DNA of 48,003 nt, filler included, from Jimgerdemannia flammicorona (taxonomy: Eukaryota): assembly GCA_003990765.1 (NCBI GenBank). It is 2 parts of 2 records of this genome, joined end to end, with 100 filler letters (N's around TTAATTAATTAA, not from the genome) between each part and the next. Parts side by side here need not be neighbours in the genome. Positions count along the whole stretch, not along the records: positions 24,060 to 48,003 come from RBNJ01001043.1; 1 more part is not named here. The stretch is one strand, 5' to 3'. Positions within the stretch are counted from its first letter, which is position 1; every line of letters begins with the position of its first letter. Of the stretch, positions 1 to 48,003 are shown one piece after another. Below the pieces are notes generated by a model that worked only from the letters and a program-made list of their open reading frames with translations, was not told the origin of the DNA and made no database searches. A program made the translations under genes and the position numbers.

Positions 1-1175
1 TTTTTAACGGACTCTATGTCCTGCAGAATTTTATTGGAAGGGAACCTAGACTGTATAGGCCAAAACCCTCCCCCACCACCCACCAAGCACTGCTCCTCCA
101 TTAACCTAGGCTAGCTATTGTCCAGCAGCTCGACCATGCCAGGTGCAGCAGAGCAAAAAAGCCTGCACCTCATTCTGCACACCATGCTCTCCCTACCACC
201 AGGGAAAACCCAGCCATATGCCAATGACCAAAAGCGCACGCCCGAGAACCCAATGTATGTACAAGGCCATGCCCGAGCCAAATAAAATAGCCCCTGCCAC
301 CCCAAAGAGAATGACAGGCAAAGAAAAAACCATCATCAAAGCACAACACAGTGGGTAGGGCCTGGTTCTCCCAGTCAAGGTAAGTAAAGGACTTACATGT
401 GAGGCAGGAGGAAACCCCCAATACCCCACCACTCAAGCCTGCGGGCCTCGATCACGTTGCTATGTCAGCTCCCGGTTCCAGTTGAGTGCAGCCAAGATGC
501 CTGAAATGGGTAGCCTTGGGCCCCCCGACCCCCCCTGATGACTGGGGCCTCACCCCGCTACCTGCCAAAAGAAGCCGAGAGTGACACCTACCACCTAACC
601 GTGCCGCACCAATCAAAAGGCCCCACTGAAGCAGCACCTGCCCCAGCCCTGATGACTGCCCCCAGCCTGGCACCCTACTGGTCCACCATTATCGCCCTTC
701 CTCCTATCTGTGACGGCCATCTCCCCTCCCAACCTGACAACACCTGAAAAGCAGTCACCTATACCAGAACCGCACTCGCTGGGAAGCTCGCCAAAGCCAG
801 AGGGCCCCACCACAGACACTGAAGACCTGCAGGTAACCTATACTGGGCACTTGACGCCCAAGGTCAGCCGACTCCCTATGTAGCCTGAGATACACCAAGA
901 CAATACCTTGTTGGTGACAGCAAAAGGAAGAAGGTGCTACACCAAAACGGGTATACCCCAGATGCAGCTGAAGGCACCAGAATCTGTGAAAAAGTGGAGG
1001 AAGCACCGATCCGACACTGATAAAGTGGCAACTCAACACCATTGCCCTCCTCCCACCATGCCCCTACAGGCACAGCAAACCAACCCGAGGTAGAGGGGGT
1101 AATAATAGGGGAAAGGGGACTCAGAAGGTCGCCTATCAAACCTTGTGACCGGTAAGGTAGCAGAGAAAGGAGCTG
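1..1175 (-). mobile_element. Probable 5'-truncated non-LTR retroelement 3' fragment (different family) inserted into gypsy A1 leader
   Basis: Begins with a T-run at the window edge. The minus strand has AATAAA (30-35) and a GGAC-5nt-GTCC hairpin (9-21) just before the tail, the same layout as the LINE 3' ends here. The minus strand is G/T-rich with a CLTC motif and more CpG retained. Gypsy A sequence resumes abruptly at 1176 (matches 32323 onward). No RT/EN motif was recognised. Confidence 0.5.
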
Positions 1176-1821
1176 CTTCTTTACTCTTCTCAATAAGAGT
1201 TTTGTTAGCTCCACAAATCCAAGTGACCTAGGATAACTAGCAGCAGTCTTTCTAGCCTTAGTCTCTCATGAAGCCCAAGTCTCTGTAGCTAAGTGGCTCA
1301 ACTCTACCAACTTTCACCATACCAGGACCAAGACCGCACTATACTACCGATTCCAGAACAACAAGGCCTGCCATATTCTTAAAGAAGAAGTAAGAGAAAC
1401 CCTTCATCAACTACCTGACCCTGAACTAGAAGCAGGCCCTGCTATAGCCCTATCTGAATCTGAAACTAATACTGAACCTGAACTTGACTTTGAATTAAGT
1501 CCATCTGAAATCAGATATATAACTGATTCTGTCTACTTTGACACTGAGCAAACCCAATTATACAGGGACCAAACCAAAGAAGAGGAGGAGTATCTCAGTA
1601 AATTCAATCTCAGATACACCACCGAAGGAGATGCACCTCCATCAGGACAGAATACACCTACACAGCAACAAACAGCTATCTAATAAGCCCTTACTCCAAA
1701 CCCACAACTACTACTCCAGTAACTTATACAGACCCAAAGAACTCCATCACACTCTGCACCAGTATCTCAAGTAGTACCAGTAACACCACTACCAGCAGTC
1801 CAACTGTCTTAAGCAAACAAT

Positions 1822-4800
1822 ATGGTAAACCAACAGATTCTAGACCTCACAGCCCAGGTAGCCATAATGGCAGCAACCATTACTGCCTTAGCTAAACAGA
1901 CCTGACCTACCAAAAATCTGAGCCTATCTATCTTCAATAGTACTACACAAGAAGTCCAAAGCTTTATTAGTGTAGTTGATACCAACTTCAAAGCCAATCA
2001 ATGGACCAATGAGCAAGTTGCTGACTGCATTCTGACAAATAATCAAGACCACACTCTGGAACAACTCTTTGCTACCACTATAGCCTATGTCTGCCAAGTT
2101 ATTACATTCTTCTAAGGACCTGCCAAAGAATGGTGGCAAACCTTTTCTGAAAAACCCCTCATATGGGATACCTGACCTACAGTAGTTGCTCAGAATGCAG
2201 CAAATAATACCCCAGGGTATGGAGCCCATCCTGCAGCCCCTGGACTCAAACAACTCATGATTGCTCAATACCACAGTAAAACTATAATTGCTGAATCCCA
2301 AGTAAAACTCTGTAACCTCAAATTTGATATATATGGCAAAGAAGAATTTGAAACCTTCTGTACAAAACTTGAGTCACTCCTGAACACTGTTGGTCTAGGA
2401 TATATCACCAATGATGAAGCATGAAATAGTACAAGAGCAGACCATTTAATTGATGCACTGCCTGAATGGCTTATGAGAAAAATCCATGAACAAGGCTGCC
2501 CAGTCAGTTGTGATCACCAACAATGGTACCTAGTAAGAATCAAGACTATGGTCAAACAAATCCTAACAGCTGGACCAATTCTGCTCTGAAAACAATTCAA
2601 CAACAAGGAAAAGACTTGGACCAAGAAAGAAGAGTCCAAGCATGAGGCATCCCAAGCTCCCTCCACATCCACCTCATGGACACCCAGAAATCATAAACCC
2701 ACCCAGCCAAGTACCTTCAAGAAACTCACTAAAGGTAAAAGAAATGAACTTCAAAGAAGTGGAGCATGTTTCTATTACTGAAAGACAGGACATATGGCCA
2801 GTACCTGCCCCAACTGAAAACCCCAAACAGCAATACAAGCAACTGTTACTACTCTGCACCACCTCAATAACCTAACCACCAGAACACTAGACTTTGTCAA
2901 GTTAAGACAAACTGCTAAGGCCCCAATCAAAGGAAGTCAAAAGCAGCTAGATATGATCTGTATGCAGCTGAAGAAGCTACAGTTTCCAACTGAGAAGTCA
3001 AGCAAGTCTACATAAGAATTAGTATCCAAATTCCTGAAGGATATGTTGGAAGAATATGCTGTTACAGCAGCCTAGTATTGAAAGGACTCTCAGTAGAAGG
3101 AGGAGTCATTGATGAAGATTACACAGGTGAAATTATTATCCTCATCTGAAACCACAGTTGGATACCCTTCAAGATCTCTATTGGTTTCTGCATTGTCCAG
3201 ATTCTATTCAAAAAAATCAAATCAACCCTGACAGTCAAGGAAGTCTCTGAACTACTGCCCACCATCCGAGAATCCAAAGGATTTGGCTCATCAAACAAGG
3301 CCCCAGCCCAATCTACTATGAACAAAGAAGAACAATTCTACAAGAAAATTGAAGATAGATATGTACCAAGTGGCTGATGCCCCCATGGTATTGGAATGTA
3401 CTCTTCCTGAATGATTGATAATTGCTTCTCTTGTGTCAATGAACTGGCTCAAAGAAGAACCAACAGAAGGAAAGCTCCTACAACTGAAATCACCACCATT
3501 GGATCAGACAAACTGCTTATACTTAAAGCTTTTATCAACTAAGCACCTGTCAAGATTATGATAGACAGTGGTGCCTCAGGCAACTTCATCAATGAAGAAA
3601 CAGCCAACAGACTTAAGGTCTTCACCTCTCTGGTACAACAAATCCAAGCAGTTACCACAGCTAATGGAACCTCACATGTCATCAGCAAGGAAGTCTGCAA
3701 CCTACTCTTCCGAATTAGAGACTACTGAGTACATGTTACCCTCTAAATTGTACTACTTCCTGATAATGAAATCATTCTTGGAACTCCATGGCTGAAACAA
3801 GAGAACCCCATGATCAATTGGGTAAACCATTCTCTGACTATTAAGAAAGGATACCACAACTTCAAACTGCAAGGTAAAAAGGACCCACTCAGTTCTAGTA
3901 ACTCTGGACCAAAGATCACCCACATCAACAAGCTCCAACTTAAGAAATTGGCCAAGAAATACCCTCTCTTTACTATCTCCATCCACCTATTCAAAGAAGA
4001 ACCTGAGAACTCTGAAGAAGATTTTTCCAAAGTTGACAGCCATATCAGACCACTACTTCAGAAATTCTGAGACATATTCCCGAAGAAGCTCCTGAAAGGC
4101 CTACCTCCTAAATAAGCAGTAGACCATACAATCAAGACTATTCCAGATGTCAAGCCAGTCTTCAAGTCAATCTACTACATGTCTCTAAGAGAAATCGATG
4201 CACTTAAGATAGAAATCGACAAACTCCTAGAATAAGGATTCATCAGATCCAGTGTATCACCCTATGGTGCACCAGTCCTCTTTGTTGTAAAGAAAAGAGG
4301 AGACCTGAGAATGTGCATTGATTACCATGATCTCAATGAACAGACCATCAAGAACTGTTGCCCACTACTGAGGATCGATGAAATATTCAATAGACTCACC
4401 AACCCACAATTCATGAGCTCTTTCGATCTGTAAAATAGTTATTAGCAAATTGCTATGAAAGAAGAAGACATCTACAAGATAGCTTTCCAAACTCGCTATG
4501 GACACTTTGAGTTCCTGATTATGTCCTTTGGCTTAACTAATGCTCCAGTAACCTTTCAGATACTGATGAATACTATTCTGTATCCATACCTGGACAAATT
4601 TATTGTTGTCTATATTGACAATATCCTAGTCTTCAGCAAAACTCTAAAGGAACATCTCAAACACCTTGAACTAGTACTACTGAAACTCTGAGAAAACTGA
4701 CTCTTTGCAAAACTCAGCAAATGCAAATTTCTCCTAAAAGAAATCCAATTCCTTGAACATATTATCATGCCAAATAGAATTAAAGTAGACCTCAGCAAAA

Positions 4801-6935
4801 TCTCTGCAATCAAAGATTGGTCCAGACCCAAGAAGCTGAAAGACCTCCAGTCATTCCTGGGGTTAGCAAACTATTACAGGCGATTTGTTGCCAACTTTGC
4901 TAAAATCGCTACCACTCTCACCCAAATGATCAAGCATAGCAAGAAACAAGAACAACCCTAGACCACAAAACAAGAGAAAGACTTCAACAATCTTGTAAAT
5001 TGGGGATCCAAGCAAGATACTATCTTTCAAGTACTGAAAGATGCTCTGATAACCACTTCAGTACTTCAAGCGGCAAATTCTGCCCTACTATATGAAGTTA
5101 TTACTAATGTCTCTGACCTAGCTCTTGGAGCAGTACTCATGCAAGAAGGACACCCTGTGCTCCCATAAGTTCAATGATGCTGAAATTAACTATGCAACCC
5201 ATGAGAAGGAAATGCTAGCCATCATAGATACTCTGATCAAATAGTGACCATACCTAGAAGGAGCACACTTCACTATATTGACTGACCACAAGTTACTAGT
5301 CAACATCAAGACACAGGCTACCCTTTCTCGAAAGCAAGCCAGATGGATGAAAGTCCTCACCAACTTTGACTATAAAATTCAGTATTGTCCTGGCAAAGAA
5401 AATATTGTTGCCAATGTAATCTTCAGACCACCAATTGAAGAAGTTATCCAAACCCTCACCTTGGTTACAAACTCCATCATGGAACAAATTATCACAGTAT
5501 GTGCTAATAATAAGGAAGCTCAAGCACTCCAAGAAATCCTGAAAAATAATGATACTGACAAGCATACCTGGTACAACCAATACCAACTCAAGGATAATGC
5601 TATCTACTACAAGGACAGATTATATGTCCCAAACAACCAAGACCTCTGAAGGACTATCCTATTCAAATGTCATGATGCCCCTACAGCTGGATATTTAGGA
5701 TTTGATAAATATTATGAAGTTATCTCCTGAAACTTCTATTGACTCTATATAGCAGACCAGCTCAAGACCTACATCACTTTCTGTAATGCCTGCCAATGGA
5801 ATAAGTCCTCAACACTAGCAAAACCTGGCCAACTCCACCCTATTCCAGTACCATCTGCTAATTAGGAACAAATCTCTATGAACTTCATTATACAACTACT
5901 CTAAACTAAGAATGGGAAAGATGCAATTGTTGTCTTTGTAGATTATCTCAACAAACAAGCTCACTTTGTACTAACTATCACTACTGCAACAGCACCAGAT
6001 ATAGCTATACTCTTGTTTGATAATATTTTCCACTATTACAGTCTTCCTAAGATCATTGTTAGTGACCAAGACCCAAAATTCACCAGCCATTTTTGGAAAG
6101 CCCTCTATGCATACCTTGGAATAAAACTTGTACTATCTACAGCTTTTTACCCTGAAACTGATGGCCAAACTGAAAGAATGAACTAAACTCTGGAACAAAT
6201 ACTAAGGAACTACAATTTTTACAGACAAGATGATTGGTATGAACACCTCACTACAGTTGAGTTTGCCTATAACAACAGCAAGCAAGCCTCTCTTGGAATA
6301 ACTCCATTCTTCACCAACACTGAACAAAATCCAAACACCCCTTTGACACCACTGAAGAACTCTCCACAGTTGAAGCTATTGAAGAATTCCTACTCCAAAT
6401 GCATAATCTGAGCCAGATCGCAATTGAGAATTTATTGCGAGCTCAAGAACAACAGTCACAGTATGTTAACCAACACTACTGAGAAGAAACCTTTGATATT
6501 GGAGAAAAAGTTCTACTAGACATCCAAGGGTATCGAGTAGACAACCTGAAGCACAGACCATCTATGAAGATGAACAGCAAGTTCATTGGACCATTTGAAG
6601 TCATCACACAAGTCTCTCTAACTTCCTACAAATTGGTGCTACTAAACACTATTAAGATTCACCCAGTCTTTAATGTCCAATATCTCAAGTGATACAATGA
6701 AAACAATAATGAACTATTCCCAAACTGAACTACCAAACCACCTATACCTGTCATTATTAATGACCAAGAAGAGTACAAAGTTGAACAGATCCTCAACAAA
6801 TATGGCCACAAGAATCACCCAGAATACCTTGTCAAATGGAAAGGTTACCCAATCCATAATGCAACCTGGGAACCCAAGACCAATCTCCAGAATACTACTG
6901 ACTTAGTTCAGGAATATAATTCCTTGAACAACTGA
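1822..6935 (+). pseudogene. Degenerate Gag-dUTPase-Pol polyprotein of A1
   Basis: MVNQQILDL start; [79 protein letters not shown]. Many C->T stops and a few small indels. Confidence 0.93.
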
Positions 6936-7188
6936 AATCTGAATACTCCAATACTATCAGTACATACTATATATTACCCTCCTGAACATTATAATTATCA
7001 TGAACAAAACCAAGAATGCAGCAAGTCAAGAATACTGACCCTCTAGAAAAATAGCAAAACTGAAAGTCAGCCTATTCTCTCCATACCACTGGTAGGAAAC
7101 AAGGCATAGATATTTAAGAAGATTCCTTAGAGGAAATTCTCCAGCAGTGAATGACATCAGAATCACTTCTGGTGTATGGCATTGAATA

Positions 7189-7225
<37 letters not shown>

Positions 7226-7284
7226 GTCCCTTGGACTCCATCTTTATTACTAGTCTATGAATAAGTATACAATATCACCACCTA

Positions 7285-10200
7285 CTAACCAATCTCCATC
7301 GGGGGGCCCCACCCCACCTCCTCACATATAAAGACCACCCTCTCACTAACAACTCCAACTCTCCCACCACTCTGACTACAGATTTTCACCACTAAGCGGC
7401 GCCTCCGACCCCCCTGCAGCCCCCAACCAAGCCACCAGCCCGTCAAGGTATCCTCCATAAGGAACTGCCACCTTGCTAACTGGCTCTCCAAGCTTTGTCG
7501 CTTCTCCTCCTCAAATACAAATAGCCAGTGGCTGGCCAGCCCAATCCAAATAGCCAACACCCAGCCTAGCATAGTCCACTCTTCCTCTACCCCTCCTATC
7601 AATCGATCCCTCAGGTCCTCCCACCTCCCCTATACATCATCACCCCTACGCCTTACCCCTAAGCGGTCCCCAATGGCCTGCCAAAAGTCTCTCAACACCT
7701 CACACTCCCCTAGCCAATGTTCCGGTATCTGTACCAATCCTCCTTTCTGCCCTACTTTATGGCACTCCTCGCAGTCAAAGCAGCCCCCGACAACAAGGTG
7801 TCCTGAGTAGAAGTTAAGCATTACATTCCTCCTCAGCACATGCCACCAGACTATCCAGTACTTCGGCAGCATCCAATTTTTCACTATGGCACTCCAGGTC
7901 CAAACCCCATGCCAGTCCCACTCCTCACCAATTCCAACTCCTTGCCAACCACTAGGCCACAGATCCTGGCCTGGTCCCCTTTGGCATTCAATGCCATCAC
8001 TAATGTTGAACTCTAGTAAAGGCATGCCTCCCAGAAGAATGCTATCCCATCTCCACATCACCGGGCCCCAAGCCCTCTCCCCCTCATCCTCTTACCAGTA
8101 AATACCAATGCAGTGTGCCCCCTCAGCTATACCCCACCAGAAGCCTTTATATCTCAGTTGCGTAGTGTTCTGAAGCCCAACTAATGAAAGAAGATCACCT
8201 GTCAAGCCTCTAGGCGATGTCCTCTCCTCCCATATCTTCTGCAGCAAGGAGACCCAGCTCCCTCCATACAACTCTACTGCCCTCCTCAGCCACCAAGCCC
8301 GCAAGCAGTGTAGTCTTTTGGGGAAGTCCACCAGCCCAAGACCACCTCTTGTCACTGGTAGGGACATAGTCTCCCAACCAATCTGACTCCATCTACCAGC
8401 CCAAATCCATCCCTTGGCCATCTTCACCAATCTCTTCACCACCCAGGCTGGGAAGTCCAGATGATAGGCCAAATATCACAGCTTCGGCAGCCAGTAAACA
8501 TTCAAAATCGAGATCCTTCCTACCAGAGAGAAGTGTCTACCTCCCCAACCCCACAGGTCCTCCTCCCAAATTCCAATCCTCTGCTCCCACCACAGCCTGG
8601 GCAAAACAGACCCATAGATCGACAAATAGATGCCCAAGTACCGCACTGCCTCTCCAGTGGGGACAATTGTTCCAATAACTTCTCCGCCCACCAAGCCATT
8701 GCCCAGCATCATTGTTTCACACTTGTGCTAATTCAGCTTTGTCCCAGAGTTTGCCTCATACTACTCCACTGTCTTCTGGAGCTCCTCGACATCTGCAGTC
8801 ACCCTCAAACCAACCACCATGTCATCCGCAAAGGCTCCAACCTTCCAGCCAACTCCATAAATAGAGAGCCCCACAATCCTCCGCCAAATCCTGTCCATGT
8901 GAGGTTCCAAGGAAAGAGCATACAAAATGGGGGACAGTGGGTCCCCCTGGAGCACTCCCCTACCCAGAGGGAAAGCCACCCCTCGATGCCCATTGCACAC
9001 AAGTGCAGCCCTACTCCTTTCCAGTAGGCTGACCATCGCCAACCGAAATGGGGCTAGAACTCCAATTCTATCTAATACTTTCGCCAGCCAGACTTGCCGT
9101 ACCTGGTCATAAGCCTTCTCCTGATCCAAGAAGACAAGACGCCCATCTAGTCTACAGGCTCAAGTACCTTCAATAACTCCATGTACCCAGGCCATGCCGT
9201 CTCTAATGAGCCGACCCTCTATGAAGCCCCGCTGTTCAATACCCACAATTTGCTGGGCCACCTTCTGTAGCCTTGTAACCACCACCTTAGTCACCAACTT
9301 CCTGTCCATATCTAGCAACATTATCAGCCACCAGTTCTTCCAATCCTCTCGCCTTCTCTTGTTCTTATAAAGCAGCATTACCAGCCCAAGATCTTGCTCC
9401 CCCACCCATCTCCCTGACTGCAATATAGAGTCACATAGTGCTGTCAACTCCCCCAATATGCCCGGGACTCCAACCATTCGCTTCCAGAAATCCCAGGGGA
9501 GGCCATCCTCCCCAGGCGCCATACCTAAGGCTGTCGCGGCAAGAACCTGGTAGATCTCATCCTCCTTTACTGGCATCATCAGGTCACCTAGTCCCTCGGC
9601 TTGTGGTGGGTGCCAATCTTCTAATGTTTGGTCAATGGCTGTAGCATCTGCCCCACCCTCCTCCTCACTCCACAATCCACTCTATCGTGCCTTCAGTGTT
9701 CCAAGGATGTCCTGTACACCATGCACTAGTATATCATCTGAGTCAAGTACCACTTCCCACCGCTGCTGTACCCTTCTTGCTCGAAGTATCCTTGTGAGAA
9801 ACTTGGAAGGCCTCTCCCCTTCCTCCACCCCCTGCCAATGAAGCCATGCCACCAGGCCTTGCACCCTTGACTCTTTCTCTTCCCACAGCACCTGTTGCAG
9901 TTCTCCAACCTCCATCCTCACCCTCGCTATTCTCCAATTCTCTTCTCCCTCCACTGCAGCCAGTCTCGCCCACTCCTCCAGGAGCCTAGCCAATCTAGTA
10001 GAAGCCCAATGCACTTTCTACCTTTGCTGCTTCCCAGCCACTCTGCCAACCTCACTCCAATACATCCTGGCCATCTCTTTCATCCTCATCCACCGAACCC
10101 CAATCATGGCCCCTTCCTGCCACCAATTCGCCATTTTCAGCTGAATGTCTTTTGCCCACTCCTCCCACCGGACCTCATCATCCAACAAGGAGGAATTCAG

Positions 10201-10941
10201 GCACTAATGTCCAGGCCCATCTCTACTTCCCCCAAAACACCCCTGTCCCAAGAGGCCCCAGTGATCTGACCATGGACACCATTCTACCTCTATCACCTTC
10301 CAGACATCGTGGCCCCAACAGTTGGCCATCAGAATCCAGTCAATCCTTGTCCCCAGACCTCCAGCCCAATGTGTATAAACTCCCCTGTCCCCCCAGTGCT
10401 CTCTACCAGCATCCACCAGTGCTCCTAGCCTTTCAACCTCCTCCCACGTCACCAACCCCCCACTCCTGCTCTCCGCACCCTGTCCTCCATCAGTTCTATC
10501 CAGCCGTACATCTCGAACCATATTGAAATCTCCTCCAAGCATATCCAACCCAGCTTCAGCAAGGATCCCACTCTCCAGGAGCCCTTTCACCCAATCCACA
10601 TACTCCCCCCGCACCACAGGGCAGTAACAGGAGCCAACTGTGACTGGCTCCCAACCTGCTCGAATCTACTCACCCCAGACCAGTCTCTCCCCCCAGCTCC
10701 TCACATCCTTTATCTCCCCTCTGCCTTTCCGAACCAGGATCTCAACCTTGCTGTTCCAAATCACCATACCACCCCACTCCTTAGTCCATTCCATCCTATC
10801 AGCGTCATCCTCACACCTGATATCCTGCAAGAGGAAGAGATTGGCCTCCAATCCCTTCAACCAAAGAAAAATGTTCCTGCGTCTAACTATACCCCTTAGC
10901 CCATTCACATTCAAAGAAAAAATGTTGGTTGTACTATTCAT
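7285..10941 (-). pseudogene. LINE ORF2 (APE endonuclease - RT - C-terminal Cys/His knuckle), ~1218 codons
   Basis: SLNVNGL, GGDFN, RIDW, SDH; PGEDG, DQEKAYD, QGDPLSP, AFADD; CEEC..HWLGEC. All track fragments from 10941 to 7602 share one frame. Confidence 0.95.
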
Positions 10942-10971
10942 AATAAAATACAGTTTGTTCTCAATTAATCC

Positions 10972-13002
10972 CTACTGCTCCATGCCCCTCTCCTCCTGTG
11001 CCATGTCCAGATTATGTTCAGCCATCACCTCCTCCTCTTCAGCCCTCTGAGCCTCCAGTCCAGCCAACAGCTCATTCATCTCCTCATCAGCCTTCTCCTC
11101 AAACTCCTCACAGTACTCGATGCAAGCCTCCTGCCAAAGTTGCAACCCATGATGCCTGTTCCAACAGTACTCAGCCTTCTCCCCAGCGACCACTGCCAAC
11201 TCCGCCTCCCTCTCCTTATTCACCTCACACTCTTCCTCCTCCAGGTACACCGCGAGAATTTCTGCCTTCAGTGCCATCGCCACTCCTTCCCCCTGCAAAA
11301 TTCTCATCCAGTGCTCATCACCCATCCCACACAAGTCCACCTCCCCCAGCTCTTCTGCTGCTAGGTTATTCATCATCTGGCACATCCAAAGTAGGTTCCC
11401 CACCTCCTTTCCACCAGGGGTCACCGGCCTCCCTCCATCCAGCATCATGGTGTCCGCTCCTGCACTCATGTCCTCATCCCACACCTCTGGGACATCCACC
11501 AGTTTCTCCTCTCCTGCCGCCACTACTTGGTCCCCATCCAATACCTCCAGAATGCTGAATTTCACCTGCTGGGTTCCCAGCATCGTCACGTCCTCCCCTG
11601 GCTTATTCCTGGAAGCTGGGCCATGCCTGATTAGAGAGAAAGGGGTGGGGGAGTTCTCCCAGCCATCATCCCAAATCTCCAAGGTGCCGTCAGCATATAG
11701 GTCTCTAATCTCCACCTCCTTAGCCTTTCCTGACCCTGCCCCTTCGTTCCCACTCCTCTCGCCAGCCCAGACACTCGCTCCGGCCCCTTCTGTACCTATC
11801 TTCATGCTCGCATCCTTCTGATGTCCACCCCCCAGCTTAGCCAGCAAATCCTTCTGCCTCTTCTGCCTCTGAGCCCTTTCTCACTGCACCTTGTCCACTT
11901 GAATCCTCTTTCCATCCACCACCTCCAGGAGCGTCGACTCCTCGAAAGTCTTTCAGGCCTTAGCTCGCCATTCCACAGCCCCACCCAGCTCCTCCAGCAC
12001 TTCCAATAAATCTTCCTCCTCTTCTTCACTTCCTTTCACCCACGTCACCTTACACAGGAAAGCCCCCCAGACCAGCACCGACGGCCAGTCCCTCGTCTTC
12101 CCGGTAGCCTCTTTCCCAGCCAGCCGAATCCTCACATCCACATCCCCAGTCCTGAGTGTGGTCCCTTCCCAGACCCTGAATCCGATATCCACCACCTCTC
12201 CATACTCTGCCATGACATCCTCCACTCTCTTCCTCATCTCCATCACCATCACTGTGGGTACTCCTTTCACCAGCAGTTGGACCACCCTCAGATCCCATTT
12301 CAAATACCTCGCCATCAGAACATACACCTCCCCAACTACTAACCCAACCTTCAGTGCCTCCTCCAGTGGTTCCACCTCCTCAAATCCCACCTCCACCCCC
12401 TCCAGTCCCTTCAGAAACTTCACTGAAACTGCTCCTGCCACCTGCTTAGCGATAAGCCCCAACACCATTTTTGCCATCACTGCTAAGCCCCGGAAGCACA
12501 GCATGACTGCGAATGCCAAGATCGACTTCTTGAGTAACGGAGCCACCACCAGTCCCATTACACCATCCACCAGGTCCCCAGGCCTCGTGCCCTTTCCACT
12601 GCTTGGCTCAACATCAGCAGTCCCATCTAGATTTTTTTCCAGATCACCCATCACACCCCCATCAGCAGTCCCCGCCCCAGCCGCTACCCCCCCAGCTCCA
12701 CTCCTATGGCCCTCCAGAGAGGCACCCCCAAGAGGTTGCTGCCTGGAAGCTGTCACCGATACCTTCCCCCCTCTCAGCCAGCTCTCCAGTCCAGCTCCCT
12801 GTCAACCCCCCTTCACCTTCTCCACAAAGCTCACTCTGCCAGACCCTTGACCTCCAGCTCCACCCCCTCTTCCACTGCTGCCCCCTGCCAGCAGGCCCCT
12901 CATACTTCCCCCCAAGCCGGGGCCTCTCCCCACTTGCTGCCATTCAAATGCTCCAGGGCCACCCTGCCCAGTACGTACCTCCAGATGCTCGTTGGTCGCC
13001 AT
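10972..13002 (-). pseudogene. LINE ORF1, ~677 codons (RRM-like middle, acidic helical C-terminus)
   Basis: Track fragments starting 13002, 12756 and 11847 are in one frame separated by stops. The EYGEVVD..RTGDVDVRIRL segment resembles L1/Tx1 ORF1 RRM regions. Lies directly upstream of ORF2. Confidence 0.8.
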
Positions 13003-13260
13003 GATACTAGTAGCTTTTCTCCAGAAACTGTGTCGAAAGTGTTGCCAAAGGGTTGTGTAACCTGAATGTTACTGAAGAAAGATGGGGAGACTTTGGCATT
13101 GAATACATGACCCTTTAACATGTGAATCCAATACATTAGGCAACTATACTATGAGTATGCTACTTTCTGAAAAAATGGACTTTACTGGATTTTTGACCTC
13201 CCAAATGGTATAATAACACTAGAACAAAATTAGAAGGCCCTGATGAGGACATCAAAAGCT

Positions 13261-13274
13261 AAGAAGGGGAGAGT
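13261..13274 (+). other. Polypurine tract of A1
   Basis: AAGAAGGGGAGAGT immediately before the LTR TG; the equivalent tract is at 38515-38528 and 44383-44396. Confidence 0.9.
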
Positions 13275-13380
13275 TGTAAGCGCACAACCTCCAAGCCACC
13301 AAAATCACATATCACCCTCTGAACAAGCCACTGAAATCACACATGACCTCTGAACAAATCTGGAAATCACCTGCTCGATC

Positions 13381-13470
13381 ACAAAGCTGAGTCAAACCGA
13401 AGTCATAGTATACAAAGCTGAGTCAAACCGAAGTCACAGTACACAAAGCTGAGTCAATATGAAGTCATGG
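13381..13470 (+). repeat. 31-bp tandem repeat x3 in LTR U3, each unit containing GCTGAGTCA
   Basis: GCTGAGTCA at 13386, 13417 and 13448. The LTRs at 24162 and 38529 have only two units. Confidence 0.9.
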
Positions 13471-13594
13471 AATACAAGATTTATACAAACGGAATCTTAC
13501 CAATCAAGACTAAACACATATATACTGAGCACCAAGATGTGTCAAACAGAGAACCAAAATAAACAACAACTACAACTTCTGAATATATATAAAT

Positions 13595-15090
13595 ATGACT
13601 ACTGAGATCTATAACTGCATCCATGCTGATATTTGGAATACCATTGTCAACTGAGCCACACCCCTCTACCTCTCATGAATATCCATAGCATAGCACTCCT
13701 TTACTTTGTGGAAGCCCAATAGAATACCCTGAACATGCTTAATGAGGCTCACTGGATCAGACAAATCTTAAGCTACTACCAGATTGATTACCTCCTGGAA
13801 GAAATGGTTGAACACCATTATGATACAGATATTACCCAGATGTCCCAACACCAGAAACTCATTGCCCGCAAACACCAAGAACTCTTCTATGAGTATAGCA
13901 CCTTTATTCTCTGCCTCTGAGTTACTACCAGTGAAATGGTTGCTATTCTATCCTATGGCCAAATCGATGACATGATATAAGAACTCAACCACAAGTACTT
14001 CGAGTACATCCAGACCACAGACAGAACCTTCCCACACTCCGATGACTATATCCTGCAAATGCCCCAAGTCGGATATACTATGAAGGACATCTACAATATA
14101 ATCTGGTTTGATGAAGATGAAGCAGAAGACAATGATCCCTCTGATACTGACATGACCCCAAGCCAAGGATCTCTACCAACACTAATCACACTGCCAATCT
14201 TATCAATAAACTTACAACAGTTCATAACTATCTACGAGACCTATTGGGACAATAATCACTGGCATGAATACCAATCTGTATTTATCCCCAATTACTTCAA
14301 CTATAATGAAGAGACTGGAGAATACAACCTGTATCTCCAGACAACCCTCAAGATCAAACCAACCACTCTACCAGCTGAGTATGAGTGACATGAACTACAG
14401 CCACCAGCATACTATAATCCCATAACTCATAGTGCTGTAACCTACAGAAGGTATGCAGACAGTGAATCTGATAAAAGTGAAGACAATGTACCACTCCTTC
14501 ACCCCCCAACACCTTATCCAGCATTAGTGCTCCCAATGAATCGAATCGAATTGAATTTGGCCCAAACTTGATTTGATTTGATCGAATCAAGGGTCCAATT
14601 CGATTTGAAGTTCGATTTGAACCTTAATTTTCAAAATGTAATAACTCGACGAAAGCTCATTCAAATTTAACGTATTTTAGCTTGTTAGATTTACCGTATT
14701 AATGTGATTCTAACAAGCTAAAGTACGTTAGATTTGGATGAGTTTACGCTGAGTTATTGCATTTTGAAAATCAGGGTTCAAATCAGACCCTTAATTCGAT
14801 TTGACTTTTGATTCAATTTGAATTGATTCAAATTGAAAAATCCCCAATTTGATTCAACTCGTTTAACCCTCAATTCGATTCAATTCGAATTGATTCGACT
14901 TGTTTGGGAGCACTATCCAGCATATGAGACAGATGATGCCATTCTGTAGGATGGTGATGAAGTTCCAATATATTATTATCTCAGCGAATAAGGAGAAGTA
15001 ATCTGTGAACCACTCTTCCTAGATGACTACTTCATCAGAGATGATGTCATCAATGGTGATGTCATCGAAGACTACCCAGATAGTGTCTAA
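13595..15090 (+). pseudogene. LTR-encoded ORF of unknown function (A1 copy, MITE-interrupted)
   Basis: Colinear with 24450-25547 once the MITE is removed; track ORFs 13735 and 14059 are pieces of it. Confidence 0.75.
14525..14915. mobile_element. Non-autonomous hAT-type MITE, 391 bp
   Basis: TIR TAGTGCTCCCAA/TTGGGAGCACTA; 8-bp TSD TCCAGCAT (14517-14524, 14916-14923); AATCG/ATTCG subterminal arrays; empty site near 25375. Confidence 0.92.
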
Positions 15091-15279
15091 ACCTATAAAT
15101 AGCTTAGCAGTCATAGTATAGTTAGATTAGCCTTATATAATATAACTGCGAACTGACTCAGCAGTCAGATGATCTCTTGATATATCAGATCACTCTTGTA
15201 CTACATGACTGCATTCCAACTCAGCAAGGCACTAAGTGCTACATCCATATCTAGCATAGTCCAGATAGCCTCTTACTAG

Positions 15280-15419
15280 TATAAATACCCCCTCCTCCAG
15301 ACCTTAGAATCTCAGACTTGAAAGACTTAAACACTCTAAACACAACTCCTGAGCACTTCCCCACAATATCCCTTTACACAACTACTCCTAGTATAGCAAT
15401 ATCATGAATAGCAAATAAA
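15280..15419 (+). promoter_or_regulatory. LTR TATA box and polyadenylation signal
   Basis: TATAAATA at 15280-15287 and AATAAA at 15414-15419; both conserved in all four LTR copies. Confidence 0.65.
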
Positions 15420-15777
15420 CCTATTTAATAATCTACAAACCACTCTTAAGTAAATCTACTCTCTGTTAGGTTCCACTTCTAACCCCATCACAAAATTTCC
15501 TAATTGGGTATTGTCTGCAGCGATATGCTAATTCAACTAAGCTGGTCTTAGTTTCTTGAACTTCCTGAAATACAGAAAATCCTGAGCATCCAGAACTAGT
15601 CTGAAAAAGGACTTTAGTTGAGATATCAATCTGATCTTGAAATCAATAAGCATAGAGAATGTACTCCATACAAAATTGATCTTAACCATAAGAAAACAGT
15701 CTTCCAGGACATCCAAAACTTCCAGAAAACCCTTCCAGAACTATGTAACAGTTATCCTAAAAAGCAACCCTCTTACA

Positions 15778-18700
15778 ATTTAAGAAGAAGATGAAGAACA
15801 TGAAGAGGAGTAAGTAGAAACACCTTTCTGGTCTATCTTATCTTTTATTTCTGAAATAGATAAGCAACTCTTAGAAGATAAAGAAATAGAGTAAGAAGAA
15901 CAGAAATCTGCTGCCCCAAAGCCCAAGAAGAAGTATATCCTAAAGACTATACCCAGAGATATCTACAATAAAGCCTGGCAAAAGATTTAAAAAGCCAAGA
16001 TAGAAGTTTCTCTCCTGCAGTTCTTACAACTAATACTAGCTAGAGTCTAAAACAAACTACTGAGAACTACCAGATCTAGTACTGGCTGAGTCCCAATCCC
16101 ATAGCAAGAGTCAGCTCCCACTCCTATTCAAGCTATAGAGAGACATATCAGTATCTATCTACATAGAGATATTAGAGGACAAAAGGCAAAAATTCTCATA
16201 GATATAGGAGCAGCTGTCTATATTATTACTAAATGATTTCTAGATACCCTCCAATAGCCCATTGATTGACCATCCAATCTTAGTATTATAGTAGCAGATA
16301 GAGCCCAAACTCAATCTCTTGGAGAAGTATGAAACATTACTATCTCTCTGAGATATATTTAGTTTTCTATTCCAAAGCTATTATCACTGAAGCTGTCACC
16401 TATGACATAATTCTTAACACTAACTGGATAAAGAAAATAAATACAGTGATCAATAAGTACTTAAGTTTAATTACTGAGATAAGAAGTACAGAGTCAAGGT
16501 GACCAGCTATAAACAATAAAAGAAGAAAAAGAAGGTCACCATTCAGAAGAAATATGCCAATAGTAAAGAATTTACTATAGAAGAGGAAGAAGAATCTAAA
16601 GATGGAAATAATCCCAGACTCAATACTTAAATCAATCTAGTAGATAATAGACCAGAAGATAATGTATGGACTAGAAACACTATCTCTATCACAATCAGAG
16701 CTATTGCAGAACAGATCAAAGGATATCCCACCTGCCTTAAGAGACACAAGTACTCTGAGCACTCCTCTAAGATTATTGAGACAAGGAATTTGCCTGGAAC
16801 AGCTTGCCCTGAGAGCAGAAAAAGGAAGAATAAATACAGATATATTCCAGAAACACCTGCAGCCAAAGCTACAGAAGTATAAGCAATCTGGGATCAAAAA
16901 TTATCTAAGGAAGAAGAAACCTCTAAATAGAAGATTCCTGAACAAGAAGTATCTAAAGAAGAAGAGGTTCCTGAACTTATTCCCTAAGATGACCCTTGCT
17001 GGATACCACCTGAAGATAATGATCCTTGAAATATTGAAGAAGGACTTAGTATAATCTCCATTATCCTAAAGTGAGAAATATATTAAGAAAGACAGAGACC
17101 CTAAAGGCTAGAACTCTCAACTATAATTGTATAGTCAACTACCTTTCAAAAAGTCACCACAAGATTACAAAGTTGATTTAGAGAATAAAGTCTCTTTACT
17201 CAAACAGAAGTATATCCCTTGGCTACTCTTTCTCTAACTTATGACTAAGATGGATACTGATTCCCAAGACAATAGGAGATTAATAGCCAGGAATAGTATT
17301 TTTAGGCAATGGAATATTGTAACTATAGAAGACACTCAGACTGCCAAGACTGTGGACACTAGAAGATTCACCTCAGCCAGGATGTTATAGTTTATACTCT
17401 AAAGAGAAGAAATAACAGAACCCAGATCCAAAAAAGCCAGACCAAGAAATCAGAAAGAAGGATTTTTCAAGATCTATAATTTGAGAGAAGATATCTTAGC
17501 TCTCATCAGACATACAACTTTCTGAGAATGAGTAGAAGATGCTACCAATTTTATGAAAGTTCTAGATCTTACAGGAAAAAGAGAAATCAATTATCTCCAA
17601 AATCTCTTTACTAGAGCCAGATGGGTGCATCTCAACCTCAGAGTTTAAAGACTTCCTGCCAGTAGAGCTTTAGCCCAAGGATAGTTCAAACTCAGCAAAG
17701 ATATTACCCAGTATATCCTGCTACAGCCCAAGGCTAAACCTCTAACCAAAGCTCACCAAGAAGACATAAGGTATAATCTCTTCAGTCTGGAGGATGAACT
17801 CATCAAATCTGAGAGAATATTGATGTTTAGAAATAGACTAGCCATACAGCCACCCAAAGAAACTTATATCCAACTGACCTCAAGGTCTGGACTTATCAGA
17901 TAAGGAGTAACTGTAGAAGGAGGAACTATAAATCTAGGATATATAGGTGAAATCAAGATCATTCTATATAATAGTAGTATAGAATGATATCAAATTCTTA
18001 AAGGACAGAAGATTGCTCAAGCAGTCTTCATGAAAGTCAAGACTCCCCAATTACAAGAAATCTCCAAACTGACTGAAAGAACAAGACAAGCTGAAGAATT
18101 TAGAAGCTCAGATAAGAAGAAAGTACATCTCCTTTAGGTCAACTACCTCAAGAAGAATGCCCCTCAATAAGTATATTGTCAATTAGTCAAACTGTACAAG
18201 AATCTCATCCTGGAGTCTAGAGAGCAAACCATTTTGAAATATTTATACCATCCAACCCCAGGAATCTCTTCTTCAAATCCAATAAAAATATCCTGAATCT
18301 AGATATTGAAAGACATATATTCTCTGACAAGATGAAACCAGTATACTCCTAAGCAATCAACCAGAGCTAAGAAAGCATCATCTTGTTAAAAGAAACCATT
18401 ATAGGATATCTAGTGCCTTTTTTCAACTGAACTCATAGAGAAATCTATGAGCTAAACTTATCAGGAAATGGCAAAAGATCTCAGAAGAAAGGAAAGACCC
18501 ATCTGTAACCCAGAAAACAGTAAAGCCTTCTACCAATATTAGAGAAGAATTGATATCTCAGCAATAGCAACAACTAGTAGAACTCCTTAATAAATATCAA
18601 GATATCTTCACTACTAATTATAGCAACCTACTATACAACTCATCATATCACTATAGTATAAATATAGCAAATGCAACACTTATCTGATAGAAATCTTACA

Positions 18701-19945
18701 GAATATTCCATCACCTAAAAATATTTGAAAAGGAACACATTTAAAAACTCTTGGATATTAGAGTCATCTGACCCTCTACTAGTCCCTGGGTCAGTCCTAT
18801 ATTTATTGTACCAAAGAAAAGAGGATGAAGACTCTATGTAGACTATAAGAAACTCAATTCAGTCACCAAGAAGAATATCTATCCTTTGCCCAAAATCAAT
18901 GATCTCTTGGACCAGTTATAAGATACTAGATATTTCAGCAATATAGACCTTTTTATAAGATTCTATGAAATTCTCATAGATCTCAAAGACATTCAGAAAA
19001 CAGGTTTTCTTATCTTAGAAAAACTGTTTGAATATCTCCAAATATTCTTTGGACTTTGTAATACACCTCTTATCTTTTAGAGAATGATGAACTCAGTCTA
19101 TAGCCCACTGATCTACTATTGCCTGATTATATATATAAATGATTCAAACATCTATTCAGCAAATTTCAAGGAATACCTATACTATCTAGAAGAATTCTTC
19201 AAGCTCACCTATAAGAATTACCTGAGACTCAATGTCAAGAAATGCTACTTTGGAAAACAGAAACTTGAATTTCTTAGATTTATAGTTTCAAAAGAAGGAA
19301 CTTATACAGACTTAAAGAAAACTGAGAAGATCAACAATTGACCAGTATCCAAAACTCCAAAGGAAATACTATTATTTCTGATACTAGTACCCTACTACAG
19401 AAAGTTTATCAAGGACTTTACCCAAATCACTGTCTCAATCCAAATCCTTCTCAAGAAAGAAGTATCTTATAAATAGATAGAATTACAAGAGAAAGCCTTC
19501 AAAGAACTCAGACACCACATGACCACAGTACCAATTCTTATTTGGCTCAATTTATAGAAACCATTTATCTTATATATAGATGTCTCCAAAGATGGTCTTG
19601 GAGTAGTTCTAGCCTAAGAAGGACCTGATCAATAGCATCATATAATAGCTTATATAAGCCAAGTAACTAATCAGCAGCAAATCAACCATAGTAGTACTAA
19701 ACTAGAATGTCTTGCAGTTATATGGGTGATCACTCTATTCAAGCATTATCTTATTGGAAAAAGATTCACTCTGATAACTAACTTTGTAGCCCTCAAATAA
19801 CTATTCAACTATAAGGAATCTACCAGAATCCTAGCCTAATAGATTCTTATCCTTCAGAATTACAAAATTACTATTATCTATAAAGCAGAGAAAGCTTACA
19901 ACAATGTTGATATACTTTCCCACTAATCTCAATAAATCAGAAGAA
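15778..19945 (+). mobile_element. Heavily decayed Ty3/gypsy family B fragment (PR - spacer - dUTPase - RT - RNase H; no integrase or LTR retained)
   Basis: ILIDIGAAV (DTG-derived, 16201); SRSGL..GGTINLGYIGEI..KIAQ (17880-18020); [34 protein letters not shown]. Copy A1 is inserted at its left side. Confidence 0.88.
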
Positions 19946-19949
19946 GAAT

Positions 19950-22900
19950 ATACTAAGGGGGAAAGACTTTTCTCTATACTTATTTATCAAAATAGCTATC
20001 TGACTTCCCTCTAACAGACTGATTAAAGATTGCTTAAACTCTGAGAGAACTCTCATATGCTTCAGTACTCCTTCAAGTCACACTTGCCAGACCCTATCAT
20101 AGGCCTTCTCTTGGTTCAGAAATACTAGCTGATCATTGATCCTTATAGTATAAGTATCTTCAATGACACTATGTACTCATGCTATTCTATCTCTTATCAA
20201 ATGACTCCTAATGAAACCCTTCTACTCTGTCTCTAATATCTACTAAGCTACCCTCTACAGTCTAGTTATTAATATCTTTATAACTAACTTGTGATATATA
20301 TCCAGAAGTATAATTGGTCTCTAGTTCTTCTAATTCTCCCTTCTTTTCTTATTCTTATACAACAGAACTACAAGACTCAGGTGCTGTCTCTCAATTTAAA
20401 CCCCCAAGCCAATAACTTCATTACACATTCACATCATCTCTTTCAAAGCCAATTCTATATCTGCCATCCTCTTCAGGGACTGTCCCAAGACTCATTATCA
20501 CTAATATTCCATGGATTTTCTCTCCTCAGACAGATATCCCAAGTTTACCTAAGCCCTCTACTGAGTTTGGATACTAATCCTCCAGATATTATTCAATATT
20601 CTATATATTGTCCCCACTCTCCTCCTTACTCTACAATTATCTTATCAGGAATTCAACTGGCCTAAGATCTCTAGAGTACTAACCACTAACTCTTCTGCCT
20701 CATTCAATACTCCTTCCCACTGCTGCTTCACCCTTTTTGCCCAAAGCTGCCTTAATAAGAACTTTGTAGGCCTTTTCTTCTCTTTTAAGCCCTATGATTG
20801 CAATCATACTACTATATTGTTTATTTATAGTTCTTCCTCCTACTACAGTAGCCCATTCAACTCCTCTACCTCCAGTTAGATCTGCTAAACCCTTCTCCCT
20901 TCTTTCTATTATTTAGCAGATCAGCTCACTTTACCAATAGCTTCTCTAATCTCTGAGAAGCTCACCTTAAATATCTTCTTCTCTGAGCACCTCTCTCTCT
21001 CTCTGTCTTCCCTCAGAACCATTGAGTATCCAATTTCAAATATCTCTAACAATCTCCAATTGCCAGCTTCTGTATCCTCCAGCTAATAATCCTAGAGCTA
21101 ATATCAACCACCTATGAATCTCATAAGAAGAGTTCCTCCAGTAATAAAGTATTTAGGTACTAATATCCAGACTTCTCCTCACTACCCCAAACCTTCTACA
21201 ACTCAGCAGACTCCAATGATCTGATCATGGGCACTAAATTGTCTCTAAAGAGTCTCAGATATCTGCTTCCCAGTACTCAGCAGTTAAGATCTAGTTAATT
21301 CTCAAATCCAGCCCTATCATCCAGTGAGTATAGATTTTGCAGTCTCTCTAACCAAGATGTCTGATATCTATCAGTAAGCTCAGACTTTCAACCTCCTTCC
21401 AGTCTTTCATATCTCTACTTCTATTAGCTATCTCTCTCTCTTTATTGATCCTATTCAACTATCCATTCCATATTATATTAAAGTCTCCCCCCAGATAATC
21501 AATCCTCTCTGCTACTATAGTACTAGTCTCTTAAAGTCCTCTTATCCATTTTATGTACTCTCTCCTTTCCACTGGGCAATAATAAGACCCAACTATCAGG
21601 AAGCTCTAGCCTGGCCTTCTCCATACTCTCCACACTACTCTACCCCTCTAATATTCAATATCTCCAATATCCCCTTTATCCTTCTGAACCAATATGTCCA
21701 CCCAACTCTGTCATATAGCCACACCCCCCCATTCTCTCATCTAGTCTAGTATATCTAAGTTCTCATTATATCTTAAATTCTATAGTAAGAACAGATTCAT
21801 ATCCAGTCTCTTCAATTAGCTGAAAATATTCTGATATCTCACTGTATTCCACAATCTATTAATATTCAAAGAGAAGATTCTAGTTATACTATTTATATTG
21901 AATAATGTTTTTAAGAACCAGTCACCTGCTTTATAATTCTATACTCACTATATCACTAGCAATATCCAGATTCCTCTCTGCCTCAAGCTTATCTGCCTCT
22001 CTCTGCTGTATATCCAGTACTTCTAAGATTTTCCAACAGTCTTTACTATCTATAGTCTCTATATTAGATGAGTACTCCTTGCATACTATCTGCCACTTTT
22101 CCAACCCCTTCTTAGATCCCTATAGATAAGTTACATAGTCATTTATAATTGCCAGAAGTACTGCCTCTCTGTTATCATCTATCTCATATTTCTCTACCTC
22201 TAACAAGCCTGCCAACAGCTCATTTTAAAGCTTCTGTACCATCTCTTCTCTTTGCAGGATCTCACTCAAATGTCTTTCACTAATTACCTAAAAATCTACC
22301 TCACCTAACTTATCTGCTATAATATTCATCAGTATCTTCCACAACCACCTCTCCTCTCCTATAGTCTCATTGATATCTAGGGCTATCTCCTACCCCCTAA
22401 CCCCCTGACCTCTCTTAGTATTTGTCCTTACTGACTCAACTCAATCCTCCTCCAGCATATTCTATAGCTCATCAGTTCTCCTCCCTCTTGTGGGCACTTT
22501 ATACTCTACTTGAGCCTCCTCTACCATCACCTCATCCTCTATCACTATACTCTGCCCAGAGCCTCCACCCTTCTCCAGAGTTACTATGGGAGTCCCTCCC
22601 TTCTCCCCTGCTCAAATACTTACTCTTGATTCATCTCCTTCAGCAATATTCTCTCTCTTTACTCTCTATCTCAGATTTGCCAACAAGTCTTTCTAATGCT
22701 ATCTTCCTTATACTCTCTCTCAGACAACTTGATTCAGTTGCACTCTCCTACCATTTATAATCTCTACTACTATCTTAGCTTTAAACTCCTTCTATATCAG
22801 CTATCTTTTCTCCACTACTCTAGCCAGGTCTTTCAATATCTTTAGTAAGTTCCTCTCCTCCTCAGACATCTCTATTACCCTCAAGACCTTATACTTCACT

Positions 22901-23913
22901 AGTCTCCACTTAAGCACACTGGTCAATTCTTTTCTTTCTCAGTATTCTTCTTATCTGCCAATCTTACTCTGATATCCACATCTCTAGTTCTGAACTCTAT
23001 ACCTTCTCAGACCTAGAATCTAACATCTACTACATTTCTATACTTTTTGATAATATCCACAATCAGCCACTTGGCCACCTTCTTCTTCATTATGGATACA
23101 TTTGCCACTACTAGTTATACCATCTGAGGGTCTCAGTACAGGTACTGAGCTATATAGATTGTTATTTCTTCTACTACTACTTCTTTCTCCAATACTCCCA
23201 ACATCAGATCCTCTCCCTTGAAGCTCATCTCCACTCTTTTCAGTCTCTTCAGAAACTTTACTAAAGTCACTCCTTTTACCTTCTGGGCCAGAAGCTTTAG
23301 AATTATTTTTTACTGGCTACTAAGCCTCAGAAGTATAGTATAACTATAAATTCAGATACCAATTTCTTGAGTAATAGTACTACCACCAGATCTGTTATAC
23401 CATCAGCCAGATCTCTAGGCCTTATGTCTTCCCCCTACTCAGCCCCACTATCAGCTATTATATCTGAATTTTTTTCCAAATTAATAATTTCCCCTCTACT
23501 AGTAGTTCTACTCTCTCTAGTTTCTACTCTCTTAGCTCTACTGCTATCATTACTATGGATCCCTCTACTAGGCCCTACAGTCCTCTCCTTCTTCTTACTC
23601 TTCTGCAGCCAACTCTCTAATCTAGTTGCTAAATACTCTATCTTGATCTTATTAGTGAAACTTATTCTCTCAGATCTCTGTCTACTAGTTCCATCTCTTC
23701 CACCTTCTTGTCTATCAGCAAGAGTGCTCAATAGGCTCCCCCCCAAGCCATGACTCCTCCTCACATACTGTAAGTTAGACATACTGGGGCTACTCTACTC
23801 TGTATACTCCTCAGGTTACCTATTAGTCATTATATTATTATTACCTTTTCTTTAAAAATGATGTTGAAAATATTGTCAGAAGTTTGTATAATCTAAATTA
23901 TATCAGAGAAAGG
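19950..23913 (-). mobile_element. Old, strongly mutated LINE copy L3 (5' UTR, ORF1, EN, part of RT; 3' part lost)
   Basis: Colinear with L1: 20091-20130 matches the DQEKAYD region at 9101-9140, ~21800-21900 matches the EN start, and ~23820-23913 matches the L1 5' UTR. Confidence 0.85.
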
Positions 23914-23959
23914 TCATTATCTATAGTAATAATTTTTTTTTTTTTTTTTTTTTTTTTTT

Positions 23960-24059
23960 NNNNNNNNNNNNNNNNNNNNNNNNNNNNNNNNNNNNNNNNN
24001 NNNTTAATTAATTAANNNNNNNNNNNNNNNNNNNNNNNNNNNNNNNNNNNNNNNNNNNN
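23960..24059. other. Artificial scaffold gap linker (44 N + TTAATTAATTAA + 44 N)
   Basis: Exactly 100 bp and symmetric, with a six-frame stop 12-mer at 24004-24015. Confidence 0.97.
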
Positions 24060-24161
24060 CTGATCATCTGTCTGCTCTTTACTATATCCAGTATTCAAAC
24101 CTGACCCTATATATGCCTTTTATCTCTATATTTTCTATAATTCTTCTTTCTCAAGCATCTA

Positions 24162-26223
24162 TATAAGCACACAACCTCCAAGCCACCGAAATTATACTTC
24201 ACCTTCTGAACAAGCCACTGAAATCACACATGACCTCTGAACAAATCTGGAAATCACCTGCTTGATCATGAAGCTGAGTCAAACTGAAGTCATAGCACAC
24301 AAAGCTGAGTCAATACAAAGTCACAGAATACAAGATTCACACAAACAGAATCTTACCAATCAAGACCAAATGCATATATACTGAGCACTGAGACACATCG
24401 AATCAGAGAACCAAAACAAACAATAACCACAACTTCCAAACACATAAACATGACCACCGAGATCTATACCCATATCCGTATTGACATTTGTAATGCCATT
24501 GTCAACCAAGCCACACCCTCTCTACCCCTCATGAATATCCATAGCCTAGCACCCCTTTACTTTGTGGAAACCTGATGGAATGCCCTGAACATGCTTAATA
24601 AGGCCCACCAAATCAGACAAATCTTAAGCTACTACCAGATCAGCTGCCTCCTGGAAGACATGATCAAACACAACCATGATACAGATATTACCCAGATGTC
24701 TCAACACCAGAAGCTCATCACCTGCAAACATTGAGAACTCTTCTATGAGTATAGTACCATTATTCCTTATCTCCGAGTTACCACAGCTGAAATGGTTGCT
24801 ACCCTGTCCTACAGCCAAATTGATGATATGATACAAGAACTCAACCACAAGTACCTCGAGTATGTTGAAACCACAGATAGAACCTTCCCACACCTCGATG
24901 ACCACATCCTGCAAATGCCCCAAGTCAGATATGCTATGAAGGATGTTTACAATATAATCCGGTTTGATGAAGATGAAGCAGAAGACAATGATCCCTCTGA
25001 CACCAACATGACCTCTAGCCAAGGATCTCTGCCAACCCTGATCATACCGCCAACCTTACCGATGAACTTATAACAATTCATAACAGCATATGAGACTTAT
25101 TGGGACAATGACCACTGGCATGAATACCAATTCGCATTCATCCCTAATTACTTCAACTATAATGAAGAGACTGGAGAACACAACCTATATCTCCAGACAA
25201 CCCTCGAGATCGAACCAACCACTCTACCACCTGAGTATGAGTGACATGAATCATAACTGCCAGCTTACTACAACCCTGTGACTCATAGTACTATAACCTA
25301 TAGAAGATATGCAGATAGTGAAACTGATGAAAGTGAAGATGATGTACTACTCCTTTACCCACCAATACCTTATCCAGCATATGAGACAGATGATGCCATC
25401 TTGTGGGATGGAGACAAAGTTCCAATGTATTATTACCTTAGCAAACAAGGAGAAATAATCTGTGAACCACTCTTCCTAGATGACTACTTCATCAGAGATG
25501 ATGCAATCAATAGTGATGTCATCAAAGACTACTCAGACAGTGCCTAAACCTATAAATAGCCTAGCAGTCATAGTATAGTTAGATTAGCCTTGTACGATAT
25601 GACTGTGAACTGACTCAGCAGCCAGATGATCTCTTGATATGTCAGATCACACTTGTACTATGTGACTGCATTCTGACTCAGCAAGGCACTTAGTGCTACA
25701 TCCATATTTAGCATAGTCCAGATAGCCCCTCACTAGTATAAATACTCCCTCCCCCAGACCTCAGAATCTCAGACTCGAACACACAAAAACATTCCTGAAT
25801 ACTTCTCCACAATATCCCTTCACACAACTACTCCTAGTATAGCAATATCATAAATAGTGAATAAACTCATTTAATAACCCACAAACCACTCTTAAATAAA
25901 TCCACTCCCTGTTAGGTCCCACTCCTAACCCTGTCATGAAATTTCCTAATTGGATATTGTCTGCAGCGATATGCCAATTCAACTAAGCTGGTCTTAGTTT
26001 CTTGAACTTCCTGAAATATGGAAAATCCTGAACATCCAGAACTAGTTCAAAAAAGAACTTTGGTTGAGATGTCAATCTGATCTTGAAATCAATAAGCATA
26101 GAGGATGTACTCCATATGAAATTGATCTTGACCACAAGAAAATGGTCTTCCAGAATATCCAGAACCTCTAGAAAACCCTTCCAGAACTATGTAATGGTTA
26201 CCTTAAAAAGCAACCCTCTTACA
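24162..26223 (+). repeat. Family A LTR, uninterrupted, 2062 bp
   Basis: TATAAG (from TGTAAG)...CTTACA, followed by ACT and the PBS. Confidence 0.95.
24450..25547 (+). pseudogene. LTR U3-encoded 365-aa ORF of unknown function
   Basis: One frame from ATG ACC ACC GAG to GAC AGT GCC TAA. Length is 1098 nt both here and at 38817-39914. Most internal stops are sense codons in another copy. Confidence 0.8.
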
Positions 26224-26226
26224 ACT

Positions 26227-26238
26227 TGGTAGCAGTGG
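26227..26238 (+). other. Primer binding site, initiator tRNA-Met-like
   Basis: TGGTAGCAGTGG 3 nt after the LTR; TGGTAGCAGCAG at 41031, implying ancestral TGGTAGCAGCGG. TGGTAGC is complementary to the GCUACCA 3' end of eukaryotic initiator tRNA-Met. Confidence 0.8.
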
Positions 26239-26538
26239 TTTACAATCCAATTCCACTTCAAGATGCTTCCTCATCCTGCTACAAACCCCTCTGTGAATTC
26301 CTACAAGTTAGTATAAAGCCCAATCTCTGAACTGGAATTTATCCTGAACCATCTAACAATCTGGAGAGAATTGAATCTGACATACAAGGACAATTTGACC
26401 TCCACATCTACAACAAGTGGGACAAACTTCATTCAAAGAAAGAAATACTCAGCATCTTTCACCAGTAACATTCGAGTGACACAGGGCTCTGACAATACTT
26501 TTCACTACGTTTTTAGTGTTTGACAACTAACAACATAG

Positions 26539-28455
26539 ATGGCAATGATCAAACTGGTGAGTGTACTGGCCAGGGGGGTGGCAGCGCCTTTGGCTGGCAG
26601 TAGGTAGAGAGGAGGGGAGATGGTTTGAGGATGCCAGGGGCCTCGATGGCCAGCCGGGGTCCTAGTGGTGGAGGGAGGGGTGGTCTGAGGCAGCGTGGAG
26701 GGGAGAGGTCAATCTTTGCTGATAAGGTCTGAATGGGAAAGATGGCTTCGGGTCTCAATGGTTGGCTGGGCCTGAGGAAGGCATCGACGGCTGCTGCTAG
26801 GGGTCAGGGAGGTGTACCCAGGGGAGTCTCAGATGGCAGGGGAGGAGCGGGAGTAGGGGCTGGAGATGTGACAGTTGATTGGGCTGTGACTGGAGATCTG
26901 GCAAAAAATCCAGATGTAATGGCAGTTGATAATTTGGGACAGGGAATGGGCATGAGGCCCAGGGACCTAGCAGATGGGGTGACAGGCATGGTGTCAGCCC
27001 CGTTACTCAAGAAGTCGAGATTGGAATTCGCAGTCACAATGTGCTTCCGGGGCTTGGCAGTGATGGCAAGGATGATCTTGGGGCTGGTGGTGCAGGAGGC
27101 TAAGGGAGCAGTGTCGGTGAAGTTTTTGAGGAGAAAGAAAGGAGTTGAGGTGGGGTTTGAGGAGGAGGATACCTTGTTAGCAGCCATAGAGAAGGGGGTG
27201 ATGGTTGGCGGGGTTGTGGTCCCTATGGCCTGGTGCATGCGCTGGGACCCCCGTATGGTGCAGTTGACAATATTGGACCTCCCTACTGTGTCTAAGGAAA
27301 GGACCAGAGAGTTGGTTGTGGAGGTGATCAAGGAGTATGGCAAGATTGTAGATGTAGGGTTCAAGGTCTGGGAGGGCACAGAGCTTCAAACTGGTGATGT
27401 TGATGTCAGGGTGAGGCTGGCTGGGAAGGAGAATATGGGGAAGTCGAGGGACTGGCTGGTAATGCTGAGGTGGGGACTGGTGGAGTGTACGGTCACAAGG
27501 GTGAAGGGGACTCAGGAGAAGGAGGAGGACCTGTTGGAGGCTCTGGAGGACCTGGAAGGGGCAGTTGCAAGGAGGAGATTGGCCTGGAAGGAGTTTGAGG
27601 CCAAGATGGTAGTGGGGGAGGTGGATGGGAAGAAGGTCTGGATGGAGAAGGGGGCCTGAGAGAAGTTGCAGGAGAGGAGGATCCAGAAGGAGCTGTTGGC
27701 GAAGCTGGGTGGGGATGGAGCTGGTGGAGGCTCAGGGGAGGGAGTTGCAGGGTTGCAGAAGAGTGCCTGGGCTGAGGGGGGAGAGATGGCCCAGGGTGGG
27801 GCTTGGATTGGAATGGGGGAGGAGAGGGAGAGCAATCTGGAGGTACATAGATGCTGAAATGGGTGAGGGTGTACGCCCTCAGTATAGTGTTCCAGATGGA
27901 GCAGAGGGGGAGGAGGAGCTGATGGATGTGTCAGATGAGGAGTGGAATGAGTCAGTGAGGAGGAGCACACTGGTGGACCCTGAGGTGGATGGGGGACATA
28001 TTGCTCAGGAGGTGGTGGAGGTAGTGGATGAGGAGAAGTAGATGTGGAAGACCCTGGAAGGGGTAGCAGCTGAAGAGTTGGGGGGTGAGGACTTCAGGGT
28101 GATGGAGGAGAGGCATTGGGAGGAGATCCTACGGGGGGAGGAGGTGCCAAGGAAGATGAGGAATGAGATCCTGACTGTCCTCCTGGAGTCAGTTGAATAT
28201 CAAGTTGATGATCAGCGAGAGGAGGAACTTAGGAGAATTGCGAGTGACAGGGCACTTTTCTTGTGGAATTCAAGAAAGGAACTGGAGAAGTGGTGCACAG
28301 TCTGCTTGGACTATCAGGCAGATATGGAGGAAGTGAATAGAGTAGAATATCAGGAAATCTTGGGGGCACTGGATGCTTGGGATATGGCAGAGGGTGAATT
28401 GGAAGCTGAACAGCACTTGGATCTGGCAAGAGATGAGATGAGCATAGAATTATAG
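26539..28455 (+). pseudogene. LINE ORF1 of L2
   Basis: Homologous to 10972-13002 (APLLKKS..FAV.MCFRGLAVMA; EYG.IVD.GF.VWEG). Confidence 0.8.
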
Positions 28456-28486
28456 GTTGAGGTCTCTATTACAACATTTCTTCAAT

Positions 28487-31400
28487 ATGAACAGTACAAC
28501 TAGGATATTCTCATTGAACGTTAATGGGTTATGGGGGGTGGCTAGGAGGAAGTATATATTTGGTTGGCTTAAGGGACTGGATGTGGATCTCTTCTTGCTG
28601 CAGGATGTTCGTTATGAGGCAGATGTGGACTTACAGGATTGGACTAAGGAATGGGGGGGCACAGCTGTTTGGAGGGGGAAAGTGTGTATTCTTGTTTGGA
28701 AGGGGATGGGGGATATTGGGGACATTGGACATTGGGGGTCTCAGGTGGTGTGGGGAGTGTGGAAGAGGCCTGGTTGGGGCTCACTGACAGTTGGGTCCTG
28801 TTACTGCCCAGCTGAGAGAGGGGAGAGGGTGGAATGGATTCGCGGATTGAAAGAAGCTGGTATATTGGGAGAAGTTGAGTTAGACTGTATGGGGGGTGAC
28901 TTCAACATGGTATGGGATAAGGAGTTGGACAGAACTGATGGAGGGAGAGGTATGTGGGGTGACAGTGGTGGGTTGGGTGACTGGTTGGAGGTGGAGAGGT
29001 TGTGTGCTCTGGTGGACTCAGGGAGACATTTTTGGGCTGATTGGCAGGTGTACACACACTGGACGGCAGGTCTGGGCTCCAGGATTGACTGGGTTCTAAT
29101 GGCAGAGTGTTGGGGAGCAGATATCTGATTGGTACTGGAAGTCATATAGTGTCCGTGGTCTGATCACTGGGGGCTGCTTGGAGGGGGGAGGTTTGGGAGA
29201 AATGGGGATGGGCCTGGACATTGGTGGCTGAATTCTTCCTTGTTGGAGGATAGGGGATTGTGGGAGGGATGGGAATCAGAGGTGGTTAGAGATATCGACA
29301 GGTGGCAGGAATAAGGCCTAGAGATAGGGGACTATAGGAGAAGGCTGAAGGTGAGGGCTCAGGAGTATTGGAGAGAAGCAGAGAAAGGAAAGTCTGCCCA
29401 ATGAAGGCGACGGGTGCTATGGGCCTCATGGCGTCTGGCAGCACTCATGGAGAGATGAGCTGGGGTGTTGGAGGATGGGGCCGTGACTGATTGGCATACT
29501 GCGAGAATCCAGCAGGAGGTGGAGGAGCTCAAAGGGGTGCTGTGAAGGGAGGAGGAGGAGCTGGTGCAGGAAATGGTGGCCTGCCTGAGGTGGCAGGGGC
29601 TTGAGGAAGGGGAGAGGCCCACAAGGTTCTTGTCATGGCTGTTACAAGCATGAAGAACGAGGCAGCAGTGGGAAGGAGTATTGGACGAGAATGGTGAGCT
29701 GGTGGTGGAGACTCCAGTGATTCTGGGCCTATTGCAAGCCTGGTGGGGGAATCTTTGGAGTGAGGAGGAAGGGGGATTGGATGCTCTGGACGTTGAAAGG
29801 CAGCTGGGGGATTGGCACCCAGACCCTGCAATGGGACTTGGAGCATTGGGGGCCTGGTGAGCGGTGAGGAAATCTGCAGGGTGGTGGCCTCAACAAGCAA
29901 GGGGACAGCCCTGGGAGAGGATGGACTCCCCTGGGATTTTTGGCAGAAGATGACTGGGGTGAGTGAGGTGCTAGAGGAAATGATTGCTATGTGTGATGAA
30001 GTTCTTCGGTCTGGTGCCTGGATTGGGGGTCAGCGCTTAGGGCTAGTCTCCTTGCTATATAAGGACAAGGGTAGGCAAGAGGATTGGAAGAACTGGTGGC
30101 CCATTATGCTTCTCGACATGGACTGCAAACTGGTGACAAAAATCTTGGTGGTGAGGTTGCAAGGAATCACTCAGCAGGTGCTTGGCTTGGAGCAATGTGG
30201 GTTTGTTGGTGGTCAGTTGATTCGAGATGGGACGGCCTGGGTTCATGGAGTAATTGAAGGTGCCCGGGCAACAGGGGTGGATGGCAGATTGGTATTTCTG
30301 GACCAAGAGAAGGCTTATGATAGAGTGTGGAGAGTATGGCTGGAGGGAGTGCTGAAGCGGATAGGTATCCCCCCGGGGTTCTGAGGTTCATTAATCAACC
30401 TCTTGGAGGACAGTCAGGTGGTATTGGTCATCAATGGCCACAGGGGGGTGACTTTTCCCCTAGGCTGTGGGGTACCGCAAGGGGACCCCTTGTCATCCAT
30501 ATTGTATGCCCTTTCCCTGGAGCCACTACTGGATAGGATTCAGCATAAGATTGGAGGATTGGACATTTTGGGGGTGAACTGGAAGGTGGGGGCCTTTGCT
30601 GATGATATGGTGGTCGGGCTGGGCTCCTTGGGGGATGTTAGAGAGTTACAGAGGACAGTGGAGTGGTATGAGCGGGGCTCTGGTGCTAAACTAAACTAGC
30701 ACAAATGCGAGATGCTAGTACTGGGTACTGGAATTGTTGGCGGCGATATTATTGAGACAGTAGTACTGGCTGGTGAACCAGTGTGCTACTTGGGGATCTA
30801 CTTCTCGGTGTTTGGGTCTCTCCTTCCCCAGGCATGGTGGGACCATAAACTTCTGGAGTAGAGTGATGTCTTGTTGCGATAGAGAGGCCAGCACATGTCC
30901 CTCGCTGGGAGGGTGATGGTTTTGAATGTGTACTGGATGCCGAAGCTGTGGTATGTTGGATATCATTTGGACTTCTCACCCTAGGTGGTCAGGAGATTGT
31001 TGAAGATGGCAAGGTCATGGATTTGGGGAGGGTGGCGAAGCCAGGTTGGTTGGGAGGTGCTCACACTGCCCTTGGAAAGAGGTGGGCTGGGCCTAGTGGA
31101 CTTTACTAAATGGCTTCTATGTCTGAGAGCCTGGTGGCTATGGAGGGCGAGTGAACTTAGGGGTCAGGAGTGGGTGCCACTCATGCAGAGGCTGTGGGAG
31201 GTTCAATACTCTCCACGTGGTGGCTCCAGTGACCTGCTGGCAATGGTGGACATGGAAGGGAGTAGGAGGATGCAGTTTATGGGCTTTGGTGGGGGGTGGT
31301 GGATGGTGCTAAGAAGATTGGACTTCGGTGGTATGGCAACAAGGCCAAGGAGGTTTGGGGACCGCAGATGTGGTGGTGGGACAGGCTTTTATTGGGTGGA

Positions 31401-32147
31401 GTTTTGGTGGAGGACTTTCAGCTTGGCGAAGGTCTAGAGTGTCTGCAAGGCCTAGGTGGAGACCTGTGGCCAGAAGCCTGGCAGAGGGTTGGAATTGGAG
31501 AGGAGTGGAACTGGAATAGACTTTGGCTTTGGAGCAAACGGGTGAGGTAGTGGCTGCCCCCCAAGTTCTGGGTAGTATGGTGGAGGATTCTACAGCAGAA
31601 TGTGATGTTGAACTATCAGTCAGGTCACTTGGTGGATGGTGGGGTATTTGAGTGTGAGAATTGTTTCAATGTTGGTCAGGAGAGAGGAGTGGTACAAATG
31701 CCTGAACATTGGCTTGGCAAATGTGAGGTTTTGGGGGAGTTCTGGAGATGTATTATGGACAGGGTAGGGCTGGGTACCATGGAGGGAGAGGGAGGGGGGA
31801 GATGGGGGGAGCTTCACTGGAAACTGGTGGGTGGGGTTGGGGATGAATGGCTGATCCTTAGCTGGGCTTTGGCTATGTGGGTTGGGATGGCTGGGCATTG
31901 GGTTCATGTATTTGAGGACAGGCGTTGGGTTGGGGTTGGTGACAAGGTGGCATGGTGGGAATGATTGTTGTTGGACATTTTAAATAGCTGGTGGCGAGGT
32001 TGGGGGATGGGTGGGGGGTACCACAGGGGTCTGGTGCAGCATATCTCCCAGAAGAGTGGTGGGAGGGTTTGGGTAGTGGGTAATTGGGTGGTGCTTGGGC
32101 AGGGGGAGGTTGAGGGGGAGGGGTTGGGCCCCTGGGGCATTGGTTGA
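28487..32147 (+). pseudogene. LINE ORF2 of L2 (EN-RT-knuckle), two frameshifts
   Basis: MNSTTRIFSLNVNGL, GGDFN, LDQEKAYDRV, QGDPL, AFADD, CENC..HWLGKC. Confidence 0.94.
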
Positions 32148-32968
32148 GGGTGGGGTGACACTGTATTGTTAACACTATAGACTTTGGTAATAAAGGGCAG
32201 TCCAAGAGACTATCTATAGCGAAAGAAATACTCCAGTTAAACTAGCAAATAGGTGAAACCCTATTCACTGAACTCCTTATACTACACCCAGCAAGTCAAG
32301 ATGAAGAAGGTCTTATTGAAGCCTTCTTTACTCTTCTCAATAAGAGTTTTGTCAGCTCCACAAATCCAAGCAACCTAGGACAACCAGCAGCAGTCTTTCT
32401 AGCCTTAGTTCCTCATGAAGCCCAAGTCTCTGTAGCCAAGTGGCTCAACTCTACCAATTTTCCCCATACCAGAACCAAGACCGCATTATACTACTGATTC
32501 CAGAACAGCAAGGCCCACTATATTCTTAAAGAAGAAGCAAGAGAAACCCTTCATCAACTACCTGACCCTGAACCTGAAGTAGGCCCTGCTACAGCCCTAC
32601 CTAAATCTGAAACCAATACTGAACCTGAACTTGACTTTGAATTAAGTCCATCTAAAATCAGATATACAACTGATTCTGTCTACTTTGATGCCAAGTAAAC
32701 CCAATTACACAAGGACCAAACCAAAGAAGAAGAGGAGTATCTTAGTGAATTCGATCTCAGATATACCACCAAAGGAGAAGTATCTCCATCAGGACAGAAT
32801 ATACCTACACAGCAACAAATAGCTATCTATCAAGCCCTCACTCCAGACCCACAACTACTACTCCAGAAACTTACACAGACCCAAAGAACCCCATCACACT
32901 CTGCACCAGTACCTCAAGTAGTACCAGTAATACCACTACCAGCAGTCCAACCACCTTCAGTAAACAAC

Positions 32969-35900
32969 ATGGCAAACCAACAGATTCTAGACCTCACAGC
33001 CCAGGTAGCCATAATGGTAGCAACCATTACTGCCTTAGCTGAACAGACCTGACCTACCAAAAATCTGAGCCTACCTACCTTCAATGGTACTATACAAGAA
33101 GTCCAAAGCTTCATTAATGTAGTTGACACTAACTTCAAAGCCAATCAATGGACCAATGAGCAAGTTGCTGACCACATTCTGACAAACAATCAAGACCACA
33201 CTCTGGAACAACTCTTTGCTCCACTACAGCCTATGTCTGCCGAGTTGTTACATTCTTCCAAGGACCTGCCGAAGAATGGTGGCAAACCCTTTCTAAAAAA
33301 CCCCTCATATGAGATACCTGACCTACAGTAGTTGCTCAGAATACAGCAAATAATGCCCAAGGATATAGAGTCCATCCTGCAGCCCCTGGACTCAAACAAC
33401 TCATGATTGCCCAATACTGCAGTGAAACCATGATTGCTGAATTCCGAATAAAACTCTGCAACCTCAAATTCGATATATATGGCAAGGAAGAATTCAAAAC
33501 CTTTTGTACAAAACTCAAGTTACTCTTGAACACTGTTGGCCTAGGATATATTGCCAATGATGAAGCACGAAATGATACAAGAGCAGACCATTTATTTGAT
33601 GCCCTGCCTGAATGGCTTACTAGAAAAATCTGAGAACAAGGCCACCCAGTTGGTTGTAATCACCAACAATGGTTCCTAGTCAGAATCAAGACTATGGTCA
33701 AGCGAATCCTAACAGCTGGACCAATTCTGCCCTGAAGGCAATTCAATAATAAGGAAAAAACTTAGACCAAGAAAGAAGAACTCAAGCATGAAGCATCCTG
33801 AGCTCCCTCTACATCCACCTCTTGGACACCCAGAAATCATGAACCCACCCAGCTGAGTACCTTCAAGAAACTCACTGAAGGTGAAAGGAATGAACTTTGA
33901 AGAAGCGGAGTATGCTTTTATTGCCAAAAGACAGGACACATAGCCAGTGTCTGCCCTAATTGAAACCCCCGAACAGCAACATGAACAACTGTTACCACTC
34001 TGCACCACCTCAACAACCTGATCACCAGAACACTGGACTTTGTCAAGTTAAGACAAACTGCTAAGGCCCCAACCAAAGGAAGTCAAAAAGCAGCAGGATA
34101 TGACCTATATACAGCTGAAGAAGCTACAGTTTCTAACTGAGAAGTCAAGCAAGTCTACACAGGAATCAGTATTCAAATCCCTGAAGGACATGTTGGAAGA
34201 ATATGCTGTTGCAGCAGCCTAGCATTGAAAGGACTCTCAGTAGAAGGAGGAGTCATTGATGAAGATTATACAGGCGAAATTATTGTCCTCATCTGAAACC
34301 ACAGTTAGACACCCTCCAAAATCCCTATAGGTTTCTGCATTGCCTAGATTTTATTCGAAAAAATCAAGTCAACCCTGACAGTCAAAGAATTCCCTGAACT
34401 ACTACCTACTATCTGAGGATCCAAAGGATTTGGCTCATTGAACAAGGCCCCAACCCAACCTACTATGAACAAAGAAGAACAATTCTATAAGAAGATTGAA
34501 GATGGATATGTACTAAGTGGCCAATACTCTCATGGCATTGAGATGTACTCATCCTGAATGATTGATGATTGCTTCTCTTGTATCAATGAACTGGCTCAAA
34601 GAAGAATCAATAGAAGGAAAGCTCCTACAACCGAAATCACCACCATTGGTTCAGACAAACTGCTTACACTCAAAGCTTTTATCAACCAAGCACCTGTCAA
34701 GATTATGATAGACAGTAGTGCCTCAGGCAACTTCATCAATGAAGAAACAGCCAATAGACTCAAGGTCTTCACCTCTCCAGTACAGCAAACTCAAGCAGTT
34801 GCCACAGCCAATAGAACCTCACATATTATTAGTAAGGAAGTCTGCAACCTACTCTTCTGAATTAACAACTACCGAGTATATATTACCCTCCAAATCGTAC
34901 CACTTCCTGACAATGAAATCATCCTTGGGACTCCATGGTTAAAACAAGAGAACCTCATGATCGATTGGGTAAACCATTCTCTGACCATCAAGAAAGAATG
35001 CTACAACTTCAAACTGCAAGGTGAAAAGGACCCACTTAATTCTAGTGACCCTGGACCAAAGATCACCCACATCAACAAGCTACAACTTAAGAAATTGGCC
35101 AAGAAATGCCCTCTCTTCACCATCTCCATCCATCTATCCAAAGGAGAACCCGAGAACTCTGAAGATGATTTTTCCAAAGTTGACAGCCATGTCAGATCAC
35201 TACTCTAGAAATTTCAAGACATATTTCCAAAAAAGCTCCCAAAAGGCCTACCTCCTAAACAAGTGGTAGACCATGCCATCAAGACTATCCCAGATGCCAA
35301 ACCAGCCTTCAAGTCAATCTACCACATGTCTCCGAGAGAAATCGATGCACTTAAGAAAGAAATTGATGAACTCCTAGAACAAGGATTTATCAGACCCAGC
35401 ATATCACCTTATGGTGTACCAGTCCTATTTGTTGTTAAGAAAGGAGGAGATCTGTGAATGTGCATTGACTACCATAATCTCAATGAACAAACCATCAAAA
35501 ACTATTGCCCACTATCAAGGATCGATGAAATATTTGATAGATTTACCAACCCACAATTCATGAGCTCTTTTGACCTGTGAAATAGTTACTGGCAAATTGC
35601 CATGAAAGAAGAAGATATCTACAAGACAGCCTTCCGAACTCGCTATAGACACTTTGAGTTCCTGGTTATGCCCTTTGGCTTAACTAATGCTCCTGCAACC
35701 TTCCAGATACTAATGAATACTATCCTGTACCCATACCTGGACAAATTCATTGTTGTCTATATTGATGACATCCTGGTCTTCAGTAAAACTCTGGAGGAAC
35801 ATCTTGAACACCTTGAACTAGTACTACTGAAACTCCGAGAAAACTGACTTTTTGCAAAACTCAGCAAGTGTAAATTTCTTCTAAAAGAAATTCAATTCCT

Positions 35901-38100
35901 TGGACACATTATCACTCCAAATGGAATCAAAGTGGACCCCAGCAAAATCTCTGCATTCAAATATTGGCCCAGACCCAAGAAGCTGAAAGACCTCCAGTCA
36001 TTCCTGGGATTAGCAAACTATTACAGGTGATTTGTTGCCAACTTTGCTAAAATTGCTACCACCCTCACCCAAATAACCAAGCACAGCAAGAAACAAGAAC
36101 AACTCTGGACCATGAAATAAGAGAAAGACTTCAACAATCTTGTGAATTGGGGATCTGAGCAAGATACCACCTTTTAAGCACTAAAAGATGCTTTGATAAC
36201 CACCCCAGTACTTTAAGCAGCAAATCCTGCCCTATCATATAAAGTTACTACTGATGCCTCTAACCTAGCCCTTGGAGCAGTACTCATACAAGAAGGACAC
36301 CCTGTGGCCTATCACTCCCACAAGTTTAATGAGGCCGAAATCAACTATACAACCCATGAAAAGGAAATGTTAGCCATCATAGACACCCTGATCAAATGGT
36401 GACCATATCTAGAAGGAGTACACTTTACTATATTGACCAACTACAAGTTATTAGTCAACATCAAGACACAGGCTACCCTTTCTTGAAAGCAAGCCAGATG
36501 GATGAAAGTTCTCACCAACTTTAACTATGAAATCCAGTATTGCCCTGGCAAGGAAAATATTATTGCTGATGTAATCTCCAGACCACCCATTGAAGAAGTT
36601 ATCCAAACTCTCACCTTGGTTACCAACACTATCATGGAGCAAATTATTGCAGCATGTGCTGATGATAAGAAAGCTCAAGCACTTTGAGAAATCCTGAACA
36701 GTGATGATACTGATAAGTATACACAGTATCACTAATACCAACTGAAGGACAATGCTATCTACTATAAGGACAGACTATATGTCCCAAACAACCAAGACCT
36801 CCGAAGGACTATCCTATTCGAATGTCATGATGTACCTACAGCTGGACATTTAGGATTCAACACATACTATGAAATTATCTCCTGAAACTTCTATTGGCCC
36901 TGCATGGCAGATTAGCTCAAAACCTACATCACTTTCTGTGATACCTACCAACGAAACAAGTCCTCAACACTAGCAAAACCCAGCTTACTTCACCCTATCC
37001 CAGTACCATCTATGAATTGTGAACAAATCTCTATAGACTTCATTGTACAACTACCCTGAACCAAGAATGGAAAAGATGCAATTGTTGTCTTTGTAGATTA
37101 CCTCAGCAAACAAGCCCACTTTGTACTTACTACCACTACTGCAATAGCACCAGACATAGCCACACTCTTATTTGACAACATCTTCCGCTATCATGGTCTT
37201 CCTAAGATCATTATTAGTGACCGAGACCTGAAATTCACCAGTCATTTTTGGAAAGCCCTTCATGCACACCTTGGAACAAAACTTACACTATCCACAACCT
37301 TTCACCCAGAAACTAATGGCCAAACCAAAAGAATGAACCAAACTCTAAAACAAATGCTAAGGAACTATGTTTCCTACAGACAAGATAACTGGTATGAACA
37401 CCTCACTGCAGTCGAGTTTGCCTATAACAATAGTAAGCAAGCCTCTCTCAGAATGACCCCATTCTTTGCCAACACTGGACAAAACCCAAACACCCCTTTG
37501 ACACTTATCCGAACTACTGAAGAACCCTCTACAGTTGAAGCTATTGAAGAATTCTTACTCCAAATGCGCAATCTAAGCCAGATTGCCATCAAGAATTTAT
37601 CACAAGCTCAAGAACAACAATTATAGTATGTTAACCAACACTGCCAAGAAGAAACCTTTGATATTGGAGAAAAAGTTCTACTAGACATCAGAGGATACTG
37701 AGTTGACAACCTCAAGCACAGACCATCTACAAAGCTGAACAGCAAGTTCATCGGACCATTTGAAGTCATTGCATAAGTCTCTCCAACCTCCTATAAATTG
37801 GTGCTACTAGATACTATTAAGATTCACCCATTCTTTAATGTCCAACATCTCAAGTGATATAATGAGAATGATAATGAACTATTCCCTAACCAAACCATGA
37901 AACCACCTGCACCTGTCATTATTAATGACCAAGAAGAGTATGAAGTTGAACAAATCCTCAACAAACATGGCCACAAGAACCACTCTGAGTACCTTGTTAA
38001 ATGGAAAGGTTATTCAATCCATGATACAACCTGGGAACCCAAGAGCAATCTCCAGAATACTACCGACCTAGTTCAAGAATATGATTCCTTAAACAACTAA
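32969..38100 (+). pseudogene. Gag-dUTPase-PR-RT-RH-IN-chromodomain polyprotein of A2 (~1710 codons; gag and pol in the same frame)
   Basis: CFYCQKTGHIASVC knuckle at 33913-33954; dUTPase ~34033-34440; [10 protein letters not shown]; integrase HHCC/DDE/GPF motifs; chromodomain EYEVEQILN..YLVKWKGY..TWEP at 37915-38100. Single frame after a 1-nt deletion near 33220. Confidence 0.95.
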
Positions 38101-38816
38101 AACCAAATACTCCACACCTATCTATACATACTATATATTACCCTCCCGAACATTATAATTATCGCAAACCAAACCAAGAACTCAGCAAAAGAAGACAAGA
38201 ATACCAACCCTCTGGAAAAAAATAGCAAAACTGAAAGCCAGCCTATTCTCTCTATACCACTGATGGGAAACAAGGCATAGACATTTAAGAAGATTCCATA
38301 AAGGAAATTCTCCAGCAGTGAATGATGTCAGAATCACTTCAGGTGCATAGCATTAAACACACAACCCTTTAACATGTGAATCCAATACATTAGGCAACTG
38401 TACTATGAGCATGCCACTTTCTGAAAAAATGGACTTTACTGGACTTTTGATCTTTCAAATGGTGTAACAACACTAAAACAAAATTAGAAGGCCCCGATGA
38501 GGACATCGAAAGCTAAGAAGGAGAGAGTTGTAAGCATACAACCTCTAAGCCACCAAAATTATATGTCACCTTCTGAACAAGCCACTGAAATCACATGCAA
38601 CCTCTGAACAAATCTGGAAATCACCTGCTTGATCATGAAGCTGAGTCAAACCGAAGTTATAGTGCACAAAGCTGAGTCAATACGAGGTCACAGAATACAA
38701 GATTCATACAAACAGAATCTTATCAATCAGGACCAAATGCATATATACCAAGCACTGAGATGCATCAAATCAGAGAACCAAAACAAACAACAACCACAAC
38801 TTCCAAATACATAAAC

Positions 38817-39914
38817 ATGACCACCAAGATCTATACCCATATCTATGCTGACATTTGGAATGCCATTGTCAACTGAGCCACACCCTCTCTACCCCTCATG
38901 AATATCCATAGTCTAGCACCCCTTTACTTTGTGGAAGTCCGATGAAATGCCCTAAACATACTTAATGAGGTCCACCAAATCAGACAAATCTCAAGCTACT
39001 ACCAGATCGGCCACCTTCTGGAAGACATGATCAAATACAACCATAATACAGATATTACCCAGATGTCTCAACACCAGAAGCTCATCGCCCACAAACATCA
39101 AGAACTCTTCTATGAGTATAACACTGTTATTCCCCATCTCCAAGTTACTACAGCTGAAATGGTTGCTACTCTGTCCTACAGTCAAATTGATGATATGATA
39201 TAAGAACTCAACCACATGTACCTTGAGTACATCAAAACCACAGACAGAACCTTCCCACACCCCGATGACCACATCCTGCAAATGCCCCAAGTTGGATATA
39301 CTATGAAGGCTGTTTATGATATAATCTGGTTCGATGAAGATGAAGCAGAAGATAATGATCTCTTTGACACCAACATGACCTCTAGCTAAGGATCTCTGCC
39401 AACTCTGATCATACTGCCAACCTTGCTAATGAACTTACAATAATTCATAACAACATACAAGACTTATTGGGACAATGACCACTAGTATGAATACTAACCC
39501 ACATTCATCCCCAATTACTTTAACTATAATGAAGAGACTGGAGAACACAACCTATATCTCCAGACAACCCTCGAGATCGAACCAACCACTCTGCCACCTG
39601 AGTATGAGTGACATGAACCACAACCGCCAGCTTACTACAACCCTGTGACTCATAGTGCTATAATCTATAGAAGGTATGCAGATAGCAAAACCAATGAAAG
39701 TGAAGACAATGCACTGCTCCTTCACCCACCAATACCTTATCCAGTATTTGAGACAGACGATGCTATCTTGTGAGATAGAGACAAAGTTCCAATGTATTAT
39801 TACCTCAGCAAATAAGGAGAAATAATCTGTGAACCACTCTTCCTAGATGACTACTTCATCAGAGATGATGCAATCGATGGTGATGTCATCAAAGACTACC
39901 TAGACAATGCCTAA
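38817..39914 (+). pseudogene. LTR U3-encoded ORF, third copy
   Basis: 1098 nt, colinear with 24450-25547. Confidence 0.78.
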
Positions 39915-40094
39915 ACCTATAAATAGCCTAGCAGTCATAGTATAGTTAGATTAGCCTTGTATGACATGACTGTAAACTGACTCAGCAGCCAGATGATCTC
40001 TTGACATATCAGATCACACTTGTACTACATGACTGCATTCTGACTCAGCAAGATACATACTTAGTGTTACATCAATATTTAGCATAGTCCAGAT

Positions 40095-40518
40095 TAGTGC
40101 TCCCAAATGAGTTGAATCAATTCGAATCGAATCGAATTGAGGGTTAAATGAGTCAAATCAAATTGGGGATTTTTCAATTCAAATTAATTCGAATCGAATC
40201 AAAAGTCAAATCGAATTGAGGGTCTAATTCAAACCCTAATTTTCAAAATGCAATAACTCAGCGTAAACTCATCCAAATCTAACGTACTTTAGCTCGTTAG
40301 AATCACATTAATACGGTGAATCTAATAAGCTAAAATATGTTAAATTTGGATGAGTTTTCGTCGAGTTATTACATTTTGAAAATTAAGGTTTGAATCAAAC
40401 TTCAAATTGAATTGGACCTTTGATTTGATTTGAATCAAATCAAATTGGACCCTTGATTCGATTGAATCAAATTGAGTTTGGGCCAAATTTAATTCGATTC
40501 GATTCGTTGAGAGCACTA
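40095..40518. mobile_element. hAT-type MITE, 424 bp, inverted relative to 14525-14915
   Basis: TIR TAGTGCTCCCAA/TTGAGAGCACTA; 8-bp TSD GTCCAGAT (40087-40094, 40519-40526). Confidence 0.92.
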
Positions 40519-41027
40519 GTCCAGATAGCCCCTCACTAGTATAAATACCTCCTCTCTCAGACCTCAGAATCTCAGACTCGAATACATAAGAACATTCCTG
40601 AATACTTCTCCACAATATCCCTTCACATAACTACTCCTAGTATAGCAATATCATGAATAGTGAATAAACCCATTTAATAACCCACAAACTACTCTTAAGT
40701 AAATCTACTCTCTGTTAGGTCCCACTCCTAACCCTATTATGAAATTTTCTAATTGGGTATTGTCTGCAGCAATATGCCAATTCAACTAAGCTGGTCTTAG
40801 TTTCTTAAACTTCCTGAAATACAGAAAATCCTGAACATCCAGAACTAGTCCAAAAAAGGACTTTGGTTGAGACATCAACCTGATCTTGAAATCAATAAGT
40901 GTAGAGGATGTACTCCATATGAAATTGATCTTGACCTACAAGAAAACAGTCTTCCAGAATATTCAGAACTTCCAGAAAATTCTTCTAGAACCATGTAACA
41001 GTTACCCTAACAAGTAACCCTCATACA

Positions 41028-44000
41028 ACTTGGTAGCAGCAGTTTACAATCCAATTTCACTTCAAGATGCTTCCTCACTCTGCTATAAACTCTTCTGAGA
41101 ATTCCTACAAGTTGGTATAAAGTCCAACCTCTGAACTGGAATTTATCCTGAACTATCTGACAATCTAGAGAGAATTGAACCTGACATACAAGGAAAATTT
41201 GACCTCCACACCTGCAATAAGTAGGACAAACTTCATTTGAAGAAAGAAATACTCCAGTTAAATCAGCAGATAGGTGAATCCCTATACACTGAACTTCTTG
41301 CACTACACCCAGCAAGTCAAGATGAAAAAGATCTTATAGAAACCTTTTTTACTCTTCTCAATAAAAGTTTTATCAGCTCTACAAATCTGAGTGATCTAGG
41401 ATAATCATCAGCAGTCTTTCTAGCCATAGTCCCTCATGAAGCCCAAGCCTCTGTAGCCAAGTGGCTCAACTCTACTGACTTTCACCATACCAGGACCAAG
41501 GCCACATTATACTACCATTTCCAGAACAGCAAGGCCTGCCATATTCTTAAGAAAGAAGCAAGAGAAACCCTTCATCAACAACCTGACCCCAAACCTGAAG
41601 CAGGTCCTGCTACAGCTCTACCTGAACCTGAAACCAATACTGAACCAGAACTTGTTTTTGAATTAAGTCCATCTGAAATCAGATATATGACTGATTCTGT
41701 CTACTTTGATGCTGAGCAAACCCAACTACACAGAGACCAAACTGAAGAGGAGGAGGAGTATCTTAGTAAATTTGATCCTGGATACACTACTGAAAAAGAC
41801 ACACCTCTATTAGGACAGAACACACCTATACAGCAACAAATAGCTATCTATCAAGCTCTTACTCCAGACCCACAACTACTACTCCAGCAACTTACACAGA
41901 CCCAAAGAACTCTATCACACTCTGCACCAGTACCTCAAGTAGTACCAGTAATACCACTACCAGTAGTCCAACACCTCCAGTAAACAATATGGCAAACCAA
42001 CAGATTATAGACCTCATAGCTCAGATAACCATAATAGCAGCAACCATTACTGCCTTAGCTGAACAGACCTGACCAATAAAAAATCTGAGCCTACCTATCT
42101 TCAATGGTACCACACAAGAAGTTCAAAGCTTCATCAGTATAGTTGATACCAACTTTGAAGCCAATCAATGGACAAATAAGCAAGTTGCTGACTGCCTTCT
42201 GATAAACAATCAAGACCACACTCTGGAACAACTCTTTGCTACCACTACAGCCTATGTCTGTCAAGTTGTTACATTCTTCTGAGGACCTGCTGAAGAATGG
42301 TGACAAACCCTTCCTGAAAAACCCCTCATATGGGACACCCAACCTGTAGTAGTTGCTCAGAATGCAGCAAATAATGCCCCAGAATATGGAGCCCATCCTG
42401 CAGCCCCTGGACTGAAACTACTCATGATTGCTCAATACCACAGTGAAACCATGATTGCTGAATCTCAAGTCAAACTCCATAACTTCAAATTCGATATACA
42501 TGGCAAAGAAGAATTCAAAACCTTCTGAACACTGTTGGCCTAGGATATATTGCCAATGGTGAAGCACAAAATAGTACAAGAGCAGACCATTTATTTGATA
42601 CACTATCTGAATAGCTTACTAGAAAAATCTGAGAACAAGGCCACCCAGTTGGTTGTAATCACCAACAATGATACTTGGCAAGAATCAAGACCATGGTCAA
42701 GTGAATCCTAACAGCTGGACCAATTCTGCCATGAAGACAATTCAACAATAAGGAAAAGACTTAGACCAAGAAAGAAGAACCCAAGCATGAAGCATCCTGA
42801 GCTCCCTTTATATCCACCTCTTGGATACCCAGAAATCATGAACCCACCCAGCTGAGTACCTTTAAGAAACTTACTAAAGGAGAAAGAAATAAACTTTGAA
42901 GAAGTGGAGCATGCTTCTATTGCCAAAGACAGGACATATGGTCAGTGCCTGCCCTAACTGAAAACCTTGAACAGCAATATGAGCAACTGTTACTACTCTG
43001 TACCATCTTAATAATCTGACCACCAGAATACTGAACTTTGTCAAGTTAAGGCAAACTGCCAAGGCCCCAACTAAAGGAAGTCAAAAAGCAGCTGGATATG
43101 ATCTGTATGCAGCCGAAGAAGCTACAGTTTCCAACTGAGAAGTTAAGCAAGTCTACATAGGAATCAGCATCCAAATTCTCAAAGGACATGTAGGAAGAAT
43201 ATGCTGTTGCAGCAGCCTAGCATTGAAAGGACTCTCAGTAGAAAGAGGAGTCATTGACAAAGATTATACAAGTGAAATTATTGTCCTCATCTGAAACCAT
43301 AGTTGGACACCCTTCAAGATCCCTATTGGTTTCTGTATTGCTCAGATCCTATTTGAAAAAATTGAGTCAACTCTGATAGTCAAGGAAGTCCCTGAACTAC
43401 TACTTATCATCCAAGGATCCAAAGGATTTGGCTCATCAAACAAGGCCCCAGCCCAACCTACCATAAATAAAGAAGAGCAATTCTATAAGAAGATTGAAGA
43501 TGGATATGTACCAAGTGGCTGATGTCCCCATGGTATTAGAATGTACTCTTTCTGAATGATTGATGATTGCTTCTCTTATATCAACAAACTGGCTCAAAGA
43601 AGAACCAACAGAAGGAAAGCTCCTACAACTGAAATCACCACCATTGGATCAGACAAACTGCTTATACTTCAAGCTTTTGTCAATCAAGCACTTGTCAAGA
43701 TTATGATAGACAGCAGTGCCTCAGGCAACTTCATCAATGAAGAAACAGCCAACAGACTCAAGGTCTTCACCTTTCCAGTACAACAAACTCAAGCAGTTGC
43801 CACAGCTGATGGAACCTCACATGTTATTAGCAAGGAAGTCTGCAATCTGCCCTTCAGAATTGGTGACTACCAAGTACATATTACCCTCCAGATCATACCA
43901 CTTCCTGATAATGAAATCATTCTTGGAACCCCATGGTTGAAATAAGAGAACCCTATGATCAATTGGGTAAACCATTCTCTAACCATCAAGAAAGAATGCC

Positions 44001-45875
44001 ACAACTTCAAACTGCAAGATAAAAAGGACCCACTCAGCTCCAGTGACTCTGGACCAAAGATCATCCACATCAACAAGCTACAGCTCAAGAAATTAGCCAA
44101 GAAATGCCCTCTCTTTGTCATCTCCATCTGTCTATCCAAAGGAGAACCCAAGAACTCTGAAGAAGACTTTTCCAAAGTTGACAGCTATGTTAGACCACTA
44201 CTCTAGAAAGTCTAAGACACATTTCTGAACTAAACTACAGAACCACCTGTACCTGTCATTATCAATGACCAAGAAGAGTACAAAGTTGAACAAATCCTCA
44301 ACAAATATAGCCACAAGAACCATCCAAATGGTACAACAATACTAGATCAAATTAGAAGGTCTCAATGAGGATATCGAAAGCTAAGAAGGAGAGAGTTATA
44401 AGCACATAACCTCCAAGCCACCAAAATTGCATATCATTCTCAGAACTAATTTGGAAACCATATGTGAGACTACAAAACAAGTTACTGAAGAGATCATCTG
44501 GTTACACAAAATATGCCAGCAAATATGAGAATCTACTACCATGATATAAGAATACCAGAAGAAGTACTATAACTATAAGACTGACTCTGAACCTCTATAA
44601 CTAGTTTAATGTACTGTACTATTACAAAAGGAAACTGAAAGTACCAAACTCAAACTGAGACAAGAAGGACCCTATCTCATCTATCAAGGGTTCATGAACT
44701 GCACTTATCAAACTCAAGATCAAGATATACCATGACTATACAAGACCTCATTACTTAGCAAAAGCAAAACATATTTGAACAACTCTGTTTACTCTATCTG
44801 TATCACCTCTATTGGAGAATAATGGATACTTCATCTGAACTCAAGAAAGCCAATATTGTCAAAACCAATCTCAAGTCATCCACATAATAGATATTACTAC
44901 TAAAAATTGCCTCAGATTATAGAAAATATCATTTCCAAGAGATTTGAACCCTCAGCTGTAATATTGAGAGTCCTCACCCTAGACAAGGATGGCCAGTCCT
45001 CACAAATGTGCCAGCAGGCCAAAAAAAAAGAGAACCAAGACCTGTTATTCTTGTACAACCAAGGATAGCCTTAATCTTGCAAGAGATAAAAGTGATAATA
45101 CCTTGAAACTAATGATATCAGAAGTCAGAAAACTGCTCAGACTTTGCCAGAGATGATATCATCAATAGTGATATCATCAAAGACTACTTAGATAGTATCT
45201 AAATCTATAAATAGTTTAGCAGTTATAGTATAGTTAGATTAGCCTTATGACATGACTGTGAACTGACTCAGCAGTCAGACAATCTCTTGACATATCAGAT
45301 CACACTTGTACTATGTGACTGCATTCTGACTCAGCAAAGCACTAAGTGCTATATCTATATTCAGTATAGTCCAGATAGCCCCTTACTAGTATAAATACCC
45401 CCTCCCTCAGACCTCAGAATCTTAGACTCGAACACATAAGAACATTTCTGAATACTTTCTCATAATATCCCTTTATACAACTACTCCTAGTATAGCAATA
45501 TCTGAATAGTAAATAAATCTATTTAATAACCCACAAATCACTCTTAAGAAAATCCACTCCCTGTTAGGTCCCACTCCTAACCCTGTCATGAAATTTCCTA
45601 ATTGGGTATTGTCTGCAGTAATATGCCAATTCAACTAAGCTGGTCTTAGTTTCTTAAACTTCCTGAAATATAGAAAATCCTGAACATCTAGAACTAGTCT
45701 AAAAAAGGACTTTGGTTGAGACATTAACCTGGTCTTGAAATCAATAAGCGTAGAGAATATACTCTATATGAAATTGATCTTGATCATAAGAAAATAGTCT
45801 TCCAGAATATTCAGAACTTCCAGAAAATCCTTCCAGAACTATGTAATAGTTACCCTAACAAGTAACCCTCTTATA
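41028..45875 (+). mobile_element. Family A copy A3: internally deleted (RT-RH-IN lost) with rearranged 3' LTR
   Basis: PBS at 41031, gag ATG at 41989, dUTPase and PR present. Jumps at ~44229 to the chromodomain start and at ~44325 to the pre-PPT UTR. LTR at 44397-45875. Confidence 0.92.
44397..45875 (+). repeat. Chimeric family A LTR (most of U3 replaced)
   Basis: LTR-like at ~44397-44462 and 45148-45875 (ends CTTATA); the ~0.7 kb between is unrelated to the other LTRs. Confidence 0.88.
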
Positions 45876-46731
45876 CTTTATCAATATATTTAATATTATA
45901 ATGATTGATTTAAATACTATAATGAAATAAATGATGTTAAAAAAGATATTTTCTCTACTCTATAAGATTTAGATTTAGAAAATTATTAAAAAATGATTAG
46001 AAGAGGATAAGATAAAAAAGGAACCATTTGAAGAAGACCAAAGGGAAGAGTTTAGAAATTGTTATAATCTTTATAGTATTTCTCTTAAAGATATAGTAAA
46101 AGATATTACTAAATGAATTGCAAAAGTTAAAATTGAATATAAAAGTTTCAAAAAAACTATTGAGAAACTTTTATTAGATTATTCTGAATTAACAGAAGAG
46201 GATATAAAAAATAAAAGAGTATATTGATTGGAAGAAGAACTACAAAAATTATTAGAGAAAATCAAAAATAGTAAATTAGATAAACTCAATAAGGTTGTTA
46301 TGAGAATTATTAAAAAATAGAAAATAAATACCAAAACTCACTTTATCTTCTTTACTAAAATTAGTAAGAAATGGAATGATAAAAAGGAAGTATCTTTAAA
46401 AGAGAAAATTAGAGATAAGTTGAAATTGTTAGAAAAAGAATATGAGAAAAATATTATTCAAGAAGCCAAGATTAAAAAACTTCAAGCAGAATTATATAAA
46501 TAAAAAAAATTATTAGTAAAAGAGTATGAAAAAATCAAAACTCAAAAGGTAGAAAAAGAGAACTTGTAAAGATAATTATATTTATTCAAAAAAGCTTTAT
46601 TTAAAATACCAAGCAAGTTTAAAATATTAGAAATAAAAATAAAAAGTAAATTTTTATAATTATTAGAAAAAGTTAAGTCTCAAACTTGAGAAATAGTTGC
46701 TTAGATAGAAGTTAAGACTAAGTATTAGTAA
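45876..46731 (+). pseudogene. AT-rich degenerate K/E-rich helical ORF, 3' part; possibly of endobacterial origin
   Basis: One frame 45979-46731 plus an upstream frame from 45876 (slip in an A-run). Stops are TGA, or TAA/TAG at positions where Gln fits. Ends ..IVA(Q)IEVKTKY followed by TAG TAA. Confidence 0.6.
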
Positions 46732-46745
46732 GAGAGTTAATTTAC

Positions 46746-48003
46746 ACCTCTTTCACAAGTAACATTTGGGTGACACAAGACTCAGACAATACTTTTTACT
46801 ATGTTTTTGGTGTCCAGCGACTATCAACATGGATGGCAATGATTGAACTAGTGAGTATACTGGTCAGGGGGGTGACAGCGCCTTTGGCTGGAGTAGGTGG
46901 AGAGGAGGGGAGATGGGTTGGGAATGCCGGGGGCCTCGATGGCTAGCTGAGGCCCTGGTGGTAGAGAGAGGGGTGGGCTAAGGCAGCAAGGAGGGGAGAG
47001 GTTGACCTTTACTGACAAGGTCAGAATAGGAAAGATGGCCTCAGGCCTTGATGGTTGGCTGGGCCTGGGGATGGTATCGATAGCTGCTGTTGGGGGACAG
47101 GGAGGTGTTCCCAGGAGAGTCTCAGGTGGCAGGAAAGGGGCAGGAGTAGGGGCTGGAGATGTGACTATTGATGGGGCTGTGACTGGGGATCTGGAAAAAA
47201 ATCCAGATATGACAGTGGTTGGCACTTCAGGAATAGAAGTGGGTACGAGGCCCGGGGACCTGACAGATGGGGTGACAGGCATGGTGTCGGCCCCATTACT
47301 CAAGAAGTTGAGGTCAGAATTTGCAGTCATGATGTGCTTCCGGGGCTTGGCAGTGATGGCAAGGATGATTTTGGGGCTGGTGGCACAGGAGGCTAAGAGA
47401 GCAGCATCAGTGAAGTTTTTGAAGGGTAAGGAAGGGGTTGAGGTGGGGTTTGAAGAGGAAGATGCCTTGTTGGCAGCCATGGAGAAGGGGGTAATAGTTG
47501 GCAGAGTTGTGGTCCCTATGGCCTGGTGCATGTGCTGGAACCCCCGAGTGATGCAGTTGATGGTATTGGACCTCCCTACTGTGTTGAAGGAAAGGACCAG
47601 GGAGTTGGTTGTGGAGGCGATCAAGGAGTATGGTGAGATTGTAGATGTTGGGTTCAAGGTCTGGGAGGGCATGGAGCTTAGAACTGGCGACGTCGATGTC
47701 AGGGTGAGGCTGGCTGAGAAGGAGAATACAGGGAAGTTGAGGGACTGACCAGCAATGCTGAGGTGGAGACTGGTGGAGTGTAAGGTCACCAGGGTAAAAG
47801 GGACTCCAGAGGAGGAGAAGGACCTGTTGGAGGCTCTGGAGGACCTGGAAGGGGCAGTTGCAAGGAGGAGATTAGCCTGGAAGGAGTTTGAGGCCTGGAC
47901 AGTGGTGGGGGAGGTGGATGGGAAGAGGGTCCAGATGGAGAAGGGGGCCTGGGAGAAGATGCAGGGGAGGAGGATCCAGAAGGAGCTGTTGGCGAAGTTG
48001 GGT
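46746..48003 (+). mobile_element. LINE copy L4, 5' UTR and ORF1 start (runs off window); same subfamily as L2
   Basis: CTTTCACAAGTAACATT.. matches the L2 5' end at 26455; ORF 47002-47748 is closely similar to 26733-27659. Confidence 0.93.

Follow-up and report, generated by a model that had tools for sequence, protein, structure and literature searches.

The LTR (long terminal repeat) of a chromovirus in the genome of Jimgerdemannia flammicorona contains a sense-strand frame of 1098 nt (365 codons and a TAA stop codon) that is probably a real, family-wide, element-borne additional gene. We analyzed this frame in a window of 48,003 nt, assembled from two records of the genome, in which it is present in all three LTRs that span the region, while a fourth, fragmentary LTR retains the gene end. 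A preliminary description had placed two uninterrupted copies in a 2.06-kb LTR, at 24450–25547 (+) and 38817–39914 (+), along with a third copy split by a MITE; we confirmed the coordinates of the first two, which are colinear without any indel, and located the split copy at 13595–15090 (+). The gene would have been intact while the elements were active; the copies seen here are old, and in them it would since have decayed at the gag-pol rate.

The three LTRs, here termed L1 (13275–15777, +), L2 (24162–26223, +), and L3 (38529–41027, +), are 84–91% identical to one another. L2, the 5' LTR of element A2, is 2062 bp long and shares homology with L1 and L3 from TATAAGCAC to CCCTCTTACA; its upstream flank (24060–24161) does not align with the sequence preceding L3. 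L3 is both the 3' LTR of A2 and the 5' LTR of A3, and has a MITE inside it at 40095–40518, while L1 is the 3' LTR of element A1. In the fragment L4 (45148–45875, +), the LTR end and both TATA boxes are preserved together with the last 55 nt of gene sequence. The terminal motifs are TGTAAG (TATAAG in L2) and CTTACA (CATACA in L3), and the ends are thus of the TG..CA type. The PBS TGGTAGCAG lies downstream of L2 (at 26227) and of L3 (at 41031), and polypurine tracts abut the TG of L3 (AAGAAGGAGAGAG, 38515–38527) and that of L1 (13261–13273); a target-site duplication was not confirmed (ATCTA versus CTTTA). As the ATG of the gene lies 288 nt into the LTR and the polypurine tract is upstream of the LTR start, the ORF is located wholly inside the LTR rather than in the internal region. 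The LTR part 5' of the gene contains a 32-bp direct repeat in 2.1 copies (24179–24244, +), and L1 additionally has a 31-bp repeat in 3.1 copies (13381–13477).

In the internal region of A2 (32221–38361, +), one frame, with 30 stops in 1401 codons, encodes a CCHC motif (33910), a dUTPase (34060–34437), located between the CCHC motif and the protease, and then protease, reverse transcriptase (RT; 35467–35913), RNase H, integrase and a chromodomain (37939–38085). In Pfam scans of the forward strand that covered the window up to 20.3 kb, from 24 to 44.2 kb and from 45.1 kb on, this one frame matched RVP_2/gag-asp protease, RVT_1 (2.4e-29), RT_RNaseH, Integrase_H2C2, rve, SH3_Tf2-1 and Chromo (8.1e-15). 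By its Pfam domains, its pol order and its C-terminal chromodomain, the carrier is a dUTPase-bearing chromovirus (Ty3/gypsy). The nearest integrase clusters are from Streptophyta as well as Basidiomycota. The same set of CCHC motif, protease, RT, RNase H, integrase and chromodomain, with a dUTPase, has been described in fungal chromoviruses, namely in the PosPlaTy3 element from Postia placenta and in others from Phanerochaete chrysosporium and Tuber melanosporum; according to a figure legend in the same source, some fungal elements have an 'additional ORF with unknown function', none of which is placed in the LTR in the part of the source considered here (PMC2864245).

None of the copies in the window is intact. 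The frame has five internal stops in L2 (codons 42, 95, 208, 265 and 269), ten in L3, and seven in L1, which also carries a 1-nt deletion at codon 24; the start and stop codons are found at the identical place in all three copies. The L1 copy is split by a hAT-like MITE of 391 bp (14525–14915), with perfect inverted ends of 12 nt (TIR TAGTGCTCCCAA / TTGGGAGCACTA) and an 8-bp duplication (TCCAGCAT), which is 91% identical to the MITE in L3 and has the opposite orientation. The remaining five frames of L2 contain 11–45 stops each. Mononucleotide shuffling of L2 (2000 replicates) gave 19.6 stops on average (sd 4.3), with five or fewer in only 0.05%; the corresponding proportion for L3 was 0.8%. 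The stop density of the LTR gene, 1.4 per 100 codons in L2 (range 1.4–2.7), matches that of the element's own pol between the CCHC motif and the chromodomain (2.14), as opposed to 4.8–8.1 in the off-frames of pol. The proposal that a chromovirus LTR once held an open sense gene of about 365 codons is supported.

The interrupting stops had been described as specific to individual copies and derived by transitions, and this holds for 14 of the 15 stop positions, at each of which another copy in the window has a sense codon (CAA, CGA or TGG) that differs only by transitions. The triplets quoted in illustration, ACC TGA TGG / GTC CGA TGA / GCC CAA TAG, are indeed codons 41–43 of L2, L3 and L1, respectively. 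The 15th position is the TGA at codon 265 (14386/25242/39609), which, as also previously noted, is common to all three copies; the subfamily may thus already have carried a truncated gene. At this codon, the database relative P0001 (see below) has Gln. The dinucleotide ratios (observed/expected CpG 0.16, TpG 1.28, TpA 0.83) identify the mutation pattern as methyl-CpG decay, and on these ratios classical RIP was rejected as the mutator.

The substitutions separating the copies carry a possible trace of selection. Sites at which L1 differs from an identical L2 and L3 are distributed 33/21/57 over codon positions 1/2/3, whereas changes private to one copy, and hence subsequent to insertion, are distributed 42/27/35 (chi-square p 0.03). 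Likewise, codons with a single change are synonymous or non-synonymous at a ratio of 34:25 for the lineage differences versus 22:36 for the private ones (Fisher p 0.04). For comparison, pol of A1 and A2 differs at 157/106/243 sites by codon position, with 205 synonymous and 197 non-synonymous changes. Lineage differences thus appear, at the marginal level of these tests and for three copies, to favour third positions and synonymous changes much as those in pol do. In nucleotide terms, the gene has no conservation advantage over its surroundings: L1 is 84–85% identical to L2 and L3 in the gene, against 86–89% elsewhere in the LTR.

When 1.84 billion representative proteins were searched exhaustively with HMMER, three matches emerged. 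P0001, a fully open protein of 247 aa, aligns with residues 115–364 at 59% identity and 78% similarity, with gaps of whole codons only and the same C-terminal end as the frame; P0002 (128 aa, open) has 79% identity and the same MTTEIY start; and the third match is a weak repeat-protein similarity over 38 residues. Scans of metagenome and viral contigs found no locus encoding P0001 or P0002, for which an LTR context is presumed. An alignment-based index search of proteins 30–69 residues long gave no match. In DNA contigs from four public runs (short, 80–99% alike), all bins of the gene were covered in every run, as were those of pol, and the contigs represent many copies with a strong transition excess; among the 40 of 2070 differing contig positions that were listed, none was at an L3 stop codon. 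Eight entries for sequencing runs, covering soil metagenomes as well as a coded 'organism A', contain small shares (0.05–0.17) of the sequence words.

The product is an acidic protein for which no known family or fold was found in the sequence and model searches. Its N-terminal part of about 165 residues is near-neutral, with five predicted helices. An acidic linker comes next, and the C-terminal part, which lacks a confident predicted structure, is strongly acidic and rich in Tyr and Pro; the C-terminal 247 aa have a pI of 4.05 and 46 D+E versus 10 K+R, and aromatic residues make up 14.6% of them and Pro 9.7%. The earlier failure to recognize any domain is upheld: Pfam contains no family for the product even at E up to 10, the best match among PDB sequences is only at E 0.39, an Atlas search by features and structure with P0001 revealed no relative (TM at most 0.30), and the best Foldseek match against the PDB has an E of 2.6 and was obtained with a low-confidence model. 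Since both AlphaFold2 models have low confidence (pLDDT 30.9 for the whole protein, 54 for the N-terminal domain), the domain picture is a soft one. No transmembrane segments were predicted in P0001 or P0002 (maximum Kyte-Doolittle 19-residue mean 0.97 and 0.57; GRAVY -0.81 and -0.36, respectively), which argues that the product is not env-like. The frame encodes PPEY in L2 and L3, PAEY in L1 and LSEY in P0001, and a PPxY late-domain idea was dropped as the motif is not kept in the latter two.

The putative gene is positioned between the direct repeats near the LTR 5' end and two conserved TATAAATA boxes, which are present in L1–L4: the first box (25551–25558, +) starts 4 nt past the stop codon, and the second (25737–25744, +), likely to be the promoter of the genomic RNA, is followed by an AATAAA signal (25860–25865, +) 3' of both boxes. 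These conserved downstream motifs, TATAAATA and AATAAA, suggest that the frame may lie in U3. A TATA-like CATATATAC (24373–24381, +; also at 13517 and 38740) ends 68 nt 5' of the ATG in all three copies and is a candidate promoter of the gene; if it drove the genomic RNA instead, the ORF would fall in R. Being inside the LTR, the gene has a copy in each LTR and is duplicated with it by reverse transcription; in the full-length RNA, it would lie at the 3' end, past pol and the polypurine tract. Expression by one of two routes is conceivable. The gene could be transcribed from its own promoter, the TATA-like box upstream of the ATG, with the AATAAA of the LTR as end signal, in which case a complete gene would be present even in a solo LTR. 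Alternatively, it could be expressed from a subgenomic RNA, like retroviral 3' genes. No GTRNGT splice donor was identified by motif scans of the A1, A2 and A3 leaders, and no branch-plus-acceptor motif just 5' of the ATG, although such scans are weak since the copies are decayed.

Three other explanations of the frame have to be weighed against an element-borne gene. The frame might be no gene at all, its openness being due to chance or to base composition, or the sequence might have been retained for cis-regulation, as U3 regions harbour promoter and enhancer elements. The strand is indeed G-poor and A/C-rich, and the selection tests are weak. Yet we consider this very improbable: shuffles that preserve the composition of L2 almost never have as few stops, the stop density is that of pol and unlike that of the off-frames, the differences show an excess of third positions and synonymous changes, the start and stop codons are co-located in the three copies and respected by both database relatives, and P0001 retains 247 open codons at 59% identity with whole-codon gaps only. 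Even less credible, in our view, is a true gene on the opposite strand. Such a gene is suggested by the codon-aligned antisense frame, which has just 9–11 stops and an open stretch of 143–144 codons in L2 and L3 (24624–25055 and 38991–39425, both on the minus strand). However, antisense stops at sense codons 25, 59, 207 and 343 are common to all three copies and are therefore old, the open stretch is interrupted three times in L1, and lineage differences are concentrated at sense position 3 (57 of 111) rather than at position 1, the antisense wobble position. A depletion of codon-aligned antisense stops is, moreover, the expected by-product of a sense gene that is poor in TTA, CTA and TCA codons.

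The strongest of the three is that the frame is a captured host gene or fragment (transduction), carried as a passenger in the LTR and having no role for the element. LTR retrotransposons are known to capture host sequences (PMC7264820), the product has no retroelement domain, and the nucleotide conservation of the gene does not exceed that of its flanks. Nevertheless, no homologue outside the LTR family was detected among the 1.84 billion representative proteins or in an index of 5.8 billion proteins, and instead of a related gene outside the element we found only P0001 and P0002, each of which respects the end or the start of the ORF. Furthermore, captured genes are described in one or few copies in the part of the literature considered (PMC7264820), whereas this frame occurs in three of three LTRs and in abundant contigs of four runs, and a subfamily at just 59% protein identity (P0001) still has an open frame. 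Host capture is thus improbable, and we favour a gene that belongs to the element. The reading of the preliminary description is supported in part, as regards a once-open chromovirus LTR gene, stops that arose by transitions, and a product without a known domain; the anti-silencing or host-interaction role proposed there is a hypothetical one.

Several retroviral genes are located in, or extend into, the 3' LTR, including MMTV sag in U3, lentiviral nef, which overlaps U3, and the foamy virus bel/bet region; to our knowledge, a gene inside an LTR is otherwise known mainly from such accessory genes. Like these, the J. flammicorona frame is a sense ORF past pol and the polypurine tract, located in the terminal repeat and duplicated with the LTR, which would occupy the 3' terminus of the genomic RNA, and its product is not a replication enzyme, though here its accessory nature is inferred. 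It differs from them in that searches of Pfam, PDB sequences and Foldseek revealed no sequence or fold similarity, in being carried by an env-less Ty3/gypsy chromovirus, in lying entirely within the LTR, and in that no splice signals were detected. In the literature that we searched, additional ORFs of LTR retrotransposons were found only in internal regions. The aORFs described for Athila, Bagy2, Grande, RIRE2, Retand and Boty, which comprise sense env-like and antisense ORFs, lie between pol and the 3' LTR; the present gene shares with them that it is an extra, family-wide ORF, has no relatives outside the element and is conserved to a degree comparable to the element proteins, but it is within the LTR and is not env-like (comparison with the part of PMC7264820 considered here).

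As to function, composition and position point, as a tentative best guess, to a transactivator-like accessory protein with a regulatory role, whose N-terminal domain would bind either a host factor or the DNA of the element, while its acidic-aromatic tail would recruit the transcription machinery to the LTR. A more speculative and rather doubtful extension is that this chromovirus lineage is laid out like a 'complex retrovirus', the LTR forming a complete gene by itself with repeats that resemble enhancers, a TATA-like box, the 365-codon ORF and its own poly(A) signal, so that any LTR, including a solo LTR, could supply an acidic regulator in trans, activating or protecting the whole family. 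If this were true, the factor would persist after single copies had lost gag-pol.

Retrotransposon LTRs are treated as non-coding promoter/terminator modules and are masked by annotation pipelines. An LTR gene under selection, if true, would extend a feature of complex retroviruses, as represented by sag and nef, to an env-less Ty3/gypsy element; solo LTRs could then be coding units, and the family would contribute an orphan protein with a possible role in regulating the activity of transposons or silencing by the host.

Self-comparison and repeat alignment resolved the window into a pile of nested transposons, in which one Ty3/gypsy family, A, is represented by three partial or whole elements: A1 (internal region 1176-7190), A2 (32221-38361) and A3 (41028-44225, cut at 44225). 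Its long terminal repeats are L1 (13275-15777), L2 (24162-26223) and L3 (38529-41027), together with a fragment, L4 (45148-45875). Positions 24162-45875 form a tandem array, L2-A2-L3-A3-L4, in which L3 is at once the 3' LTR of A2 and the 5' LTR of A3, an arrangement that unequal recombination between elements would produce; 0.9 kb of filler (44226-45147) separates the truncated A3 from L4. With stops read as X, A2 carries in one frame zf-CCHC, dUTPase, aspartyl protease, RVT_1, RNase H, integrase (H2C2, rve, SH3) and a chromodomain. Judged by these predicted domains, family A is a dUTPase-bearing chromovirus, its dUTPase (34060-34437) lying between the CCHC knuckle and the protease; such elements are known in Postia, Phanerochaete and Tuber, according to the available portions of PMC2864245. 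The nearest integrase clusters in Atlas belong to Streptophyta and Basidiomycota, and related DNA turns up in public runs from soil metagenomes and one coded organism; the host is probably a fungus, less probably a plant. In the gag of A2 (about 32978-33400), translations inspected by eye seem to place the N-terminal part in frame 2 (..MANQQILDLTAQV..) and the remainder in frame 1, which suggests either a 1-nt indel of that copy or a frameshift site.

Several other elements share the window. A second gypsy element (15780-20300), unrelated to A, AT-rich and heavily decayed, contains a dUTPase (E 3.7e-17), RT and RNase H, so that two dUTPase-bearing gypsy families occur within one window. Nested LINE-like elements carrying RVT_1 occupy 26455-32220 (plus strand), within the A2 leader, and about 7191-13095 (minus strand), near the end of A1, with a third piece at 46749-48003; they are GC-rich (50-58%), have strong strand skew, and their copies are 71-76% alike, in reverse. 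The stretch 20300-23959 is pyrimidine-rich, with a GC skew of -0.4 to -0.57 and a negative AT skew, and is not repeated elsewhere in the window. Positions 23960-24059 consist of 44 N, TTAATTAATTAA and 44 N, which looks like a stop-in-all-frames spacer joining contigs, or a masked stretch; given the resemblance to a contig spacer, the sequences to its left and right may be non-adjacent in the genome.

The LTR borders are well marked. A polypurine tract (AAGAAGGGGAGAG and AAGAAGGAGAGAG, respectively) precedes L1 and L3, one base before TGTAAGC; L2 begins at the same point (TATAAGC), and its upstream flank could not be aligned to that of L3. All four LTR copies have a common end point, reading CCCTCTTACA in L1 and L2 and altered by one base in L3 and in L4. 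Three bases downstream of L2 and L3 is a primer-binding site, TGGTAGCAG, the start of which fits an initiator-tRNA primer of non-plant type. At 2062 bp, L2 agrees with the 2.06 kb given in the preliminary description. Since the 365-codon sense frame begins 288 nt into the LTR, it lies within the repeat and outside the internal region.

As had been claimed, this frame is present in two copies and a third split by a MITE. It spans 1098 nt in both L2 (24450-25547) and L3 (38817-39914), with no indels between the two, while in L1 (13595-15090) it is interrupted by the MITE and a 1-nt deletion. This MITE (14525-14915, 391 bp) and a second in L3 (40095-40518) are 91% alike; both have 12-nt inverted ends, perfect in the L1 copy, hAT-like 8-bp target duplications and a long internal palindrome. 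In public runs there are contigs that lack the MITE and run straight across its L3 insertion point (joints 40052/40053 to 40517).

The frame contains five internal stops in L2, ten in L3 and seven in L1, whereas the five remaining frames of L2 contain 11-45 each. Shuffled L2 sequences contained 19.6 +/- 4.3 stops, and five or fewer in only 0.05% of 2000 shuffles. The stop density of the LTR frame (1.4, 2.7 and 1.9 per 100 codons in L2, L3 and L1) is comparable to that of the A2 frame running from CCHC to chromodomain (30 stops in 1401 codons, or 2.14 per 100, against 4.8 and 8.1 per 100 in its off-frames): decay of the LTR frame has matched that of pol without exceeding it.

The stops had been attributed to C-to-T changes, and this logic holds: at 14 of 15 positions another window copy reads CAA, CGA or TGG, by transitions only, and there are about ten transitions for every transversion, whether the copies or the public-run contigs are considered. 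The mutation signature of the window, with observed/expected ratios of 0.16 for CpG, 1.28 for TpG and 0.83 for TpA, is that of methyl-cytosine decay. Classical RIP would enrich TpA, whereas TpA stands at 0.83; the cause of the C-to-T changes is thus probably not RIP. The one TGA said to be common to all three copies is indeed found in each, at codon 265, where a related database protein, P0001, reads Gln; it is either an inherited stop of this subfamily or the product of three parallel mutations. Five further stop positions are common to L1 and L3 and missing in L2, even though L2, not L1, is the copy closest to L3. This pattern suggests that the same sites were hit repeatedly or that gene conversion took place between copies.

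Tests for selection within the window gave marginal results. Differences between L2 and L3, which belong to the same element, represent post-insertion decay and served as a neutral control, while sites at which L1 differs from L2=L3 include divergence between active lineages. Copy-private changes number 42/27/35 on codon positions 1/2/3, lineage differences 33/21/57 (chi-square p 0.03), and among single-change codons the synonymous to non-synonymous counts are 34:25 for lineage and 22:36 for private changes (Fisher p 0.04). Pol of A1 and A2 shows a similar pattern (157/106/243; 205:197). At the nucleotide level, the gene (84-85% identity) is not better conserved than the remaining LTR (86-89%). 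The antisense strand, codon-aligned with the frame, also has few stops, with an open stretch of 143-144 codons in L2 and L3, as an antisense gene might; however, four antisense stops are common to all three copies, the open stretch is broken three times in L1, and the lineage differences cluster on sense position 3 rather than, as an antisense gene would require, position 1. We regard the antisense openness as a by-product of the sense gene.

Relatives outside the window provide a stronger argument for coding than these substitution tests. A HMMER search of 1.84 billion representative proteins returned three matches only. P0001 (247 aa) is open and has the same C-terminal end; it aligns to residues 115-364 at 59% identity and 78% similarity, with two gaps, each of two whole codons. 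P0002 (128 aa) is 79% identical, shares the MTTEIY start, and reads Arg at codons 20, 42, 95 and 109, at each of which at least one window copy has a stop. The third, P0003 (436 aa, about seven 60-residue repeats), matches only residues 111-148 (38 residues, E 9e-6; ..LSFDKIADFIEKLN.. against ..LSYSQIDDMIQELN..), a weak match that may be accidental or may reflect a short helical motif common to both. Word-index protein searches yielded P0001 and P0002 again and nothing more, so the two were not picked by luck out of many decayed fragments in that database. That the frame survives 41% protein divergence without closing, its indels confined to whole codons, indicates that selection has kept it. 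Capture of a host gene is an unlikely origin and finds no support: neither search detected a relative outside the family, the gene is present in every window LTR covering the region, and many diverged contigs from four public runs span every bin of it, as they do for pol. The part of the earlier interpretation that stands is that the LTR probably harbors a real gene of the element.

The additional ORFs of LTR retrotransposons described in the available text of PMC7264820 sit in the internal region, env-like in sense or in antisense, between pol and the 3' LTR; in contrast, that of family A is embedded in the LTR. For some fungal elements, a figure legend in the accessible part of PMC2864245 mentions an 'additional ORF with unknown function', without stating its position. 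In the full-text literature, which leaves most subscription journals outside its coverage, we found no description of a non-retroviral LTR retrotransposon whose LTR encodes a protein. Retroviruses do have genes in or overlapping U3, such as MMTV sag, nef and the foamy virus bel region; the gene of family A would occupy the equivalent position, without homology to any of them. An LTR-embedded additional ORF in this position is, as far as that literature extends, without a precedent that we could find among non-retroviral LTR retrotransposons, which is not proof of absence.

The product matched no Pfam family at E up to 10, no relative in a PDB sequence search and no neighbor in Atlas, and no membrane-spanning hydrophobic segment is predicted in it. 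AlphaFold2 models reached a pLDDT of 31 for the full-length protein and 54 for residues 1-128, which are predicted to form five helices; Foldseek found no match to this latter model. Of the C-terminal 247 residues (pI 4.05), 46 are acidic and 10 basic; aromatic residues make up 14.6% and proline 9.7%, and cysteine is absent. Among the motifs that the window copies and P0001 have in common are FNYNE.TGEHNLYLQTT, AYYNP, PYPAY, YYYL and EPLF.D.YFIRDD. A helical domain followed by an unstructured tail, acidic and rich in aromatic residues, is the architecture of acidic transcription activators. By this analogy we rank a transactivator-like regulator first, as a tentative assignment that is itself rather doubtful; a silencing antagonist, of the kind proposed in the preliminary description, or a particle or integration cofactor would come next.

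Upstream of the gene, the LTR contains 31-32-bp direct repeats and a TATA-like box, CATATATAC, which ends 68 nt before the ATG in all three copies, with no intervening ATG in L2. Two TATAAATA boxes start 4 nt and 190 nt after the stop codon, followed by AATAAA, and boxes and AATAAA are conserved in L1-L4. In the simplest layout, U3 would comprise the repeats, the gene and the TATA boxes, followed by a short R and then U5. This would place the gene at the genomic RNA's 3' end, where its expression would depend on either a subgenomic RNA or its own promoter. A motif scan found no canonical splice donor in the leaders, which weakly favors the promoter route, and the upstream TATA-like box makes such a promoter plausible. 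If the gene does have its own promoter, every LTR would be a self-contained gene.

What the first reader, a model, noticed from the sequence alone, without database searches (positions are those of the whole stretch)
45876..46731. AT-rich degenerate ORF may be Mollicutes-endosymbiont (MRE) DNA in the fungal chromosome
Seen: an abrupt shift to very AT-rich, AAA/GAA/TTA/ATT-dominated codons unlike the flanking TEs. In-frame TGAs at 45906, 45994, 46114 and 46225 read naturally as Trp (YYNDWFKYY, KKWLEE, TKWIAK, VYWLEEE). The C-terminus is ..EIVA(Q)IEVKTKY. The ORF is cut by an LTR on the left and followed by a LINE, and it shows the same CAA->TAA/CAG->TAG decay, so it resides in this chromosome. 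Known: Mucoromycota fungi host Mycoplasma-related endobacteria (Ca. Moeniiplasma), and most Mollicutes read UGA as Trp. From memory, unverified: many MRE proteins end in a QIEV/KIEV-type motif. Caveat: the TGAs could equally be decayed CGA (Arg).
Basis: partly seen in the sequence, partly recalled or inferred. Interest (0 to 1): 0.8.

Follow-up and report, generated by a model that had tools for sequence, protein, structure and literature searches.

The report
Dead endobacterial gene inside host chromosome
A very AT-rich 873-base stretch between two retroelements is the decayed remnant of a gene otherwise found in Mollicutes-related bacteria that live inside soil fungi, which suggests bacterial DNA entered the host's chromosome.

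Summary
Window 45876-46748 is 19.6% G+C. It lies between the end of an LTR (45875) and the 5' end of a LINE (46749). It holds one broken reading frame.

Read through, the frame matches an uncharacterised coiled-coil protein family (E 1e-28; 115 clusters in a profile search). One member is named by NCBI as a protein of the Mollicutes-related endobacterium 'Mycoplasmataceae bacterium RV_VA103A'. The only two homologous loci whose DNA I could read are open only if TGA is Trp: 18 in-frame TGA and no TAA/TAG in 1,596 codons.

A fifth, at 46687, sits at an Arg/Gln position. Four TAA/TAG sit at Gln of the named MRE protein. The invariant C-terminal tail of the family (A-[RQK]-I-E-V-[KR]-x-x) is present.

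The copy is dead. It has an 11-base deletion and nine internal TAA/TAG codons, it is cut at both ends, and it has a strong C>T/G>A bias (13 against 1).

Best reading (0.7): MRE-type DNA, probably from an MRE mobile element, was inserted into a eukaryotic chromosome and then decayed.

Still open: the direction of transfer, the host's identity, and read-level proof of the junctions.

The parts
45148..45875 (+). LTR of a Ty3-type retroelement. Its 3' end forms the left border of the fragment.
   Evidence: It is 85-91% alike to three other LTR copies in the window (25493-26221, 15036-15782, 39860-41025), and all end at the same point. Two of those copies are followed by a primer-binding-site-like stretch and gag. 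This one is followed by the AT-rich fragment.
45876..46748 (+). The whole AT-rich fragment. It is the decayed, truncated remnant of a gene of the MRE-type coiled-coil family, plus a few bases beyond its stop.
   Evidence: 19.6% G+C. Homology E 1.1e-28. tblastn with the code-4 homologs hits only 46108-46719 in the 48-kb window. blastn finds no other copy in the window.
45876..45965 (+). Upstream part of the remnant, in the neighbouring frame. It holds the TGA at 45906.
   Evidence: The frame translation aligns locally with P0118, with the TGA on its Trp and the TAA at 45963 on its Gln. By eye it also resembles the YYPGTNW stretch of L001/L002, where that Trp is TGA.
45978..45979 (+). Site of an 11-base deletion that shifts the reading frame.
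   Evidence: A soil-metagenome contig about 94% alike carries 11 more bases behind 45978 (tables 4 and 8). P0118 has three more residues there.
45979..46725 (+). Main part of the remnant. It covers the coiled-coil region, the conserved core (LLLDYSEL .. VVMRII .. KTHF) and the C-terminal tail. Four TGA and seven TAA/TAG codons lie inside it.
   Evidence: 45% identity over 196 aa to P0002 and 44% over 207 aa to P0003. 66% over 80 aa to P0118. 42% over 139 aa to the named MRE protein P0036. Codon table.
46726..46731 (+). TAG TAA, probably the original stop codons.
   Evidence: 70 of the 91 family proteins with the tail motif end three residues after it, and four end four residues after it. The window has four (KTKY) before TAG TAA.
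46732..46748 (+). Possible remnant of the start of the downstream gene (ORF3 of the module). Tentative.
   Evidence: Seen by eye only. The bases after the stop resemble the ATGAGAGAA.. start of ORF3, which follows the family gene in L001 and L002. The stretch is too short for any statistic.
46749..48003 (+). 5' part of a G+C-rich LINE. It forms the right border and runs off the window.
   Evidence: 86% alike to 26455-27710 over 1,256 bases, starting at the same element base. Other LINE copies in the window carry endonuclease and reverse-transcriptase domains.

Best explanation
Window 45876-46748 is a pseudogene fragment of bacterial endosymbiont origin sitting in eukaryotic nuclear DNA.

Its ancestor was a gene of a large, uncharacterised, all-helical coiled-coil family carried by Mollicutes-related endobacteria (MRE). 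These bacteria read TGA as Trp. In them the gene sits in a three-gene module: a DUF7869 DDE-type transposase, the family gene, and a zinc-ribbon/coiled-coil gene.

Inferred history:
1. DNA released from endobacteria in the host cytoplasm was joined into a chromosome, as happens with organelle and Wolbachia DNA in other hosts.
2. It could never be expressed there, because the TGA codons stop translation in the nucleus.
3. It was then hit by the same C>T/G>A decay that marks the neighbouring retroelements, which lowered its G+C from about 31% to 20%.
4. It lost 11 bases.
5. It was cut down to 873 bases by an LTR element on the left and a LINE on the right.

It has no function now. It is a molecular fossil of endobacterium-to-host DNA flow.

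Shown: homology, the TGA=Trp reading of the relatives, the named MRE member, the decay bias and the borders.
Inferred: the direction of transfer, the mode of integration and the order of events.
For: 1. Family membership. E 1.1e-28 and 8.5e-27. Pairwise 45%/196 aa and 44%/207 aa. A profile of 7 sequences finds 115 cluster representatives at E<=1e-3, 61 at <=1e-10 and 9 at <=1e-30 among 1.84 billion.

2. The relatives use TGA=Trp. In the two loci with DNA (2 confirmed of 347 pattern matches), five ORFs of 503, 362, 225, 334 and 172 codons are open under table 4, with 18 in-frame TGA and no TAA/TAG. Under table 11 the family gene breaks into pieces of 86 and 104 aa, or 72 and 63 aa. One TGA of the L001 transposase (position 226) aligns with Trp in 6 of 6 long Rhizophagus/Gigaspora proteins, so the Trp reading is right.

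3. A named MRE member. P0036 is KLL04446.1/KLL04573.1, 'MAG: hypothetical protein MRERV_17c008 / MRERV_22c039 [Mycoplasmataceae bacterium RV_VA103A]'. It was a profile hit at E 1.3e-18. It is 42% identical to the window product over 139 aa at E 4e-20, and shares the tail. The neighbouring transposase also has a homolog named Candidatus Moeniiplasma glomeromycotorum (P0176, 53%).

4. Codons. The TGAs at 45906, 45994, 46114 and 46225 lie on Trp of homologs. L001 has TGA at three of these sites.

5. Distribution.
- Of the 17 family proteins whose cluster records I looked up, 1 carries an organism name, and it is MRE. The other 16 are unnamed metagenome proteins.
- Of the 9 hits, the only 2 with an organism name are Geosiphon gene models.
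- Many family hits are short C-terminal pieces without Trp that start at TTG/GTG. That is what code-11 gene calling on TGA=Trp genes would produce.

6. Tree of 41 rows. The three copies embedded in eukaryotic DNA fall in three separate places, each beside a different non-fungal row:
- window with P0029 (SH-aLRT 85);
- Geosiphon P0007 with the code-4 locus L001 (99);
- Geosiphon P0010 with P0009 (100).
This fits repeated insertions better than one fungal gene family.

7. Decay after divergence. Against P0118, 13 of 24 differing codons need only C>T/G>A and 1 needs only the reverse. Against sites where L001 equals L002, 29 of 48 G and 8 of 16 C changed, but only 14 of 99 A and 9 of 66 T.

8. Residence in host DNA. 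Both borders are retroelement termini shared with other copies in the window.
Against: - Direction is not proven. MRE are known to take up host genes (PMC10507103 passages; PMC5982333 passages). The transposase beside the family gene belongs to a eukaryotic TE family with 35-45% identical full-length copies in Rhizophagus and Gigaspora. The whole module could therefore have started in the fungus.
- The TGA pattern is weak evidence. My own rough likelihoods (no tool call) use the six Trp-aligned or Trp codons of the window: 4 TGA, 1 TGG and 1 TAG. They favour a TGA ancestor by about 26:1 if the per-G decay rate was 0.15 and by about 2:1 at 0.3. At 0.5 they favour a TGG ancestor by about 4:1.
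- The TAG at 46318 lies where L001 and L002 have TGA. One G>A step from TGG explains it better than a change from TGA.
- No read or contig bridging either junction was found, and no whole genome is held for the window.
- I did not show that the host is a fungus.
- I saw no DNA of the named MRE genome. None of five scans of the prokaryote genome collection found the family, its neighbour or that genome.
Confidence: 0.7

Rival explanations
1. Transfer ran the other way. The family is cargo of a fungal DUF7869 DNA transposon. The window holds a dead fungal copy whose TGG codons decayed to TGA or TAG, and the endobacteria later picked up the module from their host.
For: - The transposase family is plainly eukaryotic and abundant in Glomeromycotina. 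One search gave 129 hits, with Rhizophagus, Gigaspora, Diversispora, Ambispora, Geosiphon and one fish protein among them.
- Host-to-MRE transfer is the documented direction.
- In Geosiphon the transposase homolog G9A89_019164 and the family homolog G9A89_019163 lie on the same 2,055,023-base contig.
- G>A decay is strong enough to turn TGG into TGA.
- The TAG at 46318 is one step from TGG.
Against: - No intact standard-code copy of the coiled-coil family was seen. The only fungal-named members are two Geosiphon models that skip the stretches holding the Trp codons.
- Of 17 family proteins looked up, none is from Rhizophagus, Gigaspora or another well-sampled fungus.
- The eukaryote-embedded copies are scattered among non-fungal rows in the tree.
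- At the transposase's TGA position 317, none of the 5 Geosiphon models that reach it has Trp: 3 have gaps and 2 end just before it. At the TGG position 128, 4 of 6 do have Trp. Positions 49 and 226 are mixed, with 3 Trp of 4 and 2 of 6.
Confidence: 0.17
2. Assembly artefact. A piece of endobacterial DNA from the same sample was wrongly joined between two repeats.
For: - Glomeromycotina assemblies are known to contain MRE contigs annotated as fungal (PMC10507103 passages; PMC11423566 abstract and the first third of the text).
- Both borders are repeats.
- No bridging read or contig was found.
Against: - The fragment is heavily decayed, with nine internal TAA/TAG and a frameshift, and the bias matches that of the neighbouring TEs.
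- It ends exactly at element termini on both sides.
- A soil metagenome holds contigs 94-95% alike to two parts of it. The window product is only 66% identical in protein to the nearest intact-looking relative. Whether those contigs share the window's stop codons was not checked.
Confidence: 0.06
3. It is a nuclear copy of mitochondrial DNA or of a mitochondrial plasmid. Fungal mitochondria also read TGA as Trp.
For: Table 4 is shared by mould mitochondria and Mollicutes. The code-4 loci L001 and L002 carry no gene that is diagnostic of bacteria.
Against: - One family member is placed by NCBI in an MRE genome, with two copies on two contigs.
- A family of 115 clusters at 50% identity is far more diverse and multi-copy than mitochondrial genomes allow.
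- The neighbouring transposase has a homolog in a Ca. Moeniiplasma MAG on a 124,773-base contig.
Confidence: 0.04
4. It is a chance open frame in AT-rich filler DNA.
For: AT-rich Lys/Glu-rich frames arise easily. Pfam gives only a coiled-coil match at E 0.54.
Against: E 1e-28 to real proteins, a 66%-identical relative, 73% DNA identity over 229-248 bases to L001/L002, and the conserved C-terminal tail.
Confidence: 0.01

Closest known systems
Hypothetical proteins MRERV_17c008 / MRERV_22c039 (KLL04446.1, KLL04573.1) of 'Mycoplasmataceae bacterium RV_VA103A', an MRE genome (name as given)
   Same: Same protein family. 42% identity over 139 aa at E 4e-20. Same C-terminal tail (AQIEV + K/R + TK). 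Gln in the MRE protein where the window has TAA or TAG (46567, 46573, 46702), and Arg where it has TGA 46687.
   Different: The MRE protein is a whole 296-aa product. The window copy is cut at its 5' end, frameshifted, full of stop codons and 20% G+C, and it lies between eukaryotic retroelements.
Nuclear insertions of endosymbiont or organelle DNA (NUMTs, NUPTs, Wolbachia-derived nuclear inserts). Established knowledge, recalled.
   Same: A donor-type sequence that uses the donor's genetic code lies inside host nuclear repeats. It is non-functional and decays at the host's mutational bias.
   Different: The donor would be a Mollicutes-related endobacterium of a fungus-like host. My searches found only host-to-MRE transfer and MRE contamination in print, not MRE-to-nucleus inserts (passages). 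Read-level proof of integration is lacking here.
Geosiphon pyriformis gene models G9A89_019163 and G9A89_011350 (P0007, P0010)
   Same: They are members of the same family embedded in large contigs labelled as fungal, of 2,055,023 and 576,376 bases. Like the window copy, they cannot be read straight through.
   Different: They belong to other branches of the family. P0007 sits beside code-4 L001 and P0010 beside P0009. They were annotated as genes by skipping the Trp-bearing stretches. I have not seen their DNA.
Repeat-induced point mutation and methylation-driven C>T decay of fungal repeats (established knowledge, recalled)
   Same: Strong C>T/G>A bias in the fragment (13:1). Differences between the neighbouring TE copies are almost all transitions: 147 of 173 for the LINE and 71 of 75 for the LTR.
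   Different: No clear dinucleotide preference could be shown: G>A at AG 14 of 37, TG 8 of 20, GG 3 of 5 and CG 1 of 1. The fragment is single-copy in the window, so classical duplication-triggered RIP is not shown.

Membership tests
MRE-type coiled-coil family with conserved C-terminal tail (uncharacterised; includes MRERV_17c008) | Significant sequence similarity over the core and the C-terminal half | tested here: met
   E 1.1e-28. 45%/196 aa, 44%/207 aa, 42%/139 aa and 66%/80 aa.
MRE-type coiled-coil family with conserved C-terminal tail (uncharacterised; includes MRERV_17c008) | C-terminal tail A-[RQK]-I-E-V-[KR] followed by about three residues and a stop | tested here: met
   91 of 124 family proteins carry the motif in their last 14 residues, and 70 of those 91 have exactly three residues after it. 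The window has A-(TAG)-I-E-V-K-T-K-Y, then TAG TAA.
MRE-type coiled-coil family with conserved C-terminal tail (uncharacterised; includes MRERV_17c008) | Trp encoded mainly by TGA | tested here: inconclusive
   In L001 and L002, 8 of the 9 Trp codons of the family gene are TGA. The window has TGA at four Trp positions, TAG at one and TGG once. G>A decay of TGG could give the same picture.
MRE-type coiled-coil family with conserved C-terminal tail (uncharacterised; includes MRERV_17c008) | Intact, translatable gene | tested here: not met
   A frameshift at 45978, nine internal TAA/TAG codons, and about 85 N-terminal codons missing. It is a remnant of a member, not a working member.
Nuclear insertion of endosymbiont DNA (NUMT / Wolbachia-insert kind) | The sequence is of donor (endosymbiont) type | tested here: met
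   A named MRE homolog and relatives readable only under code 4. The direction of transfer is still inferred.
Nuclear insertion of endosymbiont DNA (NUMT / Wolbachia-insert kind) | Contiguous with host nuclear sequence on both sides in single molecules | tested here: inconclusive
   In the assembly it abuts an LTR end and a LINE start. The only public run found is a soil metagenome kept as short contigs, and none bridges a junction.
Nuclear insertion of endosymbiont DNA (NUMT / Wolbachia-insert kind) | The donor lives in, or lived in, this host | not testable with these tools
   No genome is held for the window. The host was not identified beyond a eukaryote with LINE and Ty3-type elements.
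Deamination-type hypermutation of repeats (RIP-like) | Excess of C>T and G>A over the reverse changes | tested here: met
   13 against 1 of 24 differing codons versus P0118. 24 G>A against 10 A>G in the core versus L001=L002.
Deamination-type hypermutation of repeats (RIP-like) | A preferred dinucleotide context (CpA for classical RIP, CpG for 5mC decay) | tested here: inconclusive
   There are too few sites and no clear preference.
NUMT (nuclear copy of mitochondrial DNA) | Homology to the mitochondrial genome of the host lineage | not tested
   No mitochondrial genomes were available to search. The family's size and the named MRE member argue against it.

The most novel reading that the evidence does not exclude
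A mobile module of Mollicutes-related endobacteria moves in both directions between the bacterium and the nuclei of its fungal host. The module is a eukaryote-type DUF7869 transposase plus two coiled-coil genes that share an invariant C-terminal tail. Archaeosporales-like fungi have repeatedly taken pieces of it into their chromosomes. There, host genome defence mutates them, and gene predictors mistake them for fungal genes. That would make MRE DNA a recurrent, datable source of nuclear sequence, a fungal counterpart of Wolbachia inserts, and the module a rare cross-kingdom transposon.
Probability: 0.3. Interest if true: 0.78.

Novelty: new member of a known kind. Interest (0 to 1): 0.58.

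Why it matters
[quoted passage not shown] MRE-like sequence in fungal assemblies has been treated as contamination (passages read).

A decayed MRE-type gene locked between host retroelements would be physical evidence for flow the other way. It would also:
- give a way to date past infections from the decay of such inserts;
- warn that some 'hypothetical proteins' in Glomeromycotina annotations are built over endobacterial pseudogenes;
- point to a large, unstudied MRE protein family whose invariant C-terminal tail looks like a sorting or assembly signal.

Its limits are that it is one dead 873-base fragment, and that direction and integration are not yet proven.

Tried and rejected
- Own genome. 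None is held, so other copies in the assembly could not be sought.
- Earlier findings. Nothing by place, sequence or words.
- Curated libraries. Pfam, NCBIfam and PHROGs gave no family for the window product or its intact relatives, only weak coiled-coil matches below cut-off.
- Prokaryote genome collection, five scans:
  - family alignment, 0 of 134 stretches confirmed;
  - L001 transposase, 0 of 112;
  - the Ca. Moeniiplasma protein P0176, 0 of 26;
  - transposase alignment, 0 of 137;
  - the named MRE protein P0036, 1 of 310, a 29% coiled-coil match in a Ruminococcus MAG that I regard as spurious.
  The MRE genomes therefore seem not to be in that collection, and I saw no DNA of a named MRE.
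- Viral contigs. 0 of 589 stretches confirmed.
- Rest of the window. tblastn under table 4 found no remnant of the transposase, of ORF3 or of the N-terminal 85 residues of the family gene.
- Public runs. One soil metagenome with a 0.05 share of words. When laid, no contig bridges 45875/45876 or 46748/46749, and 46372-46706 has no cover. This says nothing either way about the junctions.
- Host taxon. Two protein-atlas look-ups with TE ORFs gave only generic eukaryotic retroelement clusters.
- Structure. The AlphaFold model of P0003 with 42 aligned sequences is all long helices, with mean pLDDT 76.4 and pTM 0.35. I ran no fold search, because a coiled coil at that pTM would give meaningless matches.
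- Alternative nuclear codes. I considered a ciliate-type or Condylostoma-type code (TAA/TAG=Gln, TGA=Trp) for the whole window. I rejected it because the retroelement frames show TGA at Arg positions by eye (reverse-transcriptase motifs recalled), and stop codons of all three kinds are scattered as in decay.
- LTR target-site duplication. None seen by eye around 45148-45875.
- Papers not held. The two 2015 PNAS papers on MRE genomes were not read. Supplements of the papers I cite were not opened. Either may already list this family or such inserts.
Full report
**The sequence**

Window 45876-46748 is an island of 19.6% G+C (A 0.50, T 0.30, G 0.13, C 0.06). It lies in a window otherwise made of retroelements of about 35-40% and 50-57% G+C.

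The left neighbour is an LTR. Three other copies in the window, 85-91% alike, end at the same base. Two of them are followed by a primer-binding-site-like stretch and gag, whereas this one is followed by the island.

The right neighbour is the 5' end of a G+C-rich LINE. It starts at 46749, exactly where a second copy starts at 26455 (86% over 1,256 bases).

Other parts of the window encode LINE endonuclease and reverse transcriptase, and Ty3-type reverse transcriptase, dUTPase and aspartic protease. The setting is therefore eukaryotic nuclear DNA. I could not show that it is a fungus.

**The frame**

From 45877 one frame runs to 46731. It holds 4 TGA, 6 TAA and 5 TAG codons. The TGA at 45906 lies in the neighbouring frame.

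The change of frame is explained by a deletion. A soil-metagenome contig about 94% alike carries 11 more bases behind 45978. The closest protein relative has three more residues at that place.

**It is a real gene remnant**

Read through, the frame finds two proteins at E 1.1e-28 and 8.5e-27 out of 5,078 scored candidates. They are 45% and 44% identical over about 200 residues.

A search with the better of these found 9 proteins. A profile of 7 sequences found 115 cluster representatives at E<=1e-3 among 1.84 billion.

Features of the family:
- It is uncharacterised. Pfam, NCBIfam and PHROGs give nothing above cut-off.
- It is predicted to be all long helices (mean pLDDT 76.4, pTM 0.35).
- It has a striking invariant C-terminal tail. 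91 of 124 proteins have [IVM]-E-[IVT] in their last 14 residues, mostly as A-R/Q/K-I-E-V-K/R, and 70 of those 91 end exactly three residues later.

The window has this tail, followed by TAG TAA. I found no paper that mentions it.

**Who owns the family**

Three lines of evidence point to Mollicutes-related endobacteria (MRE).

First, the only two homologous loci whose DNA I could fetch are readable only with TGA as Trp. They are L001 (3,545 bases) and L002 (1,641 bases), 2 confirmed of 347 pattern matches.
- Under table 11 the family gene falls into pieces of 86 and 104 aa, or 72 and 63 aa.
- Under table 4 there are five clean ORFs of 503, 362, 225, 334 and 172 codons, with 18 in-frame TGA and no TAA or TAG.
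- Adjacent genes are separated by one base (L001) or twelve (L002), which is a prokaryote-like arrangement.
- One of these TGAs, transposase position 226, aligns with Trp in 6 of 6 long Rhizophagus/Gigaspora homologs. The Trp reading is therefore sound.

Second, family member P0036 is named by NCBI as 'MAG: hypothetical protein MRERV_17c008 / MRERV_22c039 [Mycoplasmataceae bacterium RV_VA103A]'.
- It was a profile hit at E 1.3e-18.
- It aligns with the window product at 42% over 139 residues, E 4e-20, including the tail.
- Of the 17 family proteins whose records I looked up, it is the only one with an organism name. The other 16 are unnamed metagenome proteins.

Third, many family hits are short C-terminal pieces with no Trp that begin with Leu or Val. 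That is what table-11 gene callers would make of TGA=Trp genes.

**The codons in the window**

| Window codon | Aligned residue in homologs |
|---|---|
| TGA 45906 | Trp in P0118; by eye the YYPGTNW Trp of L001/L002 (codon TGA) |
| TGA 45994 | Trp in P0118; TGA in L001; Tyr in L002 |
| TGA 46114 | Trp in P0118 |
| TGA 46225 | Trp in P0002, P0003, P0006, P0008; TGA in L001 and L002 |
| TGA 46687 | Gln in P0002/P0003; Arg in the MRE protein P0036 |
| TAG 46318 | Trp; TGA in L001 and L002 |
| TAA 46567, TAA 46573, TAG 46702 | Gln in P0036 |
| TAA 46657 | Gln in P0002 |
| TAA 45963 | Gln in P0118 |

The Arg caveat fits the fifth TGA.

**Decay**

Against the closest relative, P0118 (66% over 80 residues), 24 codons differ in the main frame. 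Of these, 13 can be explained by C>T or G>A changes alone, 1 by the reverse changes alone, and 10 by neither.

At sites where L001 and L002 agree, the core of the window copy has changed 29 of 48 G (24 of them to A) and 8 of 16 C. It has changed only 14 of 99 A and 9 of 66 T. At protein level this shows as 12 Glu>Lys changes.

The neighbouring TE copies differ from each other almost only by transitions: 147 of 173 for the LINE and 71 of 75 for the LTR.

The intact homologs are about 31% G+C. Roughly a third of the island's AT-richness is therefore decay in place, and the rest is inherited. No dinucleotide preference could be shown.

**How much the TGAs prove**

They prove less than they seem to. 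With a G>A rate this high, TGG would often become TGA.

My own rough likelihoods (no tool call) use the six Trp-aligned or Trp codons: 4 TGA, 1 TGG and 1 TAG.

| Assumed per-G decay rate | Which ancestor is favoured |
|---|---|
| 0.15 | TGA-using, about 26:1 |
| 0.3 | TGA-using, about 2:1 |
| 0.5 | TGG-using, about 4:1 |

The case for an endobacterial origin rests on the family's distribution, not on the TGAs.

**Direction of transfer**

The family gene travels with a DUF7869 DDE-type transposase and a zinc-ribbon/coiled-coil gene that ends in the same tail (L001).

The transposase family is eukaryotic and abundant in Glomeromycotina (129 hits):
- 69-75% identity in Ambispora leptoticha;
- many partial Geosiphon models;
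- 35-45% in full-length Rhizophagus and Gigaspora proteins;
- even one fish protein;
- one homolog in a Candidatus Moeniiplasma glomeromycotorum MAG (53%).

In Geosiphon the transposase and family homologs are neighbours: G9A89_019164 and G9A89_019163, on the same 2,055,023-base contig. The module could therefore have begun in the fungus.

Against that:
- No intact standard-code copy of the coiled-coil family turned up.
- The Geosiphon models skip the stretches that hold the Trp codons.
- At transposase position 317 (TGA in L001), none of the 5 Geosiphon models that reach it has Trp. Three have gaps and two end just before it.
- At position 128 (TGG in L001), 4 of 6 do have Trp.
- Positions 49 and 226 are mixed, with 3 of 4 and 2 of 6.

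I also built a quick maximum-likelihood tree of 41 rows. It used 38 of the 124 family proteins, chosen for length and for cover of the core and tail, and left out the short fragments. To these I added L001, L002 and the window copy. The three eukaryote-embedded copies sit in three separate places:
- the window with P0029 (SH-aLRT 85);
- P0007 with code-4 L001 (99);
- P0010 with P0009 (100).

The named MRE protein sits in yet another clade, with P0020 (99). This fits several independent insertions of endobacterial DNA better than a single fungal family.

**What is known**

I read only passages returned by term searches, plus one abstract and the first third of one text. They describe host-to-MRE gene transfer and MRE contigs mislabelled as fungal in Glomeromycotina assemblies (PMC10507103; PMC11423566).

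One study of bacterial genes in Rhizophagus states that the donors were not known MRE (PMC5982333).

My searches found nothing on MRE DNA integrated in a fungal chromosome, nothing on DUF7869 and nothing on the tail motif. The two 2015 PNAS papers on MRE genomes were not available, and no supplements were opened.

**Not settled**

- No read or contig spans a junction. The one public run found is a soil metagenome kept as short contigs. It holds the LTR and LINE families at depths of tens to thousands, and two pieces 94-95% alike to the fragment at depth about 2.
- The host species is unknown.
- No DNA of a named MRE genome was seen.

**Verdict**

This is most likely (0.7) a dead piece of MRE-type DNA in a host chromosome. 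That makes it a new member of the known class of endosymbiont-derived nuclear inserts, in a symbiosis where only the opposite flow has been described in what I could search.

Noticed in passing
L001:2-1513 (metagenome locus): A eukaryote-type DUF7869 DDE transposase is encoded with TGA=Trp (4 in-frame TGA). It has relatives at 69-87% identity in unnamed metagenomes and in Ambispora, and at 53% in a Ca. Moeniiplasma MAG. Full-length Rhizophagus/Gigaspora proteins are 35-45% identical. It looks like a transposon family shared across kingdoms.
   Followed up: partly
Proteins P0007, P0010, P0147, P0181, P0199 (Geosiphon pyriformis gene models; no DNA seen): These annotated 'hypothetical proteins' appear to be built over the same endobacterial-type module. 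They skip the Trp-bearing stretches, or end right before them. They are probably pseudogene artefacts of annotation.
   Followed up: partly
L001:2784-3461 and L002:1126-1641: The gene downstream of the family gene encodes a Cys-rich zinc-ribbon-like N-terminus and a coiled coil. In L001 it has the same A-Q-I-E-V-K-K motif, followed directly by a TGA. Two unrelated neighbouring proteins share the tail, which suggests a sorting or assembly signal.
   Followed up: no
Proteins P0016, P0120 (family members, metagenome): These members have Trp where others have Arg or Gln in the tail (A-W-I-E-V-K) and just before it. This matches the window's TGA at 46687. Either AGA/CGA>TGA is a common one-step change in this family, or these are decayed copies called under table 4.
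   Followed up: no
window 46749-48003 vs 26455-27710; 45148-45875 vs 25493-26221: Copies of the same retroelement differ almost only by transitions: 147 of 173 for the LINE and 71 of 75 for the LTR. Compared with the many copies in a soil metagenome, the window's copies more often have T where the others have C (32 places) than C where the others have T (14).
   Followed up: partly
window 40094-40517: The LTR copy at 39860-41025 is interrupted by about 420 bases of lower G+C (0.318 in the profile) that are absent from the other LTR copies.
   Followed up: no
window 42893-43945: The Ty3-type element carries a dUTPase domain (E 5e-28) just upstream of its aspartic protease.
   Followed up: no
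window 45300-47300 laid on run X1: A soil metagenome holds the window's LTR family at word depths in the thousands and the LINE family at tens to hundreds. It also holds two short contigs 94-95% alike to the fragment, one of them with the 11 bases the window has lost. A close relative of the source organism therefore seems to occur in soil.
   Followed up: partly
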